Assembly: GCF_037042905.1 (NCBI RefSeq) | Contig: NC_087252.1 | Coordinates: 17,546,001-17,610,000 of the forward strand | Direction: 5' to 3' | Source: Lytechinus pictus | Taxonomy: Eukaryota | Length of the DNA stretch: 64,000 nucleotides | Shown here: one piece after another, positions 1 to 64,000 of the stretch | How positions within the stretch are numbered: position 1 is the stretch's first letter | Layout of the letters: each line of letters starts with the position of its first letter | Notes under the pieces: generated by a model | Told to the model about the DNA's origin: nothing | Database searches by the model: none | Seen by the model: only the letters and a program-made list of their open reading frames with translations | Translations under genes and position numbers: made by a program

Positions 1-169
1 ATGTTTAATTAGTGATTATTTTTTTTTGCCAGTTAATTGTAATTAGGCCCGTGTAACCTCCATGCACCGCTATAGCGCCCACATACATTGTATACAAGGC
101 ATGCACAGCGCTGCCGTACACCGTACCGTATGTACACTCTAAAAAGGAAATGCTAATCTAGCACTTAAA

Positions 170-731
170 AGGAAAAGTCCACCCCAACAAAAAGTTGATC
201 TGAATAAAAAGAGCAAAATCCAACAGGCATAACACTGAAAATTTCATCAAAGTCGGATGTAAAATAAGAAAATTAATTACATTTTAAAGTTTTGCTTAAT
301 TTCCCAAAACAGTTATATGCACATCCTGGTCAGTAGGCAAATAAAGAGACTGGTGGCGTCATCCACTTTTCCAATTTTTTTCCTTGTTGCCAAGTGAAAA
401 AAATGATAAATTCCTCCATGAACAGTTTGAATTAGCATTGTTTAATACTATATGGTTCAGTCAAGTTGGTCCTTATTGTCAAATCTGTAAAAAATGAAAT
501 ATTAGATAATTTAAACAATAAAAAACAAAAGAAATAGTGAGTGAAGGACATCATCGACTGTCTCATTTGCATGTCACTGAGTTGTGTATATAATTGTTTT
601 GTAAAATATGTGAAACTTTAAACTGTAACATTCTTATTTTACATCCGATTTTGATGAAATCTTCAGCGCTATGCTAGTTCGATTTTTCTCTATTTATTAA
701 AAGCAACATTTATCTGGGGTGGACTTGACCT
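170..731. mobile_element. Non-autonomous DNA transposon (MITE), TTAA-flanked, Kolobok-like termini
   Basis: Imperfect TIRs AGGAAAAGTCCACCCC... / ...GGGGTGGACTTGACCT, continuing inward (ATTTCATCAAAGTCGGATGTAAAATAAGAA vs TTCTTATTTTACATCCGATTTTGATGAAAT). TTAA at 165-168 and 732-735. No coding capacity. Confidence 0.75.
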
Positions 732-836
732 TTAATGGGCTTGTATACGTGACTGCTCTTCGAGCGCTGATTTTCAAGTTCAAATTTGATTGACTAAATC
801 AGCACTCAAAGTGCAGTTACTATACAAGCCCATTAA
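732..836. repeat. ~105-bp imperfect hairpin, probably the core of another MITE
   Basis: TTAATGGGCTTGTATA...GCGCTGATTT pairs with AAATCAGCACT...TATACAAGCCCATTAA. Confidence 0.7.
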
Positions 837-2047
837 CATGATTAAGTACCGTGATCCCGTTCCGTACGGTAGACCCCATGTTTACCCCAGACCCCAGTAT
901 ATATTTAGTTCCCAAGACCCCTTATTTTACCCATGTGGTCAGTTCCTTAGACCCCAATTTCAGAGTTTCGTGAGGCACACCCCATCAAAAAGTAATTTGA
1001 GTGCCCCCCCCCCCCGGTGTAAAAAAATATTTTTGCTATAAATAAGATATATTAGACAAGGCAAGATCATTGTCTTATAGTGCTAATTATGGTGACGAGA
1101 TGAATTTCAAGTCTACTCGTACTCATTAAAGCAGCAGTACATGCAAATCCTAACACAAAAAAAAATTGAAAGACGTTTCCTTGTTTATTGTTTTTGTTAT
1201 TGATAGGAAACCTATATCCCCATTATTGTTATTTTCTTAAATGATATAATTACTTTTTGTTTTCAAGATTTATCAATAATTTATTGGCAAGATATAAGAA
1301 ATGTACTTCAGTGAGTACTCTTACGCACGTTTTGGCATTAAAAATACACTTTGACAAACCATACCTTACCTTTCCAATACACCATTTTCCAAGAAAAAAA
1401 AAATATGCATATATTTTGGGTAAAAAAGTGGACACAAGAATCCGCATCTAAACGTTTATATACCTATCGTCCGCATCTTTTCCCGTAGGTATATACATGT
1501 AATAAAACAAATTGGCGATGGGAAGGGATCCGCGGAGATCCGCAGAAAAATGTACTTTTTTGGGACGCAACGGTGGACGCCGAGCACTGTGTGACTGAGG
1601 CTTTAGGTACATAAACAGGATTATAAGACACAAACGTCCTGGTCAAGCAAACGCTCAAGCTGCTATGACGAAGCTTTAAAAAAAGCAAATGTTTAAAAGA
1701 ACAAGCAAAATTTACGCTCTATGAATACGCTTTTTAGCAACAGCTTATTCGTGAAAAAAATATCAACTTATAATTACTTGTTAAAAATTATTTGTGAGTA
1801 CATTTTGACCTTTGAAAGAGCAAACAGCCCCCTTATTTTTTCATTATATTTTTGTATTAGATGTATCAATGAGTTCACGAGTATTTGGTTCCTTGTTTCG
1901 ATCTCATATGAGAGAATTCGAGAGAAGACGACGACTGCCTAAGGTCTACCACCCAAAACCGAATGCAGATGTTACCAAACTTCTTGATATGCTAGAGGCA
2001 GATCACCAGGAAGATTGAGTGAGTACTTTAAAATCTATATAGAAAAT

Positions 2048-2690
2048 AAAGTTTACCCCAACATAAAAATCCAGCGAACTCAGCACGGAAAATGTCATCA
2101 AAATTGGGGGTGAATAAGAAAGCTATGTGCATTTTTAATTTTGGGCTTAATTTCACAAAACAGTTAAATGAACATCCAGGTCGGTATGAAAATTATGGGA
2201 CTGATTACGTCACCCACTCACAATTTCTTTCGTGATTCATTATATGAAAAAGGAAATGTCTTATTTTCCTCATTGTGAAACAAAGAGGAAAATAAATCTG
2301 TCGGATCCCTCGGACGTCCGCATACTCGCTATAACCTTCGCCCTCGCACCGAAGTCTCCATCACTTGACAAAGTTGAGCAGCAGCCAACGAAACGTCGCG
2401 TCGTGAACTCTCTTAGAGTTTCAACCGCTTCGCCAGACAACTGATCAACCAACTCTAAAGATTTATTTCTCCTGAATAACTCGAACCACTATGGAACTTT
2501 GTGGTTCAGTCAGGTTGGTCAATACGTTGTCGAATCTGTAAAAATTGAAATATGGTTTACTTCAACCAATAAAAGATAAAATAAATAATGAGTTAGTAAA
2601 ATCATTAACTCTCTCATTTCCATATCCCTGGGTTGTGCATATAATTTTATGGGACAAATAAGCAAAAATTTAAAATGTCATTACCTTTTA
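2048..2690. mobile_element. Degenerate copy of the 170-731 MITE family, with an unrelated insert at ~2300-2470
   Basis: Shares blocks such as GGTTCAGTCAGGTTGGTC, AATCTGTAAAAATTGAAATA and AACAGTTA with 170-731. Further decayed copies seem to lie near 23400-23950 and 55960-56450. Confidence 0.55.
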
Positions 2691-3179
2691 TTGAACAATC
2701 CTAATCCCATTCTACACCTATCCACCGGGTCCTGACAATGACTTCTATATTTTGAGCAGGTTTTCTATACTTGATAAAATTATGGTTAACGTAACAATTT
2801 TCCATAATTAAAATAAAATCCATAATTATTTAACCCTAAAACATTCTTCTAAAATTAAATGTCATGATTATGAATAATATGATTAATAAACTACATATAT
2901 TTCTGAACATTTTCTTGTGGAATTCATTACATAAACACATTAATTATACATGATGCAGAGGCGGATGTACCTTTTACCAAAGAGGGGGGGGGGGGGCTTT
3001 CCATGGGCAGTCATTCATTTTATTTATTTATTTATCTTGCTCATTCAACAAAAGTTGATATTCCATGACGCCCTGGATAACAAACGATACAACTATATAC
3101 AATTAAAATCAATCAATGGTGATAATGTATATCCAGTCATCAGTTCATATGATATTGTTAAAATACAGACGTATAAAGT

Positions 3180-3793
3180 TACAACAGCATTATATAAAGT
3201 AATACATAAAAAGAGATGATAGTTAAAAACATCAGTCCTGAAAGGGGAATTGGTATTGCATCCCAGTTGATCGGCCTAGGCAAGATTGAGGAAATGTCTT
3301 TTAACAGAAAGTTTGACATTATTTGGGGTTTTAACATTTTTAACACTTTGGGGGAGTCTATTCCATAGAACGCTTGCATCATAACATAAAGCAGTTTCAC
3401 AATAATCGGTACGGCCATGATGAGCACTTTGTCGAGTATTTGCATTATGAACTTTAGATATTTCTTTGAAAACATTTTTAAAACAATCTGCTGATAAGTT
3501 ATGAAGGCATTTGTAAATAAATATACACCTGAGGTATTCTACTATTTTCTTTAAAGGCATCTATATTAAACGTCTAAACATTTCATTAGAGGGGGTTTAC
3601 ATATACAGTTTAAAATAAGTCTTGATGCCTTATTTTGCAATTTAGTCAACTTATCAATTTGAGCTAAATAACTATTCCCCCAAATTTCGCAACAGTAATC
3701 CATTTGTGTTTGAATGAGGCATACATATAATAATTTCATTGAAGCGTCATCAGCATATGGTTTGACTCTTCTGAGCATGGCAAGTCCTGCAAA
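3180..3793 (-). pseudogene. 3' part of a degenerate CR1/L2-group LINE ORF2 (post-RT region)
   Basis: Translations LLYVCLIQTQMDYCCEIWG...KLQNKASRLIL and LWNRLPQSVK match the typical C-terminal region of CR1/L2 ORF2. Frameshifted; continues at 12300-13470. Confidence 0.85.
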
Positions 3794-5259
3794 TGGATCG
3801 TCGAAGACTACGAAATAACAGAGGCTAGGAAAGCCGCTTTAAATTGGATAGTTAGGCAGGCTCACTACCGTGTATTATTCAATCTGTATAAACATAAGAA
3901 AACGAAGTGGATCATAAATATATGTCCAATGCTTTGACAAAAATAAATGTTTTCATAATATTCCCAAAATTGTCATCTCTTTTAAACAATAAGGAATATA
4001 AATCTAATTATCATTCATATCAGGTGTATAGAACGAATATATATAAACAAATATCCGAGTTTTCCTCGATAGAAAAACCAGTTTAAAATTTGTCCATTTT
4101 CTTTAACGTCTTGAAAAAGACTAACTTAAATACATGCATACATATTTGCAATAAATCAAAGTGAACTGCTTAAATATATACCTTTAAATCAACTTTGCGT
4201 TCCCACTTAGTAATTTCTATATTCTGAACAAAATTACCTTAAAAGGTAAACAGACAGCAAACTTGTCTGCTAACTTCAGCTTATATCCAAATAAGTCCGG
4301 TAAGAAATAAATTACCAAGGTGTTTAATTATTATTTATCCCAATTTTGACATTATCAGAAAAATCTAAAATATAGACCGAAAGCTTTCTTTAGCTAGCGG
4401 TTGCACACTAAAATTGAATGTGCGAAAAACGGAACGAGTGACCCTGACATGACCTTGCACATAATTAAGCCTCGTTCGTATGAAAAACTTCTGACCAAAA
4501 ATTGTCTTAACAAGTCAAAATTATTTTGGTTACAAACGCACAAATTCTTAAAGTGCTTTATAAATGTTTACTCAAATATATCTGACTGAATATAATTAAA
4601 TGCAAACAAATCACGCAATTTAAAGACCACGCCCATACACGCACGATTCGTGCCATCAAGCTCCTAAAATTCACCTTTGTTCATTTCATAAGCTTAATTT
4701 TCCTTTAACTCATACTACTTTACTTTTCTTGAAATAATCTATTAAAAGCTTTTATTTAGTTTCACAACTTCACTCTTCTCATAAAGTACAACTAACCTCC
4801 TAATTAAGTGTGCATAGCTAATCGCGTTCATTTCACATCCACTGATTGTACATTACACATATCTATGGCGTTCATTACACATACTGCGTGTTCATTACAG
4901 TTCAAGTATCTGCATACGATTTTTAATGCACTTTTTCTGCTCATTCACTGAAAAATATCTCTAGCTTTTAGCACCTCCAAAAAATATAACATTTCTGTCA
5001 TCAAACTTACTTCTTGGGCGGCATTTCCCAGTCAACATCAAGTAAAACAAGATAATTTCATTTTCAAGCGTCCCTTCTCCCTGTTCTCTGCAAACTAACA
5101 ACGTGGCATCTGCGAAATGCATATTCATGAGCAGAATTACATTACTTACGAAAGCTTCAGGGTAGCACCAAAGTGACAAATTAAACCTTGAAAATACATA
5201 TAATAAAAATGTGAAAGAAAAAGACAAATTCATAATTTTAAGGTTTGTTCAGCAAACCA
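3794..5259 (-). repeat. 3' LTR of the BEL element (1466 bp)
   Basis: Near-identical to 10831-12299 (about 5 differences seen by eye). Minus strand starts TGGTTTGCTG and ends CGATCCA. Confidence 0.95.
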
Positions 5260-5272
5260 TCCTCCCCCCGCC
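5260..5272 (-). other. Polypurine tract
   Basis: Minus strand GGCGGGGGGAGGA directly abuts the TG start of the 3' LTR. Confidence 0.85.
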
Positions 5273-5525
5273 AACAGTAGCGGAAAAGAGCTAAAATTCT
5301 CCTGACTGAATGAATTCTGTAATTATTATTTTATTTTATTTTTGTTTACAGACCAGATGAAAAATATTCAAGTTTTGCACCGACATAAAATTCAGGAGTA
5401 TCAAAAGCAACTTTCTTTCAAAAAATTCAAATTTTGCACCGACAAAAATTCAGGAGTATCACAAGCAACTTTCTTTCCTCAATGGCATTGAAAAACCAAA
5501 ACACAATTTATGAACTCCATATTGT

Positions 5526-6407
5526 CTACTCCTCATACCCTTCTGCCGGATATATTACAACAATCTTCGAAATCGGCCGCTTATAATCAGTACCTTTAGA
5601 TTGTACTTTAACTGTTCGAACTTTCCCATCAGTCCCAGGATACACTTGGATAACTTTACCCAATGTCCACTTTCCTCGAACTGCATTAGGGTCAGAGAGT
5701 ATAACCACGTCATCGATTCGGACGTTCCTTCTGTCACTGTTCCATTTTCGTCGTGGCACCAGTAGTGGAAAGACGTCCCGCATCCAACTCTTCCAGTACG
5801 CGTCGACGATTCGCTGGACAAACTCAAAGCGATGTCTCGGGTTCTTCGTCTCTCTGAAGGGTCCTTGAGGGACTGCGCTCGAAGATCTTCCAAGCAAAAG
5901 ATCGTTTGGACACAGATATGCTCCATCATCGGGATCATTCGGAGTTCTTCCGATAGGGCGCTGGTTGACGAGATTTGCGACCTCTTGGAGACATGTATGC
6001 AACTCAAAGGGTGTGACCAGTTGATCCCCGACTGCTTTCTTCAAGGCGATCTTGCAACTTTTAACTAACGCTTCAGCACATCCATTGTGATGCGGTGCAG
6101 ATGGAGTGGTGAACTTCCATGTCGTTCCTCTCTCGGCGCAGAAGTCCTTTAACTCCTCATAGCTCCAACCTCTCACCATCTCCCGTAACTCTCTTTCTGC
6201 CCCTACGAATTGTGTACCGTTGTCACTTAGCAGTAATGCAGGCTGACCCCGCACAGCAAAGAATCTTCGTAGTACCTGCATGAACTCCATGGATGAGCAA
6301 TCAACGGCCACTTCAAGATGTACCGCTCTTGTATTCAGGCAGGTGAAGAGGACCCCATAGTGCTTGGCGGTCTTGTTCCTTCCAACTTTGACTGATATCG
6401 GTCCAAA
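5526..6407 (-). CDS. BEL integrase core and C-terminal part of pol, cut off from the upstream ORF by a 1-nt frameshift
   Basis: Adding one T at ~6405-6407 restores [39 protein letters not shown]. Followed by [20 protein letters not shown] and the BEL-type [25 protein letters not shown] tail. Confidence 0.9.
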   Translation of the reverse strand, partial: [293 protein letters not shown]

Positions 6408-9400
6408 TAGTCGACAGATGAGAAGTGAAACGGTGGTGTATATGGGGCAACTCTCTCATCTGGTAGATCAGACATGACTTGTGACTCAACCTGATGCTCC
6501 ATGCGTCGGCAAATCACACACCTATACTTTACAGTCTTAGCCAGTTTATGAATTTTCAGGATCCAGTATTGACGTCGAACCTTCGCTGCAGTAGCTGCCA
6601 CGCCTCCGTGTCCTAGCTGATGCATATGTCTCGTTATCAGCACTGATACCCAAGCTCCATGTGGCAGCAGAGCAGGGTGTTTGTGCTCATAAGAAATCAG
6701 AGCCTTGTCTAGTCGCCCTCCAACTCTGATAATTCCCTCGTTGTCTATAAAAGGGCTGAGAGTCTTGAATTCTCCACTCTGTACACGTTGATACAAGGAA
6801 CTCTGGGCTTCCTTAATTAGAAAGTGTTCAGCTTTCTGCAACTGAGTTGTCGATAAGTTTCCATCTCCAAGATTGACATTAGACTTTGCCCGAAGTACAG
6901 CTTTGAGCTTGTCGATGAACTTTAAAACATAAGCCGTTACTCGGATCAGTTTTTTCCAGCTGGAGAATCTCTTGACATCGATCACATCATTGTTCTTGAC
7001 TGAGATATGATTAACCCTTCGTCGTTCTGCTTCAATCTCAGTCTCTGCTTCTGGAATAGCCTTTTCTGACGGCCATTCCTCGTAAGATCTGTACAAGAAC
7101 GCAGGTCCTTGTTTCCATCTTTCTGAGAGCTTCCTTACTGGCAGGCCCCTGGAGACGTCATCTGCTGGGTTCAGCTCTCCGGGAACATACTTCCATTGTG
7201 CAGGGTTGGTATAACTTTGGATTTCTCCAATCCTTGCTGCGACGAATGGCTTAAATCTCCTACCCTCACTTCGAATCCAGGAGAGGGCAATCATGCTATC
7301 AGTCATGAAGATGATCTTTTCAGGCTTCAGACTCAGTTCTTTTATCACTGTTGTGTAGACTCTTGAAGCCATTACTGCCGCCTGAAGTTCAAGTCTAGGC
7401 ACAGTCATCTTTTTCAGGGGAGCAACTCGAGATTTGGCAACTACAAATCTAACAGCATATTTACCATTTTCCAGCTTCCACTGCAAATACACACAGACTC
7501 CAAATGCTACCTCAGATGCATCAGCAAATATGCACAGTGAAGGGTGACCAACAGCCATTGGTGGAGTCAGGCATCTCTCATATTTGATATCATTCAAGTC
7601 CTGCATCTCTTTCATGAATGTCACCCACCACTCCTGTAGATCGGGAGGCAGAAGTTCATCCCAATCATATCCTCTTTGCCACAACTGCTGCATTCCAATC
7701 TTTGCACGAACTAGAAAGGGGGCAGCAAATCCTATCGGATCAAATATTCGTGCAATTCTACTCAGAATCTTCCTTTTGGTAAGTACACTCGATTCTTCTT
7801 TTCCATCATTAGGAAAACTGCTGACTGTGTCCTTCAGTTTGTAGAAGAACATATCTTGCTGGTTGTCCCATGCTATTCCCAGCACTTTGTCTTCCAAGGC
7901 GGCTTCGATGATTTTTGTTTTACCTTCCTTCTTACTTTCTCCTCTCAAAGCTTCGTTGCTGGTCCAGCCTTTAACTTTAAAGCCACCTTCCAAAAGTACT
8001 TGATCAATTTCACTTGTCAGCTGCTCTGCTTCGCCTACATCTCTCACCGAGTCACATATGTCGTCCATGTAGACACTCTCCTTCAGTACCTGTGCTGCTT
8101 TCGGATATCTAGCCTCTGCTGCTTCTGCTGTCATCCTGAGTGCCAACTGGGCCATAGCTGGTGCTGGCTTGTCGCCAAATGTAACAACTTTCATAATGTA
8201 AACATCTGGCTTTTTATCAGTCTCCATATCTCGCCACAGGTACCGATGTACATTCATATCTCTCTCAGGAATTGAGACCCTGTGATACATCTTAGAAATG
8301 TCACCACAAAATCCTACTTCATTCATCCGGAATCTCAGCAACACTCCAAGCAGATCATTGAGAAGATCTGGACCCTTTAGCCAATAGTCATTTAAGCAAT
8401 GGCCCTGATATGATGAAGACGAATTGAAGACGATGCGTACAGGGGTACTTCTCTTCTCAGGCCGGAGAACAGCGTGGTGGGAAATGTAGTGAACAGGACC
8501 CTCGTACTGATCTACTTCATTCTCTGTTAACTTTCGTGCAAATCCATTCTCTATCAGTTCCCTCATTTGTTTTCTATATGCATCTGCATGGTCTGGGTTT
8601 CGAGCTAGTCTTTTCTCAGTCGAACACAGTACCTTCTCTGCTTGTGCTCGATTGTTAGGAAGTAGGTTGGGATCCTTTCTCCATGGATAAGCAATCTCCC
8701 ACTTGTTTCCAACCTTTCTACTAGACTCTCTGATAATCTGCTCCTCAACCTTCTCCTGTTTGCTCAAAGGGCTTGGCTCACAATGGCAGGAACTAGACTG
8801 CACCCCCATAGATTCTGAGCTCCAGAAATCGGTCAAGTCAATTGGGGATGTCAACTTCACATGCAGCACATTCATCCTATCATTCCTTCTTTTGGGAGCA
8901 CCAAAGATGACCCAGCCCAGTGGGGATTTTCGGGCTGCTAACTGTCCCTTCTCTCTCGTTTCACCAAGATGCATCTTTGGGTAGTCAATACCTATGAGAA
9001 GATGAACTGACCCACTTCCTCTGCGTAGATCCTCAGACTTCAGATTAAACTGCTTGGAAATTTCATTCATCTTCACTTGTGCAATATTTTCACTGATACA
9101 GGGTAATGCCACTGCTGCTAAAGAATGAATGGCATTGGTAGAGAGGGACCTCACTTTTATCTGATACTGTTTGGTTTTCATCTGCTCTTGCTCTCCACCA
9201 ACCTTAGTGATTGTGATATTTATGTTGCTTCCCTTCAGATTCATCTCCTTAGCAACAGACATCTTGATGAGGCTTACTTGAGCTCCAGAGTCTAAGAGCA
9301 CATTTCCCTTACAGACTGCTCCTTGTTGCCCCAGGATCTCCGCTGTAACTACGGGTAACAGTGCCTCAGATTTGCCCGCAAAGGCGACATCTACATTTCC

Positions 9401-10723
9401 ACCTCGGACCTCTGTTGAAGCATGAAGGAGGGGGTGGTGGAAGTACTTGCATGGTTCTCCGGCAGTAGTTTCACTACATCGACGTTTCCGTTTACAGTTT
9501 GACATTCTGTGATCCTTACCAGCCTTCTTTAGACAGCTAAAACAGGCATGATGATCCTTGAGTAGCTTCAGTCTCTCGGATTGTGACATGGCTAAAAACT
9601 TACGACACTGATCAAGCCAATGTGATGATGTTTCACAGAGACAGCATTTGTGAAATAACCTCTGGACTTTGTTTTCCTGGCTGGCTACTGTCTTCCCGAC
9701 TAGATGTACACCACTTGACTTCGAATCACTTCGGACTGGGGCCGAAGCTCTCATCCTTGACTTCAGTTCAACTGTAAGCCATGTCAGAAACATTTCAAAG
9801 CTTGCCTTGCCACTTGCCTCTTGATGCCTAAACCACACCAGTCGGTCTTCCGGGCTTAGCTTCTTTTCCATTATGGCAAGCATATGCCTATTGTTCAAAT
9901 TTCCTGGCTGGTTGATTTCCATGAGGGTATTGTAACTCCTCCGAACGAGATGCACAAACTCACAAAATCTTTCATCTTCTCCGCTTTTGAGTGGTTTGAC
10001 TTTTGAGATGTCATTGATTATAGCGTCGGCAACAAAGCGCTCATCTCCATATATCATGTCCAACTGTTCCCATGCTGCTTGGTAGTTATGCCCAATTCCT
10101 TTAATCAACTGCAAGGGTTTGCTCTGTAAACATGACCTCAGAATCATTAGGGCATCTCTATCCTCATACTGTCTGCCAACAGCATGTAAAAAATCTGCCT
10201 TGAAAATGCAGTAATCACGGATGTTGCCATCAAAGGTGGGAAGTTTAGGCCTTTCCATCCTATAAACAGATCCTGTCATTCTCCTTCCTGCTTCAGGAGG
10301 CTGATTTGTCTGTCTTGGTGACTGATCTTGCTGTTCATCTGCTGATAAAGTTGTTTCCATACTCTGATGGCTTGTCGATGCTCTAAGATGATGCTCTTGG
10401 AGCTGCTGTGCTTCTCTGTGGCTCTCATTATCTTTGCAATAGTCTCTTTCAAGGATCTGCAGCTTCAAAAATGAATTGTGGCACTCTTCCATCCACAACT
10501 CTTCTCTTTCAAATTCCTCGTCATCCTCTAGCACTTCCGAATAACTGTCATGCTTATTTTGTAAATCCTCAAAAGCACCAGCATACTGTGCAAACGATTC
10601 CTGAACTTCTGGAACAGGTCGCTCTCCATCGATCAAGCTGTGAAGGGCCTTTCCAAACCTGGACAACTTGGCTTTTGCCCCTCTCCGCTGCAGGCGCAGA
10701 TTCTTAACCTTCTCGGCTGACAT
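6335..10723 (-). CDS. BEL/Pao Gag-Pol polyprotein (gag with zinc knuckles, aspartic protease, RT, RNase H, integrase zinc finger)
   Basis: 1462-aa ORF with KLPTFDG gag motif, three Cys/His knuckles, LLDSGAQ protease, RIVFNSS/KGPDLLNDL/GDISKMY/YMDD RT motifs, FADASE...KSRVAP...VPRLEL RNase H, NPADDVSRG, and HQLGH...CVIC integrase zinc finger. Confidence 0.96.
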   Translation of the reverse strand: MSAEKVKNLRLQRRGAKAKLSRFGKALHSLIDGERPVPEVQESFAQYAGAFEDLQNKHDSYSEVLEDDEEFEREELWMEECHNSFLKLQILERDYCKDNESHREAQQLQEHHLRASTSHQSMETTLSADEQQDQSPRQTNQPPEAGRRMTGSVYRMERPKLPTFDGNIRDYCIFKADFLHAVGRQYEDRDALMILRSCLQSKPLQLIKGIGHNYQAAWEQLDMIYGDERFVADAIINDISKVKPLKSGEDERFCEFVHLVRRSYNTLMEINQPGNLNNRHMLAIMEKKLSPEDRLVWFRHQEASGKASFEMFLTWLTVELKSRMRASAPVRSDSKSSGVHLVGKTVASQENKVQRLFHKCCLCETSSHWLDQCRKFLAMSQSERLKLLKDHHACFSCLKKAGKDHRMSNCKRKRRCSETTAGEPCKYFHHPLLHASTEVRGGNVDVAFAGKSEALLPVVTAEILGQQGAVCKGNVLLDSGAQVSLIKMSVAKEMNLKGSNINITITKVGGEQEQMKTKQYQIKVRSLSTNAIHSLAAVALPCISENIAQVKMNEISKQFNLKSEDLRRGSGSVHLLIGIDYPKMHLGETREKGQLAARKSPLGWVIFGAPKRRNDRMNVLHVKLTSPIDLTDFWSSESMGVQSSSCHCEPSPLSKQEKVEEQIIRESSRKVGNKWEIAYPWRKDPNLLPNNRAQAEKVLCSTEKRLARNPDHADAYRKQMRELIENGFARKLTENEVDQYEGPVHYISHHAVLRPEKRSTPVRIVFNSSSSYQGHCLNDYWLKGPDLLNDLLGVLLRFRMNEVGFCGDISKMYHRVSIPERDMNVHRYLWRDMETDKKPDVYIMKVVTFGDKPAPAMAQLALRMTAEAAEARYPKAAQVLKESVYMDDICDSVRDVGEAEQLTSEIDQVLLEGGFKVKGWTSNEALRGESKKEGKTKIIEAALEDKVLGIAWDNQQDMFFYKLKDTVSSFPNDGKEESSVLTKRKILSRIARIFDPIGFAAPFLVRAKIGMQQLWQRGYDWDELLPPDLQEWWVTFMKEMQDLNDIKYERCLTPPMAVGHPSLCIFADASEVAFGVCVYLQWKLENGKYAVRFVVAKSRVAPLKKMTVPRLELQAAVMASRVYTTVIKELSLKPEKIIFMTDSMIALSWIRSEGRRFKPFVAARIGEIQSYTNPAQWKYVPGELNPADDVSRGLPVRKLSERWKQGPAFLYRSYEEWPSEKAIPEAETEIEAERRRVNHISVKNNDVIDVKRFSSWKKLIRVTAYVLKFIDKLKAVLRAKSNVNLGDGNLSTTQLQKAEHFLIKEAQSSLYQRVQSGEFKTLSPFIDNEGIIRVGGRLDKALISYEHKHPALLPHGAWVSVLITRHMHQLGHGGVAATAAKVRRQYWILKIHKLAKTVKYRCVICRRMEHQVESQVMSDLPDERVAPYTPPFHFSSVDYLDRYQSKLEGTRPPSTMGSSSPA

Positions 10724-10830
10724 ATTTCTTAAAGACTTCTGATCCCTGATGTAAAGAGTCGTCAGATCCAGACAGCAGACTACTTGTGGTGACCATCAGC
10801 CCTCTTCCCAGATGAAAGAAATTGAATTGT

Positions 10831-12299
10831 TGGATCGTCGAAGACTACGAAATAACAGAGGCTAGGAAAGCCGCTTTAAAATGGATAGTTAGGCAGGCTC
10901 ACTACCGTGTATTATTCAATCTGTATAAACATAAGAAAACGAAGTGGATCATAAATATATGTCCAATGCTTTGACAAAAATAAATGTTTTCATAATATTC
11001 CCAAAATTGTCATCTCTTTTAAACAATAAGGAATATAAATCTAATTATCATTCATATCAGGTGTATAGAACGAATATATATAAACAAATATCCGAGTTTT
11101 CCTCGATAGAAAAACCAGTTTAAAATTTGTCCATTTTCTTTAACGTCTTGAAAAAGACTAACTTAAATACATGCATACATATTTGCAATAAATCAAAGTG
11201 AACTGCTTAAATATATACCTTTAAATCAACTTTGCGTTCCCACTTAGTAATTTCTATATTCTGAACAAAATTACCTTAAAAGGTAAACAGACAGCAAACT
11301 TGTCTGCTAACTTCAGCTTATATCCAAATAAGTCCGGTAAGAAATAAATTACCAAGGTGTTTCATTATTATTTATCCCAATTTTGACATTATCAGAAAAA
11401 TCTAAAATATAGACCGAAAGCTTTCTTTAGCTATAGCGGTTGCACACTAAAATTGAATGTGCGAAAAACGGAACGAGTGACCCTGACATGACCTTGCACA
11501 TAATTAAGCCTCGTTCGTATGAAAAACTTCTGACCAAAAATTGTCTTAACAAGTCAAAATTATTTTGGTTACAAACGCACAAATTCTTAAAGTGCTTTAT
11601 AAATGTTTACTCAAATATATCTGACTGAATATAATTAAATGCAAACAAATCACGCAATTTAAAGACCACGCCCATACACGCACGATTCGTGCCCATCAAG
11701 CTCCTAAAATTCACCTTTGTTCATTTCATAAGCTTAATTTTCCTTTAACTCATACTACTTTACTTTTCTTGAAATAATCTATTAAAAGCTTTTATTTAGT
11801 TTCACAACTTCACTCTTCTCATAAAGTACAACTAACCTCCTAATTAAGTGTGCATAGCTAATCGCGTTCATTTCACATCCACTGATTGTACATTACACAT
11901 ATATATGGCGTTCATTACACATACTGCGTGTTCATTACAGTTCAAGTATCTGCATACGATTTTTAATGCACTTTTTCTGCTCATTCACTGAAAAATATCT
12001 CTAGCTTTTAGCACCTCCAAAAAATATAACATTTCTGTCATCAAACTTACTTCTTGGGCGGCATTTCCCAGTCAACATCAAGTAAAACAAGATAATTTCA
12101 TTTTCAAGCGTCCCTTCTCCCTGTTCTCTGCAAACTAACAACGTGGCATCTGCGAAATGCATATTCATGAGCAGAATTACATTACTTACGAAAGCTTCAG
12201 GGTAGCACCAAAGTGACAAATTAAACCTTGAAAATACATATAATAAAAATGTGAAAGAAAAAGACAAATTCATAATTTTAAGGTTTGTTCAGCAAACCA
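10831..12299 (-). repeat. 5' LTR of the BEL element (1469 bp)
   Basis: Direct repeat of 3794-5259. Confidence 0.95.
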
Positions 12300-13470
12300 A
12301 TTTGCATTATGAACTTTAGATATTTCTTTGAAAACATTTTTAAAACAATCTGCTGATAAGTTATGAAGGCATTTGTAAATAAATATACACCTGAGGTATT
12401 CTACTATTTTCTTTAAAGGCATCTATATTAAACGTCTAAACATTTCATTAGAGGGGGTTTACATATACAGTTTAAAATAAGTCTTGATGCCTTCTTTTGC
12501 AATTTAGTCAACTTATCAATTTGAGCTAAATAACTATTCCCCCAAATTTCGCAACAGTAATCCATTTGTGTTTGAATGAGGCATACATATAATAATTTCA
12601 TTGAAGCTTCATCAGCATATGGTTTGACTCTTCTGAGCATGGCAAGTCCTGCAAATACTTTTCTACATACATATTCAACATGGTCAACATGATTGCACCA
12701 TGACAAATTAGCATTAATAATAACACCAAGACATTTAAAACTATTACACTTTTCAATTTCAATACTTTCATACTTAATACGCATATTTTAATACCTTTAG
12801 TCTTTTTAAATTCAAATGATCATATATTTGCTTTTATCAACATTTAAACATAGCTTTTTTTAACTTGATCCACCTAGCGATTGCATCAAAATCATTCTGA
12901 AATTTTTCTTGTATCTCATAAATAGACGTAGTACTTACATATAGGGTAGTATCATCAGCGTACGTTACTAACTTTCCATGATTCAAAACGTTTAACATAT
13001 CATCAATATAAATAAAAAAAAAGTAAGGGACCTAATATAGATCCTTGTGGAACTCCACGGGAAATACATCGATCATTTGATTTAGCATTTTTTATCGCAA
13101 CAAATTGTTTTATGTTATTTAGATGCCAATCAAACCATGCTAAATTAAGACAAATCACTTAAATCAATAATCTTTAATTTATTTAACAACATAGACGCAT
13201 TTACAGTATCAAAAGCAGGTTTTAAATCAATGAAGAGTGCTCCTGTAATTTGACTTTTGTCTATAGCATTTAACCAATCATCAGTTGAAAAACCGTGGGA
13301 TGATGATGTAGAATGGCCAGGTCGAAATCGAATCCGTGCTATGCCAAGAGTATTATTCGAAACCAAATAATCATATAACTGCTGATGGACAATTTTTCAA
13401 AGATCTTGCTGTAGTCGGTAAAATAGAAATTGGTCGAAAATTGCAAACAGAAGTAAATTCACCTTCTGAA
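12300..13470 (-). pseudogene. Degenerate CR1/L2-group LINE reverse transcriptase, 5'-truncated; host of the BEL insertion
   Basis: Minus strand reads FRPISIL (~13420-13440), ALFIDLKPAFDTVN, GVPQGSILGP (~13029-13056), YADDT (~12948-12962) and FKCLGVII, with several frameshifts. Confidence 0.9.
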
Positions 13471-13842
13471 AATAATTTTTAAGTCATTATGCCCATGTGT
13501 GGCCTTACCTTATGAAAAGTCAACTGGGTTGAACACAGTTTGTTGTAACATATTTTAGTATAATTATGTGCAATGCCTCAAAATGACTTTTTGTAACACA
13601 AACTTGTGCCGAAAAAATGCAGTCAAAATAAGTTTGTCAGTTGACAGTAAACTGCTCATCAACATCGGCAGCATAGGGCATTAAAAAACATACACTTGTT
13701 CTTCAATACCTATAAAACTTAATCACTATTGCATAATTATGATTCCCTATTGTACTATGATTCCCGATCATTCCCAAACCAAGGGTTCAAATCCCTTCCA
13801 TCTTGATCTCATGTACCCACCTAAAACCTGACAAGAATATAT

Positions 13843-14187
13843 GGGCACAGATAAAACATATGGGTCCCATATGCGTATTACCATCTTGAGCCCATTTAGA
13901 AATACCCATCTGTAACCCAACTAGGATAGATTGGCACACTTACAACCCACGTGGGTCCCATATTCATATTACCATCTTTACCCTATTTAGAATTACCGAT
14001 CTGTAACCCAACTCGGATATTTTGGCACAGATAAAACCAACATGGGTACCGTATGCTTTGCACACCTGGGCCCCGTGTAGCAATATCCATGTGTTTTCGA
14101 AATGGGATTTATTTGGGGAATATGGGCCCATATGGGACCCAGATAAAAAAAAACGTAAGCGACCCAGATCGTTTGCTGTCTGGGTAC
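13843..14187. repeat. Repeat element with ~2.5 tandem copies of a ~90-bp unit
   Basis: Units start GGCACA at ~13844, ~13933 and ~14024; the first two continue TGGGTCCCATA...TTACCATCTT...CTGTAACCCAACT. Ends GTTTGCTGTCTGGGTA. Confidence 0.6.
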
Positions 14188-14248
14188 TGGCACATGGTGG
14201 CGCGCAGCCGCTCCAAAATATTGAATATTACGCTACAAACTTTTTCTC

Positions 14249-14710
14249 TACTGTGTTTACATGTGATCGGTTTTTGGTTCAGAACCAATAGCCGATGCAG
14301 AATCGGCTTTTGGTTTATCTTGCACCGCGTTTACACGCTGTTACAGCTCGCGGTGCAGAATCGGCTCGCGTGTCAAAAACTTGAAATGATACGCACACCA
14401 ACACTATACCTCATAAAAAAGACAACGCTGGGTCCGTGCGCTTACAATTACGTCACAATGGTAAAGTAAATGAAATGCACACCAATTGCCGATGCAGAAT
14501 CGGCTTTCTGTTTACACGTAGTAAAAAAGCCGATTCTGCATCGGCTCGCGGTTCTGAAACTACTACTTTGGTGGTGCAAAATTGCCGATTCTGAACAGAG
14601 AGCCGATGCAAGTTAATCGCGTTTACACGCTATGAAAAAGCCGATGCTGCATCGGCTCGCGATTCAGATCCGCGAGCCGATGCAAAAGCCGATCACATGT
14701 AAACATGGTA
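14249..14710. mobile_element. TA-bounded MITE built from reiterated GCCGATGCAGAATCGGC and GTTTACAC motifs
   Basis: TIRs TACTGTGTTTACATGTGATCGG / CCGATCACATGTAAACATGGTA. Same family as the split copy at 38517-38733 plus 44514-44739, in opposite orientation. Confidence 0.8.
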
Positions 14711-15398
14711 TTCGTCACGCAAAATTCAATTTTTGGCGCGGTTAGGCGCCACTACGCGCCAATTGGGAAGTAGTTTGAGTCAATGCTCGCCACTGGCACC
14801 TTGGCCACACGAGGCGCCACAACAGCTTTGTATTGGCGCGAACTGGAGCCGGCTAAGTGGTCTCATAGCATATTAAAGCGAAATAGCACAACCATAACTT
14901 AGCGTTTCTCCATGAATATATATTTTTTTTTGGGGGGGGTGGTGAGGGCGGATTTTTCAAAGGCTGATGATGCTAACGTGAATTGTTTCATTGATGGGGT
15001 ACTCTGCATCATGGAGAATTTTTTTTTTCCTTTTTTTATTATTATTTCAGATTTCGTGTTATCTTGACACCTCTCTATATAATCACTTCAATATGTAGAT
15101 ATTTGTTCTATTATTTCTTATTTATTTGTCTCTTTTTTTTACCACAGGGGACATCATAATACAGATAGCTATGGTCTAGTCGGAAGGTCGACTACGAAAG
15201 CATATCCGGGTCTTTTTGCTGTTACTCAGAGCTGTCTTCACATGTAGCCTATTACTAAAGTTTAAAGACAAATTGAGTAACACATTTTCTTTCGAAATAA
15301 GTTTATCATTCTGTTGATCATATACTAATATATATGCAAGTCTTACATATTCGCTAGATAATTTTAATTTTCTGCTGAGGAAAAAAGAAACAATAATT

Positions 15399-17300
15399 AT
15401 GGCGACACTTGAGCATACCGTTTCGCGGGGTTTACAGTGTCCAGTTTGTTTGAGTTTGCTAAATGATCCCAAGCAACTATCATGTACACATACGTTTTGT
15501 CAAAAATGTATCCGAGATATTCTAGCGTGCTCTTTACAGAATAGTACTGTAACTTGTCCATTATGTAGAATCAAAACAAATGTCGCGGATGGAAATGTTG
15601 CCAATCTTAAAACTAATGTACCTGTTAAGTCACTTGTTGATGACGTCAGGAAAAGCAAACAACTATGTGACATGTGTGACGAGCAATCAGAAGCCGCACA
15701 CTTCTGTTGCGATTGTGGTAAGAACATGTGTAACGCATGTCTGCAAGCTCATAACACATGGAAACCACATCTTAAACATGAAGTAGTGAGCGTTGAAGAC
15801 ATCAGAGAGGGTAGGGTAGTATTAAAGAAAAAGGTTTACTGTCAAGAAGAAGTACACCAATCAGAAGAGTACGAATGCTCTGATGTATGCACGACATGTA
15901 AGAAGCTCATTTGTATGAGATGTCGCATGCTCTACCACGAGAAAACAGGCCACGATGTGCAAGACTTAAGAGAGTACAATTCGTCTTTCACAGAGAGTTC
16001 TGAATTACTTCAGGGTCAAGGAAAGACAAAAGCTACAACAGTCAAGAATCATATGAAGTGTATTGATAATCAAATTAAACGTGTCAATGATCACATTGAT
16101 GCGGAAAATGCGAAGCTTGACAAGATTTGTGAAGAAGCTATCAAGAAAATAAAAGAGAGGAATGCTACCTTGAAAAAGCAACTAGAAGATCAGAGAGAAG
16201 AATTATGCAAGAGTTTAAATGATATGAAAATTGATGATAAGAGGATGGTTAAGAGCATTGAGAGTGCGAGTGATTTGCTGAGTAATACTTTGAAAGCCCC
16301 ACTAGAAGGAGATGTTGTAGCAATTCGTGATTCATTGTCTGGTGAATTGAAGAATGTATTAGATAGAGATGATCCAAAGGTAAAGGTTGCTATTGATGTA
16401 GGTGATCATGCAGAGGAACTGACGTTTACACCAAGCTGCGATCCTGATGCATTATCATTGGGGGAACTGAGGTTTGTGAAATGTAAGCCGAAATGCAATG
16501 TACTACTCTCAGAGAGAGGACATATGAATGGCATAGCTGCTACAAATAATGGTATGATGGCTGCTGGTTATAGTACAGGAGGGATCGATATCTTCTCTGC
16601 TGATGGTCAGCTAGTAAGGACAGTCTTTAAAGATGTAAGGATAAAAACGATAGAATTCCTCTCTGATGATCGTTATGTTGTGCGCAGTTATAATAATAAT
16701 ATATCACTGTACACATCAGACGAAGAGAGACAGGATGTGACATTCGATACTCTAAGTGATGGTGAAGGTGGGACAGGTGGTCTCACTGTAGACAGCAATG
16801 ATCTGATCTATGTTAGCTACAGGAAAGCTAATAAGATCCAGGTATTCTCACCATCAGGTGGGAAGGCTATCAGGGAGATACCATGCGATGGGTATGAACC
16901 TTCGCAAATCAAAAGTTATGGTGATTCGTTGATCGTTAAGCAGTTTATGAATGCAATAATACGTATTGATGAAAAGGGTGGTGTAATGCATAAATTAACG
17001 AAACCAGTGGAAAATAACCTCTTTGCTGATGTGAGTAAAGACAACACAATCCTAGTCGCCTCTGTAAGACACGAGGACGGCCTGCTCAATATCGATGAGT
17101 ACACCGGTGAACTGAAACACATCAAGACTCTTATATCTGATTACAAGATTGAGAAAACGGAGAGGCAATGGTATTACCTAAAACAGTTTCAATCAGGAGA
17201 GATAGCTTTCTGTACACCGGGTAGGCTCTACATATTCAATCTAGTAACTAGTGAATTATCTCGTGTGAATATTGTGTTTTGCAGCCAAATCTCTAAATAA
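15399..17300 (+). CDS. TRIM/RBCC E3 ubiquitin ligase (RING, 2 B-boxes, coiled coil, NHL-like beta-propeller), copy A, uninterrupted CDS
   Basis: 633-aa ORF: CPVC...LSCTHTFCQKC...CPLC RING; CDMC...CCDC...CNAC...H...H B-box 1; C..H...C..C....C..C...H...H B-box 2; heptad-rich coiled coil; repeats such as GLTVDSNDLIYVS...KIQVFSPSG. Confidence 0.93.
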   Translation: MATLEHTVSRGLQCPVCLSLLNDPKQLSCTHTFCQKCIRDILACSLQNSTVTCPLCRIKTNVADGNVANLKTNVPVKSLVDDVRKSKQLCDMCDEQSEAAHFCCDCGKNMCNACLQAHNTWKPHLKHEVVSVEDIREGRVVLKKKVYCQEEVHQSEEYECSDVCTTCKKLICMRCRMLYHEKTGHDVQDLREYNSSFTESSELLQGQGKTKATTVKNHMKCIDNQIKRVNDHIDAENAKLDKICEEAIKKIKERNATLKKQLEDQREELCKSLNDMKIDDKRMVKSIESASDLLSNTLKAPLEGDVVAIRDSLSGELKNVLDRDDPKVKVAIDVGDHAEELTFTPSCDPDALSLGELRFVKCKPKCNVLLSERGHMNGIAATNNGMMAAGYSTGGIDIFSADGQLVRTVFKDVRIKTIEFLSDDRYVVRSYNNNISLYTSDEERQDVTFDTLSDGEGGTGGLTVDSNDLIYVSYRKANKIQVFSPSGGKAIREIPCDGYEPSQIKSYGDSLIVKQFMNAIIRIDEKGGVMHKLTKPVENNLFADVSKDNTILVASVRHEDGLLNIDEYTGELKHIKTLISDYKIEKTERQWYYLKQFQSGEIAFCTPGRLYIFNLVTSELSRVNIVFCSQISK

Positions 17301-17471
17301 TTAACATATTCTTCAATTTATCTGTGTCAATATCAATCTTGGTAGGAATTTCCCATTAATGTCAAGAATCAAGAAATTGTATTCATTCCAATCGATCTCC
17401 CCTAAACAAAGAAAAAATTACGCATACCATAGTATAGTTCAACTTAAATGTATATGATATACAACCATTAA

Positions 17472-18243
17472 CCCTAACTAGGCCGGGCTTTTTTGGCTAT
17501 TCTGTGGCCTGGGGGGGAGGGGGGGTTGATTCAACCCCCCCCCTGAGATCTCGCCCGCCGATCGTGCGAGCGCCGTAAAAAATTTGCACGCTGGTAGTGT
17601 GCGATGTAATCTACAAGGCTGTATGATAAAATTTTCCAAAATAATGAGATTTTATTTTATATGAATTAATTATGCTAATTTATGCATAAATCATACTTTT
17701 TGCTCTAATTCACTAAATAAAGCTCCTAGAATGCTAATTTTTGGTAAAAATATTCTTTGTAGCATTCTTAACAATGGCAATTGAAAAAAACTTCGGTTTG
17801 GAAATCAATTTCTTATGTATTTTATTGTTTTATGAATTTCTTATGTATTTCTTTGTTTTTCAACCTTTTGTTTTTCTTTGTTTTTTTCACCAGATTTATT
17901 GCACAACCTTTTTGAAGCATAATTATGCTAAAATCAATTGCTTTCAGCTGTTTAAAGTAAAAATAATCATATCTTTATGAATAAGATGAGTAAACTCAAT
18001 TTTCATTGACTTTGTACACAAAATCACGTTTTGGAACAATTTTTGGTCTGACATGCACTTACAAAATATTGCGTAATTTCGGAACCGCGTACCCAGGCGT
18101 CGTAAATTTGGTCTCAAAAGATGCGCGAGACGTAAAACTATAAACTCTGCGAGTGGCGTGGTCAAAAAAATTCGTGCGGCGGAATGATCGCAGAAAATGT
18201 TGAGGGGGTTGAATCAACCCCCCCCCCCCCGGCCATTTTAGGG
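17472..18243. mobile_element. piggyBac-like non-autonomous element
   Basis: TTAA at 17468-17471 and 18244-18247; CCCTAA...GGCCGGG / CCCGGCC...TTAGGG termini; subterminal palindromes GGGGTTGA(T/A)TCAACCCC at both ends. Absent from copy B. Confidence 0.85.
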
Positions 18244-19340
18244 TTAAATACATTCATTGGTTTAAAATACATACGAAATTAATGTAATGAAATTTGATAC
18301 TCTGCTAAAGTTAAAAATATAACTTAAATTGTAGAAGCTCTGTCCCAAGTTATACCCCAACTGTATCATGTTTAGCCCATTTTCCGGCATTTCATATTAG
18401 GGGTTATAATGATTTTACTGTTCCTTTATTTACCATTCCTAAAATAAAGCAGTTTGAGCGCTTTACTGAAATCTCCATTTGTAGTAGAAACTATTTGAAC
18501 AAAGTGACTGTTTAATGTTGCTCTTTCTTTCTTTGTAATTATAATAATTTTAGATATTCTTATTTAGAAAGAAATATGTTCCAACATAAATACATGTATA
18601 TGACACCAAATCAATATTGAAAAGTGAAACACAACTGATTACGTTGATTATTCCAAAAAGATTAAAACATACAATTATTTCATAACCAAATTTACTTGCT
18701 TGCTGAAGTAATGAATATTCTATGAGATAAACGACTGATGTTGACAACGCGACCAGTAATGAGTCTGGTACCAGTACCCTTTAGTAAAGATGAAAGACTT
18801 TTAAAATGTATTATTTTTTTGTTGAGAATGGGGATTAATAAATACTAGTCTCAATTGATATTATGTAGGCGCATGCAAGATTGCAAGTAAGTGCATGCAA
18901 GATCTTGGGGATGGGCCGGGAATATTCAGGGAATAGAAATAAAGAAAAAAAAATTAAAAAAGCAATGATTAATCGCAATAACACTTCAATACAATTAAAA
19001 ATAATCAATCGACCAATATCAGATCAATACGGCAAAAAATTCTGATGTTGAAAAATCCAGGCGAAAGTTGCCCCTACACTTGGCTTTTCATAGACCCAAT
19101 ATTGAGAGAAGTGAGTTGATAGACATGATACACGTGACGTGATAACGGTGGATTACAAACTAGAGAGTAGCATTTTCTTTTCATTCAGTCTTTATCATTT
19201 AAATATGATTTGGGTCGTATGGTAATACTGGTGAGATTATTATAAATAATATACGAAATGCATGCATATGATACAGATTTACATTAGCCGAATAGAAAGA
19301 TGGTGTGTATTATTTGTAGATTACTTCTCTTGGTGTTATA

Positions 19341-19552
19341 TGATAAAATAATAAATGATAAATCCATAATTTATTGTTCGAAATAGACATGAAATGAAAT
19401 GCTCCGAAAATGTGCTTTTGCCCAATTGATCGTGGGCCCGGCAGCCGCTGTGCAGCGCCAGATCGACGAGGCTCTATCCCTTTAATCGTTGAACGCCAAA
19501 CAGGGTAGCAGCAACTCCCATCTTTTAACGTCTTTTGGTCTGACGCGGCCAT
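19341..19552 (-). mobile_element. 5'-truncated SINE (body and AT-rich tail)
   Basis: Minus strand GGCCGCGTCAGACCAAAAGACGTTAAAAGATGGGAGTTGCTGCTACCCTG... resembles conserved metazoan SINE central domains. Absent at the equivalent site in copy B (~60430). Confidence 0.7.
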
Positions 19553-21108
19553 ATTTAAATATACTCTACTTGGATGCTATGGTATGTTCACGATTTCGAT
19601 AAATTTATCAGTTTGTTAATAATAATTTCCATTACATATTCCTTTTTTGTTTTCGATATTATCACTAACATAACCATAAATCAATGAGCGATGACAACAA
19701 AAATACATGTCGAATTCGATGTCAATACAAATGGAAATCATAAGAACCACCATTCCATTCATGGCATCGCAAGTTGGGAATAACCTTCATCAAAATGTAA
19801 ACAGAAATGTACAGTCATTATGTTCACAGCTAACGAATGAAAGGAGGTATATAGGCCTATAAATGTATATACATATTTCGTTTATTTTTTTATAACGTTT
19901 ATTGCGCTTATTAATTGTATTAGGTTGTAACTTCGTTTTATTTCAGATGGCTCAATCGAAGGGGAAAATGTTCATCGTAATACAATTATACTGAGTTTTT
20001 TTCTTAAAGTGCATTGTTTTATATTTGATCACATGTAAAGGACTAAGTGTGTTCATATTGTAAAACAGCTGAAAAAAGTTATACATACCACTAAACCCTT
20101 TCTATTTCCGCAGTCATTTCACCAAACAAATAAAAAATAAAAAAATAATTTTATTTGCATTGTATATTATTTGTTCTCATTCATTCATTCAATCATAAAA
20201 CTAGTTATTTGAATTCATTAAGACCAATCAAACGTTTCAAACAGACTTGTAGATGGAAAATTCAAACAGTGCCCTTCCATCTATATGTTCAAACACATGC
20301 TAAAGTCCAATTTTTATACATTATACATTTATATATATATTACAAGTGGTGTCCATTACGTGCACTTTTGCATAAAATTTTAACCAACTGTTGTATTTGT
20401 TTTTTGTCATTTAATATAGCATTTATAAAAAGTAATTAATATTATTAACAGGGAGACCGACGAAAGAAAAATAAATGGATTCAAGGGGATGCATGGTCAT
20501 AACAAATTTATAGATAATAAAACATGTATCAGGAAAGTAATGGGGCTTCCAGAGCTATGAATAAGAGAAACGAAAAAAGAAAAAGGAAGAAAGAATGACA
20601 AAAGTGGGATTAAATTAAAGGAAAAAAAAAGATACAAGATTGTTGCCAAAAGTGCTCAGTATGGCCTAATAGAGATCTTTCTTGGCTGGACAAATACAAT
20701 TTGTGAAAAGAATTTCAGGAATATTTCATAAGTCAGTCCTCAATAGTCAACTTATCACGCTTTCACAATACTTCGTTTCAAGTTTAGGTACTATTATTCT
20801 TTCTTGCCCTGCAATCATTTAACTCTCATCCAAACATATTGACATGTTATATTTAACAGTAATTATAATTTTTTTTTAATTTTTTTTTTAAAGTGATATT
20901 GGAGGTCATTGTCACCTCATTTTATCCTGAAATAGTTTCACAATAAGTCTTTATCGATTATCTTATTCTTTTCATGCCTATTCATGATTGTGATTGCGCC
21001 AGTATCAAGTAATTATGACATATCAATTTTCTTACTTACTTAATATTTACAGCCTGGGCCTTTAGTACGGCTATTTTTATGTATTATTATGCTTTTTAAC
21101 CTACGCGT

Positions 21109-21238
21109 TTCCATGACTACCATAATCAATCGTAAATGCATCTATTATTTCAATATCTTGTCTCTGTGAGTTTCGTATCCCTGATGAAGACGCGAGGTTT
21201 GCGTCGAAAATGTGGGTAATACTTCGAAAAAAAAACTT
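21109..21238 (+). mobile_element. Penelope-like retroelement fragment with a hammerhead-ribozyme-like core
   Basis: CTGATGA-A-GACGCGA-GGT-TTGCGTC-GAAA at 21181-21209, within a ~130-bp segment missing from copy B (~62105). Confidence 0.55.
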
Positions 21239-22480
21239 TGTGTTGAAACTTAATGCATACCACGCAAAGATGTATTTTTTGTCTCTGTTTTCTCTCCATC
21301 TGAATCAAACACGCGTAATATACTATTGTCATATATATATATATGTATAGATTTCTTTTTGAATATTACCAATAAAGAAAATGAATTATTTTATCAGTGT
21401 ATAAAATATTATTACATAATTTTGCCGTTAAAGTGAAATGAGTCAAAATTGAAAGGAATGGAATGACCAAGTTTATGAGCTGTAAATAGAAAAGCATTAT
21501 GTTTGAATTTGAGGTAACTCGAGGCGGCAAACGTGGTAATGGAGGAATTCACTATTTACTCTAAATATATTGCTAACGACGATGGGTAAGTATTGATTGT
21601 TAAAGTGATATATAAAGGATTCAACTTACAAATGTGTGCATTTTAAAAATGTTGTAAAAAAATTGATCCGTGTCGTTTTTTACATGAATCATAATACAAA
21701 TAGCCTTTGTTTTAAGAATAGCAGCTATCTGATATGCCGCGCTATTTTCAAACGCTAGAACAAGGTTAATTCAAACAGGCTATAAATAATATAGAGTATA
21801 AATAATTATTTCAGTATATCTATATATCATTAATGACGCCTTGTAATATATACACTTGCAAAAAATTATAATCTAGCTACCTGGTGTAAGTCCATGTAAT
21901 CTATCAAAATTCTACGATGTATAGGTCATATATATATATATATATATATTTTTTTGGAAATAATGTACCAGTCTCATCTCTTTTAAAGACTGAACCCTAC
22001 TCAGAATTTGGTAACTGACAAAGAAAGGTGATTCGTGAAAAAAAATTACTTTCATCTTCGTGCATATTAAATGAAGATAAATTCGATGATCTATGCAAGT
22101 CGCTGATATACAGAATACAAAACAGTGGGGAAAGAATGGCACCCTGAGGGATTCCACAGTTTGTATTTCCCAGTTCTTACACGTGATATTTATAACTGCG
22201 TACATAGGTTTATAATCCACTTTTTTAGATAATAAATCGTTTCTTCCTTCTGAGAAACCTCGCATTCGCATTCATTTACAAAGTGTAGCTGCAACGAAAG
22301 ACGAGGATTGATTTTCTATTTTGTCGTGGTGATGTTAGGTGAACATGCTGAACGTGCGTGATGTTCAGAGTTATGCATGTATGTCATGTATGTGGATGGT
22401 GGACATGAAAATGGTTGTGATAATTGGAGACGGTGTTTATCATGGCGACCATGCTGAAGAACTTGATGGTAAGAGTTGAA

Positions 22481-22733
22481 CACTGCTAAAACGCTGGTGT
22501 TAATGTGACACCTTCCTGGTATCTATTTCGGTCCACACCAGAGAGGTGTTGAAATAACACCGTTTCGGCGTTAGGCTAACACCGTTTCGGCGTTAGGTTA
22601 ACAACAATTAAGCATTTAAGCAACACCAATTAGTGTTTGATTCTAAACTGGTGACGTTGTTTCAACGCTTCTCTACTGTGGTCCGATATAGATACCGGGC
22701 TGGTATTTAATCAACATAGCTGTTTTTGCAGTG
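22481..22733. mobile_element. Palindromic MITE with CACTGC...GCAGTG termini; equivalent copy at 63379-63610
   Basis: Termini CACTGCTAAAA / TTTTTGCAGTG; internal inverted blocks GGTATCTATTTCGGTCCACA / TGTGGTCCGATATAGATACC. Confidence 0.75.
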
Positions 22734-22739
22734 TAGTAA

Positions 22740-22985
22740 TGATAATAAGTATAAAGATATAAGTAGTAGTGTCGATGGTCGTGAAGATGACGATAGCAAT
22801 GATGGTGATTGAGGTGATGATGGGGAACAAGCTGATATATGTTGGTGATGTTGATGGTAATGGTGATATAATTGTAAATGATAGTGAAGATGGTGGTGAT
22901 GTTGGTGATAGTAATGTTGGTGATGGAGATGAGAGAAAAGATGATGGTATCATTGTGATGGGGCTGATCGAAAATATGGTGATAT
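22740..22985. repeat. (GAT/GGT)n low-complexity tract; longer in copy B (63612-63955)
   Basis: Degenerate trinucleotide repeats. Confidence 0.85.
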
Positions 22986-24982
22986 TGAAAATATTACTGG
23001 TAATTTTTCCCGTTCTGTGGGGGGGGGGGGAGCTGAAATAGTGCGAGCCGATGTTAGGTGGTGTATATGCCTGGCATAATGTGTCCGGCAAGGGATGGGA
23101 AACGGGATGAGGGGGGGGGGGGGGTAGGGGACAGTGATGGGACGTTCACAATTATGCATGGGATGTCAATTTTATTCAGCTGTACAAGGAGCTGGAACAT
23201 TTTTTTTCTTCTCGTTTTGGCAGGAGGCCAGGTCAGATGGCCTACTGTTATGTTAAAAGTGTTGTGTACATTAAACATAGCTTCCGTTCTGGTAAGCGGA
23301 AGCCGGAAGTAAGCCAACCAAAATAGTTTCCCCTCAATGACAGTTACAAATCATGGATTTTCTTTCTACCGTTCTGAGTAGTTACATATTTGTATAAGTC
23401 AATGTTGAAGGGTTATCCAGCTGAGAGTAAGGTAATTTGAATAGCCAGATTAATTCGAAAAAAGAGCAAAAACTCTAACAAGTATTAAAATCAGGTAACG
23501 AAAGACGAAGATAATAATGGCATTAACAAAATTACATTAATCTGGTGAAATATTTCTGTGCATGACTTACCAAATTATGTTTTGTCCCGACGTTTAGAAT
23601 TAATCAATATGAAATTACGATTATTCGCATTTTCTCATTCAAGAATACAAAAACGAGATAGACTGCTGAAATAAACGTTAACGTCATCATTGATTAGACT
23701 TTGTTCCAATAGAAACATATTTTACATTTATGTATTTGAAATGAAATAATTACGATTTAATTTAATTTAATGACATAAAAGGGTAAGTTCGGATGTGAGA
23801 TCATCAGCCCAGTTGCTTATCCATGAAATCACGCGTAAAATTGTTTTACGGAAAATCTGGAAGTGTACATTAAAATTTACGTGTAAGTTTGTTTGCCTTT
23901 ACCGGAAAGTTAATGACAATTTAAATGTTTTGCTTGTGTAATCCTTGATTTTCAGCCTTTCATACCCCTTCAAATTTGGCGTCAATTCGTTTTGGGAAGA
24001 GCGGAAGAGGATATGAACTTTATCAATGATTTGTCTTAAAATTAATACGTAAGTACATACAAATCCCACACCCTTTCTCTTCCACCGCTGTTTTCGAAGG
24101 AAGGTGAAGAAAACGAGCTTTAAAATAACCACTTTTCTTGGAGATGTTTAAATGACCATTTTTAATTAAAAGTCAGTATTATTTCATTGTTGTTTGTGAC
24201 ATTTAAGAATTCGCTCTCTCTTCTGATTAATAACCACATATCAATTTTCTTTGAAAATGCAGTGAAAACGCCAGTAAAATATGTGTATACCCTCAGCATG
24301 ACATTGTGCATGTATCGTCAATTTCTAAAATACAGGACGGATGTTAATACAATACAAAACTTGTTCGGGGCAGGACAACAAAATTCTCTGAAATCAATAT
24401 TGGCATTGCACATGCATCATTCAATAGCTATGCAAATTTCTGAATGATTTAAGAGAAAGCATAATCAAACAAACATGTTTAGCTGGTGTGTCTATGCCGT
24501 GTGAGACGCATTTCACATTTCATAATTTCAAATCCTCCAATCTTACTGTCGAAAATTGACAAAAATCATTATCTCTTAATCACATCTCTCTTTCTAGTTT
24601 CTTCAAAGAAAAGTAATCCCTAGAAAAGGTTAAATCAAGGAACTTTTAACTAGTTTGCCAACGAAATTCTACCTCTTTGAACTATAAGCAAGGAGTTACC
24701 AGTAACTCTTTGGTCTAAGCAGTGAAGTGCATTGCAGATATTTGTTGACACCGAGTCGAAATATTCACCTTGAAATAATTATTTTTGTTGTAACTGATGA
24801 TGTCGAGAACAAGGACCAAATCTAACAGGATAGACTTGTCGTCGTACATACAAGAATACTAAGAAGCTTTCGCAACTGCAATAGGGACGGATTTAAGAAC
24901 ACAGTGAAATCTATGAAAATTTCAATCAGATGGTTGGAATGTCTTTGTACAGCTGACTGCTGTTGATCTCCGCCCCCCTTTG

Positions 24983-25145
24983 GAGGAAGAAAAAGAAGAA
25001 TAACAAGAAGAAGAATACGACGAAGAAGAAGGAGGAGGGGAAGAAAAAGAGAAGAAGAAGAAAAAAAAATAGAAGAAGTAGTGAAGATGAAGAAGAAGGA
25101 GAAGAAGGAAAGAAGAAGAAGAAGAAGGAAGAGGAGAAGAAGAGA
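24983..25145. repeat. (GAA)n purine-rich microsatellite
   Basis: Direct inspection. Confidence 0.9.
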
Positions 25146-27744
25146 TTGAAAATTTAAAATTGGAAAAATTGCTAATAATTTCGACCGAGACTTAATTGTC
25201 ATGAATGGTGTTTCACAATACATTATGTATGTTCTTGAATTCGTCGTGCGTCGTAGAATCGAAACTCCCTACTTTAGCCCTTTAACTACCGGTAGGCTTA
25301 CTTCCAAATCAACTATCAGGCCATAGAATTTTGAAATGAATTGAATTTATCTCCGATAAAAACAATTAACAATACATATAAACTAATACAATTGAAATTG
25401 AAATGATAACAGGAGGATAGCCCTAATCAGCATCACCAATCAGGGTGATCATGTTGTTGCTGGTCTGCAGAGGGGGACACTGGAATACATCCAAGACCAT
25501 TTTTTTTCTTCCTCCACGGTTAAACGAAAAAGAACTTACCAAAAAATACTACATGACTTGCGATGCGCTGCTAGTAAACAAATCCGAATAAAAAGAAAGT
25601 GCATGAGGAAGTAGGCTCTGATTGCGGCTACACAGCGCTGATTCAAGAAGCATTACATCTAGGTATATAGTCAGCACTGGCAGCAGAACATGTAGCCCAT
25701 TTGTATATATGAAACAATTCGCAGGGAGATGTTGAATCTAGTCAGTTTGACGCAGACAAACCCAAGATAAGATCCCAACTTCGGAAGTTTAAATAAAGAA
25801 TTCTATGCAGATATTGAGGTCGCTTGTCAATAACAACGCCGAACCTGGCTTTTCTTCTGCGGCTGTGAGATCCCGAACGAAAAACGAACGACGAAAGAGT
25901 CATATATTCGAATTGGCGCTGTTTCTAACATCTATTACATTATACGAAGGCTAACCTCTAAATGTTGCAGTGGTGAGACGACTGGACAATGTCCTCCGGC
26001 TCGTGCAGGAGGACACAAAGAAAATAATTGGTAAGTTCGCAAACTATCACACTAGAAATGAAGTCTACCAAGCCTGGGGATAACATAACATTATTGTGTA
26101 ATTGGTAAAATGGGAGTAGTTCCAAAATAAAAATCCATGAATATCTGACGAAGAAAGAGTTGAACCTGGTAGTACAGCCAAGGAAGTAAAACGTGATTTC
26201 ATTTAAAGAATTTAAATGAGAAAAGAATGTCATTAATGATGTTGATACCACAGCACTAAGTTTCAGACACTAACTTTGTTATCAGAGGGTCGCATATACA
26301 TCACTGTGAACTAGAGCTTTAGGGCGACACAACACCTCCACCGGGCTTTCCAGCAAATATATACAAAACAATTTTCTCATCCGAATTCTTTCCGATCGGA
26401 TTCTAAAAACGATTATTTTTCATATTGTTTTATGTTTTACTTGTTTTATTTTCTTTAATATTATATATTAAATATTATTATTCTTTTCTGGGGGGGGGGG
26501 TGAAGGTTATTCCTAACTAAAATCTTAGGTAAATCTTGGCTTTATTCTTACAAACAACATAAGGTATTCCATAAGGCCCAAATGAATAATGAAAGCGCAA
26601 GCTTATTTTTGTGTTCTTATATTTCCTTAGTTTTTAGCTGAAAATCGGACGTTTTGAGCAGTTGTTGGAATCACTTTTGACACCCTGTAATGACCATAAT
26701 GACATTCATGAAAACTATAATGCAAAGATTCTATCGCCAATATTTTGACCAACAGAGTGCGCGATCAGAAACTTCCCTGTATACATTTTAACGGTTGTAT
26801 AAATACACTTGACGGTAGACTGAACTACTTAACTTAAAAAAATAATATTCATTCGAACTTCATAGAATAGGCTTAATAGTCTGATGCATCATAGTATTTC
26901 AATGATGCTGAAAATTTTGAATACCAAATTACCAAAAATATTCATCATACATCATGTAAAGCAGTGGATGGAGCTCGGATGAGTGTTAAATCCAGTTATG
27001 TAGACATAATAACGAAATACATTATAGCTTTTATGACTTACATTTTTCTTTAGACCCTTTAGAAATGTTTTTCGAAATTGTGTACATATACTTTTTATAT
27101 AATTTATAGGCAGTCAAAGAGACATATTCGGTTCGAAGTCTAAATGAAATTTTACACTGTTTTTTCATGAACTTAATTCTTGTTTTTCTACTTTTGGACT
27201 ATAATCTGGACCTGTAGTCTGAAATGAATTCATGAATTTACCATCTCGATTTTTAGTTGCCTTTCTTAGCTTTTCTCTCCACCCAATTGTTTGTATTTGT
27301 TCGTGTGTTTGTTTGTTTTTAGATCATGTATCCGTCAATCAGTATACACAAACTGAACAGTCGTTTGCACAATATAAGCACTTTCTACACGACACAAATG
27401 ATGTTAAAATTTACTCGTTTACCGTATACAGGTAGCTGGTAGGACAAAAGAAAAGTACAAGAACTTCATTACACAATTCATTGCGTTGTATGATAAATAT
27501 ATTACAACTTCAAATGATGTTCAATAAGAATTGACTAATTATGACATGAAAACACTAAACAAAGAATAAATCAACCCATCCCTAATTATAATGATAACCA
27601 ACGGAACCTCTTGCTACAAAATGTTGCAACATCCGTTATAAGGTGGGGATTCCCAAACATAAATCATTCATCGTGAATATACATGTATCAAGATACTAAA
27701 TATTTCAAATTAAATTGTACTACTCTTTAGGACTATTTTGGAAT

Positions 27745-27745
<1 letters not shown>

Positions 27746-27779
<34 letters not shown>

Positions 27780-27926
27780 ATGATAATAATAATAATATTG
27801 ATATTTATGCTACAACTGCTACTACTTCTACTATTAATAGTATTAATACTACTTCAGCAAAAAAAAAAGCATTAACATCAAATTATATTACCATTGCTTC
27901 TAATACTACTATTACTTCTACTAATA

Positions 27927-27965
<39 letters not shown>

Positions 27966-27977
27966 TAATACTACTAC
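27746..27977. repeat. (TAC/TAA)n microsatellite tract
   Basis: Direct inspection. Confidence 0.9.
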
Positions 27978-28429
27978 CGCTTCGTCCAAAGACCCTCCAG
28001 GTTTTGACGAAATGGTGCGTTAGGAGCGTCTGTTTGCCTCTTAATTGTTGACTGGAACCCCATCCTTAGTTGGTCTAATTCCCATTCTTACTAATCATCA
28101 AATGGTCTAAAATAAAATTAAATTTGTCTAATACAAATACGATGCACAAATCATTAACTTTGGTCCATTGTTTTTTTTTTTTTTTTTTTTTTACCACAGT
28201 TGGTAGTCTTGTTCTTCATTTTGTCATTTGAGATATTAAACCAAACGATGTTAGACCATTTTGCCAACTGACTGTAGGCCAAGTGGTTATGAGCCGATTT
28301 AGACTAATGACTCTTTGATTCTGCTGTTGAAAAGGTTTAACATACATTCAAAACTCGGTGAAAAAGGGTTCCAACGCTTCCGTTTGGGCAAAGCCCGGGG
28401 GGTAGACAAATGGTTGGATTAGGATAGAG

Positions 28430-28741
28430 ATAGGGGCAAAAGTGCGCTAAATTGGTTTAAAAGTTATCATTCAAATAGAAGACAGCACACATCCCTTAAC
28501 TTTTCTAAATGTGGTATACTATTTTTTATGGGAAGTACCACAGGGTTCTATTTTTGGTCCATTTTTATTTCTGATTTATATCAACGGCATGTACATGGTG
28601 CTAAACACATTAAATTACATATTTTTTGCGGATGACACAAGTATTTGTCTATCCCATCGTGATATTGATATCCTAGGAAGGACTCCTACACTTTCAAAAC
28701 TATCTAGTGGGTTTCGAGGTAATATGCTATCACCGAATGGA
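28430..28741 (+). pseudogene. Degenerate CR1/L2-group LINE RT fragment, left of the Polinton-like insertion
   Basis: EVPQGSIFGPFLFLIYING...FFADDT. Decayed LINE-like sequence resumes after the element at 34069-34740. Confidence 0.85.
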
Positions 28742-30884
28742 AGAAGATATAGTAGTCTGTTTGGACAACTTCCGGTAGAGGGGATTAACATAGTTAATTA
28801 TTAATGAATTATTAATAATTAGTTAATTATTAATTGATTATTAGTTAATTATTAATTAATTATCAATTAGGTGTTTGTTGATATCGGTGAGGTCAAAAGC
28901 GAAGAGTCGTTATGGGGATGAACATAATTAATTTTAAAATTTATGTTAGACAAAGCGGTCAAGTTGGACATGGATATTTTTTGGTAATGTGTGGAGAGTA
29001 TGGATTGATGATGGGACAATAGAATTAGGGGTGTGTGTTGGTCAAGTTCACTCTTGGTGGTTTTGGATGCAGGTAGATGTTTGCCAAGCAGCTCATCTGT
29101 GCGTGTGGAGGGTATGGATTGATGATGGGACAATAGAATTAGGGATGTGTTGGTCAAGTTCACTCTTGGTGGTTTTGGATGCAGGTAGATGTTTGCCAAG
29201 CAGCTCATCTTTGGATAAAGCTAAAGCCAAGTAGTCTTCAAGACATCTGTAGGAAGCAATATTGTAGTTGCATAATTATGAAATAACGGTGACCTCGTGA
29301 AACACTTGGTTAAGGTGACCATAGGGATACATCATTGATTAGTGGCCCTCGATATGGTCATGAAGTTAGAGTGGTATAGGATTATTAGTTACACAGTGAA
29401 TATAATTTCAGGGAGGGGGGTCGCTTACAATTTAACATTACTTTTTCCATGGTTTCAGGTAGGAAATAGCTGTCATTCAATCGGTACGTCTCATTCCGCC
29501 AGTTTGCCACCATCTTGGCGTTGTAGCGTCTACGGCGAAACATCAGCATCGTCATGATCATGGGGTTGTGCCTTGTGGGGGTAATAAGAGAATTTAGCTG
29601 GAATCCACTTCATTCCCTCATATTATTCCAGCAGTGCGGCGTTGCGGCGTCTAACGGCGCCATGGGTTGCGGTATAGAAGGATCACAATTTACCATTTGG
29701 CAATGAGTTCGATCGATGAACTTTGGTGATTGAAGATATGATGTTAAATGTCGGTCCCAATTATAAACCATCATTTCTCATAGATACATGTCTGTAAAAA
29801 CTGAAGTACAAACACTCACACACTCTAACAGAAACACACACTCTCTATTTATCCGATAGTGGGGGTTAACACTTCTTTCAATTATTTGTACCATGACCCT
29901 GCATGCCCCTCCGTTTATTTAAAAAATCTTCAACCTCGAAAAAAACCAATATTCAGATCGAGTGTCAATTCAAAGAGCATGAATGTATCAATGTTGACGA
30001 TAAAGGGCACTTTATCATTTGGAATAATTTTTAATTCAATTTTGTATTTCCCGAGATCGAAGTTCAGGATATCTCATTTTTTATGGGAAATATATTTGCA
30101 GAGGGCACTAAATCGGATCAAATCGTCAAATTTTATGTTTGCAAGGATTTGAATTAATAAAACAAAAAAATAACTTTCACTCTTTTGAGATTGTTATGTT
30201 TTAGGAATGTTATTATTATTATTGTTATTACTATTGTTATTATTATTATTATTACTATTGCTATTATTATTATTATTACTATTGTTATTATCATTACTAT
30301 TGTTATTATAATTACTATTATAAACACAAAACCTCAGTGCGACGCGATTTTTCAAGTGTCAATGTTTGCTGTGCCCCTGCATGCATTCATGCCCCTTTTC
30401 CGTTTATTTTCAAAATCCTTGAGGAAACATTTCATGTAGTTCCAATAACAGCAAGATTATCACAATGTTGACAGAGGGTATGAATGAACTATGACACTTC
30501 ATGAAGAAGATGTTCAGAAAATCTATCTCATTGAAAGAATTGTATTGCCAACAGATGGTTCGTGATGAACTATTACATTTATTATTTGGATAATGTGGCC
30601 AATAGATGGCGTTGCTATATCATTTTAGAATAAATTTATTTGGAAACTGTACTTTCAGAGAAGTTTAGAATATCTCCTTTACAGTAAAGTAACATTGCAG
30701 ATAGAATTAAGGCGCTCAATCGCATCGTCAAATCTGTAAATTTAATATAGGCCTACGATGTGACATGATTGAAAGCACTTCATTGCGGCGTACATTGCTC
30801 TGTTTTGACGGCGTTACGGCAATGTTACGGCGGCGTAAGTTGGCGCTAGTGGCGCTAAGGCGCATCTAACGGCAAAGTCATGAA
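28742..30884 (+). repeat. Left inverted arm (2143 bp)
   Basis: Reverse complement of 31938-34068 with scattered substitutions; the ORF track shows mirror-image ORFs in both arms. Confidence 0.97.
28990..29209. repeat. Two tandem ~113-bp units inside the arm, mirrored at ~33601-33820
   Basis: TGTGGAG(A/G)GTATGGATTGATGATGGGACAATAGAATTAGGG...GCCAAGCAGCTCATCT occurs twice. Confidence 0.9.
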
Positions 30885-30996
30885 CACTGCGCCTCATGGC
30901 GTCATAGTTTGACAATACTCAGCATGGTCAAAGCAATATAAAGTGGTGATGCAAGTGTTGCACTGTCATTTGCAAGCTTAACATCTTCAGATCAAC

Positions 30997-31617
30997 ATGA
31001 ATACTCTCTCAAACCGATTTGCTTGTTCCTTATGCGATAAGACGTATAGTCGCAGGTTTGACGTGAAGAGGCACGAACAAACTGCGCATCGAGAAATGGA
31101 AACGGATGAGGAACCGAATGAAACTGAATCTGAGAATGAAGACTCCAGTGATAATGAAAATATCATAGAGGAAGATTCTAAAATGATAAAATCAGAAAGC
31201 AAAGAAGAAGACAATGGAGATCCTGAAGACAACCTGGTTTATCAAGAATGGTTCAAACTAGCTCTAGCAGCAACCGATGAGATGAGAAATGAAAAGTACG
31301 AAAAATATATCTCAAGGGGTATGAGTGAGGTAGAAGCTCAAGAGAATGCTCACACAACAGTTTTATGGGCAGTCAAACGAATCTTCTTCGACCACTACTC
31401 TTACTTCTTGCGACATAGCTTGTATCTTGAAGAAGATGACACCAATCTTGACATTCTATCTGATATCAAAGAAAGAGTAGAGAATGGAATGGATATTCGG
31501 AAAGCAATTCAACGCGTGTTGGCCAGACACAGAACAAAGTTTGATGTCCTATTTCAATACCAGGAAGAAGAGAAGGATGAAGAAGAGATGGAAGGGACTG
31601 AAGAAACCGACAACTAG
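30997..31617 (+). CDS. 206-aa protein: N-terminal C2H2 zinc finger, acidic linker, predicted helical domain, acidic tail (probable Polinton accessory gene)
   Basis: FACSLCDKTYSRRFDVKRHEQTAH fits F-x-C-x2-C-x3-Y-x8-H-x4-H. Intact ORF with AACATG start, TATA-like TATAAA at 30937-30942, and ATTAAA/AATAAA signals at ~31734, ~31811 and ~31925. Confidence 0.8.
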   Translation: MNTLSNRFACSLCDKTYSRRFDVKRHEQTAHREMETDEEPNETESENEDSSDNENIIEEDSKMIKSESKEEDNGDPEDNLVYQEWFKLALAATDEMRNEKYEKYISRGMSEVEAQENAHTTVLWAVKRIFFDHYSYFLRHSLYLEEDDTNLDILSDIKERVENGMDIRKAIQRVLARHRTKFDVLFQYQEEEKDEEEMEGTEETDN

Positions 31618-31937
31618 TTCACATAATTATACAGAACAAACTTTGTAGATTGTAGAAAGCTGTACTTGTATTATGATCATGATGAAATGATATATTTTCC
31701 ATGCTGATAACTTCCAAGAAAGTGACCAAATATATTAAAATGAATGTACTTTCTGATACTATACAGATTTGAAATCTGCATTGCTTGTTAATATCTTGTT
31801 TCATACTTGAATTAAAATTACAAAATTTGCTGATGTGAAATATTTTTTTGCATGTGTTTGTTTTTCTTCTCTTGTGCTTTGTTGTTAGACGAATTGATAC
31901 GATTAAACGCCTTCTATCAACAAAAATAAAAATTGAA

Positions 31938-34068
31938 TTCATGACTTTGCCGTTAGATGCGCCGTAACGCCACCTTACGCCGCCGTAACATTGCCGTAAC
32001 GCCATCAAAACAGAGCAATGTACGCCGCAATGAAGTGCTTTCAATCATGTCACATCGTAGGCCTATATTAAATTTACAGATTTGACGATGCGATTGAGCG
32101 CCTTAATTCTATCTGCAATGTTACTTTACTGTAAAGGAGATATTCTAAACTTCTCTGAAAGTACAGTTTCCAAATAAATTTATTCTAAAATGATATAGCA
32201 ACGCCATCTATTGGCCACATTATCCAAATAATAAATGTAATAGTTCATCACGAACCATCTGTTGGCAATACAATTCTTTCAATGAGATAGATTTTCTGAA
32301 CATCTTCTTCATGAAGTGTCATAGTTCATTCATACCCTCTGTCAACATTGTGATAATCTTGCTGTTATTGGAACTACATGAAATGTTTCCTCAAGGATTT
32401 TGAAAATAAACGGAAAAGGGGCATAAATGCATGCAGGGGCACAGCAAACATTGACACTTGAAAAATCGCGTCGCACTGAGGTTTTGTGTTTATAATAGTA
32501 ATTATAATAACAATAGTAATGATAATAACAATAGTAATAATAATAATAATAATAGTAATAATAATAATAAGAACAATAGTAATAATAATAATAATAATAA
32601 CATTCCTAAAACATAACAATCTCAAAAGAGTGAAAGTTATTTTTTTGTTTTATTAAATCAAATCCTTGCAAACATAAAATTTGACGATTTGATCCGATTT
32701 AGTGCCCTCTGCAAATATATTTCCCATAAAAAATGAGATATCCTGAACTTCGGTCTCGGGAAATACAAAATTGAATAAAAAATTATTCCAAATGATAAAG
32801 TGCCCTTTATCGTCAACATTGATACATTCATGCTCTTTGAATTGACACTCAATCTGAATATTGGTTTTTTTCGAGGTTGAAGATTTTTTAAATAAACGGA
32901 GGGGCATGCAGGGTCATGGTACAAATAATTGAAAGAAGTGTTAACCCCCACTATCGGATAAATAGAGAGTGTGTGTTTCTGTTAGAGTGTGTGAGTGTTT
33001 GTACTTCAGTTTTTACAGACATGTATCTATGAGAAATGATGGTTTATAATTGGGACCGACATTTAACATCATATCTTCAATCACCAAAGTTCATCGATCG
33101 AACTCATTGCCAAATGGTAAATTGTGATCCTTCTATACCGCAACCCATGACGCCGTTAGACGCCGCAACGCCGCACTGATGGAATAATATGAGGGAATGA
33201 AGTGGATTCCAGCTAAATTCTCTTATTACCCCCACAAGGAACAACCCCATGATCATGACGATGCTGATGTTTCGCCGTAGACGCTACAACGCCAAGATGG
33301 TGGCAAACTGGCGGAATGAGACGTACCGATTGGGTGACAGCTATTTCCTGCCTGAAACCATGGAAAAAGTAATGTTAAATTGTAAGCGACCCCCCTCCCT
33401 GAAATTATATTCACTGTGTAACCAATAATCCTATACCACTCTAACTTCATGACCATATCGAGGGCCACTAATCAATGATGTATCCCTATGGTCACCTTAA
33501 CCAAGTGTTTCACGAGGTCACCGTTATTTCATAATTATGCAACTACAATATGGCTTCCTGCAGATGTCTTGAAGACTACTTGGCTTTAGCTTTATCCAAA
33601 GATGAGCTGCTTGGCAAACATCTACCTGCATCCAAAACCACCAAGAGTGAACTTGACCAACACATCCCTAATTCTATTGTCCCATCATCAATCCATACCC
33701 TCCACACGCACAGATGAGCTGCTTGGCAAACATCTACCTGCATCCAAAACCACCAAGAGTGAACTTGACCAACACACACCCCTAATTCTATTGTCCCATC
33801 ATCAATCCATACTCTCCACACATTACCAAAAAATATCCATGTCCAACTTGACCGCTTTGTCTAACATAAATTTTAAAATTAATTATGTTCATCCCCATAA
33901 CGACTCTTCGCTTTTGACCTCACCGATATCAACAAACACCTAATTGATAATTAATTAATAATTAACTAATAATCAATTAATAATTAACTAATTATTAATA
34001 ATTCATTAATAATTAACTATGTTAATCCCCTCTACCCGAAGTTGTCCAAACAGACTACTATATCTTCT
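31938..34068 (-). repeat. Right inverted arm (2131 bp)
   Basis: Reverse complement of 28742-30884. Confidence 0.97.
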
Positions 34069-34740
34069 AATGGAAACATATGATAAACATTTCAAAGGGA
34101 GGAAGGCTAATGGTAACTGTGATTTAAGAATAAAACTTGACAATACTTTTTTTAAACAAAGGTGTCTACTAGGATCATAGGGATGTTCGTTAAAGGTCAA
34201 CTTTGATGGAATTATCACTTGAAACACATCAGTAAATCATTTTCTCGAAATATAAACTACACTATATTGAATACATTGAACCTGACAAAATAATATGCAT
34301 TTTTCACAATAGTCTTATTCTACCTGCTGTGTCATGTTGCAGTTCTCTTTGGACAATATGAAGGAAAGTCACATATGAAGTTCTTCTGTTGTAGACAAAG
34401 CAATTTTCTATTCTATGCTAGTTTGTTTGGTTACCCTTACCACATTGTCAATGTCTGGCTGTTGATGATATCCATTTCCTTCAAACTTCCCTTTTAATCT
34501 ATCGATTCAGTGCCGAAATGTTACCTGCCCGCATTTTCACTATGTTTCCACAAGAATGCTATCCATATCCAACATATAAGTGAAGCATTTAATATGGACT
34601 TTTACAACCCTCGCACGTTGTTGGCTCACAAAGCTATATGGTCCCGATGTTTGGAATTCCCTATCCACGTGTAGTAGGAATTTATTATTAGTTTATTCCT
34701 TCAAAAGTGCAGTTAAACGAATACTCATCTTGCAGGTTTA
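34069..34740 (+). pseudogene. Continuation of the degenerate LINE interrupted by the Polinton-like element
   Basis: Decayed CR1/L2 C-terminal-like motifs (e.g. YGPDVWNSL near 34640-34665) on the same strand as the RT fragment before the TSD. Confidence 0.55.
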
Positions 34741-34965
34741 ATTCTCTCACAAAAGCAATATTTGTTGTACTATATGTTTTTAATCAAAGATTTTTTTAAT
34801 TTCGGGTAATTACACCCTGGCATAGGCCCTATTTTCTAAATAATTGTATTTTCAACTGTGGAAAAAAAATCATTTGTCTATTTGTAGTCATAATCAACCT
34901 AATTTGAAAATTCCTTAGTATGTATTTTATAATTTCAAAGGCGGGACAATGTATCAAGGTTATTC

Positions 34966-35149
34966 AGATATTGACTGATGGGGTGTGTAATATAAACATT
35001 CTTTGGACCGCCGGATTCATATTTTCCCGAGGGGTTATTTTTTCCCTGAAGTGCGCAGCGCTGAGAGAAAATATGAACACGAGGGAAAATATAAATCCTT
35101 TAGGCGGTCCAAAGAATGTCTATTTTACATACCCAACCATTCAATATCT
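34966..35149. repeat. ~184-bp imperfect hairpin, probable terminal structure of the adjacent Crypton
   Basis: AGATATTGA...ACATTCTTTGGACCGCC...ATATTTTCCC pairs with GGGAAAATAT...GGCGGTCCAAAGAATGT...TCAATATCT. Confidence 0.7.
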
Positions 35150-35939
35150 TTTATATTAGATAGCCTGAAGTGATGGAGATTCTGTATATAGACTCTAATT
35201 TGTAGAGAAACTAGACCTAGGCCTAGATGAAACTAGATCTAGATCCACTAGATCTAGATCAACTAACAAAATATAGAATGTACTTACCAGATCCATTCCC
35301 TGCAAAAATTCCAATTCCAACAGAGATAAAGCCAAAAGCATCGATAAGGAAAACAGTCATAGCGGTAGTCTACATCCCAATGAAATTCCAACCGTTCCGA
35401 CTGTTCAACGTAATAACAACAAACACGAACGCAACATAATTACATAGGGTACGATGCAGTATTGTCTACTTGTTTATTATGTTTACAGTACACTGATGAA
35501 AGTGTTACTGTACTACCCTTTTCTGGTCCACATCCTAATTGTTTGATACAAAGTTCATTTGAGATGAGGACTGTGAGTCCGGTCCAGGTCCAGGACACAG
35601 GGCTAAATGAGATCCATGTTGATTATGAGCTGTGACATCAGATGCACAAATTTGGGAATGAGATATAACAGGACCAGATGGCAGCCTACTGATTGATCAA
35701 GGTTTTCCTGAGGCTGATCTCTCTGTTGTCGAACCAGGACTTGGTCCAGGACCCAATGTGGATCTCTGTAGATCCTGAGGCTGACTAATAACGTCAGGTG
35801 CAGAATCTGGTGGTGGATGAGATGAAACAGGACTAGGTGGTGGCCTGGTGACTGTACTTGGTGGTCCTGATCTTTCTTTTGCTTAACCAGATCCAGGACC
35901 AGGACCAAATCTGGCACTAGCTTTAGACCTTGTACTACT

Positions 35940-36930
35940 AGGACTAGAAAGCGTAACCTTCAACTGACAATTCTATGACGAGCATAAGCTCATTGGTGGT
36001 TTATGTCCTTCGTCAACTCGAGATTAATGTTTAAGACTTGACGTTTTAGCTTTACTGCTTATGCTTTTCCTTGTGTTCCCCAATACATTCTTACCAACAA
36101 CCTGATGATCACACCATGGCACATTTTGTTGGTATACCAACAAAATGTGCCATGGTGTGATAAAAATGTCAAACATGACAGCGGTCCAGTCCCAGGGACA
36201 GTAGAACAATATATTGTTCTACTGTCCCTGGGACTGGACCGCTTTCATGTTTGACATTTTTTTGAGACGCACTTGATTTGGGGCGTTGCCAAAAAAAACG
36301 GAAAGTCACGATTCAGATGCAAAACATATTCACAGAACGACTTGACGGGACAATGGTCATCCTTCGTCTCATACATCCGACCACATTGGCTCCTTGAGTC
36401 ATCATGTTTGTCTCCTCTGTGATTTTTAGTCAGTTTATCCTTCGCAAGATAAACATATCTCCTATGGCTAAAATCTGTAGCAATAGCAAAGTCGTCTGTC
36501 CTTAGATCCTTGAGATTCCCCCTGCCTCTGTTACACAGGTGTAACATGATTCACAAACACAGCATTATTGAGACCTCTCGGAGTAGAACGGTCCAAGTCT
36601 CACGAGGTCATTATTTTTTTAAGGTCTTCCTTACTAATAGGATCCTTGTGTGTAATTGAACCCTTTCCTTCAGCTTTCAGTTTATGGAGGACTGCAGCAA
36701 ACATGTCGTTTGCACGTCTAAATTCAACACTGTTCATAATGTCCATTGCCTTTTTTTTTTAAAGAAAGTGCCTCTAGAGACCATGGCGTATTGTGACCAT
36801 GGAACTCTTTGCGTACCATTGACCAGTTCCCCGCCACTCCTCTGCGTAGAATGACCGAATGCACTCGCATAACTCTTGCTCCGAGTAATCCGTATCCACA
36901 GCACAGATCTAGGCTCCCTTTTGAAGTATT
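35940..36930 (-). pseudogene. Decayed Crypton-type tyrosine recombinase (DUF3504/KCTD1-like) transposon gene
   Basis: Minus-strand reads across stops and frameshifts: CIRSFYAE...YAKSSMVTIRHGL, KLKAEGKGSITHKDPISKEDL, CNRGRGNL, DKLTKNHRG, GRMYE...CPVKSFCEY, WQRPK, W...VVGKNVLG...IS. Confidence 0.8.
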
Positions 36931-37100
36931 GTTGAATTAAACTGGGACTGGACCTGGACCTGGACCGGACTCATGCACTGCACTACAACAATTTTAAATT
37001 ACTCTGTACTATACTCGCCCCGAAAATTTATTGCAACATTGATATCGAGTGTTGATCGATTGCAAACGATCGCTACTTTAGTCCCACATATGGAGGTGGA

Positions 37101-37273
37101 GGTGCCGTGGCCGAGTGGTATAAGGCGCCTGGCTATACACGGAAAGTCCGGGGTTCGATCCCCGGCCGCGGCACCTATGGCCGTGAGCAAGGCATTTAAT
37201 CTACAATGCTCTTTGATCCTGCTTTCAAATAAATGGAAATGCTATATGCATTATTGGTAACTAGGTGTGCACC
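37101..37273 (+). mobile_element. tRNA-derived SINE
   Basis: A box TGGCCGAGTGG (37108), B box GGTTCGATCCC (37152), acceptor-like stem GGTGCCG/CGGCACC, followed by SINE-body-like GAGCAAGGCATTTAA. Anticodon arm is irregular. Confidence 0.75.
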
Positions 37274-38516
37274 ATGTGAAAACGTGATGTACACTTAAGC
37301 CATCACTCTGATTTCTACTCAGATTTTGCAACAAAAAAACGCGCAAAGATCCGTTGTTTTCGCACTTCAACTCGTTGTCGTTTTTTTAATATTGAGTCAA
37401 TATCAAAAAGTGAAGCAGATCTAGAAAATTTAGATTTTCAGCTTTATTATCATTTTAATCATATCAAATATGTAGAATTTAAGATACCGTCATTTTAGAC
37501 TTACATTTTTCAAGTTTCCCCCAATTTTGTGTGAGAGAGGGCTACAAATCAAGGACTTCACATATCTTTTGCTCTGATAACTTCGCGCCAAATCAAGCCA
37601 AGTAAGAAAGTGAAACATCATCTGAAAGTTCAGATCACTATGATTACAATGATATAACATCCATTTTGATTAGTTAAAAAAAAAGTACCGTCATTTTTTA
37701 ATCCAATCTCTTTGTTCGTTTCAAAATGTTGACATTTTGCGCGGTCAGAGTAAACCCGTGGTTGCCAAGGACAACCCATGCATAATATGCGTGTTGCAGC
37801 TCGGTGATCGAACCTTATGCTGCAGCCCGAGCTTTGGGGAGCTTTGTCGAATTTTATTGGTGAGTTGCATTGTTTTTTTTTTCAGAGGAACTAAATCAAA
37901 TATTTTACCATCTTAACAGTAGTATACTTTACGAATCACACAGGGAATCCTTTTGAATAATTCCAAAAAGAAATTAAGTTTTATTGAAAATTTTGAAGGC
38001 ATGCCTAATCGCTCCCTGTGTCAAATTCTACACGAAGACGTTGTGTGTTAGTACTAGGATCGTTCCATTTTGTCTACGGTAGATAGTAAGTTGTCTTATA
38101 AACCGGCGTAGGCCCTATATGACTGGGTGTGTATGCACGTTCACGTCCAGCCGGGCTGGGGCCCCGGGCCGGGTACCGAAGCAGAGCGGTGGGTATGGAT
38201 ATGCATCCCAACACATGTTTACATAAACACACTTCTCCAGTCATAATAAATAAACGAGATGGCGGTTCAGAGCATTGTTACTATCTATATACATACACTG
38301 TACATTATTTACAATGTAAAATAACATGCATTTCCGTGCAGCGAACGTAATTGAGGCGCGCAGTAATTTTCTCTCCGGACTGCGTACTTTTATACCCCTC
38401 ATATCCGAATGGATCAGTCCGAGCCTTTTTTTTTCTGTGACGTGTCAGACCGCGCGTCGTGTCCCGAGTCGCGTCAGTAGCATTCGAAGAGGCTCTGCAG
38501 ACAGGTGTGTCTACAA

Positions 38517-38733
38517 TACCGTGTTTACACTTAATCGGCATTTGAATCGGCTCGCGGTTCTGAACCGCGAGCCGATTCAGCATCGGCTTTTTCATAGCGT
38601 GTAAACGCGAGCAACTTGAATCGGCTCGCGGTTCAGAACCGGCAATTTGCACCACCAAAGTAGTAGGTTCTGAACCGTGAGCCGATGCAGAATCGGCTTT
38701 TTTACTACGTGTAAACAGAAAGCCGATTCAGCA
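38517..38733. mobile_element. Left half of a MITE (14249-14710 family) split by a LINE; right half at 44514-44739
   Basis: TACCGTGTTTACACTTAATCGGCA pairs with TGCCGATTAAGTGTAAACACGGTA at 44716-44739. The joined halves are collinear with the reverse complement of 14249-14710. Confidence 0.88.
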
Positions 38734-39175
38734 GCCGATTAGCCCGTCACAAGGGCAAGGTGCACCAGAGCAAACTACATCGAATGACTAAAATTGATAG
38801 ACTGTGCCACACATACGATTAAATCTGTGTAGAATATATCATATTTCTACTTCTTGTGCAATCAGGATTAGCAAACTTGTGAATATGACGAAGTTATGGA
38901 ATTTGTTTGAGTGAGACCTAATTATTTTGTGTGTACTCTGTGGGAACTATACTGCTCCATAGTCCCGTTTGTACAATACGGTGCTGGTCTTCTTTGATCG
39001 TCGCAATAAACTTCTTCAATCATAACACAGGATAAACTCGTTTGTATCCTGTTTATTTTATGTGGATGGTATTTTACTCCGTATGTTTGTTGGAATCATC
39101 AACCTGGAATTTGTTTAGTTCCTTGGAATAATCAATATTGTGTGATATTATACAGCCTTATGTTCCGGAAGGATT

Positions 39176-40769
39176 ATGGCACCTAGTGTTACCACAAACA
39201 AATGCAAAGGCAACCCAGGTACAAACTCATTCTCATTCAAACTTCCTAAAGGAATAACAATTTCGAGCATTGGTTTTGCTATAAAGCTTATTTATGACTC
39301 AGGATTGCCCGGCAGTGATTCAGACATAGACAATGAAATTGTTGAAAATAACCTGGTGAAAGTTTACCCTAACTTGAATCGTACAATCTGCCGCCATTTT
39401 AGTTTGGTTCATAGTGAGCATGAAGAGGTAACACATGAAATCAACTATGCCACGAAATGGGACGTAAATTCTATGAAAAGCATTGACTTTGGAAGTTGCT
39501 TGATATGTAAAAAGGAGGTGACAATCAGTAACAATGTAGTTTGTGAAAATTGCATGAATCTGCCAAATAAAATGCAATCACTGGAATCCGCAATCATTGA
39601 CATTACATCTAGATTGGACGACCAGCATTATCATGAATCAATAGATGTGAACTCGAAGTCAATCGATACTCCCGCCAAAGACGAGAATACAAACAAAAGG
39701 GATAAAGAACGTAACGATCGTGAATATGATGAAGACCTAGTCTTCAAAGTACCCCAAACTGTCAACGTTCCCCTACAAGATCAACTCGATGAGTATAAAA
39801 TCAAACAAAAGAAACTTCACGCTCTGACGAAAAACAGTCGAATCGAAGCAGATGACAATGCTTCTCCTAATACTAACATTGACACTGGAATAGACACCGT
39901 GATGAAGAATTACGAAACGTCTAACATTGAAAGCCCAATGACCATAAATGAACACCATGATAAGTCTACCCTAACAAAGACTCCAATGAAAGCAGACGTG
40001 CTAATCATCGGAGATTCAATGACAAAACAGATCAGACCATCTAAACTCTCACGAAGGAAAAAGGTAATCTGTAAAACTCTGAATGGAGCCAAAATAGAAG
40101 ACGCCTGCAGTGATGCATGTAATCTTGCACATCAATGCGAAGTCAGCGAAGTAATCGTACATCTCGGGACGAACAACTTGAAAAGTGACGAGTCTGATGA
40201 AATAATTGCAAAGACATTCTCACTTCTTGATCAAGTCCATCAAGTCCCTGGTGTAAAATCAATCGCTGTATCAACAATCATACATAGGTTAAATGAGACG
40301 AATCGTCAACATGCTAAAGTTGAGGAGGTGAATGACGCAATTAAACGTTCAGCCAATCAGCGTAGTTGGTCGGTAATCGACAACAGTAATATCGACCATG
40401 TCCTCCATCTGAACGCAGATGGCGTACACCTCAATCGGTGGGGAATAATTGCATTCGCGAAAAACATCATTCGATTCCTGCGTAACTTGTCACAAAACTA
40501 TGATGATGCATTCCCACCTTGATGCATTCCCACCTTTAAATCATAGCGAATTACCACACTCAAAAGCTGATCCAGAATTCGCTCCCTATCCCAGAAGTTA
40601 CTTTTCAATCGATCCTGAACGAGGAAATCAGATGAACCAGCCTCCCCCTTTTCCGTGGAATGAGTATTATCCGAGGTCTCGACGCAAAGCAGCAAACAGA
40701 GAATTTCCGAGAGACTGGGTAGATTGTCTGTCCACGGCAAGGAAGCTCTTGAACTCCAGACACCAATAG
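39176..40769 (+). CDS. LINE ORF1 with a Cys-rich motif and SGNH/GDSL esterase domain, frameshifted near the C-terminus by a 16-bp duplication
   Basis: CLIC...CENC; esterase blocks VLIIGDSM, LNGAKI, HLGTNN, DGVHLN. GATGCATTCCCACCTT is duplicated at 40505-40536, and the frame continues in ORF 40449-40769. Confidence 0.85.
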
Positions 40770-40924
40770 ATAACCCAACAAATGAATCCACTTCAATCTT
40801 AGATCAACAACCCACTCAGAAAATTAATTCCGTTGAAAATGATCCGGTGGAACATATGGATAATGAATAATTTCCACCCTACGAACCTGAAGGTGGAATC
40901 TCTCTGAACAAATGTCAGACAGAA

Positions 40925-43785
40925 ATGAGATCATGTCATATAAAGGAAACGAAACATGGCTTTAGAATAGCACAATTAAATATAAGAACTTTATTATCAA
41001 ACATCGACAATCTACAACTTATGGTTGAAGATCTTAAATTAGACCTGATTGCATTGAATGAAACTAGATTAAGCAGTGATATAAATGATGAGCAGTTACG
41101 CATTCAAGACTTTTGTATTTATAGGAAAGATCGGAATAACAAAGGTGGAGGAGGGGCAGTATACGTCAATGAAATTAAGCTTAGCCACAAATTAAGACCC
41201 GATCTTATGAACAAGGATATTGAACTTATAGCTATAGAAGTAAAACAACAAACTTCATCGTCTATAATTGTTTTGGCATGGTATAGACCACCTGGATCAA
41301 GCATTGAATTGTTTAATGTTATTGAGAACGTTCTATCAAAAACTGATGAAGAACAAAAGGATGTCGTATTTTTAGGAGATTTCAATTGTGATATCAATGG
41401 AAACCCATTGTCTTGTTATACAAAACGATTACTTGATATTTGCCAGAATTATTCTCTTACTCAAGTGATAGACGAACCAACAAGGGTAACTCTTCATTCA
41501 TCCACGCTCATTGATTTAATTTATACCTCTAACTGTATGAAAGTTGTCGAAAGTGGCGTCCTTCACATAGGGATGAGCGACCACTCCCTTGCTTATATTG
41601 AATGGGGTAAAATCCGGAAACCATCTTCAAAGCATGTGTATAGAACTTATAGAACTTATAAGAATTTCGATGAAAATCTTTTCTTTTCTGATCTACAAGC
41701 CATCGATTGGCAAAGTGTATATACATGTAGTGATGTTAATCATTCTCTTCTTCAATTCCAAACAATATTTTCTTCATTGTGTAATTTTCATGCCCCTATT
41801 AGGAAAAGCCGTATTAAGAAACACCGAAAACCTTGGATAAATACTGAAATTATTGATCTAATTCGTAAACGAGACAAATTGAAAGATAAAGCGACTCGAA
41901 AGCGTACGCGCGCAAATTGGAAAGCTTATAGAAAGAGTAAAAATTATGTCACTTACAAAATAAAGCAAAACAAACGTAAAACATTCCAAAAGAAAATTAA
42001 AGATTTAAAAGGAAATGTGAAGAACACGTGGAAAAACCTTAACATATTGATACCACGTAAGAATAAAAATACAAAAATTCAATGCTTGATAGATGATGAG
42101 AAAGAAATTCATGAGACTAAAAAAATTTCACAGACATTGAATGATTTTTTCGTAAAGGTAGGCCCTAGACTTGCCAATACAATCGACAGTACAGGGTCTG
42201 CAAATGAAAATAATAATGCAATGCAATTTCACCCGCACTCGTTCATATCTTTCAACTTGTCCCAGTAACTGTAAGCGAAATAAAGAAACAATTATTGAAA
42301 ATGTCTAGTGGCAAAGCGATGGGATGTGATATGATACCAATGAAACTTATAAAGATAGCGATACCATGTATTACTGAACCCTTGGCACATATTATAAATG
42401 TGTCTATTACTACTGCATGTGTACCTACGGAGTGGAAAAAGGCAAGAGTTAGTGCCTTACATAAAGGCGGTGCAAATGAACCTTCTAATTTCAGGCCAAT
42501 TTCGATATTACCTATTTTATCTAAGCTACTAGAACGTATAGTGTTTGATCAATTGTATGAATACTTGAACAGGAACAATTTGATTAATGACTACCAATCT
42601 GGCTTTCGGCCATTACATTCTACAGCAACGGCATTACTCAATACAACAGATGAATGGCTAAAAAGCTTTGATGAAGGCAAATTAGTATGCTCTGTCATGC
42701 TAGACTTAAAAAAAGCATTCGACACGGTTGATTTCGAATTGCTTATCCAAAAATTAAAGCAATATGGAATTGGGGATCACTCAATTGAATGGTTTACAAG
42801 TTACTTATATGGAAGATGCCAGAAAACGACAGTGCATGGTATATCATCTGATTTATTACCCATTAAATCTGGAATCCCTCAAGGGTCCATTTTAGGGCCG
42901 CTTCTTTTCATTTTACATATTAATGATCTACCTTTAGTTCTTAGAAATTGCAAAATAAGTATGTATGCAGATGACACTATTTTATATTATGCAAGTAACA
43001 ACTACTCTGATCTAGAAAACAAAATCAATGAAGATTTGCAAAATGTGAAACGATGGCTTGATCACAATAAGCTTAGTTTGAATATCAAAAAAACTGAATA
43101 TATTGTCCTAGGAACTAGAAATCGACTGAAACTATTCAAAGATGAATCGCTAAATATTCACATTGATGGAACCCCCCTAACAAGAGTTACCCAGTGTAAA
43201 CATTTAGGAGTAATTTTAGATGAAAATCTGTCATGGGGAAAACACATTCAAAATGTGCAGAAGAAATGTAGTAGCGGTTTGTTTATGCTAAAATCGATAC
43301 GAAGTATGGTTGACAAGGATACAATGATTCTAGTCTATAACGCCCTGATTTCATCTCATTTGTCATATTGTGATATAGTATGGGGAAATTGCGGCAAATG
43401 TTTAAAAGATAACCTCCAAAAGATTCAAAATCGGGCAGCTCGCGTTATCAATAATACCGCCTGGGATTCATCCGGAAACGAAAATCTAAATGAACTAAAT
43501 TGGGATACACTTGAAAAGAAAAGGAATGAAAGTGTTGCAATAATGATGTTTAACATACTCAATAACTTAGCCCCTTCATATCTAATCAATAGATTTTCCC
43601 TTAAAGAAAGATCACATAACACAAGAAGTGGGAATCTCAATTTGGAAATAATGCAAATAAAGTCTGAATCTGCAAAGCGCATGTTTATGTACAGAGGCGC
43701 CAGTATGTGGAACTCATTACTCAATATTCAAGCGGCACAAACGAAACACAATTTCAAAACAGGTCTAAAGAGATTATCTGTGTGA
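40925..43785 (+). CDS. LINE ORF2 (APE endonuclease plus reverse transcriptase) with a 1-nt frameshift at ~42260-42266
   Basis: Endonuclease motifs LNIRTL, LNETRL, YRPP, GDFN, TLIDLI, SDH; RT motifs FRPISILP, QSGFR, LDLKKAFDTV, GIPQGSILGP, YADD, HLGVILD. Confidence 0.93.
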
Positions 43786-44513
43786 TATGGATCACAATGA
43801 CTATTTTTCTGTTTAATTTTCTGTCCCCAGTACATGTATTATTTTCCAACCATTTCATATGTTTTGCTTTTATATGGCATGAGTATTAACTATATAAGTT
43901 TTATAATTAATTTCAGTGCATGTTTAGTTATGTTTAGTTATAAATTTTCCAGACATTTTTGTATGTTTAGTTTTTATCATTGATAAATCATGACTTGTAT
44001 TCATTTTCTTGTACTTGTTTGTCCATTATAGAAACATGTATTTACTTTGACATTTTACTTTACCATGTACACATTTAATATTACCATGTATGCACCGCTT
44101 TGTTCAAATTTACCGATAGATATTTCATGTTGTAAATTATTGATGTTTTTGAAAACGGTATATAATTTCTTCGTCTTTTTCTTACTATCATTATTATTCT
44201 TTTTCTTCTTCTTCTTTTCTTCTTCTGTTATCTTCTCTGTTGTCTTTTCTCTTTTTCGTCTCCCTCTCACTTTTCCCTTCTTCTTCTTCCTTTTTTTTTT
44301 CTTCTCCTCCCCTCCTCTTCACGTTTCAATGATTGTCTTGTTATATTTCATTGATGCTCCTTTTCCATATATATTGTTCGTTATACACTGATTTTAAAAT
44401 GTTTACTTTGTCAATTGTATGTTCCACACGGCCCCAATGGAAATCAGTCTGTGAACTGTTTGGGCTTTTTAACCGTGTATAAATAAAATAAATCTTATCT
44501 TATCTTATCTTAT

Positions 44514-44739
44514 TTGTGCGCATTTCAACTACTTTACCATTGTGACGTAATCGTAAGCGCACTGATCCAGCGTTGTCTTTATTATGACGTATATTGTAGG
44601 TATGCGTATCATTTCAGGTTTTTGCATCGGCTCGCGGTTCTGAACCGCGAGCTGTAACAACGTGTAAACGCAATCCAAATGCCGATTCTGCATCGGCATT
44701 TGGTTCAGAACCAATTGCCGATTAAGTGTAAACACGGTA
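44514..44739. mobile_element. Right half of the split MITE
   Basis: See 38517-38733. Confidence 0.88.
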
Positions 44740-45539
44740 CAAATTGTGTAGAGACGTTTTCATATGAAAAAAAAAAAAAACATATGTTATCTCCGTGTGT
44801 GTGTGTGTGTGTGTATTTGAGTTTTGTCAGACGTGTATCAATCAGATATGATTATTTACGTCTGTGACCGACCTTTAAGGGAGCTTGTCAAAAGTCCATG
44901 CACCGTTCTTGATCGTCTTTACCGCATCCGGGTTTTCGCTTCGGCTTTCCCGCCCAACGTTCCCTTGTCTTCAAAGGAACGGCCGCCATGAAAGGCCCAT
45001 CGATGCCACCGTTCTTTTGTTCGTCTTTCCTGCAAGTCTTAATTTCTGTCGAAAGACCGAAGAATCTATTCTAAATAGCTCCCTCTACGACCAAAACAAA
45101 GGCGTGCCTTCATATTTACTGTCGGATCGGAGAGTTCGGGTCACTGTGGTTCGCATCTATAATGGAAGTTCGGGTGCATTCATAAAGCCACGGTAGCTCA
45201 ATAAAAAATCACGCACGTGTCATAAATCGTTACTGATCTTTCGAATTTGCTGCAATAACCATGAAAACCTCTTTTTTTTGCAATTGGAAGAGAGTCAATT
45301 CAGGATGTTTTAGGTGGGAAAATAAGATTCCACACATTTTCGTTTCGTAGGCCCAAGCCATTCGTAGAAATGGAAAGATGAAATGACTATGACCGGAACA
45401 GCTTGGCACTATTAGGCATAGATAGATCAACGATTTATTAGAAACTGTAAGAAATAGTTTGTTCAATTTTTGGACGGGCAACCATTTCCCCAGGATAACA
45501 TATTGTCTCAGTCTTAAATTTCCTTATCTCCTTGTTTTA

Positions 45540-45885
45540 AAGAAGCGGGACCAAAAGAGAAGATGCAAAGAGGAAGAAGAAAACTAAGAAGGATAGGGAG
45601 AGAAAAGGAAGGGGAAACAGAGAGATAATAAGAAAATAATATTGGGGTGGAGGAAGAGGAAGGGTGAAAAAAATATGGAGGAAAAACAGTTGAACGAGAA
45701 AAAAAACTAGGAAATTTGAGAGGGGAAGAAATTTAGGATCGACAATCAACGGGAGAGGGGGGGGACAAATTGGAATATGGAAATGGATAGAGACAGAAAA
45801 TAAGGGGAAAGAAGGAGAGAGAGCTGGTGGACGATGGGGGGGGGGGAGAGAAAAAAAAGGGGGAAAGGGGAACAGAGGGGAAGAC
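45540..45885. repeat. Purine-rich low-complexity tract
   Basis: Direct inspection. Confidence 0.8.
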
Positions 45886-46783
45886 TTGCAGTGGCGGAGG
45901 CTGGATGTGTGAAAAGGGCTAAATTTTCCAATAAAATTTGATTTCATACCTATCACATCACAATCATTTTAGGGCCATGCTCATATAACCAAGGAGATAT
46001 CATCTCCTTGATATAATATAGTACTCAAGAATGGAATGGTGACATGAACTTTTCTGACCGGGATTTACCAATATAATTATAAACTTAAAAGCTTTAAATC
46101 ATCATCAAGAAGGAATGTAAGCGGACAAAATTCAGTTAAAAAAATAAGAATAAACTAAATGGGAGGCTTACAAGTTGCATAAATTGTGTGTGATTTTTAT
46201 TTCATCAAAAAGTATGTTTCTTGGTATTATTCATTGAATGTGTGACTTTCGTAACGTTCAGTATTTTTCATTTGTCATAATCACCAAGGCTACCACTACC
46301 ACATTCACCATCACCGCCACCACCACCATCATCATCATCAGTGTTGATTATCATCACTATCATCAGCAGCATCATTATCGTCAGCAGCAAATCATCTATG
46401 TCATTATCATAGTTATTGAAATTAGGATCATTTTGGTAAGGAAATAATGAAAGGGACTGAAAAAAAAGGTTGTAGCGGGAAGGGAAGGGGATGAATTTGT
46501 TCTAAAGTAAAATCAATGTGAGTAGAATTAACTCTATGTTTTTATCTATATTGCAGTGATGGTAAAAATCAGTACAATACTAGGATGCCATGATGGTCAA
46601 TAATTTAAACTTCAAATTTCAATACTTCACGGGTGAAGATATGGGGCCGTAAGCTTCAGGGTAATTATGTAGAATGATATTAACATTAGATCATTACTCT
46701 AAAATAGATGAAAGATAATTATTTATCATCTATATCAGGTTGTACACAACTGGCCTACAGCAAAAGCAAATGGGGCCATGATA

Positions 46784-47612
46784 CAGTGCGTCCCACAAAA
46801 AACGAAACCGAGATTTATCGATGATTTATCATAACTTAATCACAAATACAATAGACAAATGACCTACCATTGTAAAGCTTAGAATCTCCTCTTTCATTTG
46901 AAATTACTTAGATTATTTCTCATTCACGCATGAGTGGGCAAAAACAATTTGAAGAGGGGATACCAAAAAGTCATTTGGCGGGCTGTTTCTGAGTTTCAAA
47001 AAGAAAACCACATTTCTAAAAAGTTCAATATCTGTTCTTTAATTTGATACATCAATTACAGAAAATGGTCAAGAAATAAGAAAGTTCTGGTTATTTGAAA
47101 TAAGGCTTGAATTTCAATAATTTCATAAAATGAAGAGGTTTTACAGGCTAGCGTTCAAACTCACTCGACACTCCGTTTTGTTGACGCTCAGCCATGCATG
47201 AGGTCTTTTGTTAACCATGCGATAGCTTCTGTGGGAAACCGGTGAAAACACGTTTATTTAATGAAATTATGGAAATACAAGCATTGTTTCGAGAGAACGT
47301 AACTTTTTTACTTCTTGACCATTTTTTGTGATTAAGGTATCAAATTAAAGAGCAGATATTGAACTTTTTAGGCATGTGATTTTCTTTTTAAAATTCAGAT
47401 ACTCCCCCCCCCCCCCGCCAAATGAGTTTTTGGTATCCTCTCTTCAAATTGTTTTTGCTCACTCATGCGTGAATGAGGAATAATCTAAGTAATATCAGAT
47501 GAAAGAAGAGATTCTAAGCTTTACATTGGTAGGTCATTTGTCTATTGTATTTATGATTAAGTAATGATAAATCATCGCTAAATCTCGGTTTCGTTTTTTC
47601 TGGGACGCACTG
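46784..47612. mobile_element. Tc1/mariner-type MITE with long TIRs
   Basis: TA at 46782-46783 and 47613-47614; CAGTGCGTCCCA... / ...TGGGACGCACTG termini; inverted similarity extends more than 300 bp inward. Confidence 0.9.
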
Positions 47613-49197
47613 TATAGTCTTCTCCAGCAAGAGAATTGAACATTATTGACCTTTCAGGATTAGCTGGCATTAATACTCATCGAACTGTTCTTAGTCTTTG
47701 CCCAGGCCTATGGTCATGAAAGAGCAAGATCACTCACCCGTGTAGAGAATCATTAATTGACAATGGCATGCTCAGCGGGTTCGCTATAAGACCACAATGA
47801 ATGGGAGAGGCGCTCAGAGAATAGTTCCCCATATCCGCTGTCGAGATTATGGTCATAATTTCAATAGACGAACCTACTTCAAAAGACCGTTGGCCCGTCC
47901 GATGGGGAATCTTTTGTACTATAGTGTATTAAAGCGCGTCAGTAACGACCGTCCCGACTTCTTTCTTTCACCATCATCGAGTAGCGATTAGCACGTAAAA
48001 TCGCATAAATTATCTCACAAAACGGATCTAATGTTCATGATTACCAGCATCACCATAATCATTACTATTATCTTTCATATATTCTTAATTATATAAAATA
48101 TAAAATTGATATTGGAGAACGATTGTAAATAGATAATGAATGAATGATGATGGTGATGATGATAACAGTGATGATGATAATGATAATTATAACTTTGAAG
48201 TGATATTAACAGTCATGATAATACGAATAATAATATCAGTGATATGATAATGTTGATGATTAAATGATAACAAATAAAGATGATTGGTATATTTTGCGGC
48301 AATGAACCATGTATACCTTGAGACGCGTTTTTTCTTTATCATGTTTGTTTTAAAAGAGTTTTCACATCATGATCCTGAAATACATAGATTATATTTAAAT
48401 TAAAAATAGAGAGAATGGATGGCCTTCATCTAATTTTGGAAAAGATTTTGCGGGTTCTCAAGTCCAACGCAGTATCAAACATGATTGCATATCGAGGTCG
48501 ATGCGATTTTTATATCGACATCATTCCCCAGAGTCTATCAAGTTATGAATTTGTGTGCATTTTCGCAAAATTGGCATTTGTAATACGAGATTATTATAAT
48601 GTTAGAGTACTGTAACATCCGAACTGCATGCCATCCCGGCTACGTACGTTTTGAATACATCGGCTATTTCGATTTCTGGATGCATGATACCATGCAATTA
48701 AAGCGGTGTACGCCTGAATTATATTGATTGTATTAATTTTATTATAACGTCGACAAACAGAATTCATTAGATTCTTTATCATTACACCAATGACATGAAC
48801 TTATGCACATATAGGCCTACGTCTTCTGCTTGATAGAACACTGACCCCCCCCCCCCCTCCCCCATTAGAGCGAGAACAATGAAATTGCGCTCTCTCATTA
48901 ATATTGATTTCGATACGGAGATCGGGAAACGCACGCCATTAATTAATAATAATTTACATTATTTGTATAAGTTAGCACAAAACGTTTATCTAAACGCTAA
49001 GGAAAAAATATATAGAGAGAAGGAATTTCACCAAAAATAAAGTAGTTGTACAGTTCACAGTAGGCTGTAAACAATTGAGGGGCTTCACATGCGGAGAGAA
49101 AGCTATATTTAACAAAAAAGGGTTTTAACACGGATTTGAATTTCTCTCTTGAATTTGAATTTGCTTGTTTAATACTTTTTGGTAGATTGTTCCAGAG

Positions 49198-50640
49198 TTG
49201 GATCCAGGGGTGGGGCAAGGGGTCCGCCCTCCCTCCTCCCCCTATTGGCGGAGCAAAACAAGGGGGAAAGGAAGACCAAAAAAAGGAAAAGAGGGGAGAA
49301 AAATGGTACACATGAGAGGAGGAAAACGAGTGAATAAATAAGATGAGGGGCAGACTTCGAAAACAATAAAAAAAAAATTGTCATGTCATTTTATAAAATT
49401 TTCGCTCGTGCTTCGCGCTCGCATTACCTTTTAGGTGATTTACATATATGGAACTTTAAATATCAAATTTTGAAGTAGATATACATAACATATTTCAGCT
49501 CGGAAATCGAACTTTAAAAAAAAAAGTGTTTTGTAAAAATTTCTTTTTTATTGTCTGAATGTTTGAATATTAACATTTTCTGCTTGCGCTGCGCGCTCAC
49601 AAAATTTGATTTGTCAGGTACCTATTATTTTCCTGTATGCCATATAGTTATCCCTATCTATTATCCCTATTCATGTCAGATTGTAAAAACGTATCAGCTA
49701 GCGCTGCATGCTCGCATTTTGATTGGTGAGTTATACAAATTTAAATATTAATTCTATAACAAACTACTAAAAATCTCCATTTTATGACAGTTTATCAACA
49801 ATTTTCGGCTGGCGATTTGCGCGCTCATTAATTGTTAAAAATATATTAACTCATGCATCTTATTCATTATTACAAAAGTGCTTTAAATGGCCAGTTTTCA
49901 GGCTATAATATTGACTGATTTCTCGCTCTGATTAGGCTTATTAGATTAATAAATTAATTTAATGATAAATTGTCCCTTTTTCAGAATGAAATATCGACAG
50001 GTTTCATCTCGCGCATTGATAGGAAGAGAAATAGGAAGACAGCCATAATTCTCATACGATGGAATAATGTTCTTAGAATGTCCCGGTCCTACATGTATGT
50101 CAAAACTCAAAGTAATAATAATGAAACATACCAGCTCCTTTAACTGTGATCCATATCCACTCACAATTTTCCTACAAATCTCGAATTTTCCGCTTGCACT
50201 TCGCGCTCGCATCAGTTGCTTTGTTATATATTCAACTTTTTCATGATAAATTTTTTTTTAATTCTTCAGGTAGAAAGGTCAAAATTCAGCTCGCGCTTCG
50301 CGTTCGCGTTATTTGACTTTTGAAATATGTAACGTCTTCAAGGCTTACTGCAATCAGCCGTTAACAGATTTTTTTTTATCAGAATGATCAAAGCGTATAT
50401 TAAATTTATTCATCTCGTTTAGGATCACAAGCATTGCCAGAATACCATTTTAGGACAAAATACATGGAATAATAATTTTTAAAAAATAGCTCGCGCTTCG
50501 CGCTCGCACCATTTAAATAAGGCTTATGAGATTATTTTACATTTATTTAAACAAACAAAAATCAGATTTGAGCGGCTGATCGGGGGAAATGTGGTTAAAA
50601 AGACCCCCCGCCCCTTTTGCGAAGGCTGGATCTGCCCCTG
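49198..50640. mobile_element. Non-autonomous DNA element with reiterated GCTCGCGCTTCGCGCTCGC motifs
   Basis: GGATCCAG..GGGG near the left end, GGCTGGATCTGCCCCTG at the right end; motif copies near 49404, 49580, 50190, 50289 and 50489. Confidence 0.55.
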
Positions 50641-52463
50641 CAAGTGTACTCACTTTTGGAGAGTCACAGCAAATATCTGTAATATGAATATGTCGTTCAC
50701 ACACAAGTAAAGACCTTAACTTTTTAACACCACGTTTTAAACGGGTCAAAATGCCCTATTTTAGTGACAGCTTTTTTGTCTAAAAAGTTTTCAAGGGAAA
50801 ATGTGCCCCCACCTGAAAATCTGCCACTGATTGAATACATCTAAATCATTCAATTATAGACACGTGTAGTCCAGAATAATGCATAAATCAGAATGATTAA
50901 CATATATATAATAAGCCTAACGTTTTTACTTCTACTATTTTGATCCTGTTTTGATCCTGTTCAAAAACACAATTCGAATTAACTCCATCGCAGTGGTGCC
51001 AACACTGAACAGTTCAATGTTCTTGCTCGTGAATAAATGCTATTTTCCCGAAAGCACGAAACCAATTAATGCTTATTTAACCACATGTCTATCCCGGCTT
51101 TTGTATGAAGTGGGGTTGAAAAAAAAATCATCCCCGCGCCTGAACAAATCACGCTTGCATTATTTAGTCTGATACTTACCCTCTCGATGACTTTGAATTA
51201 TTTTGGTTGTAATAAAATCGAGTATAACATCTGTTCTATAAAACTTGATTTTGTAACATTTATTATAAAAATACTTATGAACAAATTATTTGGTTTACAT
51301 AAAAAAGCGCCTTCTCATATTTAAATTTTACCTTAAACGTACACTGTAAATATTTTCAAACGAAATCTATGAAAAGGGTGGAAGTTAGACTTTCATTTTG
51401 ATGCCAAATAGTCTCATTAATTGGGATTAGTTGCAAACACGGTGTTCGAGTAAAAGACACATCGGGGACTCACCAAAGTATCAAGACAGTCACCCGCGCT
51501 GACAAAGTGGTAATCTCCCATTGAAATACCCCCACCAATCAAGGGGTCATCCTTCTATTGAAATCCGCCACCAGTCAGACCACCTCTATGTTCAACAATA
51601 GGGTAATCTCCCCCAATCAAAAAATGGGGTAATTTAAATCTACCTTGACAATTGGGTAAGCCGAGCTCTCCCATTAAATACAGCTAGCAATGCACTGGCC
51701 CAGGTCATTTTCAACGTCCGGCTTTCGGGGAATTAAAATGAGCATCAAATGGGTAGTTTTCTTGTTCTCGTTTTGTCCCCATACTAGAGCCTTGATTTTG
51801 GTTCTTTTCGTAATGTGTATTTTAATATCTTTTCCATTATATTTATCAGCATTTCGAAATTTAATGTAGTTTAATACTTGTCTTTATAAAGAGCAATATT
51901 ACATAAAACCTGTTTGGCGCAGGAAATTATAACATAACGTTCCACCGATATTTCATCAACACATTTTTAATTAACCATGTAACTTTCCTCTTTATAGGTC
52001 TACTCTTAATATATACATTCGAGTTATATTCTTTGCCTATCAGCTCTCCGTGCATTTTTATAATCAAATATATTTGGAAAAGGGGTGTTTACCAGGCGAA
52101 AGTGAAGGTCCTCACTTGTGCATGAACGACATATCCTCATTAAAATACATGCTGTGAGTTTCAAAGGGGGCACACTTGTGTAAAAATGGCATATTTACAT
52201 TAACAAATTGATAATGGCTCTCAAAGGGGGAGGGTGCACGGGCCGGATGCCACCCCCCCCCCCCCCCCGGAATCACTACCGTACCCTCCAGGTGCAGAAT
52301 ATAGACCCACTGACTTCTTTTAGTAGAGGTCACAAAATAAACCACAATACTTTTGAGAGGCCAACTATTGTTCAAAATAAATACAGCGCCTATTAGATTG
52401 TATTGTGTTACTTCGGCAGGATCTGCGCCAGCATACACTCCATCCTTCTTGATCTAGTATGCC

Positions 52464-52634
52464 TAATACCTCGGTCACGTTTTTTTTCTACGGCGGCCGT
52501 ACGGCGAGTCGAAAACAGCCGTTTTAACAGTTTTCGTACCAGCTAAATATAGGTGGTTTGAATAAAAAATGAATAAAATGGCTGTTTTCGACTCGCCGTA
52601 CGGCCGCCGTAGAGCAAATGTGACCGAGGCATTA
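52464..52634. mobile_element. Short palindromic MITE, possibly PIF/Harbinger-like
   Basis: CCTCGGTCAC...CTACGGCGGCCGTACGGCGAGTCGAAAACAGCC pairs with GGCTGTTTTCGACTCGCCGTACGGCCGCCGTAG...GTGACCGAGG; TAA and TTA at the ends. Confidence 0.8.
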
Positions 52635-54579
52635 CCATTTCCTGAACGTTTATTGATTTTTTTTTGTGTGTAAAAGTATTTAAATAAAAAAATAAAAAAG
52701 CTATACAGAATACAACTATGCGATTAAGAGGTGAAGTACAAAGTTAGAAGGGAAACTAGGCCAAAGAGCCTTCCGTATTACTTACTTTACGTCGGTAAAT
52801 TATGTTTACCTTAGACACTGGGAATCTAATTTGCATTTTGACACACACACATTGCAGATAAATTCAGATATTTGAAAGGAAGAAGAAATCAACGGCAATA
52901 TGCACGTACTGCATAAGTCAAACGTGAAGGTTAAAGAAATAAGTATAGAAAAGATTTAGACAAATTCAAATGAAGAAATGAAGTTGGATGAAAAAAAGGA
53001 GCCATAAAATTAAGTTGAAAAAATTAAATATTGTGAGTAGACCTGGAAAATTGAAAGAAATAATTAAACCTCCCCCAACTGCAGAACGGTTTTGAAGGGG
53101 GATCACCATGCATAAACTCATGGTACTTTTTACGTTTTGTACGCTATTTGGGGGAAAAATAGTGTGGAGGCTTCAGCCCAGACCCCTTCGGTTCTGTGGC
53201 TCCTGGATGGTAATCAAGAACACTTGGTCACTTAGTACTCTAGATCACAGGGGAAATTGATAAGAGAATAAGGACAGATCCCAGGTAAAAATATAATATA
53301 GGTTTTTCCTGTCCGATTTAATGTCGGAGTCACTTAAATGTGTTAATTTGCATTTTAATTCACGCGATATTTTCCCCCCGAAGAGATCGGTCATTCAAAG
53401 TTTAGAATGGGATTCATTAAAAGACGCTATAATTCCTTTATAAACATTTAACTAAATTCATGGTCAAGACTACCTCAAATTTGATAATTTTAATACTAAT
53501 TTGTTAAGTGCTTTTGATTTCGTTTGAAGGTAAAGATGTTTGAAATGGTCTTACAAAGTAACGAAAGTACTTTTTGTTCTAAATTTCGGGCAATGAAATT
53601 CAAGAATTGTGCATTTAATCAACAATGACCGATATGACTGCTTGAGCATCCAATTTATTTTTTAAAAGTTCAAATTAATGATATTTTATTCGTTTGTTTT
53701 GCACGACATCTGTATTATGTGTGAATATATTAGGTTTTAACATGTTAATTTTTAAACATATGTACAATGAATTAGATATAGGCCTATGTTTAGCTCAAAT
53801 ATGAATTTCAACGATGCCCTTAGTTTTATCTTTTTTCCCATTAAAAAACGCTTGCATTTTATGTGTTTTTTTTTTTGTCACAGTAGCGTTTCAATGTAGA
53901 AATTTAAATGCCATCATTTTGGGACCCATGTATGATTTATATTGCATCTTTTGCGAAGGGTTTTGCATTTCGTTTACAAAGAAGTTAAGGACAATTCCAT
54001 ATTTTTCCTTTTCACCCGACAATGCTGACTGTGTGGGCTCAGTGTGATGAAAAAAATCTTACCCGCGCCTGAACATTTACTTTTAGAAAGTCAACGTCTT
54101 AACGGTATATTCTTCAAAATAAAACAACTCGTGCTAAAGCTTAATTGTTCTATTTAAAAAAATCAAATCTAAATCAAATTAAACTTTGTCACTACTGAAA
54201 CCTAAAACGAAAAATTATCAAAATAAATTGTGAAAGCGTAACTTTGGAAAATATATACCCCATTGGACTAGGCACATCGATAAAAGGACACAACGATATT
54301 CAGATCAGTGAATACAGATCGGGCGTTTAATAGTTTGCCTAAAACGCCGATATCGTGGACATAGAGGGCGCTCATGCAAAAACATCTTATCGGAGAGCCA
54401 ACCGGGGGGTGTCAAAAGAAAAGATAAAAGCGCACGCTTCCGTTTTCGCTGCAAAAGGGCACGCTGGCGTCTTGAATGGCAAGAGCACTGACCCGTAGAA
54501 AGAAAAATGGACAACTGCACGCTGAGCGGGTTCGCCGTAGAATATAAAGGTAAAGACGCACGCACACCTTTGACAAGAC

Positions 54580-54722
54580 GCCTAACGTCACCATCCGAAA
54601 GACGTGACCAGGGCTCGAACCTCGAACCTCTGCATCAATTTGTAACTTCCCCACAGCTAGGATTCCAGGCGCACGCCACAACGCCCAGTTTAATTGGTAA
54701 CATCTAATCCAAGAGAGGGCGC
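54580..54722 (-). mobile_element. SINE-like fragment
   Basis: Minus strand has B box GGTTCGAGCCC followed by GTCTTTCGGATGGTGACGTTA, resembling conserved SINE central domains. Confidence 0.5.
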
Positions 54723-56891
54723 AAGACACGTATACAAATATATTCATCAGTTATCTTGCTAGCTGATATGAGTCTGATGCTGCGAGTGGCTCTGGTCTTC
54801 ACTCACCATGAACGATCATAAACGATCTGTGAGTCTTCTCTACAGCCACCGTTAGTAGCTTTTCGCAGTAGACAGATCAGACAATCACACACGTTTATTA
54901 GTATTACAGATTTTCTGTTGCCTATACATGACTAGATTATAAGCTAAGAAAACCTTCCATTTTTGTTACTACCAACAGCAGAACATCTCTCAGCAATGTA
55001 AACTGCATTCTTGGCATTTCCTTTCCAGTGATGATGCTTAGACAAATTAAGACCTGGCTTATCCACATCCTCCAGGAGCGACCAAAGACATTCCAACGTG
55101 TCACTACCGGTATGATTACTTTTAATCAAATTCAGTATTTGCAAAATGCTTCATTTTGTTGATATCGTTGAAATTTTGACTACTATTTGAAAGTTCAGGT
55201 TGTTTTGTGAGAATTATATTGTTTATGTTTCAGGTAGTCTATTAATTGAAAGTGAATGTAAAATCTGTTTGCTTTAATAACTTAGGTTCTCCATGATTAA
55301 TATTTTACATTAGCGATGTCTAAATTACGTTTTGTTGGTTCACATTTGGATAAAATGTGAATCCTATACATATATTTCCAGATATTTGGGCGATCCCACA
55401 TGGAGGGATATCGATAGTAGCAGATAATATGTGGACAGTTGCATCACAAAATGTATTAAATCGCTAATAAATTGTAGTCGAAGTAACTATGGCAGATGAT
55501 TTGTTTGATCAATAATGAACAAGAAATCAATGTTTTAATGTTATCATTTTATCAGCGATATGACTCAATAATTAACTGTGTCCACATACTATAGATCTCC
55601 TCCTCATCCACATCGCATGGTTCTTGACGGAGTGATCACTGACATTCTACCTGTATTCTTTCACTACTGGTATGATTACTTCTAAATAGATATTGTATAT
55701 TTCAAGCTCTATATTATATTGCTGTTAATATAATACCGTATGTCATTTCATGTATACTATCTCTTTTTTTCTTGATTTATTTAATGGTCTGTTATTTAAC
55801 CCTTATCATTCATTTTTTTTCCTAAAAAATTGTCACAATGCTATCGACCATAAAAATCTAGTTTAATTTTCTACTACATCTATGAAGACTGCCATGAACA
55901 TATCGCGACAAACTCTCCGAGGTCATTAAATCATAATGACGTCATCCACGCGCCATTTGTATTTTTATTCATGATATTGATCATTACAAATTCACCAAAT
56001 TCGGGAACGATAAAAAAAACATTTTAAAATCTATTTAATGTTCTCCAAAATCTTATACGCACATTTTAGGTGATATGAAGATGAGAGAGCTGATGATGTA
56101 ACACATTTGTTTAATATTGGTGTTTCGTTATATGGATTATAGAATACTTCATATTTTGGAAATCTTGCAATAAGGAAACTCTTCATTGAATCACAATATG
56201 TTACCAAAAATGCATGTAATCAAGAAGGGCTTAAACATTTTTTTCATGCAATAAAATACAAAGTAAATAGATGGTGGGTGATGTCAAGTTAAGACCATCC
56301 ATTTTGCTGGTCGGTAATGATACATGCCAATTACTTATGTGAATTTAAGCAAAAAGTGAAAATGGTTTTAAATTCTTATTCTACTTTGAGTTTTGATGAA
56401 ATTTCAGCGTTATGCTTGTTATATCTATCTTTATAGACCTCTTTGCTCGAGAATAGTTTTGAAAGACTAACGTTGAATGTTTGGTGGATGGGTTGTCTAT
56501 AATGTCTCAAAGCGCCACACAAAAATATTCCAACTTACCTAGTCAATTCTAGAACATTATGTTTGCATTTACCTCAGTCATATCCCAATACTTTTTCAAT
56601 ATTCAAGTCAAATCAAGCAGTTTTCTTCTTCTTCTTCCTTTTATGTCAGGATGCATTGTGGCAGATGGCGTCAATGGCGAGAGCAAGATAAATCACGTTG
56701 GGCATGTAAGGGCCTTTGCTGTGATTCAGAGCTGCCATTGTGGGTAAAATACATTTGTGGTTTATACACATTTTTGCAGTATTATTTATTACACGGTTGA
56801 CCTGCAAACTGGAGTTGAAAATATCTAAAAATTATACAGATTTTGTAAATAATTGTAGGTTTCTCTTACGTACATTGTAGTAGCACAAATC

Positions 56892-58763
56892 ATGGCGACA
56901 CTTGAGCATACTGTTTTGCAAAGTTTAAAGTGTCCCGTTTGTTTTGGTTTGCTGAACGATCCAAAACAACTTTCATGTTCACACACATTTTGTCAAAAAT
57001 GTATTCAAGGTATTCTAGCATTCTCTGTACAGAGGAATACTTTATTATGTCCAATATGTAGAAACACAACAAATGTCACAGATGGTGATGTTGCAAATCT
57101 TAAAACTAATATACCTGTTAAGTCAATTGTTGATGACGTCAGGAATAGTAAACAGCTCTGTGACGTGTGTGAAGAGCAATCAAGAGCCACACAATTCTGT
57201 TGCGAATGTGGTAAAAATATGTGTAACGCATGTCTGCAAGATCATAACAACTGGAAACCACATCTCAAGCATAAAGTAGTGAGCGTTGAAGAAATCAGGA
57301 AGGGTAGGGTAGTGTTAAAGAAGAAGGTTTACTGTAAAGAAGAAGTGCACACATCAGATGAATGTGAATGCTCTGATGTCTGCACGACATGTAAGAAGCT
57401 CATTTGTATGAGATGTCGCATGCTCTACCACGAGAAAAAAGGCCACGATGTGGAAGATTTAAGAGAGTACAATTCGTCTTTCAAAAAGAGCTCTGAATTA
57501 CTTCAGGGTCAAGAAAAGACAAAAGCTACAGCAGTCAAGAATCATATGACGTGTATTGATAACCAAATCAAACGTGTTCATGATCACATTAATGCTGAAA
57601 ATGTGAAGCTTGACAAGCTTTGTGAAGATGCTATCAAGAAAATAAAAGAGAGGAATGCTACCTTGAAAAGGCAACTAGATGATCAGAGAGAAGAATTATG
57701 CAAGAGTTTAAATAATATGAAAATTGATGATGAGAGGTTGGTTAAGAGTATTGAGAGTGCGAGTGATTTGCTGAGTAATACTTTGAAAGCCCCACTAGAA
57801 GGAGATGTTGTAGCAATTCGTGATTCATTGTATGGAGAATTGAAAAATGTATTACTTAGGGAAAATCCAAAGAAGAAGGTTGCTACTGATATAGGTGATC
57901 ATGCAGAGGAACTGACTTTTACACCGAGCTGCAATCCTGATGCATTATCAATGGGGGAACTGAGGATTGTGAATTGCGAGCCCGCGAAATGCAATGTATT
58001 ACTCACAAAGAAAGATAGTATGAATGGCATGGTGACTTCAAAGAATGGCATAGTTGCTGTTGGATCAAGATTTGGAGGAATCGAAATCTACTCTGCTGAT
58101 GGTCAGCTGCAGAAGACAGTCATTAAAGATTTATGGATACGTGAAGTAGGATTCCTCTCTGATGATCGATATGTTGTACGTGATACATGCAATAAGATAT
58201 CACTGTACACATCAGATGAAGAGAAGCAGTATGTAACATTCGATACTATAGGTGATAGTGAAGGTGGGTTTGGTGATCTCACTGTAGACAGCAATGATCT
58301 GATCTATGTTAGCTACAGGAAAGCTAAGAAGATCCAGGTATTCTCACCATCAGGTGGGAAGGCTATGAGGGTGATACCATGCGATGGGTATGAACCAAAG
58401 CAAATCACAAGTTATGGTGATTCATTGATCGTTAAGCAGTTTAAGAATACAATAATACGTATTGATAAGGACGGTAATATAATGCATAGATTATGGAAAC
58501 CTGGGGAAAATGACCTCTTTGCTGATGTGACTAAAGACAATACAACCCTGATTGCCTCTGTAAGACGCAATGAAGGTCTGCTCAATATCGATGAGTATAC
58601 CGGTGAGCTCAAACACATTAGGAGTCTTATATCTGATTACAAGATTGAGAAACCTGAGAGACATTGGTATTACCTTCAACAGTTTCAATCAGGAGAGATA
58701 GCTTTCTGTACACCTGATAGGCTCTATGTATTCAACCTAGTTACTAGTAAAGTTACCTCGTAA
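56892..58763 (+). CDS. TRIM/RBCC E3 ubiquitin ligase with NHL-like beta-propeller, copy B, uninterrupted CDS
   Basis: 623-aa ORF collinear with copy A; RING and B-box Cys/His ligands appear conserved. Confidence 0.93.
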   Translation: MATLEHTVLQSLKCPVCFGLLNDPKQLSCSHTFCQKCIQGILAFSVQRNTLLCPICRNTTNVTDGDVANLKTNIPVKSIVDDVRNSKQLCDVCEEQSRATQFCCECGKNMCNACLQDHNNWKPHLKHKVVSVEEIRKGRVVLKKKVYCKEEVHTSDECECSDVCTTCKKLICMRCRMLYHEKKGHDVEDLREYNSSFKKSSELLQGQEKTKATAVKNHMTCIDNQIKRVHDHINAENVKLDKLCEDAIKKIKERNATLKRQLDDQREELCKSLNNMKIDDERLVKSIESASDLLSNTLKAPLEGDVVAIRDSLYGELKNVLLRENPKKKVATDIGDHAEELTFTPSCNPDALSMGELRIVNCEPAKCNVLLTKKDSMNGMVTSKNGIVAVGSRFGGIEIYSADGQLQKTVIKDLWIREVGFLSDDRYVVRDTCNKISLYTSDEEKQYVTFDTIGDSEGGFGDLTVDSNDLIYVSYRKAKKIQVFSPSGGKAMRVIPCDGYEPKQITSYGDSLIVKQFKNTIIRIDKDGNIMHRLWKPGENDLFADVTKDNTTLIASVRRNEGLLNIDEYTGELKHIRSLISDYKIEKPERHWYYLQQFQSGEIAFCTPDRLYVFNLVTSKVTS

Positions 58764-59028
58764 GAATATTATGTTTCGGCCTTCAAGAGCCTATTAATGT
58801 CCTACTTTACAAATTCTTAAATTCACCAGTTTCAATGCTAATCTTGGTATTTATGTTTCATTAATGTCAAGAAAGTTAATTCATTCCATTCGATAAAAAA
58901 TAATGTAAACAATAGGATAGTAAAAGGCAAAAGTACATAATATACAATTGTTATTACATACAGAGGAGAGTAATTGAAATATGAGACTCTGCAAAGGTTG
59001 AAAAAGAATTAAACTTCAGTTTAAGAAG

Positions 59029-59446
59029 AATCAAGGTACTGTTAGATTATTCGTGTTTCTGATTTCGAAAAGGAAAAGGGAAACGAGGAGGCGCGCTCAA
59101 TTTTCTGTTTCGTGAAGGTGAAGCAGAAAAAGGGAAAAGAGATTTCAATTCAATGTTATGTTTCGTGAACGCGAAACAAATAGAGGAAACGAAACTTTCA
59201 ATTCAATTTTGTGTTTTCAAAAGGAAAAAATAAAAATTATAATATGTAAAAAAAAAGTCAAACGGAAGAATTAACCGTTTTTCTGTTTTCTCGTTTTTAC
59301 ATCTTTCATTCTTGAATCAAAATATTGAAAAATTGCCGTTTTCTGTTTTAAATCTCGAAAATAGAATCAATTTTGAATAACTATTTCGATTTTGCTTTTC
59401 CGTTTCGAAACCAGAAAAAAACGATATGTCTAACGGTACCTTGATT
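59029..59446. mobile_element. TIR element inserted only in copy B, rich in GAAA/TTTC motifs
   Basis: AATCAAGGTACTGTTAGA / TCTAACGGTACCTTGATT termini. The equivalent site in copy A (~18330) is empty. Confidence 0.75.
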
Positions 59447-62400
59447 AGGAAGCTCTGTCCAAAGCTGCACCCCAACTGTATCTTGTTTAACATAGTTTCA
59501 TGCATGTGTACGTAGATTTCACTACTTCTATCTTTACCATTCTTAAAAGATCTTTACCATTCTTAAAAGAATACAGTTTAAGGGCTTTCCTTGAAACTCC
59601 ATTTAAGTAGAAATTAATTTACCAAAGTGACTGTTTGATGTTGCCTTTTCTTTCCATTAAAATATCATTTTGCATACCCTTATTTAGAAAAAAAAAATGT
59701 TCAAGCATAAATACATATGACACCAAGCAAAATTGAAAGGTGAAATAAAGCAGATTACATTGACTATTCAGAAATGATTAAAACCTATATTTCATATCCA
59801 ATGTTTACTTTCTAAATGAAGAATATTCTATGACATAAACGACTGATGTTGACAACGTGACCAGTAATGAGTCTGGTCACCCATAGTAGGCCTACGGAAA
59901 AAGAAATGTTTGTTGAGAATGGGAATCAATAAATACAAGACCTAATAGTTATATGTAATTGTAAATGTATGAGTGTGCGTATCTTGGGGGTGGGCCAGAA
60001 ATCTTCAGAGAAATAAAATGAGGAAAATTTTAAGACTTACAAAAAAAAATCAAAAGCAATTATAAATCGCAATATAAATTTAATCTAATGATAAACAATC
60101 AATCAATCAATATCAGATCAATACGGCCAAAAATTCGGATGTTGAAAAATCCTGGAGAAAGTTTGCCCCTATAACATGGCTTTTTATAGACCCAATATTG
60201 AGAGAAGTGAGTTGATAGACATAATACACGTGACGTGAAAACGGTGGATTCAAAGCTGGAGAATAACGCTTATTTTCAGCCATTCTTTATCGTTATGATT
60301 TGGTTTGCATGATAATACTGGTAATATTATTAAAAATTGTAATATAAGAAATGCATGCATATGATAAAGTTTTACATCAACCGAATAAAGTAATCTGGTA
60401 ATGGTGAATATTACTTTTGTTGGTGCTATATACTCTACTTGGATGCTATGGTATGTTCACGATTTCGATGCATTTATCAGTTTGTTCATGATAATTTCCA
60501 TTACATATCCCTTTTTTGTTTTCGATATTATTAGTAACATAAATATAAATTAATGAGCGATGACAACAAACATACATGTCGAATTCGATGTCAATACAAA
60601 TGGAAATCATAAGAACCACAATTCAATTTATGGCATCGCAAATTGGGAATAACCTTCATCAAAATGTAAAACAGAAATGTACAGTCATTTTGTTCACAGC
60701 TAACAAAGGAAAGGAGAAATATAGGCCTATAAATGTATATACATATTTCGTTTATTTTTTCATAACGTTTATTGCACTTATGAATTGTATTTAGTTGTAA
60801 ATTCGTTTTATTTCAGATTGCTCAATCGAAGGGGAAAAATGTTCATCGTAATAAAATTATACTGAGTTTTTTTTTCTTAAAGTGCATTGTTTTATATTTG
60901 ATCACATGTAACGCATTAAGTGTGTTCATATTGTAAAAAAGCTGAACAAAATTTATACATACCACTAAACCCTTTCTATTTCCGCAGTCATTTCACCAAA
61001 CAAATAAAAAACAAAACATTTTTTTATTTGCATTGTATATTATTTGGTCTCATTCTTTCATTTAATCATAAAACTAGTTATTCGAATTAATTAAGACCAA
61101 TCAAACGTTTCAAACAGACTTGTAGATGGAAAATTGAAACAGTGCCCTTCCATCTTTGTGTTCAAACACATGCTAAAGTCCCATTTTATACATTATTTAT
61201 TTATACATATATATTACAAGTGGTGTCCATTTCGTGCAGTTTTGTATAAAATTTTAACCAACTGTTGTATTTGGGTTTTTTTTGTCATTTTATATAGCAT
61301 TTATAAAAAGTATTATTATTAACAGGAGACCGACGAAAGAAAAGCTTGTAAAAAACGCTACCAATGAAATTAGACAATCTTAAAAGCAGTTGATTTCAAT
61401 ACAAACGATTTAAAAGGGAAATAATAGTGAGAGCAAACGTAGAACAAACATGGAAATGGTAAAAATAAATGGATACAAGGAGATGCATGGTCATAAAAAA
61501 TATTATAGATAATAAAACATGTATCAGGAAGGTAATGGGGCTTCCAAAGCAATGAATAAAAGAAACGAAAATGAAAAGAAAGAACGAAGGACAAAAGTGG
61601 GATGAAATAAAGGGGGAAAGAAAATAAGTTATAAGATTGTTGCCAAAAGTGCTCAGTATGGCCTTGAAAGAGATTTTTCTTGGCTGGACAAATACAGATT
61701 TTTTAAAAAACATCAGGAATAATTCACGAGTTATTCCTCAATAGTCATCTTTATCACGCTATATCACAATACTTTGTTTCTAGTTTAGGTACTATTATTC
61801 TTTCTTGTCGTGCAATCGTTTAACTCTTATCCAAACATATTGACATTTTATTTTTAAGAGTGATTATTTATGTATTATGATTTTAAAGAGTGATATTGGA
61901 GGTCATTGTCACCTCATTTTATCCTGAATTAGTTTCTTAACAAGTCTTTATCGATTATCTTATTCTTTTCATGCATATTCATGATTGTGGTTGCGTCAGT
62001 ATCGAGTGAATATGACATACCAATTTCCCTACTTACGCTCAATATTTACAGCCTGAGCCTTTAGTACGGCTATTTGTATGTATTATTTTGCTTTTTAACC
62101 TAGGCGTTGTGTTGGAACTGAATGCATACCACTCAAAGATGTAGTTTTTGTCTTTGTTTTCTCTCCACCTGAATCCAACAAGCCTAATATACAATCGGTA
62201 TATATGTATATATATTGTATGTGTATATATATATGTATACATATATAGATATATATATATATACAAATATACATATATATATATTTTATATATACATTTT
62301 GAACATTACCAATAAAGGATATGAATTCTTTTGTCAGTGTATAAAATATTATTACATAATTTTGCTGTTAGAGTGAAATGTGTCTAAATTCGAAGGAATA

Positions 62401-64000
62401 GAATGATTATTTATGAGCTGTAAAAAAAATCATTATGTTGGAATTTGAGGTAACTCAAGGCGGCAAACGTTGCATTGGAGGAATTCATTATTTACTCGAA
62501 ATATATTGCTAAGGACGATGGGTAATTATTGATTGTTAAAGTGATACATAAAGGATTCAACTAACAAATGTGTGCATTTTAAAAATGTTATAAAAGATTG
62601 ATCCGTGTCGTTTTTTAAATGAATCATAATACATATCGCCTCTGTTTTAAGAAGAGCAGCTATCTGATATGCCGCGCTCTTTTCCAACGCTAGAATAAGG
62701 TTAATTCAAACAGGCTAGAAATAATACAGAGTATATCTCATTATTTGAGTGACGATATTATTATTTGAGTGTATATAGATAGGAAATGTACCTTAAATGT
62801 ATTACCAAAATCAGATATCAATGACGCCTTGTTTATATATAAACTTGTAAAAAGTAATAATCTAGCTACCTGGTGTAACTCTGTGTAACCTATCCAAATT
62901 CGACGAGGTATTAGGTAACTGAAAAAGAAAGGTGATGTGTGAAAGAAGATTACTTTCATCTTCATGCATTTTAAATGATGATAAATTCGATTATCTATGC
63001 AAGTCGCTGATATACAGAATACAAAACAGAGGGGAAAGAATGGAGCCCTGCAGGGTTCCACAGTTTGTATTTCCCAGTACTTGCACGTGATTTGTTTACT
63101 TGCACACTTAGGTTTCTATTCCACTTTTTTCTTAGATAATAAATCGTTTGTTCCTTCTGAGAAACTTAGCATTCGCATTCATTTACAAAGTGTAGCTGGA
63201 ACAAAAGATGAGGATTGATTATCTAGTTTGTCGTAGTGATGTTAGGTCAAGATGCTGAACGTGCGTGATGTTCAGAGCTATGTGGATGGTGGACATGAAA
63301 ATGGTTCTGATAATTGTGATATTAGAGACGGTGTTTATAATGGGGACCATGCTGAGGGACTCGATGGCAAGAGTTGAACACTGCTAAAACGCTGGTGTTA
63401 TTGTAACACCTTCCTGGTATCTATGTCGGTCCACACCAGAGAGGTGTTGAAACAACACCGTTTTGGCGTTAGGCTAACACCAATTTAGCATTTAAGCAAC
63501 ACCAATTAGTGTTTGATTCTGAACTGGTGTACGTTGCTTCAACGCTTCTCTGCTGTGGTCCGATATAGATACCGGGCTGGTGTTTAATCAACATAGGTGT
63601 TTTTGCAGTGTAGTAATGGTGGTAATGATAATAAGTATAAAGATAATAGTGGTAGTGTCGATAGTCGTGGTGATGACGAAAGCAATGGTGGTGATTGGGG
63701 TGATAGTGAGGATGATGGTAATGGTGATAATGTAGATGATAATGAAATGGTTCTGATGTTGATGATGGTAATGATGGTGATGGAGGTGATTGAAAAGATG
63801 GTGGTGATGCTGCTGATGGTAATGATGGTGATGGAGATGACAGAAAAGATGGTGACAATGTTGATGATGGTAATGATGATGATGAAGATGACAGTGACGA
63901 TGGTGGTGATGATGGAGATGATAATTAAAATCATGGTGATATTGATGATGGTATCATTGCGATGGAGCTGATCGAGGATATGGTGATAATGTTACTTATA

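What the first reader, a model, noticed from the sequence alone, without database searches (positions are those of the whole stretch)
28736..34074. A 5.3-kb 'mini-Polinton': 80% inverted repeat wrapped around one intact zinc-finger gene, cleanly integrated with a 6-bp TSD
Seen: AATGGA duplicated on both sides; AG...CT ends with short terminal repeats (AGAAGA, then AGTAGT 9 nt inside); arms of 2143 and 2131 bp; a 1053-bp core with one intact 206-aa ORF, a TATA-like box and poly(A) signals; insertion into a LINE that resumes after the TSD. Known: a 6-bp TSD, AG termini and short terminal repeats for protein-primed slide-back initiation characterise Polintons/Mavericks, which are normally 15-20 kb, encode pPolB, integrase and capsids, and have TIRs usually under ~1 kb. 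Inference: all core genes are missing and the arms are far longer than usual TIRs. This could be a defective-interfering or satellite genome, with one end copied back onto the other, mobilised in trans by a helper and keeping one regulatory gene. A plain internal deletion would not by itself explain the long arms.
Basis: partly seen in the sequence, partly recalled or inferred. Interest (0 to 1): 0.85.

Follow-up and report, generated by a model that had tools for sequence, protein, structure and literature searches.

The report
Long-armed mini Maverick-like mobile element
A 5.3-kb piece of mobile DNA in a sea-urchin genome is four-fifths inverted repeat wrapped around one intact zinc-finger gene; it has the insertion scar and end sequences of Maverick/Polinton virus-like transposons but none of their replication or capsid genes, so it probably depends on a full-length helper.

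Summary
Arms of 2143 and 2131 bp (about 99% identical) enclose a 1053-bp core with one intact 206-aa ORF. The element starts AGAAGA and ends TCTTCT, and AATGGA lies on both sides. The left flank is a LINE reverse-transcriptase fragment. The right flank is too decayed to prove that the LINE resumes.

The host is a sea urchin, most likely Lytechinus pictus. The arms encode nothing recognisable, and no polymerase, integrase or capsid gene is in the element or in the window.

Two results favour a Maverick/Polinton link. The 6-bp duplication and a doubled AG-trinucleotide terminus match the published grammar of Maverick ends. The ORF belongs to a large uncharacterised family (finger, acidic linker, helical domain) under purifying selection. 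Distant members of that family form the C-terminal module of A32/IVa2-type packaging ATPases, which sit next to rve-chromodomain integrases in bivalve and metagenomic Polinton-like elements.

GCG-rich repeat arrays flank the gene in divergent relatives, and the finger's contact residues predict GCG binding.

Not shown: a helper with matching ends, further copies, or a copy-back origin. TIRs of about 2 kb already exist in butterfly polintons.

Verdict: a real mobile element, probably a non-autonomous Maverick derivative and a new variant of a known kind.

The parts
28490..28741 (+). Target: decayed LINE reverse-transcriptase fragment that ends at the insertion point
   Evidence: Pfam RVT_1 positions 119-164/205, E 1.7e-6. 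Match to the in-window LINE RT aa 194-228 with score 96 against a shuffle maximum of 44.
28736..28741 (.). Left copy of the 6-bp target-site duplication AATGGA
   Evidence: Read directly; chance of 6/6 identity 3.8e-4.
28742..30884 (+). Left arm of the inverted repeat (2143 bp), non-coding
   Evidence: Alignment. No Pfam hit for any stop-to-stop frame of 55 aa or more. No Rfam family or tRNA. No hit to family or Polinton proteins.
28742..28756 (+). Terminal motif (AGA)2-TAT-(AGT)2, mirrored at 34054-34068
   Evidence: The grammar of Maverick end motifs is given in PMC8097293.
28794..28869 (.). A+T-rich 11-nt tandem array about 50 nt inside the terminus (mirror 33941-34016)
   Evidence: Tandem Repeats Finder, 7.3 copies.
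28989..29210 (.). 112-nt unit repeated twice inside the arm (mirror about 33600-33821)
   Evidence: Tandem Repeats Finder, 96% matches; the repeat finder pairs I17 and I18.
30210..30321 (.). TTATTA-type microsatellite inside the arm (mirror 32492-32600)
30784..30884 (+). GCG-rich short-motif array at the inner end of the left arm (mirror 31938-32030), just upstream of the promoter
   Evidence: Highest GCG/CGC density of the whole 64 kb: 11 per 100 nt against a mean of 1.1. Motifs listed. Conserved in L001.
30885..31937 (+). Unique core (1053 bp), which equals one compact transcription unit
   Evidence: TATAAA at 30937 and AATAAA at 31925, 13 nt before the right arm begins.
30997..31617 (+). 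Intact intronless ORF of 206 aa: C2H2 finger (aa 8-31), acidic disordered linker, all-helical domain (aa about 75-190)
   Evidence: AlphaFold2 pLDDT above 90 for aa 80-190. dN/dS 0.18 against L001.
31938..34068 (-). Right arm of the inverted repeat (2131 bp)
34069..34074 (.). Right copy of the target-site duplication AATGGA

Best explanation
This is a non-autonomous mobile element of the Maverick/Polinton type in a sea-urchin genome. Shown: it entered an old LINE fragment as one 5327-bp unit and left a 6-bp duplication. It carries no polymerase, integrase or capsid gene. It carries one intact, selectively constrained gene for a small protein with a zinc finger, an acidic linker and a helical domain. 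Inferred: integration was carried out by an rve-type integrase, and any replication by a protein-priming polymerase, both supplied in trans by a full-length Maverick that recognises the AG...CT ends with their doubled trinucleotide. The 2.1-kb arms are either inherited from a parent that already had long TIRs or were extended by one end serving as template for the other. The encoded protein is a sequence-specific DNA binder: its finger contact residues Arg/Asp/Arg predict the triplet GCG. It would bind the GCG-rich repeat arrays at the inner ends of both arms, just outside its own promoter and poly(A) site. The most likely role is control of its own transcription. A less likely role is marking the DNA for the helper's machinery, by analogy with its distant relatives, which form the C-terminal module of Polinton packaging ATPases.
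For: Structure, TSD and termini. The published Maverick hallmarks are a 6-bp TSD, (AGT)2//(ACT)2 or (AG)3//(CT)3 ends, and end repeats linked to jumping-back in protein-primed replication (PMC8097293). No core genes. The gene is real and constrained: 12 close homologues; 1346 profile hits, 194 of them at E<=1e-10; dN/dS 0.18 overall, 0.08 for the finger and 0.13 for the helical domain, at dS 0.41. Link to Polinton-like elements: the stand-alone family aligns with the C-terminal part of A32/IVa2-type ATPases (hhalign probability 99.7%, E 1.4e-26, 171 columns; Pfam Pox_A32 above its cut-off in P0120). Those ATPase genes lie directly upstream of rve(+chromodomain) integrases in L007 (which also holds a PF03175 polymerase fragment), L011 (Pinctada imbricata chromosome) and L014. 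The family behaves like element cargo: one assembly (ERZ25070167) holds four diverged copies, two of them truncated and lying beside LINEs, and one copy is flanked by mirrored ORF pairs that imply another long inverted repeat. A rearranged paralogue is annotated in L. pictus. Cis arrays: GCG-rich arrays lie upstream of the gene in L001, L003/L006 and L008, and an inverted array lies downstream in L006 (BLAST E 6e-12). Finger positions -1, +3 and +6 are R, D, R in all 10 finger-bearing rows of alignment A2. The rule Arg->G, Asp->C is my own knowledge of the C2H2 recognition code.
Against: No autonomous partner, no second copy and no empty site could be examined. The tie between the gene and Polintons is remote (21-26% identity) and crosses phyla: the best 120 ATPase-fused proteins that carry names are all from bivalves and none is from a sea urchin. 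The close homologues in ERZ25070167 have no Polinton Pfam domain within 10 kb. AG...CT ends and a 6-bp TSD are short signals. The arms, with several internal tandem-repeat domains, look like those of foldback elements, which are known in sea urchins (PMC4079207). The fold search found no relative of the helical domain in PDB or BFVD, so the protein's function rests on the finger alone. In L008 the downstream GCG patch does not align significantly with the upstream array.
Confidence: 0.55

Rival explanations
1. It is a foldback-type or other cut-and-paste long-TIR element, like the TU elements of sea urchins, FB, Galileo or Tetris. It would be moved by a DDE transposase unrelated to Mavericks, and it happens to carry, or has captured, a gene of Polinton-related ancestry.
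For: Long arms built of several tandem-repeat domains around a middle segment match the foldback architecture. Foldbacks are recorded in the sea urchin, and Tetris has TIRs up to 1735 bp with tandem-repeat domains (PMC4079207). No Maverick core gene lies nearby. Close homologues of the gene have no Polinton domain within 10 kb.
Against: Foldback TSDs reported there are 8-10 bp, and most foldbacks are placed in the Mutator superfamily; here the TSD is exactly 6 bp. Ginger2, which targets 6-bp sites, has TGTNR ends and RTATAY targets (PMC2836005); neither is met. The ends follow the Maverick doubled AG-trinucleotide grammar. Foldback middle segments usually lack a conserved gene, whereas this ORF is constrained.
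Confidence: 0.25
2. It is of Maverick type but ordinary in origin: a plain internal deletion of a parent that already had about 2.1-kb non-coding TIRs and carried the finger gene next to one TIR. No copy-back or satellite lifestyle is needed.
For: Polintons with ~2-kb TIRs exist in butterflies. The junction between the inner left arm and the gene's upstream region is conserved in L001, as expected if arm and gene were neighbours in an older element.
Against: The unique core is exactly one transcription unit, with the arms starting about 50 nt before the TATA box and 13 nt after AATAAA. That is tidier than a random deletion. Inverted arrays also bracket a 46%-identical homologue, which suggests that the gene-between-inverted-arrays layout is itself maintained. 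No parent could be examined.
Confidence: 0.3
3. It is not mobile: a host gene sits inside a local palindromic duplication, and the flanking AATGGA pair is a coincidence.
For: Only one copy is seen. The right flank cannot be proven to continue the LINE. The gene is under purifying selection like a host gene.
Against: The identity of the arms starts and stops exactly at the duplicated hexamer, and the chance of such a 6/6 match is 3.8e-4. The left flank is a reverse-transcriptase fragment cut in mid-domain. The family includes truncated copies next to other transposons.
Confidence: 0.05
4. It is an assembly artefact: a chimeric fold-back read turned into a false palindrome.
For: Long near-perfect palindromes can arise from read chimeras. 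No read data are available here.
Against: The arms differ by 20 substitutions and two indels. A 1053-bp unique core holds a conserved gene. The flank resumes after a duplicated hexamer. A fold-back chimera predicts none of these.
Confidence: 0.02

Closest known systems
Maverick/Polinton virus-like transposons (for example intact vertebrate Mavericks, PMC8097293; sea-urchin Polintons are among those analysed in PMC4028283)
   Same: A 6-bp target-site duplication, terminal inverted repeats, AG...CT ends made of a doubled short unit, and an intronless gene. The gene is distantly related to a module of the Polinton packaging ATPase.
   Different: It is 5.3 kb long instead of 13-25 kb. It has no protein-primed polymerase, integrase, capsid, protease or ATPase gene. 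Its TIRs are 2.1 kb, against 46-1447 bp in vertebrates and 100-1500 bp in reviews. By definition Polintons encode the polymerase and integrase (PMC5499653), so it is not a member in its own right, only a possible dependant.
Butterfly polintons with ~2-kb TIRs (bioRxiv 10.1101/2025.02.07.637071)
   Same: The arms are about 2 kb long.
   Different: Those TIRs contain capsid and protease genes and enclose a full gene set. Here the arms are non-coding and enclose a single gene.
Foldback elements (TU of Strongylocentrotus purpuratus, FB, Galileo, Tetris)
   Same: Very long arms with internal tandem-repeat domains around a short middle segment, and a sea-urchin precedent.
   Different: Their TSDs are 7-10 bp, against 6 bp here. 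The ends differ. Their middle segments usually lack a conserved gene. I recall an 8-bp TSD for TU elements from memory and could not check it.
Ginger2/TDD transposons
   Same: A 6-bp target, and an integrase related to that of Polintons.
   Different: Their ends are TGTNR and their targets RTATAY. Here the ends are AGAAGA and the target is AATGGA.
Defective genomes with long inverted terminal repetitions in protein-primed viruses, and copy-back defective-interfering genomes (my own knowledge, not checked here)
   Same: One terminal segment is present in inverted form at both ends around a short unique part, and the genome depends on a helper.
   Different: Those are extrachromosomal by-products of infection. 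This one is integrated and carries a conserved gene, and its layout recurs in distant relatives.

Membership tests
Polinton/Maverick (autonomous) | [quoted passage not shown] | tested here: not met
   No PF03175 or any other Pfam hit in the arm frames. No tblastn hit of a Polinton polymerase fragment anywhere in the window.
Polinton/Maverick (autonomous) | Encodes an rve-family integrase | tested here: not met
   The only rve domains in the window belong to the BEL/Pao element at 5526-10723.
Polinton/Maverick (autonomous) | Encodes the capsid, protease and packaging-ATPase module; size 13-25 kb | tested here: not met
   The element is 5327 bp and holds one 206-aa ORF.
Polinton/Maverick (ends and integration) | 6-bp target-site duplication | tested here: met
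   AATGGA on both sides; criterion from PMC8097293.
Polinton/Maverick (ends and integration) | 5'-AG...CT-3' ends formed by a short unit repeated at the very terminus | tested here: met
   (AGA)2 at the terminus and (AGT)2 nine nt further in. The published motifs are (AGT)2 and (AG)3. (AGA)2 itself is not among the motifs quoted there.
Non-autonomous derivative of a Maverick | Shares its terminal sequence with an autonomous element of the same genome | not testable with these tools
The terminus is absent from IMG/VR and from the rest of the window.
Non-autonomous derivative of a Maverick | Several copies with the same structure and different 6-bp duplications | not testable with these tools
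   No other copy in the window or in the fetched loci. The exact protein is not on record elsewhere.
Non-autonomous derivative of a Maverick | Internal sequence derived from a Maverick | tested here: inconclusive
   The ORF family is homologous to the C-terminal module of Polinton-type ATPases. The relation is remote and was seen only in bivalve and metagenomic elements.
Foldback elements (Mutator- or P-related) | Long TIRs with internal tandem repeats | tested here: met
Foldback elements (Mutator- or P-related) | TSD of 7-10 bp | tested here: not met
   The duplication cannot be extended beyond 6 bp: the next bases outward differ. Range from PMC4079207.
Ginger2/TDD | TGTNR termini and an RTATAY target | tested here: not met
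   Termini AGAAGA and target AATGGA; criteria.
C2H2 zinc-finger proteins | C-x2-C-x12-H-x4-H finger | tested here: met
   Residues 8-31. The single-sequence Pfam score is below the cut-off (20 against 25.2 bits), but the family profile hits solved C2H2 fingers (ADR1 and Aart, E 7e-5), and the finger is conserved in 10 of 13 relatives.

The most novel reading that the evidence does not exclude
The element represents a family of gene-carrying satellites of Mavericks in marine invertebrates. Its small finger-helical protein would be a free-standing relative of the DNA-recognition tail of the Maverick packaging ATPase. It would bind the GCG arrays at the inner ends of the arms and so direct a helper's replication or packaging machinery to the satellite DNA. 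That would make it a hyperparasite of an endogenous virus-like element inside an animal genome.
Probability: 0.12. Interest if true: 0.85.

Novelty: new variant of a known kind. Interest (0 to 1): 0.55.

Why it matters
Mavericks/Polintons are treated as large, self-sufficient virus-like transposons. The open literature I could search contains almost nothing on small dependants of them. A clean 5.3-kb form that keeps the ends and one conserved gene would show three things. These elements can have parasites or reduced forms of their own. Their integrase can act in trans on much smaller DNA. An uncharacterised protein family that is abundant in marine metagenomes (1346 profile hits) travels with them. 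The homology between this family and the C-terminal tail of bivalve Polinton packaging ATPases (2088 relatives) also gives a first handle on what that tail does.

Tried and rejected
1. I searched the arms for coding or RNA content. Pfam on all frames of 55 aa or more, Rfam, ARAGORN, and tblastn with 280 family and Polinton proteins found nothing.

2. I looked for relatives of the element. The terminus is absent from IMG/VR. The stand-alone family is absent from IMG/VR and from JGI metagenomes. The ATPase-type family is absent from IMG/VR. One alignment was too divergent for the metagenome scan.

3. DNA for the four ERZ25070167 contigs and for P0002 was not retrievable. The inverted repeat around P0010 is therefore inferred only from mirrored ORF pairs.

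4. Fold search of the AlphaFold2 model against PDB and BFVD gave no match at E<=0.001.

5. Continuity of the LINE on the right flank is not significant by pairwise alignment, tblastn, blastn or Pfam.

6. I first guessed a bivalve host from the repeat content. That was wrong: the neighbouring TRIM-like gene places the window in Lytechinus.

7. I considered that the ~1-kb size of most metagenome contigs carrying homologues reflects assembly breaks at inverted arms. I rejected this as evidence, because about 1 kb is the median contig size of the collection and the contig ends of L002-L006 do not coincide.

8. A long inverted repeat in L014 (5683-10077) proved unrelated.

9. The original Polinton paper and the TU-element papers are not held.

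None of these letters was sent to a tool or used for a result. The numbering used in the report follows from the canonical C2H2 spacing in the window's own ORF.

Full report
OBSERVATION. The structure is exactly as described. The repeat finder reports two colinear inverted blocks. A global alignment fixes the arms at 28742-30884 and 31938-34068 (2143 and 2131 bp), with 20 mismatches and two short indels, and the core at 30885-31937 (1053 bp). The element begins AGAAGATATAGTAGT and ends with the reverse complement of that sequence. AATGGA lies immediately outside both ends, and the bases further out differ, so the duplication is exactly 6 bp. The chance of a 6/6 match at fixed positions is 3.8e-4. 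The terminus occurs nowhere else in the window, and neither does any other part of the element. The core holds one intact 206-aa ORF (30997-31617), with TATAAA 55 nt upstream of the ATG and AATAAA 13 nt before the right arm starts. The unique core is therefore one compact transcription unit.

TARGET. The left flank is a fragment of a LINE reverse transcriptase cut in mid-domain: Pfam RVT_1 positions 119-164 of 205, E 1.7e-6, and a match to the intact LINE at 42295-43782 with score 96 against a shuffle maximum of 44. The right flank shows only weak colinear resemblance to the following RT motifs. It is decayed by stops and at least one frameshift, and no test reached significance. I compared the two flanks separately and did not join them.

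HOST. The neighbouring intronless TRIM-like gene (15399-17297) is 86-89% identical to Lytechinus pictus proteins, 84% identical to L. variegatus proteins, and at most 68% identical to Strongylocentrotus purpuratus proteins. The window is from a sea urchin, most likely L. pictus. The rest of the window is repeat-rich: a BEL/Pao element, a three-ORF LINE, and a duplicated TRIM region.

WHAT THE ELEMENT CARRIES. The arms hold an A+T-rich 11-nt array near the tip, a 112-nt unit repeated twice, a TTATTA microsatellite and a GCG-rich array at the inner end. They show no protein family, RNA family or tRNA, and no similarity to Polinton proteins.

The ORF has a C2H2 finger, an acidic disordered linker and an all-helical domain that AlphaFold2 models with pLDDT above 90. 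That domain has no structural relative in PDB or BFVD.

The ORF has 12 close homologues (42-84% identity). All come from marine metagenome contigs or from one large ENA assembly. A profile of these finds 1346 proteins, 194 of them at E<=1e-10, and about a hundred 50%-identity clusters share the same ~200-aa layout. One is a rearranged paralogue annotated in L. pictus.

Against the closest relative (L001, a Tara Oceans contig) dN/dS is 0.18: 0.08 for the finger, 0.13 for the helical domain and 0.56 for the linker, at dS 0.41. The protein is functional.

LINK TO POLINTON-LIKE ELEMENTS. Longer members of the family (P0098, P0120, P0127, P0134, P0151, P0107) carry the same finger-linker-helical module as the C-terminal part of an A32/IVa2-type packaging ATPase. 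A profile-profile comparison of the stand-alone family with these proteins gives probability 99.7%, E 1.4e-26, over 171 columns that span the finger and the helical domain.

Three genomic contexts could be read.
- L007 (JGI metagenome): the gene lies between a fragment of a PF03175 polymerase and an rve plus chromodomain integrase.
- L011 (Pinctada imbricata chromosome): the gene follows an IVa2/A32 ATPase ORF and precedes an rve ORF.
- L014 (JGI metagenome): an intact 475-aa ATPase-finger ORF is followed by an intact 364-aa rve-chromodomain integrase.

This branch is large, with 2088 proteins at E<=1e-5. Its named members are all from bivalves, and none of the best 120 is from a sea urchin. 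The tie is therefore robust as homology but remote (21-26% identity), and it crosses phyla.

ENDS. Published vertebrate Mavericks have perfect 6-bp duplications and 6-nt end motifs, (AGT)2//(ACT)2 or (AG)3//(CT)3. The authors connect these with jumping-back in protein-primed replication. Their TIRs are 46-1447 bp and their sizes 12.7-24.6 kb (PMC8097293). A review gives TIRs of 100-1500 bp and TSDs of 5-8 bp (PMC10748475). The element here has (AGA)2 at the tip and (AGT)2 nine nt further in. That is the same grammar, but not one of the quoted motifs.

Arms of about 2 kb are not unprecedented: butterfly polintons have ~2-kb TIRs, though with genes in them. Among other 6-bp targeters, Ginger2 has TGTNR ends and RTATAY targets, which do not fit. 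Foldback elements share the modular long arms and are known in sea urchins, but they make 7-10-bp duplications.

A RECURRENT LAYOUT. L001 aligns with the window from inside the inner left arm straight through the promoter and the ORF (84.5% over 820 nt). The junction between arm and gene is therefore older than this copy. In the lineage of P0006/P0007 (46% protein identity) the gene is bracketed by inverted arrays of ~21-nt repeats: L006 8-153 against 1242-1341, E 6e-12. In that lineage the inverted similarity does not extend beyond the arrays.

In L008 there are GCG-rich patches on both sides, but they do not align significantly. In the assembly ERZ25070167, one homologue (P0010) is flanked by mirrored ORF pairs, a 151-aa ORF and a kinase-like ORF on each side in opposite orientation. 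This implies another long inverted repeat with different content. Two of the four copies there are truncated and lie beside LINEs.

In the window, the 100-nt stretch at the inner left arm has the highest GCG/CGC density of all 64 kb (11 against a mean of 1.1). The finger's helix positions -1, +3 and +6 are Arg, Asp and Arg in all ten finger-bearing relatives. By the usual C2H2 recognition rules (my own knowledge) this predicts GCG. That the protein binds these arrays is an inference, not a result.

INTERPRETATION. Shown: this is a discrete element that inserted as one unit with a 6-bp duplication. It lacks all mobility genes. It carries a constrained gene of a family that is tied to Polinton packaging ATPases.

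Inferred: it is mobilised in trans by a Maverick integrase and polymerase. The arms were either inherited or extended by end-to-end templating. The protein binds the inner-arm arrays.

I put 0.55 on 'non-autonomous Maverick derivative'. The main rival is a foldback-type element of another superfamily (0.25). A non-mobile palindrome (0.05) and an assembly artefact (0.02) are unlikely.

LIMITS. The host genome, and therefore copy number, empty sites and candidate helpers, could not be searched. Several contexts lacked DNA. The original Polinton and TU-element papers are not held. My statements about non-autonomous Polinton entries in repeat libraries, the 8-bp duplication of TU elements, and defective adenovirus genomes with long inverted ends rest on memory.

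I declare a slip.

Noticed in passing
window 3438-12656: A BEL/Pao retrotransposon has an intact 1462-aa gag-pol ORF (6335-10723, minus strand) and a separate integrase ORF. Its terminal repeats are nearly identical (99.4-99.6%), but the 357-bp and 1469-bp blocks lie in permuted order on the two sides. This suggests a tandem or recombinant LTR arrangement.
   Followed up: partly
window 15386-22610 and 56879-63508: A segmental duplication (76-94% identity, about 41 kb apart) carries intronless RING/B-box TRIM-like genes (633 and 623 aa). These belong to a large Lytechinus-specific expansion.
   Followed up: partly
window 39176-43785: A LINE has three open frames: an ORF1 with a GDSL-esterase domain, an endonuclease and a reverse transcriptase. 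It is apparently young.
   Followed up: no
window 46781-47615: A small inverted-repeat structure (arms about 200 nt at 94%, plus inner arms at 81%) may be a MITE-like or foldback-like element.
   Followed up: no
L011 2333-3233 (Pinctada imbricata): About 900 bp of ~21-nt tandem repeats containing the palindromic core CCTAATTAGG lie 2 kb upstream of the Polinton-like gene cluster. The window element also has a TAATTA-rich array near its tips. I did not test whether this is more than coincidence.
   Followed up: no
P0098, L011 9074-9823, L014 295-1719: Bivalve and metagenomic Polinton-type packaging ATPases often carry an additional N-terminal C2H2 finger as well as the C-terminal finger-helical tail. 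Some annotated bivalve proteins run on into a chromodomain, which reflects the adjacent integrase.
   Followed up: partly
L014 5683-10077: An unrelated long inverted repeat (541-nt arms at 95%, plus further blocks) lies 3 kb downstream of a Polinton-type integrase. Its ends are not AG...CT.
   Followed up: partly
L. pictus protein P0017 (XP_063970141.1): A paralogue of the finger gene, annotated as 'dentin matrix acidic phosphoprotein 1-like', contains an internal duplication of the finger-linker part and lacks the end of the helical domain. The name reflects only the acidic linker.
   Followed up: partly
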